Assembly (NCBI GenBank): GCA_037481655.1 | Contig: JBBFLF010000001.1 | Location: forward strand, 127,052 to 191,051 | DNA length: 64,000 bases | Origin: Desulfobaccales bacterium | GTDB taxonomy: Bacteria; Desulfobacterota; Desulfobaccia; Desulfobaccales; 0-14-0-80-60-11 | Direction of reading: 5' to 3' | Shown: piece after piece, positions 1 to 64,000 of the stretch | Layout of the letters: each line of letters opens with the position of its first letter | Numbering within the stretch: the first letter of the stretch is position 1 | The notes under the pieces: model-generated | Database searches by the model: none | The model's input: the letters and a program-made list of their open reading frames with translations, nothing else | What the model was told of the DNA's origin: nothing | Position numbers and translations under genes: made by a program

Positions 1-1
1 C

Positions 2-124
2 GAGGTGGTCTTTATGCCGGCGTGGGCCGACGACCTCAGGCGCCGCCTGGCGGCAAAAGATGTGGCGGTGGACATCCAGGTATCCTGCCGGGAGAAGCCG
101 CCTTGTGTCATTTATCCGTCGTAG
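2..124 (+). CDS. 3' end of a CDS entering from upstream (product unassigned; Nif3-family suspected from synteny only)
   Basis: Frame is open from the window edge (...VSCREKPPCVIYPS) to TAG at 122-124. It is absent from the ORF track because there is no start in the window. The zinc-ribbon + RNase H pair that follows is commonly preceded by a Nif3-family gene. Confidence 0.3.
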   Translation, partial: EVVFMPAWADDLRRRLAAKDVAVDIQVSCREKPPCVIYPS

Positions 125-207
125 TGAATGCATCCCCTGAGATCAGGGGAATCGCACCAGGGCATGAAGCCCTGGCGTCGTGGTGATCAAAACGGAGGCC
201 AAAACTC

Positions 208-966
208 GTGTTGCCGGAATTACAAGCTTTGATTGACTTGCAGGAACTGGACAAAGAAATTGCCGGGGTGCAGCAGGCCCTGAGCCGCCTGCCCCAGGAG
301 CTCACCGAGGTGCAGCAGATCCTGGCGGACCTCACCGCCGCGGTGGCGGCCAAGGAGGCGGAGCTGGAGGAACTGCGGCGGCGCCGCCGGGATCTGGAGG
401 CGGAGGTGGCCGACCTGGAGGAAGGCATCCTCACCAGCCGCCGCCGGCTCATGGACATCAAGAGCAACATCGAATACAAAGCCATGCTCAAGGAGATCGC
501 CTTCAAGGAGGACCAGCGGGACCAGAAAGAGACATTGGTCCTGGAGGTCCTGGAGCAGCTGGAAGCCGGCCAGCAGGAGTTGGCGGCCTTAAAAGCGCGT
601 CTGGCGGAGCAGGAGGAGGTGGTGAAGCGGGTCGCCGGTGCCGTGGCGGCCGAAAGCGGCAAGCTGGAGGCGGAAGTGGCGGCCCTGGAGGAGAAACGCC
701 AGGGTCTTCGTCAGTCAGTGCCCGCGGCGTTGCTCAAGCGCTATGAGTTCATCCGCAGCCGCAGAAACGGCAACGCCATCGCCGAAGTGCAGGAAGGGGT
801 CTGCCTGGGCTGCCATATGAATATCCTGCCCCAGCAGTTCATTGACCTGCAAAAGGGGGAGGAGCTCCTGCAGTGCCCTCACTGCCAGCGCATCCTCTAC
901 TGGCTGGGGGAGCCGGAGGAAGAGCGGCCGGAGACCAAGACCAAGGCCGCCTCCCGCACGGCATGA
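208..966 (+). CDS. C4 zinc-ribbon / coiled-coil protein (COG1579, DUF164-like)
   Basis: GTG start at 208 with GGAGG at 194-198. Long E/L/A/R-rich coiled coil followed by C-terminal CLGCHMN...CPHCQRILY (two CxxC). Confidence 0.8.
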   Translation: MLPELQALIDLQELDKEIAGVQQALSRLPQELTEVQQILADLTAAVAAKEAELEELRRRRRDLEAEVADLEEGILTSRRRLMDIKSNIEYKAMLKEIAFKEDQRDQKETLVLEVLEQLEAGQQELAALKARLAEQEEVVKRVAGAVAAESGKLEAEVAALEEKRQGLRQSVPAALLKRYEFIRSRRNGNAIAEVQEGVCLGCHMNILPQQFIDLQKGEELLQCPHCQRILYWLGEPEEERPETKTKAASRTA

Positions 967-1538
967 GGGAGGACCCCCCTTCCTCCCCGGCCCCAAAGGC
1001 GGCGGTGCTGACGGCCCTGGCCGACACCCTGGACATCCCGGCGGTGCTGGCCCGCTTTTACCTCACCCAGGAGCAGCTCCGGGAGCTGCTGAAAGAGGCC
1101 GCATCGTCTTTAAAGGAACGGGAGACTGGAGCATGGCGCCTCTATGTGGATGGCGCCTCCCGGGGCAACCCTGGCCCGGCCGGCGCCGGTGTCGTCCTCT
1201 TAGACCCGGCTGGGCAGGTGGCGGCGGAGGCCTCCCGTTTCCTGGGCCGCACCACCAACAACGTGGCGGAGTACCAGGCCCTGCTCCTGGGCTTGGAGCT
1301 GGCCCGCCGCCACGGCGTGACATACCTGGAGATCTTTGCCGACTCGGAACTGCTGGTGCGCCAGCTCACCGGCCGCTACCAGGTCCGCAGCCCCCACCTG
1401 AAACCCCTCTACCAGGCGGCGCGCCAGGCCTTGACGAGCATCCCCGCCTGGCGCCTCACCCATGTGCCGCGACAGCAGAACCAAGCCGCCGACCGTTTGG
1501 CCAACGCGGCCATTGACCAGGCCAAGGCCGGGCGCTAA
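963..1538 (+). CDS. RNase H (type 1) family protein
   Basis: ATG at 963 overlaps the upstream stop (ATGA). Motifs: YVDGASRGNPGPAGAGVVL, NNVAEYQALLLGLELA, IFADSELLVRQL. The track ORF start at 873 would overlap the upstream gene by 94 nt. Confidence 0.8.
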   Translation: MREDPPSSPAPKAAVLTALADTLDIPAVLARFYLTQEQLRELLKEAASSLKERETGAWRLYVDGASRGNPGPAGAGVVLLDPAGQVAAEASRFLGRTTNNVAEYQALLLGLELARRHGVTYLEIFADSELLVRQLTGRYQVRSPHLKPLYQAARQALTSIPAWRLTHVPRQQNQAADRLANAAIDQAKAGR

Positions 1539-1548
1539 AATATAATTA

Positions 1549-1916
1549 GCGGAGCAGGCCAGATGATCGCCGGTCGCGCCTGGCCGCGGCCGGAGGAAAG
1601 TCCGGGCTCCACAGGGCAGGGCGCTGGGTAATCCCCAGGGGGGGCGACCCCACGGAAAGTGCCACAGAAACCAGACCGCCGTGGTACGTCCACGGTAAGG
1701 GTGAAAGGGTGAGGTAAGAGCTCACCGGTGCCGGTGGCGACACCGGCAGCCAGGAAAACCCCGCCCGGAGCAAGACCAAATAGAGGAGCGCTCGAGGGTG
1801 GCCCGCCCGATGCTCCCGGGTAGGTCGCGCGAGGCCCCGGGCAACCGGCGGCCCCAGAGGAATGATCATCACCGGCTCCACGCCGGCACAGAACCCGGCT
1901 TACGGCCCGCTCCGCG
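1549..1916 (+). ncRNA. rnpB: RNase P RNA, bacterial type A
   Basis: Universal blocks GGAGGAAAGTCCGGGCTCCACAGGGCAGGGCGCTGGGTAATCCCCAG, GAAAGTGCCACAGAAA and ACAGAACCCGGCTTA. The P1 helix is formed by GCGGAGCAGGCC (1549-1560) pairing with GGCCCGCTCCGC (1904-1916). The overlapping 111-aa minus ORF is spurious. Confidence 0.92.
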
Positions 1917-1928
1917 GTTGGGCTTGTT

Positions 1929-2047
1929 GGGGAGGGGGCCAGGGGTTATTAACCCCTGCCCCCTCCCCAATGCCCCTCCCCCAACCCCATATGGGATTGG
2001 GAGGGGGCATGGGGGAGGGCAAGGGTCTGTGACCCTTGGCCCTCCCC
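1929..2047. repeat. G-tract/C-tract palindromic element, full copy (three hairpins)
   Basis: HP1 GGGGAGGGGGCCAGGGG-ttattaa-CCCCTGCCCCCTCCCC (1929-1968); HP2 ATGCCCCTCCCCCAACCCC-atat-GGGATTGGGAGGGGGCAT (1970-2010); HP3 GGGGGAGGGCAAGGG-tctgtga-CCCTTGGCCCTCCCCC (2011-2047). Confidence 0.8.
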
Positions 2048-2074
2048 CATAAACTCCCATGACATGACACCCCC

Positions 2075-3073
2075 ATGAACCCGACCAGTGTGGTGTTGCC
2101 CGCCGCCAAGCCGGCTCCGGCCCCGTATCTCTCCGTGGTCATTCCGGTCTTCAATGAAGAGGACAATCTGGAGGAGTTGGGCCGCCGGCTGTTGGCCACC
2201 TTGACTCAGGACGGCCGCCCCTTTGAGATCATCCTGGTGGATGACGGCTCCACCGATCGCTCCTGGGAGCTCATCACCGCCCTTCATGAACGCCATCCGG
2301 AGGTCGTCCGGGGCATCCAGTTCCACCGCAATTTCGGGCAGCACGCCGCGGTCTTTGCCGGGCTGGCCGCGGCCCGGGGCCAGGTGGTGGTGACCCTGGA
2401 CGCCGATCTCCAGAACCCCCCCGAGGAGATTCCCAAGCTGGTGGCCAAGATCGAAGAGGGCTATGACGCCGTGGGGGGCTGGCGGGAGAACCGCCAGGAC
2501 TCCTGGCTCAGGCGCCTGCCTTCCCGACTGGTGAATTTCATCATGAGCCGGGTGACCGGCGTGCCCTTACGGGATTACGGCTGCATGCTGCGGGCCTATC
2601 GCCGGGAGGTGGTGGACAGCATCAACCGCTGTCATGAGACCTCCAGCTTCATCCCCGCCCTGGCCAACCTCTACGCCCGGCGGGTGACGGAGATCCCCGT
2701 GGCCCACGCCCCGCGCACGGCCGGGGTCTCCAAATACAACCTCTTCAAGCTCCTGCGCCTCAATTTCGACCTGATGACCGGCTTTTCCAACTTCCCCATC
2801 CACCTGGTGGGGGTGTTGGGCATCCTCATTGCCTGCATGGGGCTGGGCTTCGGGTTGTTCCTCTTCATCCGCCGGTTCCTGGTGGGGCCGGAGGTGGAGG
2901 GGGTCTTTACCCTCTTTGCCATCCTCTTTGTCTTTGTGGGCTTGAACACCTTCGGCCTGGCGCTCATCGGCGAGTATGTGGGCCGCATCTACCGGGAGGT
3001 GCGGGCCCGGCCCCGCTATGTGGTGCGCCAAGAGCTGGGGGGCGGCCAGGAAAATCAGGATGGCCATCAGTGA
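2075..3073 (+). CDS. arnC: Undecaprenyl-phosphate 4-deoxy-4-formamido-L-arabinose transferase (GT2)
   Basis: Near-colinear with remembered E. coli ArnC: VVIPVFNEE, ILVDDGSTD, NFGQHAA, TLDADLQNPPEEIPKLVAK, DYGCMLRAYRR, GEYVGRIYREVRARPRY. Confidence 0.88.
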   Translation: MNPTSVVLPAAKPAPAPYLSVVIPVFNEEDNLEELGRRLLATLTQDGRPFEIILVDDGSTDRSWELITALHERHPEVVRGIQFHRNFGQHAAVFAGLAAARGQVVVTLDADLQNPPEEIPKLVAKIEEGYDAVGGWRENRQDSWLRRLPSRLVNFIMSRVTGVPLRDYGCMLRAYRREVVDSINRCHETSSFIPALANLYARRVTEIPVAHAPRTAGVSKYNLFKLLRLNFDLMTGFSNFPIHLVGVLGILIACMGLGFGLFLFIRRFLVGPEVEGVFTLFAILFVFVGLNTFGLALIGEYVGRIYREVRARPRYVVRQELGGGQENQDGHQ

Positions 3074-3096
3074 GGTCAATTCCCCGACCTTGAACT

Positions 3097-3143
3097 AAGG
3101 GTTGGGGGGTGGACTGGAGAGAGAGGGGGCAGGGGTTCACCGC
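3097..3143. repeat. Partial copy of the same element family
   Basis: AAGGGTTGGGGGGTGG...GGAGAGAGAGGGGGCAGGGG, between arnC and the formyltransferase gene. Confidence 0.55.
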
Positions 3144-4088
3144 ATGCGGCTGTTGTTCTTCGGCTATCACAATGTGGGCTATTTTTGCCTCCAGGTGCTC
3201 CTCGAGCTTTGCCGGGAGCTGGGCGACGAAATCGCCGCGGTGGTGACCCACGCCGACAATCCCCGGGAGAACCTCTGGTTCGCCTCCGTCCGGGACCTGG
3301 CCCACCGCCATCACCTCCCCGTGTACCAGCCCGAGGACCCCAACGACCCCGACTTTGTGGCGGCGATGACCAGGCTTCAGCCGGATTTCCTTTTTTCCTG
3401 CTATTACCGGCACATGCTCAAGGCGCCCCTGTTGGCGCTGCCGCGGTTCGGGTCCCTCAACCTGCACGGCAGCCTCCTCCCCAAGTACCGGGGGAGGGTG
3501 CCGGTGAACTGGGTGCTGGTGCACGGCGAGACCGAAACCGGAGTCACCCTGCACTACATGGAAGAGAAGGCGGACCGGGGCGACATCGTGGCCCAGGAGC
3601 GGGTGCCCATCGCCCCCGACGACACGGCCTACACCCTCTTTGCCAAGATCACCGCAGCTGCGGCAGAACTTATGCGCCGGGCCTACCCCAGGCTTCGGGC
3701 CGGCACTGCGCCGCGGCTCCCCCAGGACCATTCCCAGGCGTCTTATTTCGGCGGCCGCCGACCCGAGGACGGCCTCATTGACTGGCAGCGCCCCGCTCAG
3801 GAGATCTACAATCTGGTGCGGGCCGTCACCCATCCATATCCCGGGGCCTTCACTTTTCTTCAAGGTCGCCGCCTCTTCGTCTGGTGGGGCCGGCCGCTGC
3901 CGGACTTTGACCTGACCGGCCGCCGGCCAGGAGAGATCGTGGCGGCCCTGCCCGGCCAGGGGCTGGTGGTGGCCACCGGCGGGGGTGGGTTCCTCCTGGA
4001 GCGGGCCCAGTTCGAGGGGGAGCCGGAATTCTTGGGACCGGTGTGGGCCCTCTTCACCCACCTGGTGGGCGCCCGCCTGGGGGAATAA
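3144..4088 (+). CDS. arnA: UDP-4-amino-4-deoxy-L-arabinose formyltransferase (stand-alone ArnA N-domain-like)
   Basis: MRLLFFGYHNVG..., SLNLHGSLLPKYRGRVPVNW, THPYPGAF (Fmt-like fold). Start moved to ATG 3144 because 3097-3143 is a repeat element. Confidence 0.8.
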   Translation: MRLLFFGYHNVGYFCLQVLLELCRELGDEIAAVVTHADNPRENLWFASVRDLAHRHHLPVYQPEDPNDPDFVAAMTRLQPDFLFSCYYRHMLKAPLLALPRFGSLNLHGSLLPKYRGRVPVNWVLVHGETETGVTLHYMEEKADRGDIVAQERVPIAPDDTAYTLFAKITAAAAELMRRAYPRLRAGTAPRLPQDHSQASYFGGRRPEDGLIDWQRPAQEIYNLVRAVTHPYPGAFTFLQGRRLFVWWGRPLPDFDLTGRRPGEIVAALPGQGLVVATGGGGFLLERAQFEGEPEFLGPVWALFTHLVGARLGE

Positions 4089-4327
4089 GGGGAAAGGGCG
4101 GCCTTCGGGAAAATCTGCCCGCAAAACCCCTCTGAAATACCACCCTCAGCCCTCACCCCACCCACCCACTGTCCTTTCCCGGAAAATCGGCTATAATGCA
4201 ACTGGCCCGCCCACCGGGCCGGAGGGCGTGTATCACCCCCCTTCCGCAGGGAAAGGGTGGATACTTATCTCAGGTAATCACAGAGACCCCGGGTTTGGGC
4301 CCGGCAATTAACCTTGCAGACAATCTT

Positions 4328-5365
4328 ATGAAAATTCTTATCTTAGGCGTCAACGGCTTCATCGGCAATGCCCTGGTGCGGCGCATCCTGGCCACCCGGG
4401 ACTGGGAAGTCTTCGGCATGGACCTCTACGCCAACAAGATTGCCGAGGTCCTGGATCACCCCCGCTTCCATTTCCTGGAGGGCGACATTGCCATCAACAA
4501 GGAGTGGATCGAATACCACATCAAGAAGTGCGATGTGGTGCTGCCCTTGGTGGCCATCGCCACGCCCATGACCTATGTGAAAAAGCCCCTGGCGGTCTTT
4601 GAGCTGGACTTCGAGGAGAACCTGCGCATCGTCCGCCAGTGTGTCAAATACGGCACCCGCATTGTCTTTCCCTCCACCAGCGAAGTCTACGGCATGTGCA
4701 CCGACCCGGAGTTTGATGAGGACCAAAGCCCCCTGGTGCTGGGGCCCATCCACAAGCAGCGCTGGATCTACTCCGCCAGCAAGCAGCTTCTGGACCGGGT
4801 CATCTGGGCCTATGGCCAGGAGGGGGCTTTGCAATTCACCCTCTTTCGCCCCTTCAACTGGATCGGCCCCAAGCTGGACGACCTGGACGCCGCCAAGGAG
4901 GGTAGCTCCCGGGTGGTGACCCAGTTCATCCTCAACCTGCTGCTCAGGGAGCCCATCAAGCTGGTGGACGGCGGCTTCCAGAAGCGCTGCTTCACCTATG
5001 TGGAGGACGGCATCGACGCCCTCATGACCATCATCGAGAACCCCGGGGGCGCAGCGGACGGCCAGATCTTCAACATCGGCAACCCGAAAAACGAAGCCTC
5101 GGTCCGGGAACTGGCCCATCTTTTGCGGGAGCTCTTCATGCAGCACCCGGACCACAAGGATGACGGGGTCTATTCCGAGATTGTCGAGACCTCCTCCGAG
5201 GACTATTACGGCAAGGGCTATCAGGACATCCTCACCCGCAAGCCCTCCATCGCCAAGGCCCGGCGCCTGTTGGGCTGGGAGCCCAAGACCGATCTCGTGA
5301 CCTCCCTCAAATACACCCTGGACGCCTTTCTGGCGGAGGCCAAAGAAAGCGCCGGCAAGGGGTGA
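4328..5365 (+). CDS. arnA: UDP-glucuronate decarboxylase / UDP-4-keto-pentose synthase (stand-alone ArnA C-domain-like, SDR)
   Basis: [99 protein letters not shown]. Start at ATG 4328. Confidence 0.88.
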
Positions 5366-5377
5366 GGCGGTGGGGTC

Positions 5378-5432
5378 TGGGGGAGGGCAGGGGGGTCAGG
5401 GAACCAAGTTCCCCTTTAATTCGGGGAGGGCG
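5378..5432. repeat. Partial copy of the same element family
   Basis: TGGGGGAGGGCAGGGGGG...CCCCTTTAATTCGGGGAGGG, between the decarboxylase gene and arnD. Confidence 0.5.
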
Positions 5433-5443
5433 TAGGCAAAGTT

Positions 5444-6361
5444 TTGCGCCGACTGGGACTGAAAATTGATGTGGACACCCTGGCAGGGTTCCGGGAAGGG
5501 GTGCCGGCGCTCGTGCGGCTCCTGAAGGAGCGGGGCATCCGGGCCTCCTTTTATGTGGCTTTGGGCCCCGACAACTCCGGCCGGGCCCTCTTCCGGGTCT
5601 TCCGCCAGCGGGGGTTTCTTAGCAAGATGCTGCGCACCCGGGCGCCCTCGCTCTACGGCTGGCGCACGCTGCTCTCGGGGACGCTCCTGCCGGCCCCGCA
5701 CATCGGGGCCCACGCCGGGGAGGTCCTCCCCCAGGTGGCCGCCGGAGGGCATGAGGTGGGGCTGCACGGCTATGACCATGTTCTCTGGCACGACCGGCTG
5801 CTGAAAATGACCAAGGCAGAAGTCCGGGAGCAGGTGGAAGATGCCCAGGCCGTCTTTTCCCGGGCCCTGGGTTATCCGGCCCGGGCCTTTGCCGCCCCGG
5901 GCTGGCAGGCCTCCCGGGCTTCCCGGGAAGTGTTGGCGGAGCTGGGCTTCCTTTACGCCAGCGATACCCGGGGCACCGGCCCGTATCTCCCTCGCTTCGG
6001 GGACTGGGTGAGCCCGGTGCCGGAGATCCCCACCACCCTCCCCACACTGGATGAACTGCTGGGCTTTCAGGGCCTCAGCGCCCAGGAGGCCTTCCTGTTA
6101 CTGGAGCGCCGGGTGCTTACCCAGACCGTCCCTCAAATCTTCACCCTGCACGCCGAACTGGAGGGCGGCCCCGTGCAGGGGGAATTCGCCCGTTTTCTGG
6201 ACCGCCTGGCCAAGGCCGGGGTAGAGTTTTTCCGCCTGGGGGACTGGGCGGCGGAGCTGGCGCCGCAGCTCGATAAACTCCCCTCGGCGCCGGTATATCA
6301 GGGCCGTCTGCCCGGGCGGGCCGGCTGGGTGAGCTGCCAGGGCGAGGAGGCCTGGGCATGA
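5444..6361 (+). CDS. arnD: 4-deoxy-4-formamido-L-arabinose-phosphoundecaprenol deformylase (polysaccharide deacetylase fold)
   Basis: LGLKIDVDT..REGVP, ASFYVALGPDNSGR, SLYGW, HEVGLHGYDH, FTLHAELEG, GRAGWVSCQ match remembered ArnD. TTG start at 5444. Confidence 0.85.
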   Translation: MRRLGLKIDVDTLAGFREGVPALVRLLKERGIRASFYVALGPDNSGRALFRVFRQRGFLSKMLRTRAPSLYGWRTLLSGTLLPAPHIGAHAGEVLPQVAAGGHEVGLHGYDHVLWHDRLLKMTKAEVREQVEDAQAVFSRALGYPARAFAAPGWQASRASREVLAELGFLYASDTRGTGPYLPRFGDWVSPVPEIPTTLPTLDELLGFQGLSAQEAFLLLERRVLTQTVPQIFTLHAELEGGPVQGEFARFLDRLAKAGVEFFRLGDWAAELAPQLDKLPSAPVYQGRLPGRAGWVSCQGEEAWA

Positions 6362-7062
6362 AGGCCGCCGCCATCATCGCCGCCGCCGGGGTGGGCACCC
6401 GCATGCAGAGCGCCACTCCCAAGCCCTATCTGACCTTGGCCGGCAAACCCATCCTGGCCCACACCCTGGCGGTCTTTGAGGCGGTGCCCGAGGTGCGGGA
6501 GATTACCCTGGTGGTGCATCCCCGGGAGCTGGAGAACTGTCAGGAGCGGGTCATTGACCCTTACGGCTTTAAAAAAGTCCTGCGTCTGGTGCCCGGGGGC
6601 AAGGAGCGCCAGGACAGTGTCTATCAGGGACTTAAGGCCTTGATGGCCGCCGGCGAGGGAGAGCTCGTGCTGGTGCATGACGGTGTCAGGCCCCTGGTGC
6701 GGCCGGAGGACATCCGCCGGGTGCTCAAGGCCGCCCGGCGGCACGGCGCCGCAGTCCTGGGCTGGCCGGCCCAGGACACCCTCAAGCGGGTCAATGCCCA
6801 GGGAGAGGTGCTGGAAACCCTGGACCGCCGCCAGATCTGGCAGATCCAGACCCCCCAGGCCTTCCGGACGGAGCTTTTATGGCGGGCTTTTGTCGCCGCC
6901 TATGACCGGGGGTTCTATGCCACCGATGAGGCCGCCTTGGTGGAGGCCCTGCCTCATCCGGTGCGGGTGGTCCAGGGGGCGCCCTTCAACCTGAAGATCA
7001 CCACTCCCGCGGACCTGGTGGTGGCGGAGGCCCTGCTGGCCCGTGCCGGGGAGGGGCAGTGA
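6358..7062 (+). CDS. ispD: 2-C-methyl-D-erythritol 4-phosphate cytidylyltransferase
   Basis: AAIIAAAGVGTRM...PKPYL.LAGKPIL, VPGGKERQDSV, VHDGVRPLV, QTPQAF. ATGA overlap with arnD. Confidence 0.9.
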   Translation: MKAAAIIAAAGVGTRMQSATPKPYLTLAGKPILAHTLAVFEAVPEVREITLVVHPRELENCQERVIDPYGFKKVLRLVPGGKERQDSVYQGLKALMAAGEGELVLVHDGVRPLVRPEDIRRVLKAARRHGAAVLGWPAQDTLKRVNAQGEVLETLDRRQIWQIQTPQAFRTELLWRAFVAAYDRGFYATDEAALVEALPHPVRVVQGAPFNLKITTPADLVVAEALLARAGEGQ

Positions 7063-7556
7063 TGCGGGTGGGATTCGGCTACGACGCCCATCGCTTCACC
7101 TCCGGGCGGCCCCTCATTCTGGGCGGGGTGGAGATCCCATACCATCAGGGCCTGGCGGGGCACTCGGACGCCGACGTCCTGGCCCACGCTCTGGGGGACG
7201 CGCTTTTGGGGGCCGCCGGCCTGGGAGACCTGGGCCGCCACTTCCCGGACACCGATCCCGCCTACCGGGGCATCTCCAGCCTGGTGCTGCTTGGCCGCAT
7301 CCGGGAGCTTGTGGCCCAGGCGGGTTATGAGCCGGTGAATCTGGATGCCACGGTGGTGGCCCAACGGCCGAAGCTGGCGCCCTTCATCCCGGAGATGCAG
7401 CGCCGGCTGGGACAGGCCGTGGGGTTGCCGCCGCACCTGGTGAACGTCAAGGCCACCACCACCGAGGGCATGGGGTTTGCCGGCCGGGAGGAGGGCATCG
7501 CCGCCTATGCCGTGGCCCTGGTGCGGCCCATCTCCATCCAGGAGGAGGGCGGATGA
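7059..7556 (+). CDS. ispF: 2-C-methyl-D-erythritol 2,4-cyclodiphosphate synthase
   Basis: MRVGFGYDAHRF, GHSDADVL.HAL.DALLGA, HFPDTDP..RGISS, VNVKATTTEG. Confidence 0.92.
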   Translation: MMRVGFGYDAHRFTSGRPLILGGVEIPYHQGLAGHSDADVLAHALGDALLGAAGLGDLGRHFPDTDPAYRGISSLVLLGRIRELVAQAGYEPVNLDATVVAQRPKLAPFIPEMQRRLGQAVGLPPHLVNVKATTTEGMGFAGREEGIAAYAVALVRPISIQEEGG

Positions 7557-8188
7557 GGAGAGCAGACCCGCTGTGCGGCTCGTCCCCCTGGGAGTCACCG
7601 GACCCCTCCATCCGGCTGCCCTCCTTCAGCGAGTGCCTGGCCCTGATGGAGGAGTTCGGCATGCTCCCCCACATCCGGGAGCACTGCTTCATGGTGCAGG
7701 CGGTGGCCTGGGAGCTGGGGCAGGCGCTCACCGATGCCGGGCTGCCACTTTCTCTCCCCCTCATCGTGGCCGGGGCGCTCCTCCATGACCTGGGAAAGAC
7801 CCCCTGCCTGGCCACCGGCGAGGACCATGCCCGCTTCGGCGCCGATATTTTGGCGGCCCGGGGGTATGCGGAGGTGGCCCAGGTGGTGGCCCAGCACGTG
7901 CACCTGGAAGAGCATCCCACGACCGACCGGCCGCTGAGCGAGGCCGCGGTGGTGAACTATGCCGACAAGCGGGTGCTCCACACCCGGGTGGTGCTCTTGT
8001 CCGAGCGCTTTGCCGACCTGAAGCGCCGCTACGGCCGCACCCCGGAGCATGTGGCCCGCATCTCTTACTATGAAGAGCGCAGCCGCCTCTTGGAGGCCCG
8101 GCTGTTTGCCCCCCTCACTCTCAGGCCCGATGATCTTCTCAGCCTCAATCACAGGAGGATGCCATGGCAAAGCTCAGGCTCGCCCTGA
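7553..8188 (+). CDS. HD/HDIG-domain phosphohydrolase
   Basis: ATGA overlap with ispF. H...LLHDLGK metal-binding motif. Function otherwise unassigned. Confidence 0.6.
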   Translation: MRRADPLCGSSPWESPDPSIRLPSFSECLALMEEFGMLPHIREHCFMVQAVAWELGQALTDAGLPLSLPLIVAGALLHDLGKTPCLATGEDHARFGADILAARGYAEVAQVVAQHVHLEEHPTTDRPLSEAAVVNYADKRVLHTRVVLLSERFADLKRRYGRTPEHVARISYYEERSRLLEARLFAPLTLRPDDLLSLNHRRMPWQSSGSP

Positions 8189-9102
8189 TTGCCGGAGGGA
8201 AATCCGCCGAGCGGGAGGTCTCCCTGAAAAGCGGCGAGCAGGTCTTCCAGGCCCTGGACAAAGACAAATACGACATCCGGCGCTATGACCCCAAAGATGA
8301 CCTGGAACGCCTGGTCCGGGAGGCCCCGGAGCTGGATGTGGCCCTCATCATCATGCACGGTCGGGGGGGCGAGGACGGCACCCTCCAGGGGCTGCTGGAC
8401 CTCCTGGACGTCCCCTACCAGGGCTCCGGGGTTCTGGGGAGCGCCTTGGGCATGAACAAGGAGCTGAGCAAGATCCTCTACTGCCAGGCGGGGCTGGCGG
8501 TGCCTCCGGCCCTGTTTTTCCACCGGGAGGAGGCTCCCTCTGCCGCCGACATCATCGCCGAACTGGGCCTGCCGCTGGTGGTGAAGCCGGTGAACGAGGG
8601 CTCCAGCATCGGGGTGAGCAAGGTCGCGAGCCAGGCGGAGTTGGCGGCTGCCCTGGACAAGGCCTTTGCCTACGACCGGCGGGTGCTGGTGGAGAAGTTC
8701 ATCCCCGGCCGGGAGATCACCGGCGCGGTCCTGGGAAACGACCATCCCATCGGCCTTCCCCTGGTGGAGATCATTCCCGGGGAAAATTACGCCTTTTTCG
8801 ATTACGACGCCAAATACCAGCCCGGGGCCTCCAAAGAAATCTGCCCGGCCCCCCTGGACGAGGAGCTCACCCGCCGGGGTCAGGTCTGCGCGGTGGCGGC
8901 GCACAAAGCCCTCCAGTGCCGGGGCTACAGCCGCACCGACATGATTCTGGCGGACGGCGTCTTTTATGTCCTGGAGACCAACACCATCCCGGGCATGACC
9001 GCCACCAGCCTCTTTCCCCAGGCAGCCCAGGCCTATGGCCTCAGCTTTTCCCAGCTTCTGGACCGCCTGGTGGAGCTGGCCCTGGAGGGGCGCCGGAAAT
9101 AG
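8164..9102 (+). CDS. ddl: D-alanine--D-alanine ligase
   Basis: AGGKSAEREVSL.SG, HGRGGEDGTLQGLLDLL..PY.GSGVL.SA, LPLVVKP..EGSSIG, TNTIPGMT..SL. Confidence 0.92.
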   Translation: MAKLRLALIAGGKSAEREVSLKSGEQVFQALDKDKYDIRRYDPKDDLERLVREAPELDVALIIMHGRGGEDGTLQGLLDLLDVPYQGSGVLGSALGMNKELSKILYCQAGLAVPPALFFHREEAPSAADIIAELGLPLVVKPVNEGSSIGVSKVASQAELAAALDKAFAYDRRVLVEKFIPGREITGAVLGNDHPIGLPLVEIIPGENYAFFDYDAKYQPGASKEICPAPLDEELTRRGQVCAVAAHKALQCRGYSRTDMILADGVFYVLETNTIPGMTATSLFPQAAQAYGLSFSQLLDRLVELALEGRRK

Positions 9103-9107
9103 CCGGG

Positions 9108-10244
9108 GTGGGGAAGAGGGGTCAGACGGTGGCAGCAGGAGAGGCGACGGCCCCGGCCTGGCGGGAGGTGGCGGAGCTTCTCGCCGCCGGGGTGGGGGAG
9201 GTCTATACCGCCGCCGCGGCGGTGGTGGGGGAGGGAGGGGTGGTGCGCTGGCAGGGGGTCGCCGGGCGCCTGAGTCGCGATCCCCACTCGCCTCCGGCCA
9301 CTTTGGAGGCCGTCTTTGATCTGGCCTCCCTCACCAAGCCCCTGGCCACCGCCTTGGCGGTCCTACTACTTACGCAGGAAGAAAGAGTCAGCCTGGAGGA
9401 GCCCCTGCGGCGCTGGTTTTCCGGGCGCTGGCTGCCGCCGGACAAGGGGGAGCTGACCCTGATGCAGCTTCTCACCCACCGGGCCGGGCTGCCGGCCTGG
9501 CGGCCGCTCTTTCAGGACCTTTTGGAGGCGCCGCCCTCGGCGCGCCCCGGCCTTCTGCCCCGGCTGGCGGCGGCGGTGCCCCTGGAGCACCCTCCGGACA
9601 CCGTCACCCTTTATAGCGACCTGGGCTTCATGATGCTCCAGGGAGTGGTGGAGGAGGTGGCGGGCAGGCCCCTGGACGGGTTTTGTCGGGAAAAGATATA
9701 TGAGCCCCTGGGGCTGCGGCGTCTGGGCTTCAATCCCCGGCGGTGGCCTGGGGGCGATGCCCTCCCCTACGCCGCCACCGAGCCGGGGCTCATCTCCGGG
9801 CGGCCGGCGGCAGGTGAGGTGCACGACGAAAACGCCTGGGCCGCGGGCGGGGTGGCCGGCCATTCCGGGCTTTTCGGCACCGCTGGCGAGGTCTTCTCCC
9901 TGGTGAGTGCCCTGTGGCGGGCCTGGCAGGGAGAGGAGGGAAGTCCTTTCCAGCCGGCTGGGGTGCGCCATTTCCTGAGCCGGCCTCTGGGGGCGGAGCG
10001 GGCTTTGGGCTTTGACTGTCCGCCCGCGCCTCCGGAGTTGGGCGCCGCCGGCCACTATTTCTCCCCGGCCAGCGTGGGGCACCTGGGCTTCACCGGCACC
10101 TCTTTCTGGCTGGAGCCGGAGACCGGCCGGGTGGTGGTGCTCCTCACCAACCGGGTGCACCTGGGGCGGGAGGACAAGGAAAAGATCCAGGCCTTCCGGC
10201 CCCGCTTCCACGACGCCGCCTGCTGGGCCCTGGGCTGTGCCTGA
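9108..10244 (+). CDS. Serine hydrolase, beta-lactamase/transpeptidase-like
   Basis: SLTK (SxxK) nucleophile motif, YSDLGF, GHLGFTGTS. The start is uncertain. GTG 9108 was chosen just after the ddl stop; the track ORF start at 8916 lies inside ddl. Confidence 0.65.
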   Translation: MGKRGQTVAAGEATAPAWREVAELLAAGVGEVYTAAAAVVGEGGVVRWQGVAGRLSRDPHSPPATLEAVFDLASLTKPLATALAVLLLTQEERVSLEEPLRRWFSGRWLPPDKGELTLMQLLTHRAGLPAWRPLFQDLLEAPPSARPGLLPRLAAAVPLEHPPDTVTLYSDLGFMMLQGVVEEVAGRPLDGFCREKIYEPLGLRRLGFNPRRWPGGDALPYAATEPGLISGRPAAGEVHDENAWAAGGVAGHSGLFGTAGEVFSLVSALWRAWQGEEGSPFQPAGVRHFLSRPLGAERALGFDCPPAPPELGAAGHYFSPASVGHLGFTGTSFWLEPETGRVVVLLTNRVHLGREDKEKIQAFRPRFHDAACWALGCA

Positions 10245-10351
10245 GGACCAGCAGGTAATCAGGCTGAAAGACATCCTTATTGGAGGAAGGAGTCCCTGCT
10301 GTGACCGAGTCTCGGGCCGCAACCGCGCCAGCTTCTCCGTCCACGGAGACC

Positions 10352-11767
10352 ATGGCAGAGTCTCCCCGGCACATCCACCTCCTGGGCATCTGCGGCACCG
10401 GCATGGCGGCCCTGGCAGGCATCCTGAAAGAGCAGGGCTACATCGTTACCGGCTCCGATGAACACGTCTATCCCCCCATGAGCACCTTCCTCAGCGGCCT
10501 GGGCCTCACCATCCAGGAGGGCTACCGGCCGGAGAACTTAAAGCCGCCTCCGGACCTGGTGGTGGTGGGGAACGTCATCCGCCGGGAGAACCCCGAGGCT
10601 CAGGCGGTGTTGGCCCAGGGGCTGCCGCACCTGTCGCTGCCTGAGGCCCTCAACCGCTTTCTGGTGAACGGCCGCAAAAGCCTGGTGGTGGCCGGCACCC
10701 ACGGCAAGACCACCACCACCGCGCTGTTGGCCTGGCTCCTTTTTGCCGCGGGCCTGGACCCCGGGTTCATGGTGGGGGGCATCAGCCGCAATTTCGCCAG
10801 CAATTACCGGGTGGGCGCCGGCCCCTATGTGGTGCTGGAGGGGGACGAGTACGACACCGCCTTCTTTGACAAACGCCCCAAGCTGGTGCACTTTCAGCCG
10901 CATCTGGCCATCCTCACCAGCGTGGAGTTCGACCATGCCGACATCTACCCGGACCTGGGGGCGGTGATGCAGGCCTTCCAGGGCTGGGTGGCCGGCCTGG
11001 CTCTGGAGGCCACCCTCTTGGCCTGGGGGGATGCCCCTTTGGTGCGGGAGGTGGCGGGCAACTCCGCCGCCCGGCCAGTCTTTTATGGCTTCGGGGCAGA
11101 CAATGCCTGGCGGGCGGCAGAGGTGCGGCCGGTCTCCGGGGGCATGGCCTTCCGGGTCATCCGGGCCGGGAAAGAGGTGGGCGAGTTTACCGCGCCCTTG
11201 CTGGGCCGGCACAATGTGCTCAACTGCCTGGCGGCGCTGGCGGCCCTGACGGAGCTGGGCGTAAGCCCGGAAGTGCTCAAGGAGGGGCTGGCCGGCTTCC
11301 AGGGAGTGAAAAGGCGCCAGGAGGTGGCCTGCCACTGCCGGGGAATCACGGTCCTGGATGATTTTGCCCATCACCCCACGGCGGTGGCCGCCACCCTGGA
11401 GGCGGTGCGCCAGGGCTTTCCCGGGCGCCGGCTGGTGGCTGCCTTTGAGCCCCGCACCAACACCAGCCGCCGCCGGGTCTTCCAGGCCGATTATGCCCGG
11501 GCCTTTGCCCCGGCCGAGGTGATCCTTGTCCGGGAGCCTCCCGATCTCTGGAAGGTGCCGGAGGGGGAGCGCTTCTCCTCAGAGCAGCTGGCGGCGGACC
11601 TCCGGGCCGGGGGTAAGGAGGCAAGGTATTTCCCCGACACCGACGCCCTGCTGGCCGGGCTGCTGGAGACGCTCAGGCCCGGGGATGTGGTCCTGGTGAT
11701 GTCCAACGGCGATTTTGACCACCTAATACCCCGGCTGTGCGCCGCCCTGGAGGAGGGAGAGGCTTAG
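10352..11767 (+). CDS. mpl: UDP-N-acetylmuramate:L-alanyl-gamma-D-glutamyl-meso-DAP ligase
   Basis: HIHLLGICGTGMAALAGILKEQGY.VTGSD..VYPPMS, VAGTHGKTTTT, LEGDEYDTAFFDK, DDFAHHPTA. Start at ATG 10352. Confidence 0.85.
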   Translation: MAESPRHIHLLGICGTGMAALAGILKEQGYIVTGSDEHVYPPMSTFLSGLGLTIQEGYRPENLKPPPDLVVVGNVIRRENPEAQAVLAQGLPHLSLPEALNRFLVNGRKSLVVAGTHGKTTTTALLAWLLFAAGLDPGFMVGGISRNFASNYRVGAGPYVVLEGDEYDTAFFDKRPKLVHFQPHLAILTSVEFDHADIYPDLGAVMQAFQGWVAGLALEATLLAWGDAPLVREVAGNSAARPVFYGFGADNAWRAAEVRPVSGGMAFRVIRAGKEVGEFTAPLLGRHNVLNCLAALAALTELGVSPEVLKEGLAGFQGVKRRQEVACHCRGITVLDDFAHHPTAVAATLEAVRQGFPGRRLVAAFEPRTNTSRRRVFQADYARAFAPAEVILVREPPDLWKVPEGERFSSEQLAADLRAGGKEARYFPDTDALLAGLLETLRPGDVVLVMSNGDFDHLIPRLCAALEEGEA

Positions 11768-11806
11768 AAGAGGAGAGCTCTGCCCCGGTGGGCTGCCGCC
11801 TGAGTC

Positions 11807-11982
11807 AAGGGGCTGGGGAGAGGGTGCGGGAGCAGGGCAGGGGCTATACTCCTTGCCCCCCCTCCCGGGCGCGTGGCATCCTCGTAAACCCCCCGCCCTT
11901 TCCTCAGACTCCCTTCCAACCCCCATTAGGGTGGGAAAAAGGGTCCGGGCGAAGCGGGCAGGGGACCGGATTTCCCGGCCCC
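11807..11982. repeat. About 1.5 tandem copies of the element family
   Basis: AAGGGGCTGGGGAGAGGGT + GCGGGAGCAGGGCAGGGG..CCTTGCCCCCCCTCCCGGGC, then CCTCAGACTCCCTTCCAACCCCCATTAGGGTGGGAAAAAGGGT + GGGCAGGGGACC..GGCCCCTTCTCCCCCC. Confidence 0.7.
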
Positions 11983-11992
11983 TTCTCCCCCC

Positions 11993-12616
11993 TTACTCCA
12001 CTACCTGATACCCGTCCTCCGGGGTGATGGTGGCAAAGTAATAAGGCGGCCCCACCTCCTCTTTTGCCGCCGCCATCTTCTCCAGAAATTCCCGGCTCAG
12101 GGCCACCAAGGCCGGCAGGTCGCTCCCCGCCGCCAAGGCCTTAAAGAGCCGCATCTCCATCCCCAGGTTCCGGGGCATGACCACCAGGTTGCCCACCGGC
12201 ATGGGGTGCAAGGGCTCCCCTTCGTCGCTTCCCAGGAGCAGCAGGCGGTAACCCGGCGGGGGCAGGACCGGACTGAAGCCCCCCAGGATGAAGTAGACGC
12301 GTTTCAGTTCCCCTTCCCGGGGCGGATGGGCCGTCTGGTGCTTGACCACCCCCTGGCGGAGAAAGGCGGCGGCAAAATCAAAGACGTCCTCCAGATCCTC
12401 CAGCCCCCGGCGGCGGGAGATCTCCCGGGCCAGCACCTGGGACAGGGGCACGCTCACCCCGGCGCCCCCGCTTAGGATGGCGCTATAGCGGGTCAGGGGG
12501 AAGAGCTTGTTGACCACGAAATACTCCGGCTCCTCCTCGCCCCGGAAGCGGGTGGCCCGGGAGTCGGTGGCGAAAAACAGGCCATGTTCATTGAAACCGG
12601 CCAGGGCCTGGGTCAT
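11993..12616 (-). CDS. Proteasome beta-subunit-like Ntn hydrolase (orphan; not HslV-like)
   Basis: N-terminus M-TQALAGFNEHGLFFATDSRAT fits the beta-subunit pattern T1...D17(S/T)RAT with no propeptide. NKLFPL supplies a Lys33-equivalent after a 3-residue insertion. ILSGGAG matches the GxxAGxA block. GGAGGTG RBS is present, and the start forms an ATGA overlap with the GH13 stop. Confidence 0.55.
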   Translation of the reverse strand: MTQALAGFNEHGLFFATDSRATRFRGEEEPEYFVVNKLFPLTRYSAILSGGAGVSVPLSQVLAREISRRRGLEDLEDVFDFAAAFLRQGVVKHQTAHPPREGELKRVYFILGGFSPVLPPPGYRLLLLGSDEGEPLHPMPVGNLVVMPRNLGMEMRLFKALAAGSDLPALVALSREFLEKMAAAKEEVGPPYYFATITPEDGYQVVE

Positions 12617-13929
12617 GGGTTCACCTCCGGAGGCGTAAGCGGCGGCAGCGCCGGGTGGTAAAAGAGCCGCACCTCATAGGGCGCCAGGGTCAGGGGGCCC
12701 GCGGCCGGCCAGGGAACCGGGGCCCGCTCCGGGGTGAGCTCCCGCCACTCGCCGGGGCTTCCCCCCGCTGCCGCGGGGAAGGCCGGCACTTCCGCAGCCT
12801 CTGCCCCGGGGTTGATGACCGCCAGCACCCTGCCTGCCCCCTCATCCTGACTCTTCAGGAGCAGCACCGGCACCTCGCCTGCGGAGTTGAGGCGGACTTG
12901 CGGCCCTTCCGTCAGGAGCACCGGGCAGCCCGCCTTCAGGGCGTGGGTGGCGGCGATGAACTCCGTGAGATCATAGGTGGGCTCCTCCCAGTCCTCGGGG
13001 CGGGTGTGCACCACGTGCAGATGCTTCTTGAAGCCGAACTCATACCCCACCGGCATCATCAGGCCGGTGGAGAAGTAGGCGGCGAAGAGATAACGCTGTT
13101 TGGCCACCGCCGGGTTGCCGCCGCTTTCGGCGCTGAGCCGGGGGGTGTCGTGGGTCTCGGGGAAGCTCACCGACGGGGCCACGCGGCGGAAGAGCTCGTA
13201 CTGCTCCAGGCACCATTCCGCCTGAAAATCCCACCATTTGGAGCTGTTGTAGAGGAAATCAAAGCCCGCCTCCGCCAGTTGGGTGCACTCCTCGAGCCGG
13301 CAGCCCAGGGTCTCGGCGAAAAACTGCACTTCGGGCTCCAGGCTTTTGGCCTCGGTAATCAGGCGCTGCCAGAACCAGCCCGGGATCTTGTAAGCCGCAT
13401 CGGCCCGGAAGCCTGCAAAACCCAGGCGCAGATAGAAGGAGACCACCTGATCCCAGAAGTGGAGGAGCCCCTCGGGGTCGGGGACCGGCCAGTAGGCCAG
13501 CTCCGCCAGGTCCCCCCAGATGGTCACCCGGGTGGCATCCGCCGGGTCAATGCACCCCGGATTCTTGATGCTGCCGTCAGGGTTTTTGGCATACCACTCC
13601 GGGTGCTGCGCCACCAAGGGCGCATCAATGGCGGTGTGATTGATGACCAAATCCAGCATTACCCGGAGGCCCCGCTCCCGGGCGGCGGCCAGAAAATCCC
13701 GCAGGGCCTCCATGGGGTCGGAACCGTCCTCAGGCCAGAAGCGGGGGTTGATGCCGAAGTAGTCCTTCACCGCATACAGGCTGCCGGAGAGGCCAGGGGT
13801 ATGGATGGGGTTGAGGTAGATCCAGGTGAAGCCCATGCCGGCAATGCGCTCCAGGTGTGGGTGCCAGCGGTTGATGGGGCCTACCAGCAGCGGAAAGAGA
13901 TTGTAAATCAAAGTCGGGGGCATGAACAC
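12613..13929 (-). CDS. GH13 alpha-amylase-family protein, short GlgE-like (maltosyltransferase-like catalytic core)
   Basis: GFTWIYLNPIH, DLVINHTA, HPEWY...NPDGSI, GFRADAAYKIP..FW, FFAETLG, FPETHD resemble the GlgE catalytic domain without its N-terminal domains. Confidence 0.75.
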   Translation of the reverse strand: MFMPPTLIYNLFPLLVGPINRWHPHLERIAGMGFTWIYLNPIHTPGLSGSLYAVKDYFGINPRFWPEDGSDPMEALRDFLAAARERGLRVMLDLVINHTAIDAPLVAQHPEWYAKNPDGSIKNPGCIDPADATRVTIWGDLAELAYWPVPDPEGLLHFWDQVVSFYLRLGFAGFRADAAYKIPGWFWQRLITEAKSLEPEVQFFAETLGCRLEECTQLAEAGFDFLYNSSKWWDFQAEWCLEQYELFRRVAPSVSFPETHDTPRLSAESGGNPAVAKQRYLFAAYFSTGLMMPVGYEFGFKKHLHVVHTRPEDWEEPTYDLTEFIAATHALKAGCPVLLTEGPQVRLNSAGEVPVLLLKSQDEGAGRVLAVINPGAEAAEVPAFPAAAGGSPGEWRELTPERAPVPWPAAGPLTLAPYEVRLFYHPALPPLTPPEVNP

Positions 13930-13992
13930 CTCGTCAGGATCATCTGGCCGACGACCTTACCTTCGCGCCAATTTAAAGGGGAGGGAAGGGCT

Positions 13993-14841
13993 TCACGGCC
14001 ACAGGCTGAAGAAAGTGGCGCCGCAGAGTATTAGCCCCACCAGACCGTTCAAGGTGAAAAAGGCGTGGTGCAAGCGGGAGAGGTCGTGGGGCGAAAGCAA
14101 CCGATGCTCCCAGAGAAGAAAGGCCCCGGCCAGCAGGGCGGCGGCCAGGTACAGCCGCCCCAGCCCCGCAAGCAACCCGGTGGCCACAAAGCCCAAGGCG
14201 GCCAGCGCATGAAAAACCTGGGCCAAGCGCATGGCCCGGACCCGTCCCACCTTCACCGGCAAGGAGTAAAGCCCCACCTGGCGGTCGAAGTCCTCGTCCT
14301 GCAGGGCATAGAGCACATCAAAGCCCGCCACCCAGAAGGTCACGGACACTCCCAAAACCAGGGGCGTCAGGGCCAGGCTGCCGGTGACCGCCAGCCAGCC
14401 CGCCACCGGCGCCAAGCCCAGGGCCGCACCGAGGAAGAGGTGGGAATAGGCGGTGAAACGCTTGGTATAAGAGTAAAACAGAATCACCCCCAAGGCCGGG
14501 AAAGAGAGCCACAGACACAGGCGGTTCAGCTGCCCGGCGGCGAAGATGAACAGGGCGGCGCTGGCCAGGGTGAAAAGCCAGGCGGCCCGGCGACTGATGA
14601 GCCCGGCAGGCAGCGCCCGGTCCCGGGTGCGGGGGTTGCGGGCGTCAAATTCATGGTCCGCCAGCCGGTTGAAGGCCATGGCGGCGCTTCTTGCCCCCAC
14701 CATGGCCAGAAGAATGAAGAAAGCCTGACGGCCGCTGGGGAGCCCTCGGGCACCCATGAGCGCCCCCATGAAGGCAAAAGGGAGCGCAAAGACTGTGTGC
14801 TGAATCTTGATCATCTCCAAAAGAATCCACAACCGCCGCAT
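13993..14841 (-). CDS. ubiA: UbiA-family aromatic prenyltransferase (MqnP-type by context)
   Basis: IKIQHTVFALPFAF, NRLADHEFDARNPRT..R, multiple TM segments, YALQDEDFD second Asp-rich motif. Start at ATG 14841, because upstream of it lies a repeat element. Confidence 0.85.
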   Translation of the reverse strand: MRRLWILLEMIKIQHTVFALPFAFMGALMGARGLPSGRQAFFILLAMVGARSAAMAFNRLADHEFDARNPRTRDRALPAGLISRRAAWLFTLASAALFIFAAGQLNRLCLWLSFPALGVILFYSYTKRFTAYSHLFLGAALGLAPVAGWLAVTGSLALTPLVLGVSVTFWVAGFDVLYALQDEDFDRQVGLYSLPVKVGRVRAMRLAQVFHALAALGFVATGLLAGLGRLYLAAALLAGAFLLWEHRLLSPHDLSRLHHAFFTLNGLVGLILCGATFFSLWP

Positions 14842-14867
14842 AGCCAACTCGTAGCATGGATTTGTGG

Positions 14868-15060
14868 GGGGGAGGGCCAGGGAGTGAGACTCCCTGCCCT
14901 CCCCCCACACACCCCTCCCAACCCTTTATGTTCGCCTGGAAGGCGGGCATTTGGCCCGCCTTCCAGGCGAAAAATTTTGACTTAAGAGATTCTGATGCGG
15001 TGAATGGTAAGGGCCACTGGCCCTTAGCCCCCTCCCCCACCTGCCTCTGATTCCCCCCAT
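14868..15060. repeat. Degenerate element copy carrying an inserted perfect 17-bp hairpin
   Basis: HP1 GTGGGGGGGAGGGCCAGGGAGT-gaga-CTCCCTGCCCTCCCCCCAC, then the left arm CCCCTCCCAACCCTTTA. The inserted hairpin TCGCCTGGAAGGCGGGC-atttg-GCCCGCCTTCCAGGCGA (14932-14970) follows. The right side is degenerate. Confidence 0.65.
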
Positions 15061-15608
15061 CTCTTGGTCAGCTGGTGCTCCAGCCCCAGGTAATCCAGGA
15101 TGCGGCCCACGAAGCTTTGGGCCAGGTCCGTCAGGGTGCGGGGGTGATGGTAGAAAGCGGGCATGGCCGGGAAGATGGCCGCGCCCGCCTCCGCCGCCAG
15201 AAGCAGATTGCGCAAATGCACCCGGCTCAGAGGGGTCTCCCGCACCGCCAGCACCAGGGGGCGGCCCTCTTTGAGGGTGACCTCCGCCGCCCGGTGCACC
15301 AGGTGGCGGGCGGTGCCGTGGGCAATGGCCGCCAGCGACCCCATGGTGCAGGGGATGACCACCATGGCCCGCACCACAAAAGAGCCGCTGGCGATGGGCG
15401 CAAAGAAATCCCCGGGGTCGTGCAGCACCGCCCGGGGCCCGGCCAGCTCCCGGAGGCTCAGCCCCAGCTCATGACGCAGCACCTGCACCCCGGCCTCCGA
15501 GGCCACCACATGGGCCTCCAGGTCCGGGCGGCCTTGGAAATAACCCAGCAGCTCCCGGGCATAGAGCATGCCGCTGGCCCCGGTGATGCCGATGATGTAG
15601 CGGTTCAT
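15024..15608 (-). CDS. ubiX: Flavin prenyltransferase UbiX family
   Basis: MNRYIIGITGASG..YA, VVIPCTMGSLAAIAHG, VLAVRETPL. Start at ATG 15608. Confidence 0.9.
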   Translation of the reverse strand: MNRYIIGITGASGMLYARELLGYFQGRPDLEAHVVASEAGVQVLRHELGLSLRELAGPRAVLHDPGDFFAPIASGSFVVRAMVVIPCTMGSLAAIAHGTARHLVHRAAEVTLKEGRPLVLAVRETPLSRVHLRNLLLAAEAGAAIFPAMPAFYHHPRTLTDLAQSFVGRILDYLGLEHQLTKRWGESEAGGGGG

Positions 15609-15639
15609 GATGGTTTCCTTCAGTTTGTTCTTGGTGGTT

Positions 15640-15814
15640 GAGGGGAGGACCGGGGGACCGATGGCCCCCCGCCCTCCCCTCACACTCCCCTCCCAACCCC
15701 CCTTAATTTGGAAAACCGAGGCTTAAGCCTCGATTCACGCCGGAAAATATACGGGGTTGGGGGAGGGAGTCTGAGGGAGGGGGGAGGGGCCTGCGGTCCC
15801 TCGCCCCCTCCCTC
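15640..15814. repeat. Full element copy with a ~48-nt insertion at the central TTAA
   Basis: HP1 GAGGGGAGGACCGGGGG..CCCCCCGCCCTCCCCTC. The central arms CTCCCCTCCCAACCCCCCTTAA ... ACGGGGTTGGGGGAGGGAG are separated by tttggaaaaccgaggcttaagcctcgattcacgccggaaaatat. HP3 GAGGGAGGGGGGAGGGGCC..CCCTCGCCCCCTCCCTC. Confidence 0.75.
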
Positions 15815-15821
15815 AGCACCT

Positions 15822-17270
15822 TCACTCCAGCCCCAGGTGGGGCCAGAGGTCGTCCACCTTCTTTCGTATTTCCGGGCTCATTTCGATGACTGCCGGCCAT
15901 TCCCGGGTGAAGCCCTCCTCCGGCCACTTGCGGGTGCAGTCGATCCCCATCTTGGAGCCGTAGTGGGGGAGCGGCGAGGCGTGGTCCAGGGCGTCCACCG
16001 GTCCGTCCACGAAGACCACATCCCGGCGGGGGTCCACATTGTTTCCCAGGCGCCACAGCACCTGGCTCATGTCCTGGACGTCCACCTCCTTGTCGAAGAT
16101 GAGGATGATCTTGGTGAACATCATCTGTCCCAGGCCCCACAGGGCGTGCATCACCTTGCGGGCGTGGCCGGGGTAGCGCTTGTCGATGCTGATGCAGGCC
16201 AGGTTGTGGAACACCCCCTCCACCGGCAGGTTCATGTCGACAATCTCCGGCAGGGTCTTTTGGATGAGGGGCAGGAAGATGCGCTCCGTGGCCTTGGCCA
16301 TGAAGCAGTCCTCCATGGGCGGCCGCCCCACGATGGTGGCGGGGTAGATGGGCCGGCGCCGCATGGTCACCGCCTGCACGTGGAAGACCGGGTACTCATC
16401 CGGGAGGGAATAGTAGCCGGTGTGGTCGCCGAAGGGGCCCTCCACCCGGCGCTCGCCGGGCTCGACGTAGCCTTCGAGGACGATCTGGGAGCTGGCCGGC
16501 ACCTGCAGGGGAATGGTGAGGCAAGAGACCATCTCCACCGGCCCCTGGCGCAAAAACCCGGCGAAGATGATCTCGTCCAGATCCTCGGGCAAGGGCGCGG
16601 TGGCGGCGTAAGTGACGGCCGGGTCCGGCCCGATGGCCACCGCCACCGGGAGGCGCTCCCCTCTCTGCTCTGCCACCCGGTAGTGCTGCGCTCCCCCTTT
16701 GTGCCGGTGCCAGTGCATGCCGGTGGTGTTTTTGTCAAAGACCTGCAGGCGATACATACCCACGTTGCGTTTGCCGGTCTCCGGGTGGTGGGTGATGACC
16801 ACCGGCAGGGTGATGAAGGGGCCGCCATCCCCCGGCCAGCAAGTGAGGACGGGGATTTTGCTTAAGTCCACCTCCTCTCCTTGGAAAACCACCTCCTGGC
16901 AGGGGGCCCGGGAGACGGTCCTGGGGAAGATGTTGGCCAGGCGGGCCAGCTTGGGAAGGAGCTTCAGCTTCTTGATGAGGGTGTCCGGGGCCTCCGCCTC
17001 CAGAAAGGTGAGGATCTCTTTGGCGATGTCCTCCAGGCTCTCCACCTCCAGGGCCAGGCACATGCGGCGCATGGACCCGAAGGCGTTCATCAACACCGGC
17101 ATGTCATAGCCGGGGACATTCTCAAAGAGCAGGGCGGGGCCGCCCCGTTTGCAGACCCGGTCGGTGATTTCAGTGATCTCCAGATACGGGCTCACCGGCT
17201 CGGTGATGCGTTTGAGCTCGCCCTTTGCTTCCAGGACTTCGATGAAATGGTTGAGGCTACGATAGCCCAT
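15822..17270 (-). CDS. ubiD: UbiD-family (prenyl-FMN dependent) decarboxylase
   Basis: 482 aa. LFENV.GY, FITLP.VIT..PETG.RN.GMYR.Q, EGPFGDHTGYY. Confidence 0.9.
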   Translation of the reverse strand: MGYRSLNHFIEVLEAKGELKRITEPVSPYLEITEITDRVCKRGGPALLFENVPGYDMPVLMNAFGSMRRMCLALEVESLEDIAKEILTFLEAEAPDTLIKKLKLLPKLARLANIFPRTVSRAPCQEVVFQGEEVDLSKIPVLTCWPGDGGPFITLPVVITHHPETGKRNVGMYRLQVFDKNTTGMHWHRHKGGAQHYRVAEQRGERLPVAVAIGPDPAVTYAATAPLPEDLDEIIFAGFLRQGPVEMVSCLTIPLQVPASSQIVLEGYVEPGERRVEGPFGDHTGYYSLPDEYPVFHVQAVTMRRRPIYPATIVGRPPMEDCFMAKATERIFLPLIQKTLPEIVDMNLPVEGVFHNLACISIDKRYPGHARKVMHALWGLGQMMFTKIILIFDKEVDVQDMSQVLWRLGNNVDPRRDVVFVDGPVDALDHASPLPHYGSKMGIDCTRKWPEEGFTREWPAVIEMSPEIRKKVDDLWPHLGLE

Positions 17271-17315
17271 CTGTTTTCCTTCCGTTATCGGGAGCGATGG
17301 CGCTTCTGCTGGTCC

Positions 17316-17442
17316 GGGGGATGGGGGCGCAATGGCTACCCCGCCCTCTCCTCAGACTCCCCTCCCAATCCCCTTTAAGGGGTTGGGGGAGAGGGCTTGG
17401 GAGAGGGGGCAGGGGCCGTCGGCACCTGGCCCCCTCTCCCAA
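17316..17442. repeat. Full element copy
   Basis: Central CTCAGACTCCCCTCCCAATCCCCTTTAAGGGGTTGGGGGAGAGGG, then GGGAGAGGGGGCAGGGGCC-gtcg-GCACCTGGCCCCCTCTCCC. Confidence 0.8.
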
Positions 17443-17444
17443 CA

Positions 17445-18266
17445 TCATACAAAAAGCAATTCCGGCATCTCTGTCAGGTGCCCCAGGCGGTGAAGGTAGC
17501 GGTAGAAGGCCATCAGGCCCTCCTGCTGGCGGGGCCCCAAATCATAGTTCAGGCGCCGGAAATAGTCCTGCAGCTCCGCCGGGCTCATCTCCACCCGGTT
17601 GGCGGCCAGGCGGCAGATCTCCGGGAGGTGCGCCAGCCCCAGGGCCTTGCTCTGCAAAAGGAAGTGCACCAGCTCCCGGACTTTCTCCGGCGCGGTCTGG
17701 GCCACCTGGCGGCGCACCGCCCAGAGCCCGAAGACAAAGGGGAGGCCGGTGAGCTCGTGCCAGGCCCGGCCCAGGTCGAGGAAATAGGGGTAACGGCCGC
17801 TGGCCTTGAGTTTCAGGGCCTCATCGCCGATGGCCAGGAGAGCGTAGACGCCGTCCGGCAACTCCGTGGTCACCGGCGCGCTGCGGTAAAACGGGCGGGC
17901 GCCATACAGTTCATACAGGAGGATGCGGGTGAGGGCGGCGGAGGTGGCGGAGGCCTCGCTCAGGCGCACCTCCCGGCCAGTAAGGCGGTGGAAGGGCACC
18001 CGGCTGAAGAGGAGCACGCTTCCCACATCCCCCTCAGTGCTGATGGACAGGTCCGGCACCAGGTAATACTGCCGGAAATTGCGGGCGTATTCCACCGAGG
18101 AGACGGCGCTCACGTCCACCTCCCCGGCGGCCAGCCGGGCGTTGAGTTCCGCCGGGGTGCCGGAGACCACCGCCAGGCCGTTTTCCAGATAGCCCATCTC
18201 CAGGGCAAAATAGATGGGCAGGACGTTGATATAGCGGATGCGCCCCAAACGCAGGCCCCCACTCAT
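17445..18266 (-). CDS. mqnA: Chorismate dehydratase MqnA
   Basis: LRLGRIRYINVLPIYFAL, SGTPAELN..L..GEVD.S..SS.EY, PFVFGLWA. Confidence 0.85.
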   Translation of the reverse strand: MSGGLRLGRIRYINVLPIYFALEMGYLENGLAVVSGTPAELNARLAAGEVDVSAVSSVEYARNFRQYYLVPDLSISTEGDVGSVLLFSRVPFHRLTGREVRLSEASATSAALTRILLYELYGARPFYRSAPVTTELPDGVYALLAIGDEALKLKASGRYPYFLDLGRAWHELTGLPFVFGLWAVRRQVAQTAPEKVRELVHFLLQSKALGLAHLPEICRLAANRVEMSPAELQDYFRRLNYDLGPRQQEGLMAFYRYLHRLGHLTEMPELLFV

Positions 18267-19495
18267 GTCTCCACCTCTTCATCGGGGGTGGCCAGCCACT
18301 CAATGCGGCCGGCGGCCCCTCCCGCCAACAGAGCTTCCCAAAAATCCGGGCCCTCCTCCGGGGTGACGGCAATGAGGGCCGCCTGCTTGCCGGGGGTGAG
18401 GCTCCCCAGCTCCGCCTCAAAGCGCAGGGCCCTGGCGCCTCCCAGGGTGACCCAGGCGATGAGTTCCTCCCCCGGCACCTCCGGGAACTCCTGGTGCAGA
18501 AGCCAGAGGTCCCGGAAGAGATTGTAATCCTCCACGCTGGCCAGGGAATCGGTGCCCAGAGCCAAGGAGAGGTTAGCTTGGCGAAAAAGCCCGAGGGGAG
18601 GCTTCCCGGCGCCGGTGTGGCGGTTGGAGCGGGGGCAGAGGACCACCGTCACCCCCTCCCGGGCCAGCAGCTCCACGTCCGCCCCGGTGACCTGGAGGCA
18701 ATGGACCGCCAGGGTGTCCGGCCCCAGCACCCCCAGGGAATGCAGATAAGCCACGGGAGACAAACCCGGCGGCTGGAACTCGTCCCGCCAGCGCCCCCGG
18801 GCCAGCAGGAGCTCCCGGAAAAAGCCTGTCCCGGTGTGCAAAAACTCCACCTCGGCCTCGGACTCGGCCAGATGCACCGCCAGGAGCCGCCCCCGGCGGC
18901 GGTTCCAGGCCGCCACCCGCCGGAAGAGGGCCGCCGAGACGGAGTAAGGGGCATGGGCGGCGGCGGAGAAATGGGGGTCATTGAGGGCGGCCTCCGTGAG
19001 GAAGATGGGAAAATCCCGGGCCAACGGCCCCTCATCCTGGAGGTGAAACCCCAGACATTCATAAAAATAGTGGTAATCCAGGCCGCTTTCCCTGAGGGCC
19101 TCCAGGCTGAGGCCGGTGTTGCTCACCTCGCCCACCAGGCCCGTGCCGAAGCGCCACAGCTCCCTGAGGCCCATCTCCAGCCCCCCTTCCCGCTCATAGG
19201 GGCTCAGGCGGTCGGCGGCCGTGAGCGTGGCCGTCAGCCAACTGGGGAAATCCGGCTGGGGGGGGATGCGGTTCTTGAGGGCGGAAAATTCCAGGTGCAC
19301 GTGGGCATTCACCAGACAGGGGAGGATGGCCACCTCGCCGTGATCCAGGACCGGCCCTCGCCAGCGATGCTCCAAATCGGCAAATCTCCCCACCTCCCGG
19401 ATGATCCCCCGGGCCACCGCCACCGCGCCGTCGTCGATGACCGGCCGGTCCACGGGCACCACGTGGCGGGCCCGGTGCAGGGTCACGGAAACCAC
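18263..19495 (-). CDS. Amidohydrolase-superfamily deaminase (cog0402 chlorohydrolase/MTA-SAH deaminase type); aminofutalosine deaminase by context
   Basis: LVNAHVHLEFS metal motif, HLAES.AE, LGTDS. ATGA-type overlaps with both neighbours in the mqn block. Confidence 0.7.
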   Translation of the reverse strand: MVSVTLHRARHVVPVDRPVIDDGAVAVARGIIREVGRFADLEHRWRGPVLDHGEVAILPCLVNAHVHLEFSALKNRIPPQPDFPSWLTATLTAADRLSPYEREGGLEMGLRELWRFGTGLVGEVSNTGLSLEALRESGLDYHYFYECLGFHLQDEGPLARDFPIFLTEAALNDPHFSAAAHAPYSVSAALFRRVAAWNRRRGRLLAVHLAESEAEVEFLHTGTGFFRELLLARGRWRDEFQPPGLSPVAYLHSLGVLGPDTLAVHCLQVTGADVELLAREGVTVVLCPRSNRHTGAGKPPLGLFRQANLSLALGTDSLASVEDYNLFRDLWLLHQEFPEVPGEELIAWVTLGGARALRFEAELGSLTPGKQAALIAVTPEEGPDFWEALLAGGAAGRIEWLATPDEEVET

Positions 19496-21558
19496 GTGCG
19501 CCAGTCCTCCCCCAGATCGCCCCGGAGGCGGTAACGCTCCATCAGCCGGCCGCAGTGGCAGGCCGCCGGCGCCGCCAGCAGGGTAGGGAGCAGTTTCAGG
19601 GCCAGCCCGCCGAAGGCGGCCTCCACCGCCTGCACTCTTGCCGTCTCCTCCGGGGTGGCCAGGCCCTCAAAGAGCACCCCCGGCTGATAGGGGCGCTCGG
19701 CCACCCCCTCGGCAAAGTTCACCACATAGCACAAGGGCACATAGCAGAGCTCCAGTTCCCGGGCCAGAAAGACCTCGGGCACCAGGGTCTGGCCCACCAG
19801 GTCACCCCCCAGAAGTTTCAGCTTGCGGATCTCCGCCGGCGTCTCCAGCCGGGGGCCGGTGGTGGCGGCATAGACCCCGCCGTCATGCACCGGGAAGGGG
19901 CAGTCGGTCAGCGCCGCCAGCAGGGCTTGGCGCAGGGCGGGGCAGAAGACCGGCTGGTGCCGGATAAAACCCGGCCCCCGGCCGGGAAAAAAGGTGTAGG
20001 GCCCGTGAGTGGTCTCATCCAGGATGTCCTGGGGCACCACCAGATGCCCCGGGGCCATGGCCGGATTGATGGCGCCCGGGGCGCACCAGGCCAGAATGCG
20101 GCTTACCCCCAGGGACTTGAGGGCATAGAGGTTGGCCCGGTCGTTGACAAAGGGGGCCGAGACTTCGTAGCCCGCCTCCCCGTGCCGGGAGAGCACCGCA
20201 AAACTGAGTTCCCCCTGGCGAAAAACATGCACCGGATTGGCTTGGCCGAAGGGGGTGTGGAGGTGCTTGACCCCTTCATATTCCACCCCCAGGGCGAGAA
20301 AATCCCGGTGGGCCCCCACCCGGGCGATGACCGCCAGGGGCACGGCGTCCGGCGGCGGCCAGGAAGTGGATAGCGGCGCCTCGGTGCCCCCTTCCTTATT
20401 GCTATTTGGGCCAGGATTTCCCCCCGATGGCACGGATTCTCGTGCTGGTCCGGATGCTGAGGCCCCGGCAGGGGGAGTGGTCATGATTCCTTGGGCATCT
20501 CTTTGCACCGCCCGGTAGAGGTGATCCCGCTGCCGGGGAACGTAGCCGGCGGTGGTGATGAGATGGACGATATCCTCCCGGGAGAGGCGGAAGGTGACCC
20601 CGGTGGCGGCCACCACGTTTTCCTCGATCATGGTGGAGCCGAAGTCATTGGCGCCAAACTCCAGGGCCACCTGGGCCACCTTATCTCCTTGGGTGACCCA
20701 GGAGACCTGCAGATTGGGGACGTTGTCCAATACCAGGCGGGAGATTGCCAGGGTTTTGAGATACTCATGGGCCCCCGCGGCCTCGCCCCCCAGGGCGGTG
20801 CCCCCAGGCTGGAAGGTCCAGGGGATGAAGGCGGTGAAGCCCCCCGTCCTATCCTGCAGCTCCCGGATCCGGAGGAGATGCTCGGTGCGCTCCGCCCGGC
20901 TCTCCACGTGGCCGAACATCATGGTGGCGGTGGTCCGGAGCCCCAGACGGTGGGCGGTCTCCATGACCTCAAGCCAATGGGCCGCCGTGGCCTTATTAGG
21001 TGAAATGAGGCGCCGCACGCCCTCGGTGAGGATTTCGGCCCCGCCCCCGGGGATGGAGGAGAGGCCCGCGGCCATGAGGCGCTGCAGCACCTCTTTGAGG
21101 CTTATGCCGAAGTGCCGGGCAAAAAAGACGATTTCGGGGGGCGAAAAGCCGTGCACATGCAACCCGAAGTCCCGGATGGTGGCCACCAGCTCTTCGTAAT
21201 AGGAGAAGGGCAGATCGGGGTTAAGGCCACCCTGGAGGAGGATGCCGGTGCCGCCCAGCTCCCGGGTTTCCTGAAGTTTCCGGCGCAGCTCCTCCCAGGT
21301 AAGGACGTAGCCCTCGGGATGCCCCGGCGGCCGGAAAAAGGCGCAAAACCGGCACCCCGACAGGCAGATGTTGGTGTAATTGATATTGCGGTCGCAGACA
21401 AAAGTGACCACCGGCTCCGGGTGCAGGCGCTGGCGCACCCGCTTAGCCAGGCTCCCCAGGAGCAACAGGTCCAGGTCCCAGAGCGCCAAAGCCTCCAGGG
21501 CGGAGAGGCGCTCTCCGGCCAGGGTTTTCTCCACGGCGATGGCGGCCAGGCGGTCCAT
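19483..21558 (-). CDS. mqnC: Fusion protein: MqnC-type radical SAM (cyclic dehypoxanthine futalosine synthase-like) N-domain + MTAP-like nucleoside phosphorylase C-domain
   Basis: N-terminal part: DRNINYTNICLSGCRFCAFFR, ILLQGGLNPDLPF, HGFSPPEI. A low-complexity P/G/S/A linker follows. C-terminal part: HTPFG, FAVLSRHGEAGYEVSAPFVNDRANLYALKSLGV.RILAW.A.G, GHLVVPQD..DET, ATTGPRLETPAEIR, G.DLVGQT.VPE..LARE.E.CY (MTAP pattern). The start ATG shares one base with the upstream stop (TGATG at 21556-21560). Confidence 0.8.
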   Translation of the reverse strand: MDRLAAIAVEKTLAGERLSALEALALWDLDLLLLGSLAKRVRQRLHPEPVVTFVCDRNINYTNICLSGCRFCAFFRPPGHPEGYVLTWEELRRKLQETRELGGTGILLQGGLNPDLPFSYYEELVATIRDFGLHVHGFSPPEIVFFARHFGISLKEVLQRLMAAGLSSIPGGGAEILTEGVRRLISPNKATAAHWLEVMETAHRLGLRTTATMMFGHVESRAERTEHLLRIRELQDRTGGFTAFIPWTFQPGGTALGGEAAGAHEYLKTLAISRLVLDNVPNLQVSWVTQGDKVAQVALEFGANDFGSTMIEENVVAATGVTFRLSREDIVHLITTAGYVPRQRDHLYRAVQRDAQGIMTTPPAGASASGPARESVPSGGNPGPNSNKEGGTEAPLSTSWPPPDAVPLAVIARVGAHRDFLALGVEYEGVKHLHTPFGQANPVHVFRQGELSFAVLSRHGEAGYEVSAPFVNDRANLYALKSLGVSRILAWCAPGAINPAMAPGHLVVPQDILDETTHGPYTFFPGRGPGFIRHQPVFCPALRQALLAALTDCPFPVHDGGVYAATTGPRLETPAEIRKLKLLGGDLVGQTLVPEVFLARELELCYVPLCYVVNFAEGVAERPYQPGVLFEGLATPEETARVQAVEAAFGGLALKLLPTLLAAPAACHCGRLMERYRLRGDLGEDWRTWFP

Positions 21559-22655
21559 CAGGAGATCACGTTGTACAGGGTGTCCCGCTCCACCGGCTCG
21601 CACCCTGCCTCCCTAATCAGGCGCAGGAGGGCCTGCCGGGGAAGCCCGGTGGGCGTCTTGGCGCCGGCCATGTGGGTGATGCGCTCCTCGATGACCGTGC
21701 CGTCAATGTCGTCGGCCCCGAAGGTGAGGGAGAGCTGTGCCAGTTTGGGGCCCACCATGATCCAGAAGGACTTGATGTGGGGGAAGTTGTCCAGCATCAG
21801 GCGGGCCACGGCGATGTTTTTGAGATCGTCAAAGCCGGTGGTGTGGCTCAAGTGCTCCAGCTCGGTGTTGGCCGGGTGGAAGGCCAAAGGAATGAAGGTG
21901 AGGAAGCCCCCGGTCTCGTCCTGGGCCTCTCTTAAGCGCACCAGATGCTCCACCCGCTCCTCCAGGGTCTCCACGTGCCCGTAGAGCATGGTGGCGTTGG
22001 TGCGCAGCCCCAGGCGATGGGCGGTCTTAGCCACCTCCAGGTAGCCTTCGGGGGAGAGCTTTTTGGGGCAGAGCTCCCGGCGGATGCGGCTGCTGAAGAC
22101 CTCCGCCCCGCCGCCGGGCAGGGACCCCAGCCCCGCTTCTTTCAGGGCCTCCAGGGTGTCGGCCACGGACATGCCGGCCAGCTCCGCCAGGTGGGCGATC
22201 TCCACGCAGGTGAAGGCCTGCAGATGCACCGTGGGCCGCAAACGCTTGATGCCCCGGAGCATCTCCAGATAATAGGTGAAGGGCAAGTCCGGATGGAGTC
22301 CGCCCACGATGTGGATCTCGGTGATGGGCTCGGCCAGGCGCTCCTCGATGCGGGCGAAGATCTCCTCCAGGGTCATCTCATAGGCCTGGGGGTCCCCTTT
22401 GGGCTTGCCGAAGGCGCAGAAACGGCAGCCGTTGACGCAGACGTTGGAGTAGTTGAGGTGCTGGTTGTAGATATAGTAAGCCCGGTGGCCGTGCAGGCGC
22501 CGGCGCACCAGATTGGCCAGATAGCCCACCCCCAGAAGATCCGGGCTGCGATACAGGGTGAGGCCGTCCTCGAAGCTCAGGCGCTCCTGAGCCTGCACCT
22601 TGTCATAGATGGGCAAGAGGGCGGCATCGCTGATATAGGGTTCCGGTCCGGTCAT
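21558..22655 (-). CDS. mqnE: MqnE-type radical SAM (aminofutalosine synthase-like)
   Basis: NQHLNYSNVCVNGCRFCAFGK, EIHIVGGLHPDLPFTYYLEML, GSLPGGGAE. The MqnE versus MqnC assignment of the two paralogues is from memory of family signatures and could be swapped. Confidence 0.75.
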   Translation of the reverse strand: MTGPEPYISDAALLPIYDKVQAQERLSFEDGLTLYRSPDLLGVGYLANLVRRRLHGHRAYYIYNQHLNYSNVCVNGCRFCAFGKPKGDPQAYEMTLEEIFARIEERLAEPITEIHIVGGLHPDLPFTYYLEMLRGIKRLRPTVHLQAFTCVEIAHLAELAGMSVADTLEALKEAGLGSLPGGGAEVFSSRIRRELCPKKLSPEGYLEVAKTAHRLGLRTNATMLYGHVETLEERVEHLVRLREAQDETGGFLTFIPLAFHPANTELEHLSHTTGFDDLKNIAVARLMLDNFPHIKSFWIMVGPKLAQLSLTFGADDIDGTVIEERITHMAGAKTPTGLPRQALLRLIREAGCEPVERDTLYNVIS

Positions 22656-22686
22656 TGTCTCCTCCGGCCGCCGCCGGCGGCAATCA

Positions 22687-22752
22687 CGGGGTTGGGGGAT
22701 AGGGTACGGGAGAGGGTGACAGGAAGCCTATGCTCTTTTGCCTCCCTCCCGG
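22687..22752. repeat. Half element (right-hand orientation)
   Basis: CGGGGTTGGGGGATAGGGT + ACGGGAGAGGGTGACAGGAAGCC-tatg-CTCTTTTGCCTCCCTCCCGG. Confidence 0.6.
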
Positions 22753-22800
22753 AGGCCAGCCATAAAAGGGGCAGGCGCTCTCCCTTCCCCCTTCTCTGCT

Positions 22801-22929
22801 GAGGGAAGGGCCGGGGGAGCGGTGGCTCCCCCACCCTCCCCTCAGACTCCCCTCCCCACCCCCCTTAAGGGGTTGGGGAGAGGGTGGGGGAGAGGGGCTA
22901 GAGGGCTATGCTCCCTGGCCCCCTCTCCC
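22801..22929. repeat. Full element copy
   Basis: GGGCCGGGGGAGC-ggtg-GCTCCCCCACCCTCCCC; central CTCAGACTCCCCTCCCCACCCCCCTTAAGGGGTTGGGGAGAGGG; then GGGGGAGAGGGGCTAGAGGGC-tatg-CTCCCTGGCCCCCTCTCCC. Confidence 0.8.
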
Positions 22930-23601
22930 GGTATCCTGCCAATTCCTCCCCGGCGGCGCCAATCCCCGGCGCAGCAGTTCAATGAGCTCCCGGCCCCGGA
23001 CGGCCACCTCCTCAGCCGCGGCCTGGTTCAACCCCAGGGTGACGTCAAAGGCGGGCATGGCCACGGCCTGCAGGAAGCGGTCAAAGACCGCGTCCAACAG
23101 AAAAATAGCCGCCTCCGGGGAGACCTCCGCCCGGATCTCCCCCCGGGAAAGGCCCTGGCGCACCAGGGAGGCGAAATAGTCGGCGGCGAAGCGGCGCACC
23201 GCGGCCAACAGCTCCTGGCGCCGAGGAGTGCGCTGGTCGTAGAGAATCCGCAGATACAGGCCGAAGAGCCGGGGGTGGCGCCGAAGGAAGTCCACTCCGG
23301 CCATCAGCGATTTTTCCAGCCGGGTGAAGACATCGGCCTCCCGGGTCTCTTCCTTGACGCCAAGCAGGGTGCGGCGCACCACCCCCACCGCCACCTCGAA
23401 AAGGTAGAGAAAAATTCCCTGCTTGTCGGTAAAATACTGATACAGGGAGCCCTTGGCGATGCCTGAGACCGCCACCACGGCGTTGAGGCTGGCCTGCTCG
23501 AACCCCTTGTCGGCAAACTCCGCCAGGGCCGCGTCGATGATCCGCTCCCGTTTTTCCGGGGGCAGATTGAGGAAGGTGGGGCGTACCGGGGAAGCTTCCA
23601 T
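22906..23601 (-). CDS. TetR-family transcriptional regulator
   Basis: N-terminal HTH: RERIIDAALAEFADKGFEQASLNAVVAVSGIAKGSLYQYFTDK. Confidence 0.85.
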   Translation of the reverse strand: MEASPVRPTFLNLPPEKRERIIDAALAEFADKGFEQASLNAVVAVSGIAKGSLYQYFTDKQGIFLYLFEVAVGVVRRTLLGVKEETREADVFTRLEKSLMAGVDFLRRHPRLFGLYLRILYDQRTPRRQELLAAVRRFAADYFASLVRQGLSRGEIRAEVSPEAAIFLLDAVFDRFLQAVAMPAFDVTLGLNQAAAEEVAVRGRELIELLRRGLAPPGRNWQDTGRGGQGA

Positions 23602-23663
23602 ATGACCACCTGGTCATACCATGCTTCCCGGAAGGTTGTCAAGGGCTTAAACGCCAAGGGGGC

Positions 23664-24305
23664 GTGGCGAAATGCCGGGAGTGCACAGGGTTCTTGGGCG
23701 AGAAAATGTCCGTCAGGGAAGGGTCAAAGGGGCGTGAGGAGGGCATGGAAGAAAAACGGCATCTCGGCCTGCAGGAACTGGCGGACTTTCTGGAAGATTT
23801 GGCCCGGCAGCTCAAAGGCGGCCAGGTGAGGGTGGGCGGGAGTAGTCTTGCCCTGCCGGCGGAACTGGAGGGGAAGGTGGAGCTGTGGGCCGCCGACGGG
23901 CGGCTGGGCCTGAAGCTGAAAGCCCGGTGGCCCCAGGTGCCGGTCCACGGGAAGCCGTCTGCTGAACCCCCCGGACCCCCGCCCCGACCCGTGTCGCTGC
24001 CCCCCAAGGCACCGGCCCGCAGCTTTAAAGACATCAAAAAGCGGCTGGCCCAGGTCTTCGGCCTGCTGAAAAAGATGGCCGTCCAGGGGGAGCTGCCGCC
24101 TCTGCACCTGGTGACGGAGTTTCTCGCCCTGTCCCGGGAATCGGCCCGGTTCGCCGAGCCGGCCTGGCAGGCCTCCATGCAGGATTTCCTGGACCACGCC
24201 GCCAATCTGGCAAGAGCCCACGCTCAGGGGCAGCTGGAGCTCTTTGCCCATGAGCTTCGGGACCTGGAGGCCCGGATGCGCGCCTGTCATGAGGAGTATG
24301 CCTGA
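23664..24305 (+). CDS. Amphi-Trp domain protein with C-terminal XXXCH-like motif (hypothetical)
   Basis: LQELADFLEDLARQLKGGQVRVGG..LALPAELEGKVELWAADGRLGLKLKARW resembles the amphi-Trp domain. A Pro-rich linker follows. The C-terminus ends ...RMRACHEEYA. Start uncertain (alternative Met at residues 15 and 28). Confidence 0.4.
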   Translation: MAKCRECTGFLGEKMSVREGSKGREEGMEEKRHLGLQELADFLEDLARQLKGGQVRVGGSSLALPAELEGKVELWAADGRLGLKLKARWPQVPVHGKPSAEPPGPPPRPVSLPPKAPARSFKDIKKRLAQVFGLLKKMAVQGELPPLHLVTEFLALSRESARFAEPAWQASMQDFLDHAANLARAHAQGQLELFAHELRDLEARMRACHEEYA

Positions 24306-24733
24306 TGGCGGTGAAGATCCTCACCACCCCCCGCCTGGAGCGCTGCATCGGCTGCTATTCCTGCTCCCTGGCCTGCGCCCGGCTGGTGCACCGGCGCCTG
24401 TCCTGGGAGACCGCGGGCATCCGCATCTTCACCTCCGGGGGGCTGTCCACCGGCTTTGAGGCCAGGGTCTGCCTGGCCTGCGACCCGCCACCCTGTGCCG
24501 CGGCCTGCCCCACCGGCGCCTTTGCGCCCCGCAAGGGGGGCGGGGTGGTGGTGCGTCGGCGGCTGTGCCTCCGCTGCGGCGAGTGCGCCCGGGCCTGCCC
24601 GGTGAATGCCATTTTTCTGGACTCCCAGGGCGAGCCCTTCGTCTGCCTGCACTGCGGCCGTTGCGTGCCATTCTGCCCCCATGACTGCCTGGCCATGGCG
24701 GAGGTGGCTGCCGCCGGGGAGGAGGCGCCATGA
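24305..24733 (+). CDS. 4Fe-4S dicluster ferredoxin-domain protein (AOR partner)
   Basis: CIGCYSCSLAC, CLACDPPPCAAACP, CLRCGECARACP, CLHCGRCVPFCP. Overlaps both neighbours by 1-4 nt. Confidence 0.8.
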   Translation: MAVKILTTPRLERCIGCYSCSLACARLVHRRLSWETAGIRIFTSGGLSTGFEARVCLACDPPPCAAACPTGAFAPRKGGGVVVRRRLCLRCGECARACPVNAIFLDSQGEPFVCLHCGRCVPFCPHDCLAMAEVAAAGEEAP

Positions 24734-26475
24734 TCCGGGACACCTTCCGGGTGCTGTGGGTGGATCTGGGGACCGGCAAGGGCCGGGTGGAGGAGTTCCC
24801 CGGGCGGGAGGAGGTCCTGGGCGGCAGCGGCCTGGCGGCCCGCCTCTTTGAGCACTACGGCCGCCCAGAGCTCCCTTGGGACCATCCGGAGCAGCCCCTC
24901 ATCTTCGCCATCGGCCCCTTGACCGGCTACTTCCCCCTGATGAGCAAGACGGTGGCCGGCTTTCTCTCCCCCTATCACGGCCAGTACGCCGAAAGCCACG
25001 CCGGCGGCCGCTCCGCCCTGGCCCTGCGCTTTGCCGATTTGGACGCCCTGGTGGTGAGCGGCCGGGCTCCCCGCCCCAGTGTTTTGGGGGTGGGCTCCCG
25101 GCACCTGGAAGTGCGGGAGGCCCACTATCTCTGGGGCCGGGATGTCCTGGCGGTGGGCAAGTACCTGCGCCGCATGTTCTCCGGCGCCGGGCACCGCAGC
25201 ATCCTGCGCATCGGCCCGGCAGGCGAGCAGGGCTCCGCCTATGCCTGCATCAACGTGGACACCTACCGCCACTTCGGCCGGCTGGGGGGCGGGGCGGTGA
25301 TGGGCACCAAAAACCTCAAGGCCATCGTCATCCAGGGGGACGCCACCTTTCCCCTCCCGGAGGGCAAGGCCTACGCCGCCCTCTTTGAACGGGTCTTCCG
25401 GCTCCTCACCGACACCCCCATGATGCGGAAGTACCATGACCTGGGGACGCCCGCCAACATCCGGGTCTTGAACGACCTCAAGGCCCTCCCCTGGCGCAAC
25501 CTCGCCGCCACCCACGACCCGGCGGCCCGGGAGATCAGCGGGGAGAGGTTTGCCGAGGCCACGCTGCTCCGCAACACCGCCTGCGCCGGCTGCCCGGTGG
25601 GCTGCATCCACCTGGGGTTTGTGCGGGAAAGATTCCGGGAGGAAAACCGCTATTTCTTCCGCCAGATCGCCTATGACCATGAGCCCATCTACGCCATGGG
25701 CTCCATGCTGGGGGTGACGGACGCCTTTCAGGTGCTCCGCCTCATTGAGGTCACGGACCGCCTGGGCCTGGATGTCATGAGCGCCGGGGTGGCCCTGGCC
25801 TGGGCGGTGGAGGCCTGGGAGCGGGGCCTGCTCACCGAACACGACACCCTGCTCCCCCTGGGATTTGGGGATGTCCCCGCCCTGGAGGAGGCCCTGCGCC
25901 ATCTGGCCTGGGGGAGCACCGACTTCTACCGCCTCCTGGCCCAAGGTGCCGCCAAGGCGGCCGCGGTCTATGGCGGCGGGGATTTTGCCTGCGTGCTGGG
26001 GCAGGAGATGGCCGGCTACGCCACCGGCGAAGTCTTCTTCGTCGGCCAGGCCCTGGGCTTCCGCCACTCCCACCTGGATGCCGCCGGCTATGCGTATGAC
26101 CAGAAGGTTCAGGAACGCCGGGTGGAGGACGCCCTCGCCTACCTCCTCACCGAGGAACGCCAGCGGGTGGTGCTCACATCGCTGGTGGCCTGCCTCTTTG
26201 CCCGGGAGGTCTATCGCCCGGAGGTGGTGGCGGAATGCCTGGAAGTCCTGGGCTATCGGGAGGTGGCGGCCCGCCTGCCGGGGCTGGGGGAGGAGATTCA
26301 GCGCCGCCGCTGGCGCCTGAAGCTGGCCACCGGCTATGACCCGGAGCGGGTGGAGATTCCCAAACGCTTTTATGAGGTGGAGAACTGGAAGGGCAGGGTG
26401 GACGGCAACTTCATGGCCGCCCTGAAGGCCGCTTATGCCCAGGCCATCCGGGAGCTGGGCCGGCCCCTTCAGTGA
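24730..26475 (+). CDS. Aldehyde:ferredoxin oxidoreductase family (tungstopterin) enzyme
   Basis: 581 aa. GGSGLAARL, GPLTG, SPYHG.YAESHAGG, GRLGGGAVMG.KNLKAI, NTACAGCPVGCIH, LG.DVMSAG. Confidence 0.88.
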   Translation: MIRDTFRVLWVDLGTGKGRVEEFPGREEVLGGSGLAARLFEHYGRPELPWDHPEQPLIFAIGPLTGYFPLMSKTVAGFLSPYHGQYAESHAGGRSALALRFADLDALVVSGRAPRPSVLGVGSRHLEVREAHYLWGRDVLAVGKYLRRMFSGAGHRSILRIGPAGEQGSAYACINVDTYRHFGRLGGGAVMGTKNLKAIVIQGDATFPLPEGKAYAALFERVFRLLTDTPMMRKYHDLGTPANIRVLNDLKALPWRNLAATHDPAAREISGERFAEATLLRNTACAGCPVGCIHLGFVRERFREENRYFFRQIAYDHEPIYAMGSMLGVTDAFQVLRLIEVTDRLGLDVMSAGVALAWAVEAWERGLLTEHDTLLPLGFGDVPALEEALRHLAWGSTDFYRLLAQGAAKAAAVYGGGDFACVLGQEMAGYATGEVFFVGQALGFRHSHLDAAGYAYDQKVQERRVEDALAYLLTEERQRVVLTSLVACLFAREVYRPEVVAECLEVLGYREVAARLPGLGEEIQRRRWRLKLATGYDPERVEIPKRFYEVENWKGRVDGNFMAALKAAYAQAIRELGRPLQ

Positions 26476-26486
26476 GGCAGGCTCAA

Positions 26487-26551
26487 GGGAGAGGGGGCCA
26501 GGGAGCATTAGCCCCTTCCCCCTCTCCCGGGCCCTCACCCCCAACCCCTGG
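26487..26551. repeat. Half element (left-hand orientation)
   Basis: GGGAGAGGGGGCCAGGGAGC-atta-GCCCCTTCCCCCTCTCCC + GGGCCCTCACCCCCAACCCCTGG. Confidence 0.7.
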
Positions 26552-26559
26552 ACGACGGC

Positions 26560-26769
26560 TCAGGAGGCCGCCGGGGCCAGGCAGGGGGGCAGGGCGTCGC
26601 TCAACCGGTCCGGCCAGGTGTAGGCGCAGAAAAAATAGGCCTGATCCGCAGAGCCGCTGGAAAACCATTTGCTGGCCAGATACGGGCAGGCAAAGCAGAG
26701 CTCCGGGACCTCGTCCAGGTCCACTTCCGACAGGCTGACACTGAGGCGGCGGAAATCTTCAGGACGCAT
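26560..26769 (-). CDS. Hypothetical small protein (69 aa)
   Basis: High-GC3 ORF lying exactly between two repeat half-elements. No convincing RBS and no recognisable family. Confidence 0.35.
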   Translation of the reverse strand: MRPEDFRRLSVSLSEVDLDEVPELCFACPYLASKWFSSGSADQAYFFCAYTWPDRLSDALPPCLAPAAS

Positions 26770-26798
26770 GGTGATTTTACGGGGGTGTCTTTTTAATT

Positions 26799-26872
26799 GT
26801 GGGAGAGGGGGCCAGGGAGCAGTGGCCCCCTGCCCCCTCTCCCACGCCCTCTCCCCCCACCCCTTGGTTTAA
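26799..26872. repeat. Half element (left-hand orientation), 5' of the thioesterase gene
   Basis: GTGGGAGAGGGGGCCAGGGAGC-agt-GGCCCCCTGCCCCCTCTCCCAC + GCCCTCTCCCCCCACCCCTTGGTTTAA. Confidence 0.8.
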
Positions 26873-26987
26873 TATGACCTCAAGACGCTTGTCTCGAGGG
26901 GAGAGGATACGGAAGGGGCGCAAGGGGACCTTTGACTGGCCCTAAAAAGACTGCCGCACCGGTCTCATCATCATTCGGGAGGAGGGT

Positions 26988-27452
26988 ATGACATCGGAGC
27001 AGTCGGACCAGGGCGCCGCCGCGTCCCTCACCGCGGTGGCCGACCGCTACTGTTTCGTCTGCGGCCCGGAGAATCCCCGGGGCCTCAGAATCAAAGTGCG
27101 CTATGAGCCCGAGGCGCAGGCGGCCTACACCGAGCTCACCCTCCCCCGGGAGTTCCAGGGCTGGGCCGACCTCATTCACGGCGGCATCCTGGCCACGCTT
27201 TTGGATGAGCTCATGGCCCATGCGGTGTGGCGCTTCGCCGGGCCCGGGGTCACCCTCTCCATGGAGGTGCGTTTTCACACTCCCTTGAAACCCGAGGAGG
27301 CCATCCGGGTGCGGGGAGTGCTCAGCCCCGGCAACGGCCGCCGCCGCCAGGCCGAGGCGGAGATTTTGCGGCTCTCCGACGGCAAGCGCATCGCCAGCGG
27401 CCGCAGCCGCTTCCTCCTCCTGGAGGAGAAGCCCACCTTCCGGGCCATTTAA
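26988..27452 (+). CDS. PaaI/hotdog-fold acyl-CoA thioesterase
   Basis: CFVCGPENPRGLRI, IHGGILATLLDELMAHA. The stop TAA (27450-27452) lies in the TTTAA core of a repeat element. Confidence 0.8.
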   Translation: MTSEQSDQGAAASLTAVADRYCFVCGPENPRGLRIKVRYEPEAQAAYTELTLPREFQGWADLIHGGILATLLDELMAHAVWRFAGPGVTLSMEVRFHTPLKPEEAIRVRGVLSPGNGRRRQAEAEILRLSDGKRIASGRSRFLLLEEKPTFRAI

Positions 27453-27517
27453 GGGGTTGGGGGAGAGGGTTTGGGAGAGGGGGCAGGGGGCCACTGCTCC
27501 CTGGCCCCCTCTCCCAA
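27449..27517. repeat. Half element (right-hand orientation), 3' of the thioesterase gene; near-exact reverse complement of 26799-26872
   Basis: TTTAAGGGGTTGGGGGAGAGGGT + TTGGGAGAGGGGGCAGGGGGCC-act-GCTCCCTGGCCCCCTCTCCCAA. Confidence 0.8.
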
Positions 27518-27557
27518 AAACCTTGTGGAATAATCTCTCCTTGCTCCCAGACCGCCC

Positions 27558-28028
27558 ATGCTCCGGGTCAGCATCCTCATGGTGGGCCGCACCAAGGAGC
27601 CCTTCCTTAGGCAAGGGGTAGAGTTTTTCCGCCGCCGTCTGGCCCCCTATCTCCACCTCACCCTGGTGGAGGTGCGGGCCGAGCGGGAGGTCAAGGGCCT
27701 CACGCCCGAGCTCATCAAGTCCCGGGAAGGGGAGCGCCTCCTTGCCCGTGTGCCGGAGCGGGCCTACCTTACCGCCCTGGACCCCAAAGGGAGGGAGTGC
27801 ACCACCGAGGACTTCGCCCATTGGCTTGGCCGCCGGGAAGCGGAAGCCCGCCCGCTGGCCTTTGTGGTGGGCGGCCACCTGGGACTGGCACCCCAGGTGT
27901 TCTCCCGGGCCGAGGAGACTTTGGCCCTCTCCCGCCTCACCTTCTCCCATGAGCTGGCCCGTCTGGTGCTCCTGGAGCAGCTCTACCGGGCCATGACCCT
28001 GAAAGCCGGCCATCCGTATCACGTTTAG
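27558..28028 (+). CDS. rlmH: 23S rRNA (pseudouridine1915-N3)-methyltransferase
   Basis: I..VGR.KEPF...G...F.RRL, FVVGG..GL, LALS.LTFSHELAR..L.EQLYRA (SPOUT RlmH pattern). Confidence 0.88.
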   Translation: MLRVSILMVGRTKEPFLRQGVEFFRRRLAPYLHLTLVEVRAEREVKGLTPELIKSREGERLLARVPERAYLTALDPKGRECTTEDFAHWLGRREAEARPLAFVVGGHLGLAPQVFSRAEETLALSRLTFSHELARLVLLEQLYRAMTLKAGHPYHV

Positions 28029-28070
28029 CCAGCCCTAGCCCGGTCCGCCTCAGGTTTCTGCCCCCCTGCC

Positions 28071-28880
28071 TCAGTCCCAGGGCCAGATCTGGGCCAGGTA
28101 GGCCAATGAGGGCTCCAGACTGCCCTCGGCGTGGGGCTCCAGGGTGATGAGGGGGGGGTTTTCCAGGCGGGCCGCCAGGTAGTCCAGGACGAATTTGAGG
28201 GGCACCCGGCCGGTGCCCAGGGCGGCGTGATGGTCGTGGCTGCCGTCGTTGTCGTGCAGATGCAGCAGGCCGATGTGGGGCCAAAGGGCCGCCAGCCAGC
28301 CTTCGTAATCCCCATCCCCGAAGGCGAGCAAGTGCCCCACATCGAGGCAGACCTTGAGGTTAGGGACTTGGGCCCGCTGCAGCACCTCCAGAAAGAGGTT
28401 TTTATCCTCCCCTTTCTCAAAGACGTTCTCCAGGACCAGCAAGGCGCCTGCGGCCCGGGCGGCTTGGGCCAGCTCCCGAAAGGTGGCGGTGGCCCGACTG
28501 AGCCACCTTTTTTGGGCGTGGCGGTAGTGCCGGGCCTCATAGCCCAGGTGACAGACCAGCGCCGCCGGGCGAAAGACAGGCAGCCAGCGCACGACCTGGC
28601 GCAGGCGCTTTCTCGTGGCTGCCAGCACCAGGTCATCCAGGGCCCCGGGGGCCATGTCCTGGAAGGGGGCATGCAATGTGAGGCGCCGCCCGGCCAGGAG
28701 AAACCGCCGGGCGACGCCCTTAAGGATGCGGGGCGGATAGCGGCTGAGGCTCCGGGCGTCCAGGCCGATTTCCGGGTTCAGGCCCCGCTCCAGAAACAGC
28801 GGCCCATAATGGCCCAGGAGATACGGGAAGGGAATGTTGACCTGGACCCGGGAAATGAGGGCCTCAGGGGAAAGCCCCAT
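28071..28880 (-). CDS. Xylose-isomerase-like TIM-barrel protein (sugar phosphate isomerase/epimerase or AP-endonuclease-2 fold)
   Basis: LHAPF, LVLENV, CLDVGH, LHLHDNDGSHDHH..LGTG metal-ligand pattern. Confidence 0.6.
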   Translation of the reverse strand: MGLSPEALISRVQVNIPFPYLLGHYGPLFLERGLNPEIGLDARSLSRYPPRILKGVARRFLLAGRRLTLHAPFQDMAPGALDDLVLAATRKRLRQVVRWLPVFRPAALVCHLGYEARHYRHAQKRWLSRATATFRELAQAARAAGALLVLENVFEKGEDKNLFLEVLQRAQVPNLKVCLDVGHLLAFGDGDYEGWLAALWPHIGLLHLHDNDGSHDHHAALGTGRVPLKFVLDYLAARLENPPLITLEPHAEGSLEPSLAYLAQIWPWD

Positions 28881-28892
28881 GCCGCGCCCGCC

Positions 28893-29306
28893 TCAGTGGG
28901 AGGTGGGATACTGCACCAGCTCCACCAGGAGCCCAAAGGTGGCCTTGGGGTGGATGAAGGCCACCCGGGTGTGATGGGCGCCCTCCCGGGGGGTCTCGTC
29001 AATGAGCTTGACGCCGGCGGCCTTGAGCTCCGCCACCGCGGCGTCAATGTCCTCCACCTCCAGGGCCAGGTGATGGAAACCCTCCCCCCGGGTCTCCAGG
29101 AACTTGGCCACCGGGCTGTCCGGGGCGGTGGGCAACAGCAGCTCCAGGTTGCTCTCCCCCACCTTGAAGAAGCTCACCTTGACCTTCTGGGTCTCCACCA
29201 CCTCTTCGCCGCCCAGCTCCAGGCAGAGATTCTCGCCGTAGAGCTTTTTGGCCGGGTCCAGGTCCTTCACCGCGATGCCCAGATGGGCGATGCGCTTGAT
29301 TTTCAT
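28893..29306 (-). CDS. Methylmalonyl-CoA epimerase (VOC/glyoxalase fold)
   Basis: IAHLGIAVKDL, ELL.P....SPVAKFLE.RGEG.HH.A..V.DI, HP....G.L.ELV. Confidence 0.82.
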   Translation of the reverse strand: MKIKRIAHLGIAVKDLDPAKKLYGENLCLELGGEEVVETQKVKVSFFKVGESNLELLLPTAPDSPVAKFLETRGEGFHHLALEVEDIDAAVAELKAAGVKLIDETPREGAHHTRVAFIHPKATFGLLVELVQYPTSH

Positions 29307-29467
29307 GGTCTCCTCCTCGGCGATGTGCGGCCCGTCGGCCCGATATTCGCTTGCCCAAATAAGCTGCCATTATATATGATGAAGCCGAGCGGGGGAAGAC
29401 GCTCCAGGGGAGGGGAGGCGCACTTCCCCTGCGGAGAATTTTTCTGCCCCGGTCAATCCTCTTTCTC

Positions 29468-30706
29468 ATGAACACGGACGAACTGTTTGCCAAAGTGGCG
29501 GCCCGGCTCCAGGAGCTGGCCCCGGAGATGGTGGAGCTGCAGCGAGAGCTGGTACGCCGGGTGGCGGTGGGGCCGGACGCCGGCGGGCCCGGCGAAGGGG
29601 AAAAAGCCGCCTTCCTGGCCGAGCTCCTGATCCGCCTGGGGCTGGAGGTGCGCCAATTCCCCGCCCCGGATCCCCGGGTGCCGGGCGGGGTGCGGCCCAA
29701 TCTGGTGGCCTTCCTGCCGGGCCAGGGAGCGGGCAAGGTCTGGGTGCTGAGCCACCTGGACGTGGTGCCCCCGGGGGACCTCTCCCTGTGGGATTCCGAC
29801 CCCTTCACGCTCCGGGTGGAGGGCGACCGCCTCTACGGCCGGGGCACCGAGGATAACCACCACGGCATCGTCACCTCCCTGATGGCGGTCCGGGCCCTTA
29901 TGGAGGTGGGCGTCAAGCCCGCCCGCACCGTGGCTCTGGCGCTGGTGGCCGACGAGGAGACCGGGAGCTCCAAGGGTCTGGATTTTCTCCTGCGGGAGCA
30001 CGGGGAGCTCTTCCATCCTGAGGACCTCATCATCGTCCCGGACGCCGGCAGCCCCGACGGCACCATGATCGAGGTGGCGGAAAAGAGCCTGCTGTGGCTG
30101 AAGCTCACCCTGACAGGAAAGCAGTGCCATGCCAGCCGCCCGGAGCTGGGCCGAAACACCCTCCGGGCCGCGGCCCACGCCATCGTGGCCCTGGAGGCCT
30201 TGAAGACGGAGTTTCCCGGGGAAAATCCGCTCTTCCGGCCGCCCACCAGCACCTTTGAGCCCACCAAAGTGGAGGCCAACGTCCCCAATGTGAACACCAT
30301 CCCGGGGCGGGATGTCTTTTACCTGGATTGCCGGGTGCTGCCGGAATATGGCGTGGAAGAGGTGAAGGCCCGGGTGGCCGCCCTGGCCTCCGAGGCCGCC
30401 CGGCCTTTCGGGGTGACGGTGAGCCTGGAGGTGGTGCAGGAGCAGCCCGCCGCGCCCGTCACCGACCCTGAGGCTCCGGTGGTACGGGCTTTAAGCCGGG
30501 CCATCCGGGCGGTGTACGGCCGGGAGGCCACCCCCCAGGGCATCGGCGGGGGCACGGTGGCCGCCTTCTTCCGGCGCCGGGGTCTGCCGGCGGCGGTGTG
30601 GATGACGGTGAGCGAGACCGCCCACCAGCCCAATGAATACTGCCGCCTCAGCACCCTGGTGGGGGACGCCCAGGTGCTGGCCCATGTCTTTCTTTTCGGG
30701 AACTGA
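29468..30706 (+). CDS. M20-family metallohydrolase (ArgE/DapE/ACY1-type)
   Basis: SHLDVVPPG, GRGTEDN, ADEETGS, and a dimerisation-domain-length insert. Confidence 0.78.
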   Translation: MNTDELFAKVAARLQELAPEMVELQRELVRRVAVGPDAGGPGEGEKAAFLAELLIRLGLEVRQFPAPDPRVPGGVRPNLVAFLPGQGAGKVWVLSHLDVVPPGDLSLWDSDPFTLRVEGDRLYGRGTEDNHHGIVTSLMAVRALMEVGVKPARTVALALVADEETGSSKGLDFLLREHGELFHPEDLIIVPDAGSPDGTMIEVAEKSLLWLKLTLTGKQCHASRPELGRNTLRAAAHAIVALEALKTEFPGENPLFRPPTSTFEPTKVEANVPNVNTIPGRDVFYLDCRVLPEYGVEEVKARVAALASEAARPFGVTVSLEVVQEQPAAPVTDPEAPVVRALSRAIRAVYGREATPQGIGGGTVAAFFRRRGLPAAVWMTVSETAHQPNEYCRLSTLVGDAQVLAHVFLFGN

Positions 30707-30801
30707 GAGGCGGTGACCGCAGATCAGCCTTTGAGGGAGGGCCGAGGGACTGAGGGTCGTGAAGTCTCCCCTCCGACTCCCTCACAGAAGGGGCTGCGAA
30801 T

Positions 30802-30828
30802 GGGGCCAGAGAACCCCTGGCCCTTTTT
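30802..30828 (+). terminator. Rho-independent terminator after the M20 hydrolase gene
   Basis: GGGCCAG (30803-30809) / CTGGCCC (30817-30823), 7-nt loop, then TTTTT (30824-30828). Confidence 0.6.
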
Positions 30829-30861
30829 CCCCCAGACAAGGGTCACCGTCTTACCGGGGGC

Positions 30862-31119
30862 TTACAGGCCCTCCCACAGGTGCCGGTCGTGGCAGTATTC
30901 CCAGTTGCTGTCGTCCACAATGAAAAAATTGTCCAGATCTTCAGCCAGCATCTCCGCCCATTCCTCCCGGGCGTCCACCGGGTCCTGGGAGCCAAGCCAG
31001 AGGCGGACGCTGAATTCCTGGGCGAAGCCCGGATGGCGCAGCAATTCCCGGGGATGCTGGTCCAAGACGAGATAAGACGCAACTCCCAGATGCCGTCGGA
31101 TGATCACCGGATAGGACAT
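30862..31119 (-). CDS. Hypothetical small protein (85 aa)
   Basis: Clean ORF with protein-like composition (W/D/E-rich C-terminus). No family recognised. Confidence 0.4.
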   Translation of the reverse strand: MSYPVIIRRHLGVASYLVLDQHPRELLRHPGFAQEFSVRLWLGSQDPVDAREEWAEMLAEDLDNFFIVDDSNWEYCHDRHLWEGL

Positions 31120-31168
31120 GGCCTCCTCCTGGAAGCCCCGCCGGTCTCACCTGAGGGCGGGCCGCAAT

Positions 31169-31669
31169 ATGCTGAGTGAAATATATATCTCCTTGCCAGA
31201 ATTTCGGCGGCGAGGCAAGGGGGTGGTGACGGGCCTGCTGCTTTGGGCTGCGCTGACCATGGCTTGCGGCCGTCTGGGGCAGGTGCCTGCGAGCCTCATC
31301 CCCGAAGACTACCAGGAGGTGAGCCTGGCCCAACTGCGGGACCCCGCCGCCGCCCGGGCCCTGGTGGGCCGGCAAGTGCGCTTTCAGGCGTTCTTTTGGG
31401 AATATGTCCTCTATGACCCGGCCATGCTCAGCAATTACGCCCTGTTGCTCCGCCACCCCCGGGGCTGGTGGGACCTGAGGTGGGCCTCGCTATACGAGTC
31501 CCCCCGGATGGAGGGCTTTTATGACCGGCTGGCCCTGGATGTGGGGCAGCAGACCCGGCTTAAGCCCCGGCGTCTGACGCGCCTGATGATTTATGGCGAG
31601 GTGCTGCCCCTGGGGTCCAGGCTCACCTACGTGCGCCTGCATCAGGCCCAGGAGCTGGAGGCCAACTAG
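31169..31669 (+). CDS. Putative lipoprotein, unknown function
   Basis: Signal peptide plus lipobox-like LLLWAALTMAC-G after ATG 31169. No family recognised. Confidence 0.5.
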   Translation: MLSEIYISLPEFRRRGKGVVTGLLLWAALTMACGRLGQVPASLIPEDYQEVSLAQLRDPAAARALVGRQVRFQAFFWEYVLYDPAMLSNYALLLRHPRGWWDLRWASLYESPRMEGFYDRLALDVGQQTRLKPRRLTRLMIYGEVLPLGSRLTYVRLHQAQELEAN

Positions 31670-31794
31670 GCAAAGCGCCGCTTCAGGCGATCAGACCGCC
31701 GTGGGCCGCGGGCGGTGAAATTCGCAATGATCCTCCATGGCGTGGGGAGTCAGCTTTGCTCGCAGCTTGTCACCCTGGAGGCTGACAGTTCCAT

Positions 31795-32361
31795 ATGAAT
31801 CTGCTGGATCTCGGCATCATCCTGGTGTTGGCTCTGATTGTGCTGCGCGGCTACTATCGCGGGCTCTTTCAGGAGCTGGCGGTCCTGGCCGGAGTGGTGG
31901 GAGGGGTGCTGGTGGCGGCCCACTGGTATTCCCGGGTGGGGGCCTGGCTCACCCCCCTCATCAAGGACCCCACCTATGCCCGCTGGGCCGCCTTCGGCCT
32001 GCTCCTGGTGGCGGTGTATTGGGCCGTGCGCCTGGCGGCCTTCGGATTGCAGCGCCTGTTGCATTACCTGTATCTGGACTTTTTCGACCGCCTGCTGGGC
32101 GCCTCCTTTGCGTTGCTGAAAGGCGGCCTGGTTCTGGGCTTTGCCCTGATGCTGGTGGGGGTGGTGCTCCCCAAGGACTCGCCGTTGCTGAAGGAGTCCC
32201 GCACCGCGCCGGTGTTGGTGGGGCTGGCGAAGCAGGCCCTGGGATACCTGCCCCCGGACTTCAAAAAGCGGCTCCAGGAGTATTACCGGGAACAGATGCG
32301 CCGGGAGCGCCCCAAAACTGTGCGGTTAGGAACATCACAGGAGGAGATGCGTGTCGGCTGA
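31795..32361 (+). CDS. cvpA: CvpA-family membrane protein
   Basis: MNLLDLGIILVLALIVLRGYYRG...ELA.L.G, four TM segments. Confidence 0.78.
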   Translation: MNLLDLGIILVLALIVLRGYYRGLFQELAVLAGVVGGVLVAAHWYSRVGAWLTPLIKDPTYARWAAFGLLLVAVYWAVRLAAFGLQRLLHYLYLDFFDRLLGASFALLKGGLVLGFALMLVGVVLPKDSPLLKESRTAPVLVGLAKQALGYLPPDFKKRLQEYYREQMRRERPKTVRLGTSQEEMRVG

Positions 32362-33154
32362 GCCCGCCGCCGGCCAAGCGGTCGAGCGGTTTTTGAGTAT
32401 TGTGGCCCGACTGCGGGGCCCGGGAGGCTGCCCCTGGGACGCAAAGCAGACTCCGGAGACCCTGAAGACCTATGTGCTGGAGGAGGCCTATGAGCTCATC
32501 GAGGCCCTGGACCTGGGGGATCCGGATAAGATCCGGGAGGAGCTGGGCGACCTTTTCCTGCACATCGTCTTCTTGAGCGACCTCTACCGGGAGCGGGGCG
32601 AGTTTACTTTTGCGGAGGTGGTTAAGACCATCACCGCCAAGATGATTCACCGCCATCCCCACGTCTTCGGCAACGCCGAAGCCCGCAGCCTGGAGGACCT
32701 GCGCCGCCTGTGGCAGGAGGCCAAGGCCCGGGAAGGCAAGCCCCATAAGGAGGCCCTGGGGGAGGTCTCGGCCGCCCTGCCGGCCCTCACCCAGGCGAAG
32801 CGCCTGGGAGAGGCCGCCTCCCGATTAGGCTTTGACTGGCCGGATATCGAGGGCGCCTTGGAGAAGGTGGAGGAGGAGTGGCAGGAATTCCGGCGCGCCT
32901 TGGCAGGTCCTCCGGACCCCGCCCGGGAGGAGGAGCTGGGAGACCTCCTCTTTGCCCTGGTGAACGTGGCCCGCTTCCTCCAGATCGACCCGGAACACGC
33001 CCTGAGGCGCACCTTGTATAAATTTATCAAGCGCTTCCATGTGGTGGAACGCACCCTGGCCAAGGCGGGCAAGACCCCGGAAACCGCCACTCTGGAGGAG
33101 ATGGATGCCATCTGGGAGGCGGCCAAGGCAGGGGAACGGTCCGGCCCGGCCTGA
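32351..33154 (+). CDS. mazG: Nucleoside triphosphate pyrophosphohydrolase MazG
   Basis: LR.P.GCPWD..QT...L..Y..EEAYE...A, EELGDLLF..VN.AR in two tandem MazG repeats. GTG start at 32351 after AGGAGGAG. Confidence 0.85.
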   Translation: MSAEPAAGQAVERFLSIVARLRGPGGCPWDAKQTPETLKTYVLEEAYELIEALDLGDPDKIREELGDLFLHIVFLSDLYRERGEFTFAEVVKTITAKMIHRHPHVFGNAEARSLEDLRRLWQEAKAREGKPHKEALGEVSAALPALTQAKRLGEAASRLGFDWPDIEGALEKVEEEWQEFRRALAGPPDPAREEELGDLLFALVNVARFLQIDPEHALRRTLYKFIKRFHVVERTLAKAGKTPETATLEEMDAIWEAAKAGERSGPA

Positions 33155-33228
33155 AAGGCCCGATTGTCCCCAGGCGGCGGAAGTGATAATCTCAGATAAT
33201 TACACCGACAAGTGAGGCCCAGGAGTCC

Positions 33229-35040
33229 ATGAACGCCCAGTCGCCCCGGGGCGCCATCTCCATGCCGGTGGTTCTCGGTCTCATCATCGCCGGGGCCGTG
33301 CTCTTTGCCGGGGTCTTCTTCTACGTCTTCCATCAGCTCAATATCAAGGTGGAGACGGTGATCCGGAACCAGTTTAACCAGCAACAGCTGGTGCTGGCCC
33401 GCAAGATCGCCGACAGCGTGGAGAATCACCTGGACTTCCTGGAGAGCAGCCTCCTCACCATGAGCCGGATGGGCGACAGCTTGGCGTTGGAGCCCGACTC
33501 CCCGGGCTTCCACCGCTATCTGACGACCCGCCTTAATGACCTCCTCCCCTTGGGGGTGCTGGATCTGGCCTGGTATGGGGTGGATGGCGTCCTGAAATTT
33601 TCCTGGCGGGGACAGCCGGAGGAGGGGGCCTTGATTCGCCTGGAACCGTCCACCCTGGCCTGGGCCCGGGAGCCCGCCAGCAAGGGCCGCTTGCGGCTGG
33701 AAAAAACCAGGCCCGGGTCCTATCCCCCCTTCCAGGAGCGACTCATCCTGCCTTTGGCCGCCCCTCTCTATTTTCAGGACCAGTTTTATGGGGTGCTGGT
33801 CCTCCTGGCGGATCCTTTCTTCATCTGCGGCCAGGCCACCAAGGAGGTGCGTTCCGGTACCACCGGCTATCCCTGGATCATCAACCAGGACGGCATCTTC
33901 CTGGCCCATTATGAAAAGGATTTCGTAGGTCAGGACGCCATCGCCGTGCGCCTGGCCCGCAACCCCGCCATCTCCTTCAAGGGCATCCGGGAGATGCATG
34001 AACGTATCTTCCGGGGGGAGGAAGGGGCCACGGAATACATTTCCGGCTGGCATCGCCAGGAGATCGGCCAGGTCCTGAAACTGGCGGCTTTCACCACCAT
34101 CCGCTTTGATAAAGGCCTCATCCGCAATGTCACCGACGTGGAGGATCCGCAACGCAATCTCTGGGGCGTGGCGGTGGTGGCGCCGGTGGCCGAGGTTTCC
34201 GGCCATGTCTGGGAGGTCCTTTACCAGGAGATCGCGCTGGCGGGAGTGTTCTTCCTGATGCTGGTGGTGGGAAGCGGCGTGCTCATCGGTGTGGCCCTCA
34301 CCTACAACCGCTCCCTCAGCCGGGAGGTGGAGCAAAAGACCCAGGAGCTGAAGGAGTCCCAGGAGCGTTTGCTGCGCTCCGAGCGTTTTGCCGCCGTGGG
34401 CGAGGCGGCCTCCTACGTCAGCCATGAGATCAAAAACCCCCTCATGGTCATCGGCGGCCTGGCCCATCAGGTGGCCAAACGACTGGAGGACCGCCCCGAG
34501 CTCCAGGAAAAATTGCGCCTCATCCGGGAGGAGGTGCGGCGGCTGGAAACCTTCCTGGGGGACCTGCGGGATTTCACCCGGCCGGCCCAGCCGGTGATGA
34601 CCCAGGTCAACCTCAACCAGGTGATCCAGGAGGTGGAAAAACTGCTGGAAACTGAGGCCAAGAAGCGGGGCATTGAAATCGTGGAGGATTTGGACAGCCG
34701 CCTGCCCCCGGTGTCCGCGGACCCCAATCAGATGAAACAGGTGCTCCTCAACCTGATGAAAAATGCCCTGGAAGCCATGGACGGCGGGGGCCGGCTGGTG
34801 CTGAAAAGCGGCGCCGAAGAAGAAAAGGTGTGGTTCTCGGTCACCGATACCGGGGTGGGCATGAGCCCGGAGGTCCTGGCCAAGATCTTCAATCCCTTCT
34901 TCACCACCAAAGACAAAGGCACCGGCCTGGGCCTGGCGGTGATTCACAAAATCATCACCGATCACCACGGCAGCATCCTGGTGGAGAGCACTCCGGGTCA
35001 GGGCTCCACCTTTGTGGTCAAGCTGCCCAAGGAGCAGTGA
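33229..35040 (+). CDS. Sensor histidine kinase with periplasmic Cache-like domain
   Basis: N-terminal TM segment, ~300-aa extracytoplasmic segment, second TM segment, HisKA box SHEIKNPL, HATPase N/G boxes (LLNLMKNA, DTGVGM, GTGLGLAV). Confidence 0.8.
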   Translation: MNAQSPRGAISMPVVLGLIIAGAVLFAGVFFYVFHQLNIKVETVIRNQFNQQQLVLARKIADSVENHLDFLESSLLTMSRMGDSLALEPDSPGFHRYLTTRLNDLLPLGVLDLAWYGVDGVLKFSWRGQPEEGALIRLEPSTLAWAREPASKGRLRLEKTRPGSYPPFQERLILPLAAPLYFQDQFYGVLVLLADPFFICGQATKEVRSGTTGYPWIINQDGIFLAHYEKDFVGQDAIAVRLARNPAISFKGIREMHERIFRGEEGATEYISGWHRQEIGQVLKLAAFTTIRFDKGLIRNVTDVEDPQRNLWGVAVVAPVAEVSGHVWEVLYQEIALAGVFFLMLVVGSGVLIGVALTYNRSLSREVEQKTQELKESQERLLRSERFAAVGEAASYVSHEIKNPLMVIGGLAHQVAKRLEDRPELQEKLRLIREEVRRLETFLGDLRDFTRPAQPVMTQVNLNQVIQEVEKLLETEAKKRGIEIVEDLDSRLPPVSADPNQMKQVLLNLMKNALEAMDGGGRLVLKSGAEEEKVWFSVTDTGVGMSPEVLAKIFNPFFTTKDKGTGLGLAVIHKIITDHHGSILVESTPGQGSTFVVKLPKEQ

Positions 35041-35045
35041 CGCCG

Positions 35046-37314
<2,269 letters not shown>

Positions 37315-37340
<26 letters not shown>

Positions 37341-38676
37341 CGAACCCCAGATCCTCAAGACCGTGGGTGGGATCCTGACGGATGAGGGCTTTGAGGTCCT
37401 CACCGCCGCCGACGGCGACAGCGCCTTAAAGACGGTGCGGGAGGAGACCCCCGACCTGGTCCTCCTGGACATTTCTCTCCCGGACCGGGACGGTCTGGAG
37501 GTCTTAAGCGAAGTAAAAAAACAGGATCCCCTCTTGCCGGTGATCATGATCTCCGCCTACGGCTCGGTGGAAAATGCCGTCAAGGCCACCCGTCTGGGGG
37601 CCTATGACTTCATCGAGAAGCCGCCCCACGCCGACAAGATCCTCTTAAGCGTGCGCAACGCCCTGGAGCTGGCCCGGCTGGCCGAGGAAAACCGGCGCCT
37701 GCGGCAGCAGGCCGCGCCGCCCCGGGAGATCATCGGCCAAAGTCCCGCCATCCAGGCCCTCAGGGAGAAACTGCGCCTGGTGGCGCCCACCAACGCCAGC
37801 GTCCTCATCACCGGCGAAAACGGCACCGGCAAGGAGCTGGTGGCCCGGGCCCTGCATCAGCTCAGCAAACGGGCCCACCAGCCCTTCGTGGAGGTGAACT
37901 GCGCCGCCATCCCCGAGGACCTCATCGAAAGCGAGCTCTTCGGGCATGAGAAGGGGGCCTTCACCGGGGCGGTCTCCCGGCGGCCCGGCAAATTCGACCA
38001 GGCCCACGGCGGCACCCTGTTTTTGGATGAGATCGGCGACATGTCCCTCAAGACCCAGGCCAAGATTCTCCGCATCCTGGAGGAGCAGCGCTTCGAGCGG
38101 GTGGGGGGCAGTCGCCCCATTCAGGTGGACGTGCGCATCATTGCGGCCACCAACAAGAATCTGGAAGAGGAGATCGCCAAGGGGAATTTCCGGGAGGACC
38201 TCTACCACCGCATCAATGTCATTCCCCTGCACGTGCCGCCGCTGAGGGAGCGCACCGAGGATATTCCCCTCCTGGCCGAGCATTTCCTGAGGGAAGTGGC
38301 GATGGAAAACCATACCCTGCCCAAACGCCTCTCCCCTGAGGCTCTAGAGGCATTAAAACGCCTGCCCTGGCCCGGCAACGTCCGGGAGCTCCGCAACTTC
38401 CTCTGGCGCCTGGCCATCCTGGTGCCCGGGGAGGTCATTGAGGCCCATGACCTCACCTTGGCCCAGCCCCAGGCCCTCACCGGCGGCGAGACTTCCCTGG
38501 AGGCGGCCCTCTTCCAGGAGACCTCCTTCCGGGAGGCCCGGGCCCGCTTCGAGCGGGAGTTTCTCCGGCGCAAGCTGGCGGAACACGGCGGCAACGTCAG
38601 CGCCACCGCCGAGGCCATCGGCCTGGAGCGCTCCCACCTGCACCGCAAACTCCGGGCCCTGGGTCTGGAAGGCTGA
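37315..38676 (+). CDS. ntrX: Sigma54-dependent response regulator (NtrX/NtrC type)
   Basis: Receiver domain (ILIVDDE...DLVLLDI..PD), AAA+ domain ([33 protein letters not shown]), C-terminal Fis-type HTH ([22 protein letters not shown]). Confidence 0.88.
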
Positions 38677-38738
38677 GGCGTCCGGCCCTCCAGGGCCCCT
38701 CTCCCTGCCTCATTTCTCCTTTAATTAGTCAGCGAATC

Positions 38739-38840
38739 TCAGGAAATTTCTGAAAATTTTGGTCAAAAATATTGGCCAGGGATTTAATTTTTTTCTATAA
38801 TGCAGGAAATTCCCTGATAATTGCTCAGGAAAATCCTGAG
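38739..38840. promoter_or_regulatory. Three related inverted repeats (TCAGGAAA-n-TyCCTGA) around a TATAAT box upstream of CDS 38879
   Basis: TCAGGAAATTTCTGA at 38739-38753; CAGGAAATTCCCTGA at 38803-38817; CTCAGGAAAATCCTGAG (perfect 7-nt arms) at 38824-38840; TATAAT at 38796-38801, 18 nt after TTGGCC. Confidence 0.5.
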
Positions 38841-38878
38841 AAAGTGGGTCAGTCCAGGTCAGAGGAGGCGGTTCCAGG

Positions 38879-39658
38879 ATGGACCGGGAGACACGACTGG
38901 CGGCGGTGAAGACTCTCACCAGGATGGTGCTGAAAGAACTGGCCCCCCCGGAGGAATCCATTCATTTTGACGGCCGCTTTGCCCGTTTCGCCCAGACCGC
39001 CGGGCTGCCTCAGGCGGAGGAGCGGCTGGCCTTCTTTCGCTCCCGGGAGCAGGGGTTGGACCTCACTCTGGTGGCGGGCATGTTCTTCCAGGTGCTGCTG
39101 GAGGCGGAGAGCCTCCCTGCCCACCCCCAGGAGCGGGTCGCCTATGTGCGCCGCCAGGCCAAAAACTACCTCATCACCCGCCTGGCCGGAGAGGTGCCCC
39201 TGTCCCGTTTCTTTCGGCTCCTGGAGCTCATCGACGCCCATGTGCGGCATTACTTCGATAACCTGCGGGGAGGCTGGCTCAGGCCAGACAGCGCAGAGGC
39301 GGCGGAGTCCTCTCCGGTGGCGCCCCCAAACCGCCTCCGGACCCGGGAATTGCGGGAGGCGCTGGCCCGCATGCCCCTCCAGCCCACGGGCCGGCGCAAG
39401 TTCACCCAGGAAAGCCTGCTGGCCTTTTTGGAGAGCAGCCAGGGCGGCTGGTTCAAACTCCTGGATTTCGAGACCCACTTCCAGGTGAACAAAAAGACCG
39501 CCTGGGCCTACCTCAACCTCCTCCTCCAGGAGGGCATCCTGGAGCACAACGGCGAAAAGGCCAACAAAGTCCGCTACACCTTGGCCCGGCGCTTCCGGGA
39601 GGGGGAGCCGCCGCCGGAGCCCACCATCCGGCCGCGGCCGCTGCCTCTGGCTTTCTGA
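38879..39658 (+). CDS. Hypothetical protein with C-terminal winged-helix-like segment
   Basis: GAGGAGG RBS at 38862-38868. The C-terminal FLESSQGGWFKLLDFETHFQVNKKTAWAYLNLLLQEGILE looks like a wHTH. No family recognised. Confidence 0.5.
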   Translation: MDRETRLAAVKTLTRMVLKELAPPEESIHFDGRFARFAQTAGLPQAEERLAFFRSREQGLDLTLVAGMFFQVLLEAESLPAHPQERVAYVRRQAKNYLITRLAGEVPLSRFFRLLELIDAHVRHYFDNLRGGWLRPDSAEAAESSPVAPPNRLRTRELREALARMPLQPTGRRKFTQESLLAFLESSQGGWFKLLDFETHFQVNKKTAWAYLNLLLQEGILEHNGEKANKVRYTLARRFREGEPPPEPTIRPRPLPLAF

Positions 39659-40252
39659 GTGGCGAAGGGGGAATTACCGCCAAGCAGGGCGGGTAGGTTG
39701 TCCAGGGGAGGAGCCGGGATGGCTTCTTTCCTGTCACGTACCTTTCTCTTTTCCTTCCTGATCTTGAAACCCAGACCCCGGGGCGATGAGGTGAAGGAAA
39801 GCCTGACCTCGGGCGCAGAAGTGGCTTTAACTGTGGGGGCCTCCCTTTGTCTGGCCTTTGGCCCCTGGCCCTTGCAGAGCCGCGAAGCCGCAGCCGGCGG
39901 AGGCCGGCTCCCCGCCAGACCCTTTCCTTGCCGATAACTGGCAAAATTTTCCCCGGCAGGATATATTAAGGCATAGCAGTGGCAAGGGGAAGCCAGAGGG
40001 TCAGGTTTCTTCCCCGTCGGCCAGGAGTTCCCCCGGTCTCTGTGTGAGCCTGGGGAAAGGTCAGACGAAGGGAGAGCCGCCGCCCCTCGGTGAGTCCAGG
40101 TCTTACATCAGGGCATTTTCAGGAAGGCGCCGGGGGCGGCTTGGCGCCTTCTCTGGCGCAGTCGGGGCCAATCGCCTGGGAGGAAAGGGTGTCCCCGGTG
40201 AAGCCGGAGAGGGCGCGCAAACCCTCGGCCAAGCGCCCCAAGGAAGCGACGG

Positions 40253-40498
40253 ATGGCCAAAGAGAAGGGAAAAAATCACCGGGGCCAGAAGCTGGAGATC
40301 CGGGTCATTCCGCCCCAGTATCTGCATCTGCCCCTGGTGGAGATCGCCCGCCTCATGGGGGAGGGGCCCCTCCTGTGGCCGGGAGGGGCCGGCCGGGCTC
40401 AGGGGGTGAAGTTTGTCCCCTGCGAAGTGAAAAAGAAACGGGGCCGCAAGCCCAAAAACGATAGAAAGCCCGCCAACGGCCAGGAGAAGGGCCTCTAG
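40253..40498 (+). CDS. Possible small basic protein (81 aa)
   Basis: AAGGAAG lies ~8 nt upstream of the ATG. The central part is protein-like, with a Lys/Arg-rich tail ([14 protein letters not shown]). It overlaps several low-complexity ORFs, so the coding status is doubtful. Confidence 0.25.
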
Positions 40499-40544
40499 AG
40501 GCCCGTCCGGCCGGTCTGCTCCTGCTGACCTGACACCGCCACCC

Positions 40545-43385
40545 ATGCTCAGCGACCAGATCATCATCCGGGGCGCCCGGGAGCACAATCTCAAAAACCT
40601 GGACCTGGAGCTCCCCCGGCAGAAGTTCATCGTCATCACCGGGGTCTCCGGCTCCGGCAAGTCCACCCTGGCCTTCGACATCCTCTATGCCGAGGGCCAG
40701 CGGCGCTACGTGGAGAGCCTGTCGGCCTATGCCCGGCAGTTTCTGGAGCTCATGGACAAGCCGGACGTGGAGTACATCGAGGGCCTTTCCCCAGCCATCG
40801 CCATCGAGCAGCGCAGCGCCTCCCGCAACCCCCGCTCCACCGTGGCCACCGCCACCGAGATCTACGATTACCTGCGGGTGCTCTTTGCCCGGGTGGGCAC
40901 CCCCACCTGCCCCCGCTGCGGGGTGCCCATCGCCTCCCTCTCGGTGTCCCAGATGGTGGACCGCCTCCTGGAACTCCCCGCCGGTACCCGCTTCACCGTT
41001 CTGGCCCCAGTGGTGGTGAACCGCAAAGGGGAGCACCGGGCCCTCCTGGAGCGCCTGGCCCGGGAGGGCTTCACTCGCATCCGCCTGAACGGCGAGCTGG
41101 TGGAGCTGGAGGAGCTGCCGCCCCTGGACAAGAACAAGCGCCACACCATCGAGGCGGTGGTGGACCGCCTGGTGGTGAAGGAGGATCTGGCCCCCCGCCT
41201 CACCGACTCCCTGGAGCTGGCCCTGAAGCTGGCCGAGGGCACGGTGCGCATCGCCTTGCAGGAGGGGGAGGAGTTCATCTTCAGCGACAAATTCGCCTGC
41301 GACCTCTGCGGCCTCAGTCTGCCGGAGATCACCCCGCAGCTCTTCTCCTTCAACAGCCCCCAAGGCGCCTGCCCCGCCTGCTCCGGGCTGGGGAACCGCT
41401 TGGTGGTGGACCCGGACCTGGTGGTGCCTAACCCCGATCTCTCCCTCCGGGAGGGGGCCATCCGGCCCTGGTCCCGGCAACCCCCCGTCCGTCACCAGGA
41501 GCTCCTGGAGGCCCTGGAGAAGCATTACGGCTTTTCCAGCCGCACCCCCTTCAGGCTCCTGGATGAGGAGGTCAAACGGGCGCTCCTATATGGCTCCCAG
41601 GGCGCCAATATCGACTTTTTCACCGAACATGGCCACCGGCGCCACTTCCTGCCCCGGCCTTTTCCAGGGGTCATCCCTTGGCTGGAGGAGCGCTACCGGG
41701 AGACGGAGTCCTCTTTCCTGCGGGAGGAGATCGAGCAGTACATGACCTGGCAGCCCTGCCCCACCTGCGGGGGGGCCAGGCTCCGGCCCGAGGCCCTGGC
41801 GGTGAAGCTGGGGGGCCTCAACATCAGCGAGGTGACCGGCTTCAGCGTGGCCCAGGCCTTGAGTTGGTTCAAGGAGCTCAGCCTCACTCCCCGCCAGGCC
41901 CAGATCGCCCGCCGGGTGTTGAAGGAGATCACCGAGCGCCTGGGGTTTTTGCTGGAGGTGGGGCTGGACTACCTCACCCTCAACCGGGCCACCGCCACCC
42001 TGGCCGGGGGTGAGGCCCAGCGCATCCGGCTGGCCACCCAGATCGGCTCCAAGCTCTCCGGGGTGCTCTACATCCTGGATGAGCCCAGCATCGGCCTCCA
42101 TCCCCGGGATACGGCCCGGCTCCTCAAGACGCTCAAGGTGCTCCGGGACCTGGGAAACACCGTCATCGTGGTGGAGCATGACCCGGAGACCATCCGCCAG
42201 GCGGACTTTGTGGTGGACATGGGCCCCGGGGCCGGCCGCCACGGCGGCGAGGCCGTCTTTACCGGGCCCCCGGCCCGCCTCCTCAAGGCCGACACCCTGA
42301 CCGGTCTTTATCTCTCGGGCCGCCGGGAGATCGCCGTGCCCGCCGTGCGGCGCACCCCCACCGGCTGGCTGGAGCTTAGCGGCGCCGCGGGCCACAACCT
42401 GAAGGAGGTCACCGTCCGCATCCCCTTGGGGGTCCTCACCTGCGTCACCGGGGTCTCCGGCTCCGGCAAGAGCACTCTGGTGATGGACACCTTATATCCG
42501 GCCCTGCGCCAGAAGCTCTACCGGGCCCGGGTGCCCGCCGCGCCCTATCGGGAGCTTTCCGGGAGCGAACAGCTGGACAAGGTCATTCACATCGACCAGA
42601 GCCCCATCGGCCGCACCCCCCGGTCCAACCCGGCCACCTACTCCGGGGTCTTCACCCTCATCCGGGAGCTCTTCTCCCAGGTGCCTGAGGCGCGGCTCAG
42701 GGGCTACAAGCCGGGCCGCTTCAGCTTCAATGTCAAGGGCGGCCGCTGCGAGGCCTGCCGGGGCGAAGGCATCAACAAGATCGAGATGCACTTCCTGCCG
42801 GACGTCTATGTGAAGTGCGAGGTCTGCCACGGCCTGCGCTACAACCCCAGCACCCTGGAGATCCGCTACAAGGGCCTCAACATCGCCGAGGTCCTGGAGC
42901 TCACCGTGGACCAGGCCCTGGAGGTCTTTGGGCCGGTGCCGGCGCTCCGGGACCGCCTCACCACCCTGGCGGACGTGGGCCTGGGCTACGTGCAGCTGGG
43001 GCAGTCCGCCACTACCCTGTCCGGCGGCGAGGCCCAGCGCCTCAAACTCTCCCGGGAGCTGGCCCGCCGGGCCACCGGCCGCACCCTCTACATCCTGGAT
43101 GAGCCCACCACGGGCCTGCACCTGGCGGACATCGAGAAGCTCCTCCAGGTCCTCAACCGCCTGGTGGAGGCCGGCAACACCGTCATCGTCATCGAGCACC
43201 ACCTGGACGTCATCAAGACCGCGGACTATCTCATCGATCTCGGCCCTGAAGGCGGCGATGCCGGCGGCCGGGTAGTGGCCGTGGGCCCGCCGGAATTCGT
43301 GGCCGAAGTGCCGGAATCCCACACCGGCCGTTTCCTCAAGCCCCTCCTCCCCCTGTCTCCCCGGCGGCGGGCGGCGGCCAACTGA
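40545..43385 (+). CDS. uvrA: Excinuclease ABC subunit A
   Basis: 946 aa. [11 protein letters not shown], two Walker A ([10 protein letters not shown]) and signature (LSGGEAQR) sets, zinc-finger Cys pairs. Confidence 0.96.
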
Positions 43386-43460
43386 GGGGAGCCGCGGCAG
43401 ACACCTCGGATCCCGGCCCGTTTGGCGGGCTATCCTGCGAGTCCTGCAACTAGCCGCTGC

Positions 43461-43518
43461 GGGCCAGGGGTCGAGGCCCTCTGCCCCCTCTCCCATGCGC
43501 CTTCCCCCAGTCCTCTGT
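43461..43518. repeat. Variant partial copy
   Basis: GGGCCAGGGG..GGCCCTCTGCCCCCTCTCCC + GCGCCTTCCCCCAGTCCTCTG. The arm variant CCCCCAGTCCTC is shared with 49134-49206. Confidence 0.5.
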
Positions 43519-43728
43519 ATAAGGAGGGGAGCTTAAGGGAAGCAGGAAAGCCACCCCTCCTTCGGCCCTCCCAAAAATCCTTTTACAGCGGTCTCATCAG
43601 GGAGCATCTTGCCCGGAGGGCAATGGCAAGCCGGGGTTGAACTTCTAGGCGGTTGTCGACCAGTATCTTGTCGCGGGAAAGCTGAAAAGGGCGCGTGAGG
43701 AGAAAAGGTGGTAACCGACCTTCGCCGG

Positions 43729-44376
43729 TTAGACGTTGCCCATGGTGAGGTGATAGGCCAGGTTGTCCAGCTTGACGGTGAAGTCCACGTTCTCCACCGC
43801 CAGCCCCTCGGGCACCTGCAGCTGGATGGGGGCGAAATTGAGGATGGCCCGGATGCCGGCCTGAATGAGGCGCTGGGCCACCTCCTGGGCCTGAGGGCCG
43901 GGGGTGGCGATGACCCCGATCTCCACCCCGGTCTCCTTGACCACCCGCTCCAGCTCATCCAGGTGGTGGATGATGAGGCCGTTGGGCAGCCGCCGCCCCA
44001 CCTTGGCGGGGTCCACATCGAAGACCGCGGCGAATTCATAGCCCTGCTTGGCGAAGTTCTGGTGCGACAGGAGCGCCGAGCCCAGATTCCCCACCCCCAC
44101 CAGGGCCATCTTCCAGACCTTGTTCAGGCCCAGGATGCGCTTGATCTCAAAGAGGAGCTCTTTGACGAAATAGCCCACCCCCCGGATGCCGAATTCGCCG
44201 AAGTAGGCCAGGTCCTTGCGGATCTGGGCGGGGTTGATGCCGCACTTCTGCGCCAGCTTGTCCGAGGCGATGATCTTCACCCCTTCCTGAGCCAGGGCTT
44301 CCAGGTAGCGGGAATAAATGGACAAGCGGGTGATGCTGGCCGCGGGAATTTTGGAAAATTTCGTGGGAGAACGCAT
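43729..44376 (-). CDS. rex: Redox-sensing transcriptional repressor Rex
   Basis: RLSIYSRYL, S..LA...G....QIRKDLAYFGEFG.RGVGY, Rossmann GVGNLG. Start at ATG 44376. Confidence 0.9.
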   Translation of the reverse strand: MRSPTKFSKIPAASITRLSIYSRYLEALAQEGVKIIASDKLAQKCGINPAQIRKDLAYFGEFGIRGVGYFVKELLFEIKRILGLNKVWKMALVGVGNLGSALLSHQNFAKQGYEFAAVFDVDPAKVGRRLPNGLIIHHLDELERVVKETGVEIGVIATPGPQAQEVAQRLIQAGIRAILNFAPIQLQVPEGLAVENVDFTVKLDNLAYHLTMGNV

Positions 44377-44403
44377 CCTTATCCTACCGAGGGGGGAAAA
44401 CCT

Positions 44404-44421
44404 CGTACAATTTTGCACATG
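44404..44421. promoter_or_regulatory. Imperfect inverted repeat upstream of rex (possible autoregulatory operator)
   Basis: TCGTACAATTTTGCACAT: arms GTACAA/TTGCAC with one mismatch, 28-45 nt upstream of the rex ATG. It shares the TGCACA half-site with the 51592 site. Confidence 0.3.
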
Positions 44422-44430
44422 AAGCGGCCT

Positions 44431-44458
44431 GAAAAGGGGGAGGCCGTAAGCCTCCCCC
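44431..44458 (-). terminator. Rho-independent terminator after atpE
   Basis: GGGGGAGGC (44436-44444) / GCCTCCCCC (44450-44458), followed by a T-run on the minus strand (44432-44435). Confidence 0.6.
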
Positions 44459-44468
44459 CATCTTCAGG

Positions 44469-44834
44469 TTACAGCTTCAGACCCAGGGCGGCGCCGATGG
44501 GACGGGCCATGGGGTAGGCAAAGAGGATGATGAGGGCCACGACCAAGGCGTAAATGGCCAGAGACTCGATCATGGCCAGACCGATGAGCATGGTCACGGT
44601 GATCTTACCGGAAGCTTCGGGGTTGCGGGCGATGCCTTCCACCGACTTCTGGATGGCCAGGCCCTGACCGATGCCGGTCCCGAAGGCGGCGATGCCCATG
44701 CCGAAACCGGCAGCCATCACCGCATAGCTGAAGAAGCTCCCCAGACCGGCGGCGGCACCGGCGGGTTCCGCCGCAAAGGCCGCGGAGGTCAGCAGCAGGG
44801 ACACCAGCAGACCCAAAGCAAGACGCAGAGACAT
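44469..44834 (-). CDS. atpE: F-type ATP synthase subunit c with N-terminal signal-peptide-like extension
   Basis: [12 protein letters not shown]...ARNPE...[20 protein letters not shown] is a c-subunit hairpin. It is preceded by [24 protein letters not shown]. Confidence 0.88.
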
Positions 44835-44879
44835 AGAGAAAAACCTCCTGTGTTATGTGAAGTTGGCCTTCTTCCGCAA

Positions 44880-45557
44880 TCAGTGGGCGTGCTCCATGGC
44901 CCCGGCGAAGTACATCATGGACAGCAGGGTGAAGACAAAGGCCTGCACCAGGCTGGTGAAGATCGCCAGGAACATCATGGGCAGCGGCGCCAGAAACTTC
45001 CCGGCCAGGAAAATGAGAATGATGAGCACCGTATCCTCGCCCATGATATTGCCGAAGAGACGCAAAGTCAGGGAGAGGACCCGGGCCAGGTGGCCGATGA
45101 TCTCAATGGGGAAGAACAGGGGCGCCAGCCACGGGATGGGCCCCAGGAAATGCTTGATATACTTGGCCCCATGGAACTTGATCCCCAGATAGTGGGTATA
45201 GACAAAAGTGCACAGGGCAAAGGCCAGCGTGGTGTTGATATTGGCCGTGGGGGAGAAAAACCCCGGAATCAGGCCGATGAGGTTGCACACCAGGATGAAG
45301 ATGAAGGCGGTGCCGATATAGGGGAAGAAAGCCCGGCCTTCCTCACCGGTGATCTCCACCATGAACTCTTCCAGGCCGCCCACAAAAAGCTCCATGACGT
45401 TCTGGGCCCCGGCGGGCACCAGCGCCACCTGCTTGCTGGCCATCACCCCCAAGAGCACCAACAGGCCCATGATCAGCCAAGCATAGGTGACATGCGGCGG
45501 AATGTGGAGTCCGAACTTTCCCAACAGCAGGTCAAGAAACAGAATGGGGTGTTCCAT
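44880..45557 (-). CDS. atpB: F-type ATP synthase subunit a
   Basis: LSLTLRLFGNI.GE (essential Arg), multi-TM, 225 aa. Confidence 0.9.
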   Translation of the reverse strand: MEHPILFLDLLLGKFGLHIPPHVTYAWLIMGLLVLLGVMASKQVALVPAGAQNVMELFVGGLEEFMVEITGEEGRAFFPYIGTAFIFILVCNLIGLIPGFFSPTANINTTLAFALCTFVYTHYLGIKFHGAKYIKHFLGPIPWLAPLFFPIEIIGHLARVLSLTLRLFGNIMGEDTVLIILIFLAGKFLAPLPMMFLAIFTSLVQAFVFTLLSMMYFAGAMEHAH

Positions 45558-45963
45558 GAGACGGGTGTGCCTCCTTCCTCTTTAACTTGACGGTTTCGGT
45601 GATGGCCGCCAGCATCAGGGTCAACACCACCGTGGACAGACCGACGACTAAGCCGATGACATGCACCCGGCCGGAGCCGACCAGGTAAAAAATCAGCGCC
45701 AATACCACGACATAACGCAACGCCTGGCGCACGGCGAAATAGGCCTTGGCCCGGCCTCCCTCCTCCGGGGGCCCCGCCTGGGCCCGGACCGCCAGGCCCT
45801 GCACGGCCCGGTGCAGGGCATGAAAGTTGAGCACGGAAAGCAAGCCTCCCACCACCACCCCCACGGCAAAGTCCACTCCCAGCGTCAGCCAGCTCACCGC
45901 GGTCAGTCCGGCCAGGATCACCCAGTTGGTGATTTTCAGGGTGCGGGGGGAGAGGAAATCCAT
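45532..45963 (-). CDS. atpI: ATP synthase protein I-like membrane protein
   Basis: Small 4-TM protein between atpZ and atpB. The start is either ATG 45963 or GTG 45972. Confidence 0.55.
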   Translation of the reverse strand: MDFLSPRTLKITNWVILAGLTAVSWLTLGVDFAVGVVVGGLLSVLNFHALHRAVQGLAVRAQAGPPEEGGRAKAYFAVRQALRYVVVLALIFYLVGSGRVHVIGLVVGLSTVVLTLMLAAITETVKLKRKEAHPSHGTPHSVS

Positions 45964-45968
45964 GCCCC

Positions 45969-46190
45969 TCACTTATAGCGCTTGCCCATGATATAGAGAT
46001 TGCGGAAGCCCGCAATGATGCCCGCCAGCAAGCCCAGGTAAAAAAAGATGACGCTGTCGAAGACGCCCCAGAGCCAGTAGCCCAAGAGCCCGCCGATGGC
46101 GATGGCCAGCACCACCGACAGGCCGATGGAGGAGGCCCGGTAACCGCCTTGGAGCAACTCTTTCAGAAACTGCTTGGTCTCTTCCTTCAC
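45969..46190 (-). CDS. atpZ: AtpZ/AtpR-type small F0F1-associated membrane protein
   Basis: 73 aa with two TM segments (GLSVVLAIAIGGLLGYWL..., FFYLGLLAGIIAGF). It is the first gene of the F0 block. Confidence 0.6.
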   Translation of the reverse strand: MKEETKQFLKELLQGGYRASSIGLSVVLAIAIGGLLGYWLWGVFDSVIFFYLGLLAGIIAGFRNLYIMGKRYK

Positions 46191-46373
46191 GAGCCCCGTC
46201 GCTTTCTGCCTGGGGAGAGGCCGGACTTTATGCCTCTTTTCACATGAGCCTGTCTATCACAGGCCTCCCCCCAAGTCAAACTTTTTTTCCGGCATGGCTG
46301 TCCAAAAAACAGACTGCCTGAATATCCATGAAAGATCAGGTAGATAGCTGAAGACAGTGGCAGATGGCATTCG

Positions 46374-46440
46374 GGAAAGGGAGGGGCGGGGGCGAAAATT
46401 CCCTCCCCACTCTCCCAGACCCTCTCCCCCAGCCCCTTAA
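46374..46440. repeat. Half element (left-hand orientation)
   Basis: GGGAAAGGGAGGGGCGGGGGCG-aaaatt-CCCTCCCCACTCTCCC + AGACCCTCTCCCCCAGCCCCTTAA. Confidence 0.65.
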
Positions 46441-46630
46441 ATCTTTTGCATGCACCCAATGGAATTCTTGGCCCCGATGGCCCGAAGCTGAGGTGGCGGG
46501 GAGGGGAAATTTGAGAGGGGGCGGAGAGCCTTCTTACCCGCAGATCCCCCCCAAAAATCTCTTTCGCCCCGGTCTCAGTTAAGAAGAGCCGGGGGCCCGG
46601 CCTGTTTCACTTAGCCCCCGGTGGCGCTCG

Positions 46631-49105
46631 TCAATTTCCCGGCCCGGTATTGGGTGCCGTTAATTTGGCGGCAGGCAGCTCCACCACAAAGGTGGTGCCC
46701 TGGGGCCCGGTGTCCGCCACCGCGATGCGCCCCAGGTGCTTCTCGATGATGCCGTAGCTGATGGACAGCCCCAGGCCCACGCCCTTGCCCACCTCCTTGG
46801 TGGTGAAGAAGGGATCGAAGAGCCGGCTCAGGTGGCTTTCCGGGATGCCGGGGCCGGTGTCGGTGAAGCGCACCCGCACCAGCTCGCCGCCCTGGGCCAC
46901 CTCAGTGGACACGGTGAGCCGCCCCTTGCCCTCCATGGCCTCGGCGCCGTTCATCAGCAGATTGATGAACACCTGCTCCAGGCGGCCGCGATCCCCCATG
47001 ACCGGCGGCAGGTGCGCCTGGAAGTGCCGCACCACCTCCACGGACTGAAAGAGGAGGTGATCGCTCACCAGCGCCAGGACGTTGTCCAGGATCTCATTGA
47101 GGTTCACCGGCACCATGCGGGCCGGGGTATAGCGGGAGAATTCCAGCAGCCCCTTGACGATCTCCTTGCAGCGGGTGGCCTCCTTGACGATCTTCTCCAC
47201 CTGGCGCCATTCGGGGCTCTCCCGCTCCAGGTCCTCCAGGAGGAGATAACTCAGGACCAGAATGCTTCCCAGGGGGTTGTTCATTTCATGGGCCACTCCC
47301 GCGGCCAGCTGGCCCAAGGCCGCCAGCTTCTCGGTGTGGGCCAGATGCTCCTCCAGCTGCTTCTTTTTGGTGATGTCCCTAAGATGCGTCTGGCTGGCCG
47401 GCGCCCCCCCATAGGTGGTGGGAAAGGAGATGGCCTCCAGATTGATGCAACTGCCGTCCTTCCTTTGGCCCTTGAGTTCAAAGATGCGGGGTTTAAAGTG
47501 GCCTTTCAGGAGGCGCAGCACCTGTTCCCGGGCCCGCTCCGGTCCGGGGAGGCTGAGGAAGGTGGTGAAGTCCCGCCCCAGCATTTCTTTTGGAGCCTCG
47601 CAGCCGAACATCTCCAAAGCCGCCGGATTGGCATACAAAATCTCCCCCTCCCGGTGCAGGAGGATGCCGTCCAGGGAGGCCTCCGCCAGGAGGCGGTATT
47701 TCTCCTCCGATTCTTTGAGCTGCCGGGCCAGCTGCTCCCGCTCGGTGATGTCCACAATGGACTGCACCGCGCCCACCACCTGCCCTTCGGGGCCGTAAAT
47801 GGGGGAGGAGGTGCTGTAAAAGGAGCGCTCCCGGCCCTGGAAATCGGGGAAATATTCATACGCTTCAAAGGCCACCGGCAGATAGGGGGAGCGCTTCAGT
47901 TCCTTGTTGCCGAAGAAGCGCTCCAGGGCCTTGAAGTTGTGCTCCACCACCAGGGAGGCCATGCTGGGGCCTTCGTGGGCATAGAAGGGCAGCCAGTAGC
48001 TGTAGGTGCCCAGCATCTCCTCCCGGGAGCGGCCGGTGAGCTCCTCGCAGGCCCGGTTCCAGGCGATGATGCGGTGGCTGCGGTCAATGACAAAAGTGGG
48101 GATGGGCAGACCGTCCAGGATCCACTGGGTGGCGGTCTTCTCCCGGACGAGGTCCTCCTGGCTCTGTTTGAGGAGGGTAATGTCCTTGATGAAGCCCTCG
48201 TAGCCGGTGATCAGGCCCTCGGCAGTGCGCCGGCCGATGCCGGTGAGGAGGGCGGGGACAGTCTCTCCGGCGGCGTTTTTGAGGGTAAGTCCCAGATCCC
48301 GGGCAAAGCCGTCCTGTTCCACCAAACCGGTGAAGCGCTCCCAATCCCGGGGCTCCGCCAGGAAGCGCCGGAAGCTGGTCCCCAATACCTGCTCCTTGGC
48401 CGCCACCCCCAGAAGCTCCAGACCGGCGGGGTTGAGGTCCAACAGCAGGCCGTCCCGGTCGGTGACAAAGATCAGGTCCATGCAGCCTTCAAAGATCCGC
48501 CGGTAACGCCGCTCCGAGCGCTTCAGGTCCCGGTAGAGGCAGGCGTTGGCGATGGCCAGACCGATCTGATTGCCCAGGATGGCGTAAAACTCCGGGGTCA
48601 TGCCCGAGAAGGTGTCCGGCTGCGGGGAGGCCAGGTTGAGAAAGCCCGTCACCTGCTCCCGGAATTTCAAGGGAATGCTCACCAGGCTCTGGTAATGGCG
48701 GTAATGCTGGATGGAGCGGGAAAAGGTGGAGAGGGCCACCCGGGGGTCGGAGCTCAGATCCCGGACGAGGAGGGGGGCCGCAGCCCGGGTGAGATAGGGA
48801 GTGATGATCTCCTCCAGACCCCCGCCGGTGAGCTCCTCCAGGTAAGCCGGGGGAAAGCCCCGGGCCGCCAGGCTGCTCAACCGCCGCCGCCGGCCGTCCC
48901 ACAAGAGCAGGATGCCGGCGTCGATCTGAAAGAAATCCAGCAGGGCATCCAGGATCAGGTCCACAATCTCCTGGAGGTCATGGGTATATGAGGAGATAGT
49001 GGCGATGTCGTTGAACAGGCTGAGCTCGGGGCAGTAATCCCTCAGCCTCTGGCCGGCAGGCCGGCGGCGGGGCAGGAGAGGGGGGTCTTCTGATTTCATG
49101 GCCAT
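46631..49105 (-). CDS. Multi-domain sensor histidine kinase (GAF + several PAS + HisKA + HATPase), cytoplasmic
   Basis: 824 aa. H-box AHEMNNPLGSI, N/G boxes (NLLMNGAEAM, DTGPGI, GVGLGLSISY), and repeated PAS-like blocks upstream. Confidence 0.82.
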   Translation of the reverse strand: MAMKSEDPPLLPRRRPAGQRLRDYCPELSLFNDIATISSYTHDLQEIVDLILDALLDFFQIDAGILLLWDGRRRRLSSLAARGFPPAYLEELTGGGLEEIITPYLTRAAAPLLVRDLSSDPRVALSTFSRSIQHYRHYQSLVSIPLKFREQVTGFLNLASPQPDTFSGMTPEFYAILGNQIGLAIANACLYRDLKRSERRYRRIFEGCMDLIFVTDRDGLLLDLNPAGLELLGVAAKEQVLGTSFRRFLAEPRDWERFTGLVEQDGFARDLGLTLKNAAGETVPALLTGIGRRTAEGLITGYEGFIKDITLLKQSQEDLVREKTATQWILDGLPIPTFVIDRSHRIIAWNRACEELTGRSREEMLGTYSYWLPFYAHEGPSMASLVVEHNFKALERFFGNKELKRSPYLPVAFEAYEYFPDFQGRERSFYSTSSPIYGPEGQVVGAVQSIVDITEREQLARQLKESEEKYRLLAEASLDGILLHREGEILYANPAALEMFGCEAPKEMLGRDFTTFLSLPGPERAREQVLRLLKGHFKPRIFELKGQRKDGSCINLEAISFPTTYGGAPASQTHLRDITKKKQLEEHLAHTEKLAALGQLAAGVAHEMNNPLGSILVLSYLLLEDLERESPEWRQVEKIVKEATRCKEIVKGLLEFSRYTPARMVPVNLNEILDNVLALVSDHLLFQSVEVVRHFQAHLPPVMGDRGRLEQVFINLLMNGAEAMEGKGRLTVSTEVAQGGELVRVRFTDTGPGIPESHLSRLFDPFFTTKEVGKGVGLGLSISYGIIEKHLGRIAVADTGPQGTTFVVELPAAKLTAPNTGPGN

Positions 49106-49133
49106 GAGAGCACCGTCCGCTGGATCAGGCCGC

Positions 49134-49206
49134 TCCCTCGCCCCCAGTCCTCGCTGGGGGTGGAGAGGTGAGGGGGCAGGAGCCGGGGGGTCCCCGGTCT
49201 GCCCTT
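49134..49206. repeat. Variant copy
   Basis: CCCTCGCCCCCAGTCCTCGCTGGGGGTGGAGAGG + GAGGGGGCAGGAGCCGGGG-ggt-CCCCGGTCTGCCC. Confidence 0.5.
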
Positions 49207-49213
49207 GGAATCA

Positions 49214-49816
49214 TTATACCTGAAAACGGGGCGCCAGGTGGGGCCACAAGATGCCGCTGCGCAGTCGGGCGGCGGTGAGGATGGCCCGGAGGTCCGCTTC
49301 GGCCTGGGCGAGGTCGTCGTTGACCACCAGATAGTCGTATTGGGAGGCCTGCTTCAGCTCTTCCCGCCCCTGCGCCAGGCGCTGGGCCAGTTCCCGGGGA
49401 GAAAGCCCTCCCCGGGCGCGGAGACGCCGCTCCAGCTCCTCCAGGGAGGGGGGGAGGATAAAAATGAGGATGGCTGCGGGAAAAAGGCTTTTGATGGCCA
49501 GGGCTCCCCGGGGCTCCAGGTCCAGGAGGGCATCGGCCCCGACACTGATGGTGCGCCGTACCCACTCCACCCCGGTGCCGTAGAAATGGCCGAACTGCTC
49601 CACCCACTCCACCAGGCCGCCGCTGTCCTTCAGGCGCAGAAAATCCTCGTGGCTGATGAAGTGATAATCCACCCCCTGCACCTCCCCGGGGCGGGGGGGG
49701 CGGGTGGTGTAGGACACGGAAAACTTCAGCCGGGAATCGGCGGCCAGGAGGCGCTGGATGAGGGTGCTCTTGCCGGCGCCGGAAGGGGCGCTGATGACAA
49801 AGATGCTCCCGTCCAC
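49214..49816 (-). CDS. gmk: Guanylate kinase
   Basis: VISAPSGAGKSTL, SVSYTTRPPRPGE..GVDYHF. Confidence 0.92.
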   Translation of the reverse strand: MDGSIFVISAPSGAGKSTLIQRLLAADSRLKFSVSYTTRPPRPGEVQGVDYHFISHEDFLRLKDSGGLVEWVEQFGHFYGTGVEWVRRTISVGADALLDLEPRGALAIKSLFPAAILIFILPPSLEELERRLRARGGLSPRELAQRLAQGREELKQASQYDYLVVNDDLAQAEADLRAILTAARLRSGILWPHLAPRFQV

Positions 49817-50098
49817 TCAGGCCTCTTTCACCAGGAGAGCCGGGCGGGCCGCCCCGGCGTGGCCGTTGAAGCGCTGGGACAGGGTCTCCACCTGCACCGC
49901 GGACAGGATGACGTGATTGCTGTCGGTGACGATGATGGCCCGGGTCTTGCGGCCGTGGGTGGCATCCAGGAGGAGATGGTTTTTCCGGGCCTCTTCCCTC
50001 AGGCGCTTGCCGGGAGCCGAATTGGGCATCAGCACCGCCACCACCCGGTGCACGGCCACCATGTTGCCGAAGCCGATGTTGACCAGCCGCTCGTCCAT
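49817..50098 (-). CDS. remA: RemA/DUF370-family regulator
   Basis: [16 protein letters not shown]...P.SAP.KRL..EA......LDAT.GRKTRA.I.TDS.HV.LSA.Q.ETL. Confidence 0.82.
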
Positions 50099-50113
50099 GA
50101 CTCCCCCTCTCAG

Positions 50114-51010
50114 TTATTCGACGTTGTGGATCTGTTCCCGGAGACGCTCCAGGAGGCCCTTGGCGGTGAGCACCTCCTGGGTGATGCTGAGGTCGGAGGC
50201 CTTGGCGCCGATGGTGTTCACCTCCCGGAGCATCTCCTGCACCAGAAATTCCAGCCGCCGGCCCACCGGCCCGCCGCCGGCCAAAAGCTCCCGGAATTGC
50301 CCCACGTGACTCTCCAGCCGGGCCAGCTCTTCCGAGACATCCCGGCGTTCCGCCAGGAAAGCCAGCTCCTGGGCCAGCCGGGCGTCCTCCACTTCCCCCA
50401 CCTCGCCCTTGAGCTCTTCCAGCCGGGCGAGGATCTTCTGCCGCCAGGCCTCGGGGCTGACGGTGGCCTGCGCCTGGATGCGGGCCGCCGCCCCGGCCAG
50501 CTCCTCCAGGTGGCGGCTTAGGTCGGCCCGCAGGGCCTCGCCTTCGGCCCGGCGCATCTCCTCCAGGGCGTCCAGGGCCTGGTGGAGGGCCTGCGCCAGG
50601 ATGCTCCAGGTCTCCTCCAGATCCGGGGCCTCCCGTTCCCGGGTGATGAGCCAGTCGGCGAAGCGCAGCAGGTGCTCCAGCCGAAGGGGCTCCGTAAGCC
50701 CGGCCACAGCCTTGAGCTCGGTGAGCACCACCACTGCCTGGGCCGCCAGCCCCGCGTCCAGCTTCAGGCCCCCACCGGCCCCGGGTTTGCTCTCATAGGA
50801 GAGCTGCATCTCCACCCGGCCCCGGTTGAGGCGGGCTTTGAGCGCCTGGCGGCAGCGGTCCTCCAGGGCCCACAGATGCCGGGGCAGATTGAGGGCCAGG
50901 TCCAGGAAGCGGTGGTTGAGGCTCTTGAGCTCCACCGTCCAGCGCTGGGTGGGCCCCTCGGCCTCACCCCGGCCGTAACCGGTCATGCTCCTCAGGACAT
51001 CTGTCGCCAT
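50114..51010 (-). CDS. yicC: YicC-family protein (stress-induced; endoribonuclease family)
   Basis: SMTGYGRGE, KS.NHRFLD, C-terminal EVNTIG.KA......V...K...E..REQ..NVE. The start could instead be the internal Met at 50986. Confidence 0.85.
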   Translation of the reverse strand: MATDVLRSMTGYGRGEAEGPTQRWTVELKSLNHRFLDLALNLPRHLWALEDRCRQALKARLNRGRVEMQLSYESKPGAGGGLKLDAGLAAQAVVVLTELKAVAGLTEPLRLEHLLRFADWLITREREAPDLEETWSILAQALHQALDALEEMRRAEGEALRADLSRHLEELAGAAARIQAQATVSPEAWRQKILARLEELKGEVGEVEDARLAQELAFLAERRDVSEELARLESHVGQFRELLAGGGPVGRRLEFLVQEMLREVNTIGAKASDLSITQEVLTAKGLLERLREQIHNVE

Positions 51011-51531
51011 TGCCGTATTTGCCAGAGATACTTCTGCCGCACCCGGTTCAGCCAGGAAAGCAGGGGCTCACTGGCATAATCCGGATAGGTCCAGGGCAGG
51101 GGAGTAAAACCTCCCCGGGAGGCCACCAAAGTCACCTCGCCGTAAATTCCTTGGGACAGGAAGAGACGATGGCGGAAGTTCTTGCCGGTGGCCAGTACCA
51201 GGCGCTCCCCGGTGAGGTAGCCCACGTCCAGGTTAAGCAACCGCCGCCCCCCCAGGCTGAGGGCCTGCTCCAGACGGAGGCTGACATGCTTCCCGTGGGA
51301 CAGGAATTCCGGGTCCGCCAGGTGAAGGAAAGAGGCCAGGCAGCGCTCCAGGCCGGCCCCCATCTCCGGGACATAGTAGTCGCTGTGGCTGAAGGGCCAC
51401 CAGGGGCTCACCATATCCGGGGGGCCAAAATACTCCGCCAGCCAAGCCAAGGCCCGGGGAGCCAACTCCCGGCGCACGGTCAGGAGGCTCGCCACCGGCT
51501 TCACCGGCACAGGCGGCCTGGGCTCACTCAT
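50992..51531 (-). CDS. DUF4416-like protein
   Basis: 179 aa. F.HSDYY..EMG..L.R....F pattern remembered for DUF4416. Located upstream of yicC. Confidence 0.5.
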   Translation of the reverse strand: MSEPRPPVPVKPVASLLTVRRELAPRALAWLAEYFGPPDMVSPWWPFSHSDYYVPEMGAGLERCLASFLHLADPEFLSHGKHVSLRLEQALSLGGRRLLNLDVGYLTGERLVLATGKNFRHRLFLSQGIYGEVTLVASRGGFTPLPWTYPDYASEPLLSWLNRVRQKYLWQIRQWRQMS

Positions 51532-51591
51532 GCCTCCTCCGATAAGGACCTTATCTTAAGGGACCCCGCCTGGGAAAGCAATGAAAATTTC

Positions 51592-51609
51592 TTGTGAAAA
51601 TATGCACAG
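51592..51609. promoter_or_regulatory. Rex-box-like site
   Basis: TTGTGAAAATATGCACAG versus the Rex consensus TTGTGAA-N4-TTCACAA: the left half is perfect and the right half matches 5/7. It lies 61-78 nt upstream of the DUF4416 gene start (51531). Confidence 0.4.
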
Positions 51610-51659
51610 TTACCAGACTCAGGTCTCTACACGTTCTTAAGGCAAAGAGCCGCGGGACT

Positions 51660-51691
51660 AAAACGGCAGGGCCTGGGGATCCGGCCCTGCC
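51660..51691 (-). terminator. Rho-independent-type terminator closing the 52308-to-51660 minus-strand unit
   Basis: Perfect 9-bp stem GGCAGGGCC (51665-51673) / GGCCCTGCC (51683-51691). On the minus strand it is followed by GTTTTAG. Confidence 0.5.
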
Positions 51692-51757
51692 GCTTGTTCA
51701 CCTCCGCTTCACCCCACTAACTTCAGGAAAACTTGCCTTCTCGGGTCACTTCACTCT

Positions 51758-51870
51758 GTCGCGTCGTGAGAGGCGGTCAGGCCATCTGCAGCTGCCCCAA
51801 ACTCCCATTAAATATACTACTCAATACTCAACGTCGCGTCGTGAGAGGCGGTCAGGCCATCTGCAGCTGC
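51758..51870. CRISPR. CRISPR-like mini-array: two identical 38-nt direct repeats and one 37-nt spacer
   Basis: GTCGCGTCGTGAGAGGCGGTCAGGCCATCTGCAGCTGC occurs at 51758-51795 and 51833-51870 (38/38 identical). The spacer CCCAAACTCCCATTAAATATACTACTCAATACTCAAC (51796-51832) is 35% GC with no G. No cas gene is in the window and no third repeat was found. Confidence 0.35.
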
Positions 51871-52172
51871 ACTACCTCCACCAGGTTCTCCTGAAACAAG
51901 ACCTCCTGAACTTGTGAGATCTCCCTCTCCTTAAACTCCTCCAGGGATTCGCCCCTCAGCTCCGGCACAATCTCCCAGGAGCGTGGTCCGTTTTCCGTCC
52001 AGACAACGCATTCCAGGGACCGGTCCTCTTCCACCTTGCCGCGTTTCCAGCCCGCACATCCCGGGATGCACCGGAGGCCCAGCTCCGCCCGGACGCATTT
52101 CTCAAAGAGCATCAACACCCCCTTGCTGATGTGAGGAGCCTGTCGACCTGCCACCCTCTTGGCCATGGGCAT
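51852..52172 (-). CDS. Hypothetical 106-aa ORF; C-terminal half is HicB/UPF0150-like, N-terminal part resembles a HicA C-terminus (possible degenerate hicAB)
   Basis: LECVVWTENGPRSWEIVPELRGESLEEFKE resembles the HicB N-domain (Y.V....dG.y.a.vPeLpG..t.G.TleEa). PHISKGVLMLFEKCVRAELGL resembles the HicA tail. The last 19 nt of the ORF lie inside repeat 2. Confidence 0.3.
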   Translation of the reverse strand: MPMAKRVAGRQAPHISKGVLMLFEKCVRAELGLRCIPGCAGWKRGKVEEDRSLECVVWTENGPRSWEIVPELRGESLEEFKEREISQVQEVLFQENLVEVVQLQMA

Positions 52173-52280
52173 ACCACCCCGGCCTGCCTCAGGTCAGGTG
52201 GGTTGAAAGGTGATATTGTGGTCTTGAACCTACGGAAAAAGAACGTCTGAAAGAAAAGAGCCGCCGACTCCAAATTTTAA

Positions 52281-52308
52281 ATTATAGCAAAGAAAACTGT
52301 TGCAGCAA
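52281..52308 (-). promoter_or_regulatory. Sigma70-type promoter (minus strand) for the HicB-like ORF / repeat unit
   Basis: Minus strand reads TTGCTG (52308-52303), 16 nt, TATAAT (52286-52281), within an AT-rich patch. Confidence 0.45.
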
Positions 52309-52591
52309 CTTTTTTTCACCACGATCTGCAGCCCTTGGCGCCGGTGGGAGCTCCTGATATAGTGGAAGAAAAACCGGGAGGGGAACGCCGGGAAAATTTC
52401 CGCAGAGGTCGGAGAACCGGTCCCAGGGGATACCCCCCGCCCGGCCCGCCTCAGCCGGCCGTCTTAAACTCCCTCCCCTGATCCTTTGGGGAAACAGGCA
52501 GGAAGAAGGGGCATGCCTCGCCCCCATGGCCCAATTCCCAGGGAATTTTCGCCCCCATGTCCCCCGCGGCATTTGGGGGAAGGAGAACTTC

Positions 52592-52975
52592 GTGCACGAA
52601 TACGCCCTCATGCAAGGCATTGTGGCCGCCATCCAGGAGCAGCTGGCGGCGGAGAACGTCACCGCCCCGGTGCTGGAGGTGGGGCTCACCATCGGCATGT
52701 TGGATATCCATTCCGAAGCCGCCGCCCGCCAGGCCTTTGAGGTGCTCACCCAGGGCACCCCCCTGGAGCAGGCCACTCTCACCCTCACCATCCTGCCCGC
52801 CACCTTGACCTGCCCGGCCTGCAATCATCGGGAGCCGTTCCTGGTGGATCACTTCCACTCCCATGACCCCGTGCCGCTGGTGGACTGCCCCCGCTGCGGC
52901 CAGGCGGCTCACCTCACCGGCGGCCGGGGAGTGGGGGCCATCGAAGTGGTATTGGCCGGCGAGGAGGAGACCTGA
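52592..52975 (+). CDS. hypA: HypA-like metallochaperone (hydrogenase nickel-insertion family)
   Basis: GTG 52592 after GGAAGGAG. VHEYALMQGIV..I, L.IG.L, CPACNH...CPRCG zinc ribbon, His-rich insert HFHSHD. The track ORF start at 52526 is probably too long. Confidence 0.62.
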   Translation: MHEYALMQGIVAAIQEQLAAENVTAPVLEVGLTIGMLDIHSEAAARQAFEVLTQGTPLEQATLTLTILPATLTCPACNHREPFLVDHFHSHDPVPLVDCPRCGQAAHLTGGRGVGAIEVVLAGEEET

Positions 52976-52998
52976 CCGGCGCGCCGGAGCTTTTGGCC

Positions 52999-53640
52999 AT
53001 GGCGGTGGTGGTCTGTGAAACCTTTGCCAGCATCCTGGGGGAGTCCTCCCGGGCCGGCCTGCCTGCCTTCTTTATCCGGCTGACGGGCTGCAACCTGCGC
53101 TGCCGCTGGTGCGACACCTCTTATGCCTATGAAGGGGGCGACAGCCGGGAGGTGACCGACCTGGTGGCCGCCGCCCTGGCCTCCCGCCTGCCCCGGGTCC
53201 TGATCACCGGCGGGGAGCCTCTCCTGCAGCCCGACACCCTCTCGCTCCTCACCCGGCTGTGCGACGCCGGCCTGGAGGTGCTCCTCGAAACCAACGGTTC
53301 TGTGCCCATCCGTGGGGTGGACCGGCGGGTTTGCCGCATCGTGGACGTGAAATGCCCGGGGAGCGGCATGGCCCACGCCATGCACTGGCCTAACCTGGCG
53401 GAGCTCACGGCGCACGATGAGGTGAAGTTTGTCATCAGTGGGCGGGAGGATTTCGACTACGCCGAGGCCGCCATCCGGGAGCACGGTCTGGCCGGCGGGC
53501 CCACTCTCCTCATCTCTCCGGTCTTCGGGGAGGTCCCGGCGGCTGAGGTGGCCGGCTGGGTGACGGCGAGCCCGTTGCCCCTGCGGCTCAATCTGCAACT
53601 GCACAAATACCTCTGGGGAGCGGACGTCCGAGGCGTATGA
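52999..53640 (+). CDS. queE: 7-carboxy-7-deazaguanine synthase (radical SAM)
   Basis: E.F.S.LGES...G.PA.FIRL.GCNLRC.WCDT.YA, ITGGEPLLQ. Start at ATG 52999 (TTG 52993 is possible). Confidence 0.85.
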   Translation: MAVVVCETFASILGESSRAGLPAFFIRLTGCNLRCRWCDTSYAYEGGDSREVTDLVAAALASRLPRVLITGGEPLLQPDTLSLLTRLCDAGLEVLLETNGSVPIRGVDRRVCRIVDVKCPGSGMAHAMHWPNLAELTAHDEVKFVISGREDFDYAEAAIREHGLAGGPTLLISPVFGEVPAAEVAGWVTASPLPLRLNLQLHKYLWGADVRGV

Positions 53641-54353
53641 GCAACCGACCGGTGGCCGTGATCCTGGCCAGCGGCGGGCTGGACAGTTGTGTGGCCGCCG
53701 CCTGGGCCGCCCGGGACTTTGAACTGGCCTTCTTTCATGCCGACTACGGCCAGCGCACCCTCACCCGGGAGCGGGCGGCCTGCCGGGCCCAGGCCGCCCA
53801 CTTTCAGGTGCGCCGCCTGCTGGAGGTGGACCTGGGCTTCCTGGGGCGTATCGGCGGCTCCAGCCTCACCGATCCCCGCCTGCCGGTGCCTCAGACCGCC
53901 GATGAGCCGCCGGGATTGCCCAACACTTATGTACCTTTCAGAAACGCCCTCCTGTTGGCCGCGGCCACGGCCTGGGCGGAGGTGCTCCACGCCGCCGCCT
54001 TGGTCATCGGCGCCAATATCCTGGACAACCCCGGTTACCCCGACTGCCGGCCGGAATTTTTCCAGGCCTTTGAGAAGGTCATGGAGCTGGGCACTGGCCC
54101 CGACACCCACCTGAAGATTCTCACCCCCCTCCTGGAGCTGGACAAGGCCGGCATCATCCGCCTGGGGCTTGAGCTTCAGGCACCTTTGCACCTCACCTGG
54201 TCCTGCTATCAGGAGAATCTCCTGGCCTGCGGCCGTTGCTCCTCCTGCCGGCTGCGCCTCAAGGGCTTTGCCGCGGCAGGGGTCGCAGACCCCATCCGTT
54301 ACGTTCCCGGCGGGCGCCAGGCCTGGCGGGAGGAGAGCTCTCCCGGGGGCTAA
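53637..54353 (+). CDS. queC: 7-cyano-7-deazaguanine synthase
   Basis: AV.LASGGLDS, YVPFRN, YPDCRPEF, C-terminal SCY....ACG.C.SC Zn site. Confidence 0.9.
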   Translation: MSNRPVAVILASGGLDSCVAAAWAARDFELAFFHADYGQRTLTRERAACRAQAAHFQVRRLLEVDLGFLGRIGGSSLTDPRLPVPQTADEPPGLPNTYVPFRNALLLAAATAWAEVLHAAALVIGANILDNPGYPDCRPEFFQAFEKVMELGTGPDTHLKILTPLLELDKAGIIRLGLELQAPLHLTWSCYQENLLACGRCSSCRLRLKGFAAAGVADPIRYVPGGRQAWREESSPGG

Positions 54354-54396
54354 AGCTAGCCTGGGATGACTGGCAGGAGGGGAAGGCGGTGCGGCC

Positions 54397-54822
54397 TCAA
54401 GAATGCTTACGTCGAGGCAGGCGGCGTCCCGGGCGGGGGGCGGAGACGTGACGGAGGATGGTGAGGACCTCCCAATCCTCCACCGGCGCCAACAGGCAGG
54501 CATAGACCCCGATCTCCATGGCCTCCCGGATGAGGTCCCGGTGCCCAGGGTGCTCCTTATGGCAAAAGAGCACCAGGCGGCAACCGGGAGAGGCCACCTT
54601 CAGACGGGAGTAAAGCCCCACCCCATAACGCAAAATAGCTTCACAGTCGACAAAGACCGTGGCCCGCTCCCGCCCTTTGAGCTCCTGCACCACTTCATCC
54701 GGGTCCAAGAGGATGACGGGCGAGTAGAAGTGCTCGGCCAGAATCTCCGCCACCGCTTGGCGGGTTTCTTCCCGGAAGATCAGCAGGAAGAGGGGGATGT
54801 CTTTGTCTGTTGGCCCCACCAC
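54397..54822 (-). CDS. Receiver-like (CheY-fold) protein with degenerate phospho-acceptor pocket
   Basis: PLFLLIFREE..., VFVDCE, LVLFCHK, GVYACLLAP (conserved Lys replaced). Start moved to GTG 54822/54819, because the track ORF start would lie upstream of a strong terminator at 54874-54909. Confidence 0.4.
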   Translation of the reverse strand: MVGPTDKDIPLFLLIFREETRQAVAEILAEHFYSPVILLDPDEVVQELKGRERATVFVDCEAILRYGVGLYSRLKVASPGCRLVLFCHKEHPGHRDLIREAMEIGVYACLLAPVEDWEVLTILRHVSAPRPGRRLPRRKHS

Positions 54823-54873
54823 ACTCCATCCTGATAAAATCCGGACCTGAGGCGGCCGGTGGTTGCAGGCGCA

Positions 54874-54909
54874 AAGAAAAAAGCCCCACGCTACAGCATT
54901 TCGTGGGGC
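54874..54909 (-). terminator. Rho-independent terminator
   Basis: GCCCCACG (54883-54890) / CGTGGGGC (54902-54909), followed on the minus strand by TTTTTTCTT (54874-54882). Confidence 0.75.
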
Positions 54910-55118
54910 CTTGCTCTCAACTTTCGGTTTCAGACGCACTATTCCTTATATCTCATCTGCAAGGTCTGGGCCAGGGTAATGCCTCACCAGTTGCGGGAAT
55001 ATTATTCAGGAGTTGTCCGAAATCGGACCCAGATTCTCTCTCTCCGCCGTTAACTGGCGTTCTTCTGCTTCTTTTCTTTTGTTGCATTCCCGACCCGTTT
55101 TATCTGATTTGCACAGCC

Positions 55119-56297
55119 TCAGGGAGAGGGACGGTTTTGCGCCAGGCGGGACAGCTCATCCTTGAGCCGCCGGGTGAATTCCTCCTCAAAACCGGGCAGT
55201 TCCAGGGCATCCGCTTCCCGGCCGGAAAGATAGAGGGCCATCCCCTGGTAAACCTGGACTTCCTTCAGATCCGGCCGCAAGGCGGCCACCCGGTTCAAGG
55301 CCTCCAAGCTCTCCTCATAGCGCCCCAGCCCCAAGAGGGCCACCCCCTTCCCCAGCAGGGCCTGGGCATGCTCCGGCTCCTGATGGAGCAGCTCCTCGAA
55401 GATTTCCAGGGCTTCCTGGCCCCGGCCCAGGTCGTTGAGGAGGAAGCCCTTCATCTCCCGGGCCTGAGGGTGAGAGTTTTCCTGGCGCAATTCCTTGTCC
55501 AGGTAAAAGAGGGCCTCTTCCAGCAGCCCCTGCTGGGCCAACTTGGTGGCGCCATCAAAGAAGGGGGTCTCCAGGCCCACCACCCGTTTGATGAGAGCAT
55601 CATAGGTCTCGTCCACCACAAAGCGGCCGATATGGGGCGCCACCCCGCCGTGCCCGGGGAGGACATGGAGGATTTCCCGCTGCCGCAGCACCCGCAAAGA
55701 ATAGAAATAATGCGCCAGGCTGCCCCCCGCCGCTTTTTCATCCGGCTCCGCCAGGATGGTGGGGAGCACCGTGTCCCCGCTGAACAAGGTGCGGCTGGGG
55801 GCATGATAAAAGCTCAGGCCGTCAATGGTGTGCCCCGGGGTGTGGATGACCTCCAGCTCGAAGCCCGCCAGGGTGATGGTCTCCCCGCCTTTCACCTCAG
55901 TGATGCGGCAGCCCAGGTTCTGCATCATCTCCTTGAACTCCAGCGGGCCGGCCTCATGCATGATGATTTCCAGCTCCGGGGTGCCGAAACCCCGGTGGCC
56001 CCGGAAGAGCTCAATGGCCCCCATGACATGGTCGTGGTGGCCATGGGTGACGGCGATCTTCTTGATGTCCGTGGGCTTGATGCCCCGGGCCACCATCTGC
56101 ATGTAGGCGGGGTAATCGTTGCCCGGATCAATAATGGCATGGCCCTCGGGACCCTGCAGCAGGTAGATATTGCTGGAAAAATCGTAGCCGAAGAGAAACA
56201 GGGTGGCCTTGAAGAGGGGCTCCTGGATGCCCGTGAGCTCGCTTAAGGGGGTCCAGTCCTCCTGGGTGTGCAATTCAAAATCGGTATACTCGTCCAT
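55119..56297 (-). CDS. MBL-fold metallohydrolase with C-terminal TPR repeats
   Basis: THGHHDH metal motif, HTPGHT, then ~150 aa of TPR-like repeats (ALLGKGVALLGLGRYEESLEAL...). Start at ATG 56297 after GGAGG. Confidence 0.75.
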   Translation of the reverse strand: MDEYTDFELHTQEDWTPLSELTGIQEPLFKATLFLFGYDFSSNIYLLQGPEGHAIIDPGNDYPAYMQMVARGIKPTDIKKIAVTHGHHDHVMGAIELFRGHRGFGTPELEIIMHEAGPLEFKEMMQNLGCRITEVKGGETITLAGFELEVIHTPGHTIDGLSFYHAPSRTLFSGDTVLPTILAEPDEKAAGGSLAHYFYSLRVLRQREILHVLPGHGGVAPHIGRFVVDETYDALIKRVVGLETPFFDGATKLAQQGLLEEALFYLDKELRQENSHPQAREMKGFLLNDLGRGQEALEIFEELLHQEPEHAQALLGKGVALLGLGRYEESLEALNRVAALRPDLKEVQVYQGMALYLSGREADALELPGFEEEFTRRLKDELSRLAQNRPSP

Positions 56298-56369
56298 TCC
56301 GGGGCCTCCGGCGGTTTTCCTCACACTATATCCGGTTTTTTGAATTTGGGGAGGGGGCGTGCGGCGGCG

Positions 56370-56406
56370 AAAAACCCGGCCCCCCGGGGGTGCCGAGGGG
56401 CCGGGT
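56370..56406 (-). terminator. Rho-independent terminator ending the CoA-transferase-like operon
   Basis: Perfect 10-bp stem ACCCGGCCCC (56374-56383) / GGGGCCGGGT (56397-56406), followed by a T-run on the minus strand (56370-56373). Confidence 0.65.
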
Positions 56407-56425
56407 GCGTGTTAGAAGGGGTGGC

Positions 56426-56860
56426 TTACGGCGCAGCGTAGGGCAGGAAGTAGCTCAGCTTCATCTTGCCGTCCGGCCACCATTTCCGCTTCTTGGTCTC
56501 ACCGGGATAGATCTCTTTCACCTCGCCCGTCTTGGTGACGATGTGAGTGAGCTCCATCTCGATGAAGTGGAACTCCGTGAGCTCGTATTTGGTGATGGCC
56601 TCGCCGGGGATGACCACGGCATAGCCGGTCTCCTTGCTGGTGCTCCACTCGAAGGCCTCATTGGGGGTGAAGGTCACTTCCTCCTTGGGGTTGATGACCT
56701 TCAGGAGTTTGCCCTGGATTTTGTCCCCGATCTGGACGTCATAGTCTTCATAGAGCTCGTCGGGGAGATAGAACCACAGGGCCCGGAAACCGGTCTTCAC
56801 ATAACCCCGGACGAGCATGGGGTCAAAGCCGCAGACACTGACACGAACGAGTTCGGGCAT
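56426..56860 (-). CDS. Operon gene 6: hypothetical beta-rich protein (144 aa)
   Basis: ATG 56860, 6 nt after AAGGAGG. MPELVRVSVCGFDPMLVRGY... No family recognised (the segment LPDELYEDYDVQIGDKIQGKLLKV is faintly AbrB/SpoVT-like). Confidence 0.6.
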   Translation of the reverse strand: MPELVRVSVCGFDPMLVRGYVKTGFRALWFYLPDELYEDYDVQIGDKIQGKLLKVINPKEEVTFTPNEAFEWSTSKETGYAVVIPGEAITKYELTEFHFIEMELTHIVTKTGEVKEIYPGETKKRKWWPDGKMKLSYFLPYAAP

Positions 56861-56874
56861 GCTCACCCTCCTTG

Positions 56875-57234
56875 TTATCGGTAGATCACAGGCAGTGCGT
56901 CAAATCCGGCCCCATCCGGCACCTCCTCGATGATGCCGAGGTGCTGCGCCACCATCAGGACCTGGCGGTAGCAGTAATCCATGAAATCGGCGCCCTCCAC
57001 GGCGGTGATGTGCTCGGTCTCCACCAGCCGACGGACGTAGGGGTAGAGCCACTCGTCAATCTCGGCGTGGAACTCCCGCACCAGGAAGAGCCACTCCCGG
57101 CCGCCCCCGGGGGGCGCCTGGCGGAGGAAGTCCTCCCGCCAGAGGCCCACCCGGCGACGCAGGTGATCCAGCTCTTCCGCCCCGTGTTGGCGGACGATTT
57201 CCGGATCCAGATCAGGCTTTCTGCTCGAAAGCAT
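56875..57234 (-). CDS. Operon gene 5: hypothetical helical protein (119 aa)
   Basis: Overlaps gene 4 by 23 nt and has a TAA stop 14 nt before the start of gene 6. No family recognised. Confidence 0.5.
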   Translation of the reverse strand: MLSSRKPDLDPEIVRQHGAEELDHLRRRVGLWREDFLRQAPPGGGREWLFLVREFHAEIDEWLYPYVRRLVETEHITAVEGADFMDYCYRQVLMVAQHLGIIEEVPDGAGFDALPVIYR

Positions 57235-57451
57235 AGCACTTCTTGATGACGTCGTTTTCGTGGATGCACCAGTAATGGGGCCAATGGATCTTCTTGCACC
57301 AGCCGATGATGTCAGCGGGCGGGAAGCCGGAGCCCTTGAGCACCCATTTCAGGTACTTGCACTGCCAGCAGATATGGTCGGTCTTCTTTTCCGGCGTCAG
57401 CACATGCGCCAGAAATTCCACCGGGGTCATCTTTTGGGTATGGCCACTCAT
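57212..57451 (-). CDS. Operon gene 4: small Cys/Trp/His-rich protein (79 aa)
   Basis: GGGGAGGAG RBS. DHICWQCKYLKW...GWCKKIHWPHYWCIHEN...KKCY (5 Cys including CxxC; 5 Trp). No family recognised. Confidence 0.55.
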   Translation of the reverse strand: MSGHTQKMTPVEFLAHVLTPEKKTDHICWQCKYLKWVLKGSGFPPADIIGWCKKIHWPHYWCIHENDVIKKCYAFEQKA

Positions 57452-57466
57452 GCGTCGCTCCTCCCC

Positions 57467-57964
57467 TTACCAGTCCTTGACTTCGCCTTTGCGGATCTTC
57501 TCCTGATATTCTTCCCAGACCTCAGGAGAGAGCTTCTCGATGTCCCAGAAGTAGCCCTGGGAGCCGGCGACGCCGGCGGACGGCGGCTGCGGCCGCCAGC
57601 CCCGCACCGGCCGTCCCCGGATGCTGAACTTCACCATGTCCGCCTTGCCCAGGTAGATGTGGCGCGGCAGGCAGGTGTAGGGCCGGGTGCGGCCCTCAAT
57701 CCCGGGGAGATAGTTGAAGTAGCCGTTGTTGGGCTGGTCCGCATACAGGGGGTAGATGTCCGGCTTTTCGCCCGGCTTTTCATCCGGGCCGGCGTACATG
57801 TGCCCCTGGATCATGTGGATGTAGTACACCGTGCCGCAGTGGGCACAGGCCACCTTGCCTTCCCAGTTCCAGAAGCAGTAGGGGTCGAGGTAGTTGACGG
57901 TGTCGCAGATCTTCCCGTCACCCATGTCCTTTTTGCACCAGATGATGTCACACATGCGCCTCAC
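57467..57964 (-). CDS. Operon gene 3: Cys-rich (zinc-ribbon-like N-terminus) protein (165 aa)
   Basis: MCDIIWCKKDMGDGKICDTVNYLDPYCFWNWEGKVACAHCG: six Cys in the first 44 residues including CAHC. Start at GTG 57964 or ATG 57955. No family recognised. Confidence 0.6.
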   Translation of the reverse strand: MRRMCDIIWCKKDMGDGKICDTVNYLDPYCFWNWEGKVACAHCGTVYYIHMIQGHMYAGPDEKPGEKPDIYPLYADQPNNGYFNYLPGIEGRTRPYTCLPRHIYLGKADMVKFSIRGRPVRGWRPQPPSAGVAGSQGYFWDIEKLSPEVWEEYQEKIRKGEVKDW

Positions 57965-57972
57965 CCCCCTGC

Positions 57973-59403
57973 CTAGATGATGTTCTTGTCGTAGAGTTCC
58001 TGGATCTTGCTCATCGGGTAACCCAGGAGTTCATGATAGATCTTGACGTTGTCCGCGCCCACCGGCCGCCACAGCCAGCGATGCCGCCTGGGGGTCTTGG
58101 ACATCAGACCGCAGCTGTAAGCGCTGTGCACCAGGACGTCGCCGAAGAGCGGGTCGTCGTTCCAGCGCACCGTGCCCCGCAGCCGGTAATGCTCGCACTC
58201 ATAGACCTCCCGGTCGTTCATCACCGGCGCCGCCAACAGTCCGGCCTCCTTCAGGATGCGCACCACCTCGGAGCGGGTCTTGTCCGCCGCCCAGTCCTCG
58301 ATGGCCTTGTAGATCTCGATCTGGGCCGGGGCGCCGACGCGCTCCTTGTGGGTCTTGTAACGGCTGAAGAGGTCCGGCTTCTTGATGATGTTGCACAGTT
58401 CCTGGAAGTCAGCATCCTGGAAAGCGCTCACCATCACGTAGCGGGCCTCGAAGCGGTCCTGCGGATTCTGCGCATCCGGGAAGTCGCTCTTGCCGGTCAT
58501 GATGATGCCGTGCACGCAGAGCTGGGTGTCCCAGTTGCCCCAGCGCTGGCGGACGATGCCGAAGCGGCCGTACAGCGGTGCGGCATAGCCGCAGCAGCGG
58601 GTGGCCGCCTGCACCTGGGAGAACTCGATCATGGTGCCCAGACCGGTCTTGCCCCGCCAGTACATGGCCGCCAGGATGGCCACAGTGATCTGGGTGCCGG
58701 AATACCAGTCAATCACCCAGTTGGTAGCCTTGGTGGCGTGGCCGCCCATGTCCTCATGGCAACCGGTGATGCTGGCCAGCCCGGCGTGGGCCTGCCCCAG
58801 GATGTCATAGGAGCCGCCGAAAATCTTGGGGCCGTAGCCGAAACCGCCGCCCCAGACATAGATGAAGCGGGGGTTGATCTCCATGACGTGGCGATAGCCC
58901 TGCTTCCAGCGGTCGAAGGTGCCGTGGCGGTAGCACTCGGTGAGGCCGTCGCTCATCTTCACCAGGTTGTAGAAGATGGGCTTGGCTTCCGGCACGTGGT
59001 AGTCCAGGGTGATGAAGTACTCGTTGCTGTTGGCGTTGGTGAAGCCCAGGCCCGTCCCGGTCATGGGCCGGGTGTCATGCAGCGGGTAGAGATAGGCCTC
59101 GTTGAAGGGGGAGGTGTGGCGCATGGGGTCGCCCATGCGGGGCATCTCGATCTTGATGCATTCCGCCCCCAGCTCCGCCAGGTTGGCCACCGAATGGGGG
59201 GTGAAGATGTACATGGTGGTGGACATCCAGCGGACACCCTTCAGGGCCTCGGGCTTGACGAATTCGTTGCCCACATCGAAGACCCGCTTGCAGTAGTCCT
59301 CGAAGGGCATCTTCATCTCTTCGAGCTCTTCCTTGCTCTTGGGGCCCGGAAGTTCCTCGAAGTCACACACCTTCAGCTTCTGGATTTCTTTTTCCCAATC
59401 CAT
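57973..59403 (-). CDS. Operon gene 2: family-III CoA-transferase-like subunit (beta; catalytic Asp retained)
   Basis: [77 protein letters not shown] aligns with remembered Frc ...[27 protein letters not shown] (Asp169). ~50-aa N-terminal extension. TAAATG junction with gene 1. Confidence 0.8.
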
Positions 59404-60900
59404 TTAGATTACCCCCTTCGCCTTGAGTTCCCGGAGCTTCATGGGGCCGTAACCCAGGTATCTCTTGTAGATCTCGCCGTTGTCGAAGCCCAGGGGCCGC
59501 CCCAGATCCTTCACCCGGGCCGGGGTGCGATGCTGGAAGGCGCCGCAGGACTCGGAGTACATCACCGTGCCGTAGAACTGGGTCTCAATGGTGTTGACCC
59601 ACGGGCGATACTTGAAGTGCGGGAACTCCGCCACTTCGTCGATATAGAGGACCGGGCCGGCGGCGATTTCGTATTCCATCAGCTTCTGCTCGGCCTCGAT
59701 GCGGTTGATGTCCCGCAGCCACTTGGTGGTCACGGTGTAGGTCTTGATGAGGGCCTGCAGGGCGTTCCGGGCGGCCATCTCTTTCAGGAGCGGGTCTTCG
59801 TGGATGAGCCGGCCGAACAGCGGCAGGTCCCGCTCAATGCACATGCCGATGCGGTACCAGAGCCGGTCGGTCTGGCCACCGATCATCATGTAGCCGTCTT
59901 TGCAGGGGTTCCACTCATACTGGTTGAGGTTGGGGTCCCAGGCGCCGGTTCTGGCCTTGATGGAGGCGTTGAAGCCGTACCAGGTGATGTCGAAGTCCAG
60001 GATGTCCATGAGGGACTCAGCCGCGGTCACCTCAATGAACTGGCCTTCGCCGCCGCCGTTGAAGTCCCGCCAGTAGAGGGCCGCCAGGATGCTGGTCGCG
60101 GCCTGCTCGCCGGCCACATAGGAGGGCAGCCAGGCACCGGAGCGCATGGGGTCGCCGCCTTTGCCGCCCCGAGGGCACTGGTCAGGCGGGAAGCCGGTGT
60201 TGTGCACCCAGGAGTTGGCGCAGGCGGAGAAGGGATCCAGCATCCACTGCCCGAACTTGGACATCTCGTCCTTCATGGGGCCCCACTGGCCGCGCTCGCC
60301 CACCCAGCAATAGACCAGCTTGGGGTTGAGCTTGGAGAGCTGGCGGTAGCCGATGCCCAAGGAGTCCATATAGCCCGGCGGCCAGGACTCGATGATGACG
60401 TCCACCAGCATGGCCAGTTTCTTGTAGATCTCCCGGCCCTCGGGGGTCTCCAGGTTCAGGGTGATGGAGTAAGCGTTGCGGAACTCATGGAGAAAATCCA
60501 GGCCGCAGGGCTCGCCGGTGACATTGTCCTTCAGCATATACTCTTCCCGGCCGAAGGGAGTGAGCTGGCGCAGCGGGTCACCGGTGGGGGGCTCGATGTG
60601 GATGGCCTCGGCACCCTGTTCGCTCAACAGGCTGGTGGCGAACATGCGGCTGATGTGCCAGATGCCGTTGCACAGCACCCTGAGGCCCTGGAGGGCTTCC
60701 GGCTTTTCGAAAACGTAGTCCAGGCGCAGGTTGTCTTCCAGAAATTTCCCGAATTCCCCCGCCTTCCGTTTCTCATAGACCTTCATGCATTCTTCGGGGG
60801 AAGGCGGCGGGGTGACGGGCCAGGGACGGACGTCCGGCCCCATCAACGGCAGGGTGTCAGCCCGACTGTTGATTTCGATTTCCCTTCTTTCTTTCGCCAT
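59404..60900 (-). CDS. Operon gene 1: family-III CoA-transferase-like subunit (alpha; Ser at the catalytic Asp position)
   Basis: ATG 60900, 7 nt after [62 protein letters not shown] (Ser where Frc has Asp169). ~70-aa N-terminal extension paralogous to that of gene 2 (..KPEAL.G.R). Confidence 0.8.
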
Positions 60901-61173
60901 GTTTCGGCCTCCCATTCAGCAAGTGGTTCGTCCAGGAGTGATGCAGGAGATGCCTACGGTTACGGCACGAAAGGCTGGCGGCCACGAAGCTCACATCAGC
61001 CTTCCCGGTTGAAGGTTGTCTGCCGGCGTCCCGTCTCCGGGCCGTCCGGAGCGGGGGGAAAACGCCTTGCTTCACCTCCTTTCGCCCGAGTTAGTGAGGA
61101 TGATCGATGTGCGAGGTCGGGGTGGAAAGCCCGAGGCCCCACCGTCGGGCCTTCCTGCCCTCCCTCTTCCGTT

Positions 61174-61188
61174 ACAAAATCCCTGCCA
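61174..61188 (-). promoter_or_regulatory. Candidate sigma54 promoter A for the operon
   Basis: Minus strand reads CTGGCAGGGATTTTGTA versus the consensus YTGGCACGrNNNTTGCW. Spacing is correct, with two mismatches including the -12 C. It lies ~275 nt upstream of ATG 60900. Confidence 0.3.
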
Positions 61189-61321
61189 GGTGTCTCAGGC
61201 CTCCGGCCCGCCGGAGATTTTCCTTAAGAATTTCTGCCCTCTGGCCGATTAATATTTTTTGTCACCCGTCCCAGGTGAGGAAGGCGCCCTGAAGAGAGTG
61301 TCCAAAAAACCTGCTTCTACA

Positions 61322-61337
61322 AAGCCACAAATAATTT
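61322..61337 (-). promoter_or_regulatory. Candidate sigma54 promoter B for the operon
   Basis: Minus strand reads TGGCTTTGTAGAAGCA: GG and GC are at canonical spacing but the flanks are poor. It lies only 13 nt after the activator stop. Confidence 0.25.
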
Positions 61338-61349
61338 TTTTCCCTTATA

Positions 61350-63737
<2,388 letters not shown>

Positions 63738-64000
63738 CCGCCGCTCCTTTGGGAGGTCAAGGGGATGTGAGCCTACCTTCGGATCAGGACAGGTCCCGGG
63801 AGTCATTCAGGGTGGCGGGAAGGTGATCTCAGGCTTCATGGACAGACCGTAGTTCCATTTAAGGGGCTTCCAGAAGCCCTGTCAAGCCAATAAGGAAAAG
63901 GGCGGAATTTTTCTGGGTCGGATATTGGACGGTTATGGATAAGAATTTGAACCGGCCGCCCTTCGGGCCCAGGGCGGCCGGTCAGCGGGAAAAAGGCTTA

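Follow-up and report, generated by a model that had tools for sequence, protein, structure and literature searches.

The gene mqnC::X, on the minus strand of a 64-kb window (the whole stretch of Desulfobaccales DNA analyzed here), encodes a radical-SAM cyclic dehypoxanthinyl futalosine synthase (MqnC) joined in frame to a predicted nucleoside-cleaving domain, referred to as X. Domain X is probably the nucleoside-cleaving enzyme of the host's futalosine pathway and a non-orthologous functional replacement of MqnB; we infer which substrate it takes, in which direction it hands over to MqnC, and by which chemistry it acts. To our knowledge, base removal in the futalosine pathway has so far been known only from the hydrolases MqnB and MTAN, which belong to an unrelated branch. 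A replacement of this kind, with the product handed to the radical-SAM domain, had been proposed in the first-pass annotation; the genuine fusion to MqnC, the operon, and the linkage of X to mqn genes favor it, and a rival role in by-product clearance is less likely.

The fused gene is located in a menaquinone (vitamin K2) operon with the order TetR-mqnE-mqnC::X-aminofutalosine-deaminase-like-mqnA-UbiD-UbiX-UbiA, which comprises the following genes.

22906..23601, minus strand: TetR-family regulator at the operon head (PF00440 and TetR_C)
21558..22655, minus strand: mqnE, radical-SAM aminofutalosine synthase (TIGR03700, 503.6 bits, cutoff 434.55)
19483..21558, minus strand: mqnC::X, 691 aa and stop codon (profile matches, an independent assembly, and 31 fused homologous clusters)
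18263..19495, minus strand: amidohydrolase, probable aminofutalosine deaminase (NF006269 and PDB matches)
17445..18266, minus strand: mqnA, chorismate dehydratase (PF02621, 241 bits; 7AHR)
15822..17270, minus strand: UbiD-family menaquinone decarboxylase of the SCO4490 type, MqnL (TIGR03701, 681 bits, cutoff 495.9)
15024..15683, minus strand: UbiX-like flavoprotein, MqnM-type prenyl-FMN synthase (PF02441, 132 bits)
13993..14910, minus strand: UbiA-family prenyltransferase, MqnP type (PF01040, 197 bits)

The TetR gene of Desulfobacca acetoxidans L002 is placed identically, as is that of the related contig L001. The neighbors named initially were confirmed, namely mqnA, whose best PDB match is the chorismate dehydratase SCO4506 (7AHR, E = 2e-38), a second radical-SAM gene, now identified as MqnE, and a deaminase that best matches the aminofutalosine-deaminase family. 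The top NCBIfam match of this amidohydrolase is NF006269 (aminofutalosine deaminase; 164.7 bits, cutoff 320), and among PDB structures it is matched best, along its full length, by 3V7P/4M51 and 2IMR, with 7LKJ, described as 'aminofutalosine deaminase', as a further match. The ATG of mqnC::X overlaps the mqnE stop (TGATG), the GTG start of the amidohydrolase overlaps the stop of X, and the mqnA start overlaps the deaminase stop; judged from the sequence, the fused gene is translationally coupled to its operon neighbors. The operon contains neither mqnD nor a phosphatase gene. Among about 55 ORFs scanned in the window, no PF01048 gene beyond X and no PF02621 gene beyond mqnA was found, and the initial statement that an MqnB-type gene is missing thus holds for the 64 kb.

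The reading frame is open at 19483..21603 on the minus strand (706 codons counted from GTG). The ATG at 21558, which gives 691 aa, is the likely start, and all homologs begin at the matching position. The protein is divided as follows.

20503..21558, minus strand: MqnC domain, cyclic dehypoxanthinyl futalosine synthase, aa 1-352 (TIGR03699; PF04055 and PF19288)
21343..21366, minus strand: radical-SAM cluster motif C65-x3-C69-x2-C72 (CLSGCRFC), read from the translation
20344..20502, minus strand: low-complexity, disordered linker, aa 353-405 (68% P/G/S/A/T)
19483..20343, minus strand: domain X, predicted nucleoside-cleaving domain of the MTAP/MTIP fold and of a distinct subfamily, aa 406-691 and stop codon

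The radical-SAM half, initially described as 'MqnC/MqnE-type', is MqnC and not MqnE: TIGR03699 matches aa 16-350 with 483.8 bits (cutoff 428.1; profile positions 1-341 of 342), whereas the MqnE model stays below its cutoff (353 against 434.55). The cysteines C65, C69, and C72 of the CxxxCxxC motif are invariant in 19 fused homologs. The linker, modeled by AF2 with a pLDDT of <30, is hypervariable in sequence among the fused homologs and ranges from roughly 10 to 75 aa in length, with both flanking domains strongly conserved; it occupies the place of a 46-nt intergenic spacer in the unfused D. acetoxidans locus, where X is a separate gene 46 nt past mqnC. Unfused relatives retain the identical order mqnE-mqnC-X-deaminase-mqnA-UbiD-UbiA. 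The description of one 691-aa ORF, with a radical-SAM half and an MTAP-type half joined by a P/G/S/A/T-rich linker (here 53 aa), is therefore sound, and the suggested survey of domain architecture and distribution returned MqnC (TIGR03699) plus PF01048 in 31 fused clusters, with several phyla showing a linkage between the X subfamily and mqn genes. The fusion could be suspected of being an artefact of assembly or sequencing, in which a stop codon was lost or a frame shifted, because mqnC and X are separate genes in the closest cultured relative and an apparent frameshift lies within mqnC of contig L001. However, the identical 691-aa protein was recovered on an independent Logan assembly, the fused architecture recurs in 31 further protein clusters (90% level; 66-93% identity) drawn from JGI, NCBI, ENA, and Logan, and the linkers are in frame yet of many different lengths. 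The artefact explanation, which the first-pass annotation had itself raised, is effectively refuted and its remaining probability is negligible.

Domain X (aa ~406-691) matches PF01048 (PNP_UDP_1) with 108.1 bits (gathering score 25.1). Its AF2 model (pLDDT 86.7) retrieved only MTAP and MTIP structures among the top 50 Foldseek hits (TM 0.7-0.84, best 0.78-0.84), with no MTAN or MqnB structure among them; the best PDB match is the MTIP 3OZB (E = 2.7e-30, 33-34% identity), and in a profile comparison the archaeal MTAPs match with E = 1e-61, the values for archaeal and human MTAPs together spanning 1e-61 to 1e-54. A canonical MTAP was rejected, since the best NCBIfam match, TIGR01694, reaches 169 bits below a cutoff of 274.85 and begins at profile position 20. 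The MTIP model NF006599 scores 151.6 bits (cutoff 223), and the dyad in GPRLET and VVN is common to X and 3OZB. Membership of the MqnB family was likewise rejected, TIGR03664 being missing from 24 NCBIfam matches at E<=1e-3. X is a member of an undescribed subfamily, neither canonical MTAP nor MqnB, which is marked by an NxAEG motif, a Glu/Asn dyad, a remodeled 5′-pocket, and a conserved C-terminal tail; the protein is presumably trimeric. These matches also bear on the idea that X is a housekeeping MTA/MTI salvage enzyme (MTAP or MTIP) present in the operon by chance, and that the fusion is neutral read-through of a short spacer. The top NCBIfam and PDB matches are indeed MTAP and MTIP, relatives are annotated at source as 'MTAP family purine nucleoside phosphorylase' or '5′-methylthioadenosine phosphorylase', and the fused or unfused state is labile inside the clade. 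Nevertheless, the salvage role is improbable: X falls under both equivalog cutoffs and stands apart as a subfamily that has invariant motifs of its own, the gene order is kept, the mqn linkage spans phyla, and both halves and the frame are maintained across 66-93% identity.

In the structures of human MTAP, the phosphate ligands are Thr18, Arg60, His61, Thr93/Ala94, and Thr197. X was aligned to human MTAP, with the reference sequence verified against 1CB0, and the following elements were located.

20308..20328, minus strand: IARVGAH motif, aa 411-417, standing where the MTAP phosphate loop IIGG(T/S)GL would be
20176..20190, minus strand: SRHGE, aa 457-461, invariant equivalents of the MTAP phosphate ligands Arg60/His61
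19786..19794, minus strand: G-Q-T, aa 589-591, equivalents of MTAP Met196/Thr197
19705..19725, minus strand: VVNFAEG, aa 612-618, with Asn at the MTAP Asp220 position and a subfamily-specific invariant Glu
19489..19560, minus strand: C-terminal tail C-x-C...LMERYRLRGDLGEDWRTWF, aa 667-690, subfamily signature

The claim of a 'complete MTAP-type domain' holds for the fold and fails for the canonical N-terminal phosphate loop, where IARVGAH replaces IIGG(S/T)G. This motif, with Arg at Gly17 and Val at Thr18 of MTAP, is invariant in clade A, in fused and standalone proteins alike, whereas the sister clade B retains a GGS loop and a complete phosphate site. Clade A has exchanged two of six MTAP phosphate ligands (Thr18 and Thr93) and inserted an Arg; the Thr93 position holds Cys or Val, the Ala94 equivalent is invariant, and so is the Thr197 equivalent, which is preceded by Q or M. 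In the base pocket, Glu at Ser178 (within GPRLET) and Asn at Asp220 form a PNP-type 6-oxopurine dyad as in the hypoxanthine-specific P. aeruginosa MTIP 3OZB; adenine recognition of the MTAP kind was rejected, with Glu, Asn, and Ala at Ser178, Asp220, and Asp222. In an unbiased scan, the positions conserved specifically within the subfamily were H65Y, P69A, H137F, with an invariant Arg located two residues on, V236L, L237F, and the C-terminal tail. These positions line the 5′-alkylthio pocket in the human MTAP structures, and the substitutions in X tend to bulkier hydrophobic residues. Such a pocket could equally shrink for a small 5′-deoxy group, which counts against the replacement of MqnB. 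An insertion of roughly 10 residues, RPYQPGVLFEGL, follows the NxAEG strand. The tail is kept across clades A, B, and C; its CxC is common to X and archaeal MTAPs, and the extension past CxC is missing from the outgroup.

The linkage to mqn genes was compared between X-subfamily loci, 11 of 41 of which carry mqnC, mqnE, or mqnA within 10 kb, and ordinary MTAP/MTIP-like (outgroup) loci, with none of 39. The mqn-linked loci come from MAGs labeled Desulfobacca/Syntrophobacterales, Nitrospirota, Armatimonadota, Gemmatimonadales, Planctomycetota, and Anaerolineales (at least six phyla). Their scanned neighbors include no MqnB-type or further PF01048 gene, and all PF02621 genes in X-linked clusters are MqnA-like, none being MqnD-like. 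In three more X-subfamily loci a deaminase-like gene adjoins X and mqn genes are missing, and most clade-B loci, e.g., in Nitrospinota, have no mqn neighbors, which weakens the case for a replacement of MqnB. SurE and HD-phosphohydrolase genes adjoin X in MAG loci of Armatimonadota, Planctomycetota, and Anaerolineales.

In the proposed pathway, aminofutalosine would be made by MqnA and MqnE and deaminated to futalosine by the adjacent amidohydrolase. X, with its 6-oxopurine (Glu/Asn) pocket and remodeled 5′-pocket, would then break the N-glycosidic bond to release hypoxanthine, and the tethered MqnC domain would cyclize the ribosyl product of X, dehypoxanthinyl futalosine. The first-pass annotation had left the base as hypoxanthine or adenine; hypoxanthine is predicted because the dyad of X is Glu/Asn, typical of 6-oxopurine enzymes, and not the Ser/Asp of adenine-specific MTAP. 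This prediction fits the adjacent deaminase, which is most similar to aminofutalosine deaminases. Helicobacter MTAN acts on several adenosyl compounds, and additional substrates of X may include 5′-deoxyinosine or methylthioinosine. Regarding the chemistry, the balance leans modestly toward phosphorolysis to a 1-phosphate over hydrolysis, because X invariably has counterparts of Arg60, His61, and Thr197 and the phosphate site of the sister clade is complete; in clade A, which has lost the GGS/T loop and the Thr at the position of Thr93 to other residues, direct hydrolysis may occur. The chemistry of MqnD requires a free hemiacetal, which a 1-phosphate would not fit, such that phosphorolysis would call for an additional phosphatase or a further, unknown step; this counts against the replacement of MqnB.

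Most radical-SAM enzymes, including MqnC, release inhibitory 5′-deoxyadenosine, whereas MqnE forms none. X could therefore serve by-product clearance only: the amidohydrolase would deaminate the 5′-deoxyadenosine of MqnC, X would phosphorolyze the resulting 5′-deoxyinosine, in the manner of the DadD and MTIP pair of Methanocaldococcus jannaschii, the fusion would relieve product inhibition locally, and futalosine would be cleaved by another enzyme encoded elsewhere. In favor of this role, the fusion partner is MqnC, the 5′-deoxyadenosine producer, and not MqnE, the 6-oxopurine pocket and the deaminase partner would suit this role, and the bulkier hydrophobic pocket is compatible with a small 5′-methyl group. 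However, X is embedded in mqn operons across phyla, and a general scavenger would have no reason to be placed there because these anaerobes carry many radical-SAM enzymes. Ordinary MTAP/MTIP homologs, which handle 5′-deoxy nucleosides, are not mqn-linked in any of their 39 loci. Moreover, the deaminase scores 164.7 bits as an aminofutalosine deaminase against 74.5 as a 5′-deoxyadenosine deaminase, and clearance would leave otherwise near-complete operons without a candidate for the cleavage step. Clearance as the only role of X is therefore considered unlikely, although promiscuous deaminase/phosphorylase pairs noted in the literature (PMC6302742) count in its favor.

The proposed role of X in futalosine cleavage is best placed among known systems. 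MqnB (EC 3.2.2.26; TIGR03664) of Thermus thermophilus and Streptomyces coelicolor performs the same step as that proposed for X, converting futalosine to hypoxanthine and the MqnC substrate; both belong to the PF01048 superfamily and act after aminofutalosine deamination (proposed for X). MqnB is a hydrolytic enzyme of the MTAN-like nucleosidase branch; X differs from it in its trimeric-type MTAP/MTIP structural neighbors, its retained Arg/His/Thr phosphate ligands, and its fusion to MqnC. MTAN (MtnN/Pfs; EC 3.2.2.30) of Helicobacter pylori and Campylobacter jejuni is a general adenosyl-nucleoside-cleaving enzyme recruited to the futalosine pathway, a recruitment also proposed for X, possibly with multi-substrate use (MTA, 5′-deoxyadenosine) in common; however, MTAN hydrolyzes the adenine nucleoside aminofutalosine directly, without a deaminase, whereas X has a 6-oxopurine pocket, a deaminase partner, and another fold branch. 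The P. aeruginosa MTIP (PA3004, 3OZB, EC 2.4.2.44), paired with an MTA deaminase, follows the logic proposed for X, deamination first and then cleavage of the inosine-type nucleoside, although its phosphate loop is the canonical GG(S/T)G, its motif is NxAAG, positions 65 and 137 are His, and it shows neither the C-terminal tail nor a linkage to mqn genes. Archaeal MTAP/MTAPII (Sulfolobus 1V4N and 2A8Y, Aeropyrum 1WTA) and human MTAP (1CB0) share the fold and the Arg60, His61, and Thr197 equivalents with X; adenine is recognized by Ser178/Asp220 and phosphate by Thr18/Thr93 in these MTAPs, where X has Glu/Asn and Val/Cys with an inserted Arg, in addition to its insertion and further C-terminal extension.

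In other organisms mqnD is often unlinked from the other mqn genes, which speaks against reading its omission from X-linked clusters as a sign that X replaces MqnD or performs another later step. The latter reading follows the 'mqnZ' logic of Ravcheev & Thiele (2016): 'MqnZ', suggested without support to replace MqnD, is a PF01048 gene of unassigned function co-localized with mqnC/mqnE and with mqnEAC operons in Negativicutes and Clostridia, and such clustering was reported solely where mqnD is missing (PMC4746308). The likeness of 'MqnZ' to X is one of PF01048 membership and gene context, and none of the taxa named for it is among the 80 best genome hits. X retains the purine dyad and the Arg/His/Thr phosphate ligands, the site being complete in clade B, and the nucleoside-phosphorylase apparatus thus kept argues for glycosidic-bond cleavage rather than a retro-aldol reaction, rendering the replacement of MqnD highly improbable.

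Beyond the replacement of MqnB, it is conceivable, albeit tentatively, that the X subfamily consists of true futalosine phosphorylases and defines a phosphorolytic pathway branch via dehypoxanthinyl-futalosine 1-phosphate. One fate of the 1-phosphate would be dephosphorylation, and the SurE and HD-phosphohydrolase genes beside X would then be accounted for; the alternative would be processing by MqnC and an MqnD-independent later step. If true, this branch would represent an unrecognized cleavage solution in lineages such as Nitrospinota, anammox and other Planctomycetota, Armatimonadota, Nitrospirota, and Desulfobaccales, and the Desulfobaccales clade would have remodeled its phosphate loop to IARVGAH and joined the enzyme to MqnC.

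The fused gene mqnC::X, in which X denotes the C-terminal MTAP/MTIP-fold domain, lies within a menaquinone (futalosine pathway) operon comprising the following genes.

Genes of the operon, in operon order
22906-23601, minus strand: TetR regulator, the first gene
21558-22655, minus strand: mqnE, between TetR and mqnC::X
19483-21558, minus strand: mqnC::X, after mqnE
18263-19495, minus strand: amidohydrolase; the closest family is aminofutalosine deaminase, at a score below cutoff
17445-18266, minus strand: mqnA, after the amidohydrolase
3′ of mqnA, in order: UbiD-type decarboxylase, UbiX-type flavoprotein, and UbiA prenyltransferase

The four early-step genes (mqnE, mqnC::X, the amidohydrolase gene, and mqnA) are joined by overlapping start and stop codons. 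The first-pass annotation had listed mqnA, a second radical-SAM gene, and a deaminase in this cluster, and these are found as mqnA, mqnE, and the aminofutalosine-deaminase-like amidohydrolase. The best solved relatives of the latter are 3V7P/4M51 and 2IMR, reportedly characterised as aminofutalosine deaminases by Goble et al. in 2013, and 7LKJ, named "aminofutalosine deaminase," also matches. The lack of a recognisable MqnB in the cluster was likewise confirmed: X alone carries PF01048 among the ~55 window ORFs. Because no second PF01048 (MqnB/MTAN/MTAP) or PF02621 (MqnD) gene was detected among these ORFs, alternative-strand ORFs included, mqnB and mqnD are both absent from the 64-kb window.

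The minus-strand open frame extends over 19483-21603 by ORF calling, and the ATG at 21558 is the probable start because it overlaps the stop codon of the upstream gene (TGATG) and the homologues all begin there; the product is the single 691-aa, two-domain protein originally described. Residues 1-350 match TIGR03699 (MqnC) with 483.8 bits against a cutoff of 428.1 and the MqnE model fails its cutoff, which narrows the earlier assignment of an MqnC/MqnE-type enzyme to MqnC, the radical-SAM cyclase. The CxxxCxxC motif of this half is invariant among the homologues aligned. The P/G/S/A-rich linker recognised in the first pass comprises residues 353-405 (68% P/G/S/A/T), is predicted to be disordered in the AF2 model (pLDDT <30), and measures roughly 10-75 residues across homologues. 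Residues 406-691 (X) match PF01048 in the Pfam search, and fold comparison of the X model (pLDDT 86.7) yields TM values of 0.78-0.84 to human MTAP, Pseudomonas aeruginosa MTIP, and Sulfolobus MTAP; the full-length AF2 model (pLDDT 65) is too shallow to reveal domain-domain contacts.

A frameshift or assembly artefact, considered at the outset as a source of the fusion, is ruled out by an identical protein encoded on an independently assembled contig and by 31 fused clusters (90% level; 655-714 aa; 66-93% identity) from four data sources, all with the same three Pfam domains, which also settles the domain architecture that had been marked for checking. Both enzyme halves are strongly conserved and drift is confined to the linker. 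Fused forms are confined to a Desulfobacca/Syntrophobacterales-like clade, in which a distance tree interleaves fused and unfused forms, and in D. acetoxidans mqnC and X are two genes with a stop codon and a 46-nt spacer between them; therefore, the fusion is a recurrent or labile read-through of the short spacer between two adjacent co-oriented genes. On a related 644-kb contig (locus L001, 7114-9167), the same fusion is called as two overlapping ORFs (298 and 388 aa), which implies a frameshift in the mqnC portion, caused by a sequencing error or marking a pseudogene.

X belongs to a distinct subfamily. It fails the curated cutoffs for MTAP (169 against 274.85) and MTIP (151.6 against 223), and the curated-family profile search returned no MqnB match; these cutoffs and the motifs rule out canonical MTAP, MTIP, or MqnB identity. 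In a search of 1.84 billion cluster representatives, ~35-40 representatives align through the C-terminal tail of X, whereas ordinary MTAP/MTIP proteins align only up to about residue 215. Subfamily motifs include SRHG, W(S/C/V)(G/A)PG, NxAEG followed by a ~10-residue insertion (RPYQPGVLFEGL), and a tail of the pattern CxC..M.RYR..G....DW..W. These failed cutoffs and the distinct subfamily make a housekeeping MTAP/MTIP role less likely.

Residues were mapped by aligning X to human MTAP, the sequence of which was verified against 1CB0. The equivalents of MTAP Arg60, His61, Ala94, and Thr197 are invariant, and Ser178 and Asp220 are replaced by Glu and Asn, a pair that established PNP/MTAP structure-function relations (PNP Glu201/Asn243 as compared with MTAP Ser178/Asp220) identify as the 6-oxopurine signature. 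The hypoxanthine-specific MTIP 3OZB, the best single-sequence PDB match, has the same pair. In predicted base specificity and in its pairing with a deaminase, X resembles MTIP, but it does not qualify as a member of that family, and its pocket and tail are its own. The claim of a complete MTAP-type domain holds for the fold and not for the phosphate loop: clade A, the branch of the window's protein, has an invariant IARVGAH in place of IIGG(S/T)G and Cys or Val at the Thr93 position, whereas the sister clade B (~48% identical) retains GGS and Ser. An unbiased scan for positions conserved within the subfamily yet differing in ordinary MTAP/MTIP proteins returned H65Y, P69A, H137F, an invariant Arg two residues later, V236L, L237F, and the tail. 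In human MTAP complexes, these positions line the 5′-alkylthio pocket; therefore, the part of the active site facing the 5′ substituent appears to be rebuilt. In a further, catalytically degenerate branch, clade C (Planctomycetota/Phycisphaerae; P0256, P0391-P0509; L088-L090), NxAEG and the C-terminal tail persist, whereas the GGS loop and the equivalents of His61 and Thr197 are gone (e.g., RYG, VVTHAFVPE); this branch may represent a hydrolase or a non-catalytic relative.

Genomic context was scanned in one genome per species for the best 80 matches, comprising 41 subfamily and 39 ordinary MTAP/MTIP loci. Among these, all clade-A loci show the order mqnE-mqnC-X-deaminase-mqnA-UbiD, and in the 39 ordinary loci no mqn gene lies within 10 kb. 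The clade-B MAGs with X next to mqnC, mqnE, or both carry the labels Nitrospirota, Armatimonadota (two), Gemmatimonadales, Planctomycetota, and Anaerolineales. Three more Planctomycetota or Armatimonadia loci have a deaminase-like gene next to X, as does a Scalindua locus, where mqnE also lies 7 kb away. No mqn neighbours accompany X in the Nitrospinota loci examined (neighbours include a hexapeptide transferase and a cation efflux gene), and the three clade-C loci lack mqn linkage. As to phyletic distribution, also marked for checking, fused forms stay within the one clade and the X subfamily is mqn-linked across phyla. No other PF01048/PF02621 (MqnB/MTAN/MTAP, MqnD) gene was found in the scanned neighbours of mqn-linked loci.

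A different, abundant fusion of two radical-SAM plus CofH_C units (725-790 aa; P0152-P0240; L085 8001-10202, L086 8001-10253), of MqnE/MqnC type, ranks immediately behind the MqnC::X fusions among the matches. Around the L086 gene lie TetR and two PF02621 genes, of which one is MqnA-like and the other probably MqnD; no PF01048 neighbour (mqnB in the place of X) was found near P0152 and P0227.

We infer the following route. MqnA and MqnE would produce aminofutalosine, the deaminase would convert it into futalosine, X would remove hypoxanthine, and the tethered MqnC would cyclise the product. The architecture, conservation, operon structure, and subfamily-specific mqn linkage are observed; the substrate, the order of hand-over, and the chemistry are proposed. 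The serious rival is that X and the deaminase clear the 5′-deoxyadenosine made by MqnC, which agrees with MqnC being the fusion partner and with the pocket being of the 6-oxopurine type. Such clearance leaves unexplained why mqn linkage is limited to the X subfamily and extends across phyla, and near-complete operons would then have no other candidate for the pathway's own cleavage step. The two roles do not exclude each other, as MTAN in Helicobacter illustrates. Replacement of MqnD by X, following the "mqnZ" reasoning for a PF01048 gene (PMC4746308), is less likely because the nucleoside-phosphorylase apparatus of X is largely intact.

Judged from the residues, phosphorolysis is likely in clade B because the phosphate site is complete there, and uncertain in the window's clade A, which has lost two hydroxyl ligands, gained an Arg, and kept three invariant ligands. 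The phosphorolytic product would be a 1-phosphate, whereas MqnD chemistry requires a free hemiacetal; phosphatase-type genes flanking X in three clade-B loci are therefore suggestive, though weakly in so small a sample, of a phosphorolysis-plus-phosphatase route. SurE directly follows X in an Armatimonadota mqn operon (L010 10038-10817), and an HD/YfbR-like phosphohydrolase gene separates mqnC from X in a Planctomycetota and an Anaerolineales MAG (L040 8581-9270, L043 9204-9878); the two HD proteins are 72% identical, and the two loci probably reflect one evolutionary event.

Elsewhere in the window, a 438-aa ORF directly 3′ of UbiA (12613-13929, minus) has only an N-terminal alpha-amylase/glycogen-debranching-like match; the 207-aa ORF after it (11993-12616, minus) lacks any Pfam match. 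ispD and ispF of the MEP isoprenoid pathway, followed by an HD-domain protein gene (6358-8188, plus), lie ~6 kb past the operon's 3′ end (UbiA ends at 13993) and roughly 11 kb from X; thus, isoprenoid-supply and menaquinone head-group genes share one neighbourhood. Three gene sets, listed with 57973-60915 (minus), 24730-26475 (plus), and 52993-54353 (plus), are two tandem family-III CoA-transferase paralogues, an aldehyde:ferredoxin oxidoreductase, and a small radical-SAM gene, probably queE, beside queC; they are in keeping with an anaerobic organism of Desulfobaccales/Syntrophobacterales-like type. At 873-1538 (plus), a 221-aa ORF carrying an RNase H/RVT_3 (reverse-transcriptase-like) domain overlaps a CT398-like zinc-ribbon gene (208-966) at the latter's end, and a xylose-isomerase-like TIM-barrel (AP_endonuc_2) protein is encoded at 28071-28880 (minus). 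Gene calls in the stretch around it (26.8-29.5 kb) are uncertain, the longest ORFs on both strands giving no Pfam matches.

To our knowledge, only MqnB and MTAN, both hydrolases of the MTAN-like branch, have so far been assigned the nucleoside-cleavage step of the futalosine pathway; X would share their pathway role, yet belongs to neither family. A literature search turned up neither an MTAP-type futalosine-cleaving enzyme nor an MqnC fusion, and databases name X "MTAP family purine nucleoside phosphorylase" and the fusion after MqnC alone. None of the X-linked mqn clusters examined showed a canonical cleavage-step gene. If correct, the proposed role would give several phyla of environmental importance, including nitrite oxidisers, anammox bacteria, and syntrophic sulfate reducers, a third, MTAP-type candidate for the cleavage step, and would correct the blanket "MTAP / 5′-methylthioadenosine phosphorylase" label on hundreds of X-type proteins. 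As a Rosetta-stone link, the MqnC::X fusion opens the hypothesis to a direct test with a single recombinant protein, and it offers a natural case for substrate hand-over or by-product removal at a radical-SAM enzyme; if the reaction is phosphorolytic, a phosphorylated intermediate may enter menaquinone biosynthesis.

Follow-up and report, generated by a model that had tools for sequence, protein, structure and literature searches.

Organization of the locus

The window, i.e., the whole 64-kb stretch of Desulfobaccales DNA that was analysed, contains a short repeat structure at the 3' end of a small gene on the minus strand. The 38-mer GTCGCGTCGTGAGAGGCGGTCAGGCCATCTGCAGCTGC is present twice, at 51758-51795 and at 51833-51870, in copies that are 100% identical, and between the two copies lies a 37-nt segment, CCCAAACTCCCATTAAATATACTACTCAATACTCAAC, at 51796-51832. 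This confirmed, with the same coordinates, the two identical 38-nt direct repeats around a 37-nt segment that had been reported in the initial annotation of this DNA. The features of the locus are as follows:

51660-51691, minus strand: G+C-rich hairpin followed by GTTTT, from its sequence the likely terminator of the small gene, kept in five related loci (L006, L004, L001, L007, and L009)
51758-51795, minus strand: R2, the gene-distal copy of the 38-bp target, identical to R1
51796-51832, minus strand: S, the inserted segment, which reads GTTGAGTATTGAGTAGTATATTTAATGGGAGTTTGGG and is missing from every related locus
51833-51870, minus strand: R1, the gene-proximal copy and native 3' end of the small gene, with a coding half that is kept in all orthologues
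51833-51851, minus strand: the first 19 nt of the 3' untranslated region (3'UTR), within R1
51852-51854, minus strand: TGA stop codon, within R1
51855-51870, minus strand: the last 16 nt of the coding sequence, within R1
51852-52112, minus strand: conserved small Cys-rich gene that encodes 86 aa from M21 and is preceded by a good AAGGGGG Shine-Dalgarno sequence
52281-52308, minus strand: promoter-like TTGCTG-16-TATAAT upstream of the small gene, a weak candidate

Both GenBank and the list of open reading frames (ORFs) give the small gene an earlier start (104-106 aa, up to 52172), which is 18-20 codons too early in comparison with the orthologues. Since these begin at M21 of the window ORF, and this position is preceded by AAGGGGG, a gene of 86 aa at 51852-52112 is likely. 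A search of 5.8 billion proteins with its product yielded five clusters at 90% identity. One of these is the GenBank protein WHT07_00855 of a “Desulfobaccales bacterium” metagenome-assembled genome (MAG), which is 100% identical; the other four contain proteins of 83-86 aa that are 61-88% identical, with 46 invariant positions including four cysteines. No relatives of the 86-aa protein were found in Pfam, NCBIfam, or the PDB. The gene order is kept in every contig recovered for the orthologues: hypA, queE, and queC occupy one side, the other being formed by the small gene, DUF4416, yicC, remA, and gmk, and in those contigs the small gene is always located between hypA and the DUF4416 gene. On sequence evidence, the small minus-strand ORF is a real gene. 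Its protein is unchanged by the structure described here, since the final stretch of the coding sequence is preserved, together with its stop codon, in the upstream copy R1. Between the structure and the DUF4416 gene (50992-51531), at 51556-51620 on the minus strand, a stretch of ~50 nt, GTCTGGTAACTGTGCATATTTTCACAAGAAATTTTCATTGCTTTCCC, is nearly invariant between loci within flanking DNA that is otherwise unalignable across them; it contains ATTTTCA twice and is probably the promoter or operator of the DUF4416-yicC-remA-gmk operon.

The 38-bp repeat is thus made up of 16 nt of conserved coding sequence, a stop codon, and 19 nt of untranslated region, i.e., of ordinary chromosomal sequence. Its borders are unambiguous, with T and G as the bases preceding the two copies and G and A as the bases following them. 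The duplicated unit reads GCAGC...GCGAC on the minus strand and GTCGC...GCTGC on the plus strand and, consequently, starts with G and ends with C. Which of R1 and R2 is the “new” copy cannot be defined. The two copies are the sole close direct-repeat pair of at least 20 nt in the 64 kb, apart from one weak pair of 21 nt, and no tandem array was found elsewhere in the window. The initial annotation had proposed a search for further copies of the 38-mer: none exists within the 64-kb window at up to 3 mismatches (nor did any occur in 100 dinucleotide shuffles), and the exact 38-mer has no match in the GTDB species genomes. Because the repeat is the native end of a gene and no other copy was found, it does not represent a dedicated repeat family. 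Neither the repeat (z = -0.2 and +1.0 for its two orientations) nor the whole unit gave a fold signal. Rfam has no match at the locus, and a tRNA or tmRNA that could act as an integration target was not found in the window; the only element that Rfam recognized in the window is a full-length bacterial RNase P RNA class A at 1551-1917 on the plus strand (285 bits).

The initial annotation had also placed the repeats within a transcription unit with its own promoter and terminator. The hairpin at 51660-51691 is indeed good and conserved, but neither of the two sites passed a consensus scan: the hairpin is followed by only 4 T, which is under the T-run threshold, and the promoter-like sequence at 52281-52308, the -10 hexamer of which is kept in L007, did not reach the threshold either. 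From their sequences, it is plausible that both the promoter and the terminator are real. Since the hairpin, located downstream of the second copy, is the likely terminator, R1-S-R2 most likely lies inside the 3'UTR of the small gene and would be transcribed together with it. The promoter region (52290-52316) also contains a second cluster of differences between the window and its sister strains.

Empty sites in related loci

The window was aligned with related loci over the stretch that separates the end of the small gene from the DUF4416 start. All six of these loci (L007, L009, L006, L004, L001, and L005) possess a single copy of the site and lack the 37-nt segment. Two belong to sister strains: L007 (JGI 3300045136) is 97.6% identical to the window over ~920 nt and encodes an identical small protein, and L009 (GCA_900118445.1) is ~97-98% identical, with an identical DUF4416 protein. 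In both, the sequence reads ...CAGCTGCAGATGGCCTGAC...GCAGAGTGAAGTG..., so that the site runs directly into the flank that follows R2 in the window; this downstream flank, AGAGTGAAGTG, is the same after the empty site of L007 and L009 as after R2. The other four loci represent more distant syntenic lineages and are also without the segment. Because the sister strains and four distant lineages have one copy and no S, the state of the window is, as judged from this alignment, a derived insertion of 75 bp, consisting of a 37-bp insert and a 38-bp target duplication. Read in the same way, the insertion is recent and is a single event with target duplication. The insertion, the duplication of its target, the borders, and the empty site in relatives are, therefore, established.

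The initial annotation had reasoned that orthologous loci would show either spacer variation, as in a CRISPR array, or the same 113 bp conserved as a unit, which would speak against one. Neither was observed, as all six loci have a single copy and no spacer; there is no spacer turnover, as foreseen for the second case, but the 113 bp are not conserved.

The site in the sister strains differs from the repeat of the window by 5-6 substitutions and 1 indel within 20 non-coding nt, and L007 and L009 differ from each other by 2 substitutions in the same 20 nt after the stop codon. On comparison of these alleles, the non-coding half of the site (the 20 nt after the stop codon; 51833-51851) is a local mutational hot spot. 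An empty site with the exact allele of the window was found neither in the JGI metagenomes (30-nt core), nor in IMG/VR (24-nt core), nor in the GTDB species genomes (exact 38-mer).

Composition and origin of the inserted segment

Thirteen of the 37 nt of S are G or C, so that it ranks among the lowest 0.4% of all 37-nt windows in this DNA of 65% G+C. The composition given in the initial annotation (a spacer of 35% GC, G-free on the plus strand) was confirmed. The absence of G on the plus strand holds for S, but a G-free run is not in itself unique, as the longest such run in the window measures 38 nt and that of S is tied with it. Other long G-free or C-free runs in the window, and several hits of TRF, are due to a dispersed family of G-rich/C-rich palindromic intergenic sequences centred on TTAAGGGG. 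This family has at least 5 copies in the 64 kb (15672-15709, 17340-17440, 22830-22930, 27447-27520, and 46390-46450), is exemplified by CCCCTCCCAA(T/C)CCCCTTTAAGGGGTTGGGGGAGAGGG(T/C)TTGGGAGAGGGGGCAGGGGCC...GGCCCCCTCTCCC, and is REP-like or terminator-like.

On the minus strand, S consists of 13 G, 9 A, 15 T, and no C, and contains TTGAGTA twice in tandem. It has no coding capacity, and neither a second copy nor a homologue of it was found within the window. By its composition (35% vs. 65% GC) S looks foreign. A search of the spacer against phage, plasmid, and metagenome data, as proposed in the initial annotation, yielded no protospacer: the exact 37-mer has no match in IMG/VR or the JGI metagenomes, three overlapping 22-mers have none in IMG/VR, and blastn against 50,697 phage (INPHARED) and 72,556 plasmid (PLSDB) records returned partial hits at chance level (E of at least 1). 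The central 20-mer has one match, of 22 nt, among 185,579 GTDB species genomes. It is located in a Prevotella MAG, does not extend further, and is at the level expected by chance, and we rejected it as the source of S.

A symmetric source of 35% GC would give ~6 G and ~6 C in a segment of this length, and a phage fragment taken at random would not typically have a C-free strand. On the minus strand, the proportion of G in S (35%) equals the G content of the genome, C is at 0%, and T amounts to 41%, compared to ~50% for genomic C+T. This composition is that expected from complete deamination of the cytosines of a single strand, with a likelihood ratio, by our own calculation and computed after seeing the data, of ~7,000 to 1 relative to a symmetric source of 35% GC. 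S might, then, derive not from phage DNA but from a strand of native GC content whose cytosines had all become thymines prior to capture, and the locus would be a CRISPR locus caught at birth in nature; we regard this reading, which is based on base composition, as very improbable. We searched for the degenerate form of S in which each T is replaced by Y, GYYGAGYAYYGAGYAGYAYAYYYAAYGGGAGYYYGGG, in the window and in IMG/VR, and scanned the window and the fetched loci for it with tolerance for mismatches; the only match in the window, IMG/VR, and the fetched loci was the insert itself. If true, the deamination reading would connect the prespacer pool with a deaminase acting on single-strand DNA, or with debris of deaminated DNA.

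Off-target spacer integration as the preferred explanation

The lengths of the target duplication and of the insert both fall inside the ranges of CRISPR repeats and spacers. Known prokaryotic transposases produce target duplications of 2-15 bp, those of casposons being 14-15 bp, and site-specific integrases leave att duplications around kb-sized elements. To our knowledge, the Cas1-Cas2 spacer integrase is the one known machine that combines a stagger of ~25-50 bp with an insert of ~30-40 bp. We tentatively explain R1-S-R2 as the footprint of a single ectopic spacer integration by Cas1-Cas2, i.e., as a natural “neo-CRISPR,” and estimate the probability of this reading at roughly 45%. We infer the enzyme, as we do the transcription and the neutrality of the insertion.

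In the mechanism that we envisage, a Cas1-Cas2 integrase loaded with a prespacer of ~37 bp would have attacked the chromosome at the 3' boundary of the small gene, on one G residue in each strand, the two being 38 bp apart. Gap filling would then have copied the intervening 38 bp, producing a repeat-spacer-repeat unit from chromosomal sequence. The insertion would have ended up in the 3'UTR ahead of the terminator, where it would be co-transcribed but inert. From the sequence of the unit, the insertion is probably inert indeed, as no cognate repeat for a Cas6-type nuclease and no growth of the array are evident.

Several lines of evidence from the literature are consistent with this mechanism. 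In vitro, the off-target sites of Cas1-Cas2 of P. furiosus share features with repeats, and the enzyme attacks at sites with a constant spacing and with G and C as preferred border bases (PMC6698737). The G...C borders of the 38-bp unit fit this preference, with an expectation by chance that we estimate ourselves at ~0.1; the locus is a single event, however, and as such lends no statistical support to a site preference. According to Nivala et al. (2018), off-target integration takes place elsewhere in the E. coli genome and spawns new arrays there, and there is circumstantial evidence for it in two other species. CRISPR repeats span 23-55 bp, and in Desulfobacca acetoxidans, the type species of the order to which the source MAG is assigned, 6 out of 7 CRISPRs average 37.45 bp per repeat (PMC5011713). 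By analogy, repeats of this length would be compatible with a ruler of ~38 bp in the lineage. Because the G...C borders fit, and both the geometry and the repeat length of D. acetoxidans are suitable, ectopic spacer integration is the explanation that we prefer for the locus. Points against it are that neither a cas gene nor another array was found in the 64 kb, that S has no protospacer in the collections searched and is C-free on one strand, and that the empty site of the sister strains is not identical to the repeat of the window. The combination by which a neo-CRISPR is recognized, a spacer-sized insert with a target duplication at a site that is unoccupied in relatives, is present here, with six such relatives.

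Alternative explanations

A derived insertion with target duplication would also be explained by repair in which Cas proteins played no part. Two nicks, or a staggered double-strand break, 38 bp apart would have been filled in at both ends, and the ends rejoined with a captured or newly made filler of 37 bp, either in a reaction like non-homologous end joining (NHEJ) or by an unknown integrase. The absence of a cas gene from the window is in line with such a course of events, as is the odd nature of S, which is C-free, of low complexity, and carries TTGAGTA twice, as a filler or a damaged single-stranded fragment might. However, several independent steps would be needed to arrive at lengths like those of repeats and spacers together with G...C borders, and no microhomology is visible at the junctions of the insert. 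We also know of no bacterial precedent for a fill-in duplication of 38 bp combined with a filler of 37 bp, and consider Cas-independent repair an unlikely alternative to spacer integration by Cas1-Cas2.

The source of the DNA is a metagenome-assembled genome, S has no match anywhere we searched, and no independent sample with S was found in the JGI metagenomes. An artefact has, therefore, to be considered, either of the assembly, as a false loop in its graph, or of the library, as a chimeric molecule. The Logan contigs of run SRR33387333 match the window at 100% identity, L010 over 2772 nt and L008 over 3296 nt. L010 ends at position 30 of the repeat and L008 begins at position 9. The Logan graph uses k=31, and positions 30 and 9 coincide exactly with the branch points that a 38-nt repeat creates at this k, i.e., the last k-mer with a unique left flank and the first k-mer with a unique right flank. 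A site with a single context would not be expected to break there, and a strain variant would be expected to cause a break at the variant base. Because the contigs break at the branch points, the 38-mer occurs in the reads of SRR33387333 with two different flanks on its left and two on its right. SRR33387333 may be the run from which the MAG was obtained; the assembler is thus independent, the library perhaps not. In addition, we know of no failure mode of assemblers or libraries that would place an exact 38-bp duplication around a foreign insert. At the level of assembled sequence, the observation is confirmed as real, with two assemblers supporting the structure, and we consider an artefact very unlikely.

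Gene 3' ends are typical targets of integrases, and the repeat overlaps and rebuilds such an end. The copies could, therefore, be the att cores of a site-specifically integrated element, nearly the whole of which was later deleted. This deletion would have had to leave 37 bp while sparing both 38-bp cores perfectly, S contains no remnant of an integrase, the core (24 nt) is present in no virus of IMG/VR, and none of the six related loci has an element at this site; a remnant of this kind is, in our view, highly improbable. An intact att-bounded element was rejected, with only 37 nt between the copies and neither an integrase gene nor cargo. We also rejected a transposable element or MITE: S occurs as a single copy, its ends (GTTGAG.../...TTTGGG) are not inverted repeats, and the duplication measures 38 bp. 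A local tandem duplication of 75 bp, of which the locus might have been a remnant according to the initial annotation, is excluded, as neither the empty sites nor any other part of the window contains a counterpart of the 37 nt. Paired protein-binding sites and a small-RNA locus unrelated to CRISPR, the two other options that it listed, gained no support.

The initial annotation favored an orphan CRISPR array that is missed by standard finders. The direct repeats and the segment (38/37/38 nt) fit the 23-55 nt format of CRISPR arrays, with the minimum repeat number of two, and the start of the repeat, GTCGC, was taken to resemble that of type I repeats. This likeness extends over 5-6 nt, but the other end lacks the ...GAAAC-type 3' handle that is typical of such repeats. 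The statement that no cas gene occurs in the 64 kb was borne out by PADLOC, which detected no Cas family among the 130 ORFs of at least 150 aa in the window, a size limit that leaves out smaller proteins such as Cas2, and no other CRISPR array was found within the 64 kb. PADLOC did return defence-like hits at 40545-43382 on the plus strand and at 61350-63803 on the minus strand, neither of which represents a defence gene. The mad3/mad8 hits correspond to a 946-aa ABC ATPase that is UvrA-like, as judged from its size and domain type; the RtcR hits on sigma-54-type activators, among them “CARF_AAA_HTH” on a protein of 817 aa, are confined to the AAA+/HTH part and do not include a CARF domain. 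Despite its suitable repeat and spacer lengths and its position between a promoter-like site and a terminator-like hairpin, a working mini-array, with a transcript that is processed and then serves in trans the Cas proteins of another locus, is the least credible of these alternatives, as its repeat is a conserved gene end without a repeat family, fold signal, or other copy, no cas gene is present in the 64 kb, and the relatives show empty sites only and no spacer turnover. The CRISPR-like geometry is genuine and probably the most telling property of the locus; it suggests that the link to CRISPR biology should be kept, but not the reading as a functional mini-array.

Implications

If the integrase reading is true, the locus would represent a natural, population-fixed case of off-target integration for which the empty site is preserved in sister strains. 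Earlier evidence for off-target integration was mostly experimental, i.e., from overexpression or in vitro work, or circumstantial. The case would, therefore, bear on the de novo origin of CRISPR arrays and on the mutational cost of the adaptation module, and genomes could be screened for scars of this kind as a record of earlier Cas1-Cas2 activity. For two-repeat “mini-arrays,” orthologous loci should be compared before the label CRISPR is applied. If the reading fails, what is left is a neutral 75-bp indel in a 3'UTR, which is of little wider interest.

Comparison with known systems

With transposons and casposons the locus has in common an insert flanked by a direct target duplication that results from staggered strand transfer. 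Their duplications are, however, 2-15 bp long, compared to 38 bp here, and S has neither terminal inverted repeats nor other copies. The mini-arrays of viruses and other mobile genetic elements (MGEs) are likewise minimal repeat-spacer-repeat units away from cas genes. Their repeats are copied from host CRISPRs and reside in mobile elements, whereas the unit described here consists of chromosomal sequence from the site itself and lies in a conserved neighbourhood of housekeeping genes. Canonical and orphan CRISPR arrays share with it the 38-nt direct repeats, the 37-nt unique spacer, and the probable transcription, but this locus has two repeats, no leader, no repeat family, and no cas genes in the 64 kb.

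The resemblance to the neo-CRISPRs (Nivala et al., 2018; PMC6698737) comprises a spacer-sized insert, a duplicated genomic sequence of repeat size, G/C borders, and an empty site, all at a non-CRISPR location without a leader or nearby cas genes. The locus would differ from them in being naturally fixed in an uncultured Desulfobaccales population rather than obtained by overexpression or in vitro, and its spacer is strand-specifically C-free.
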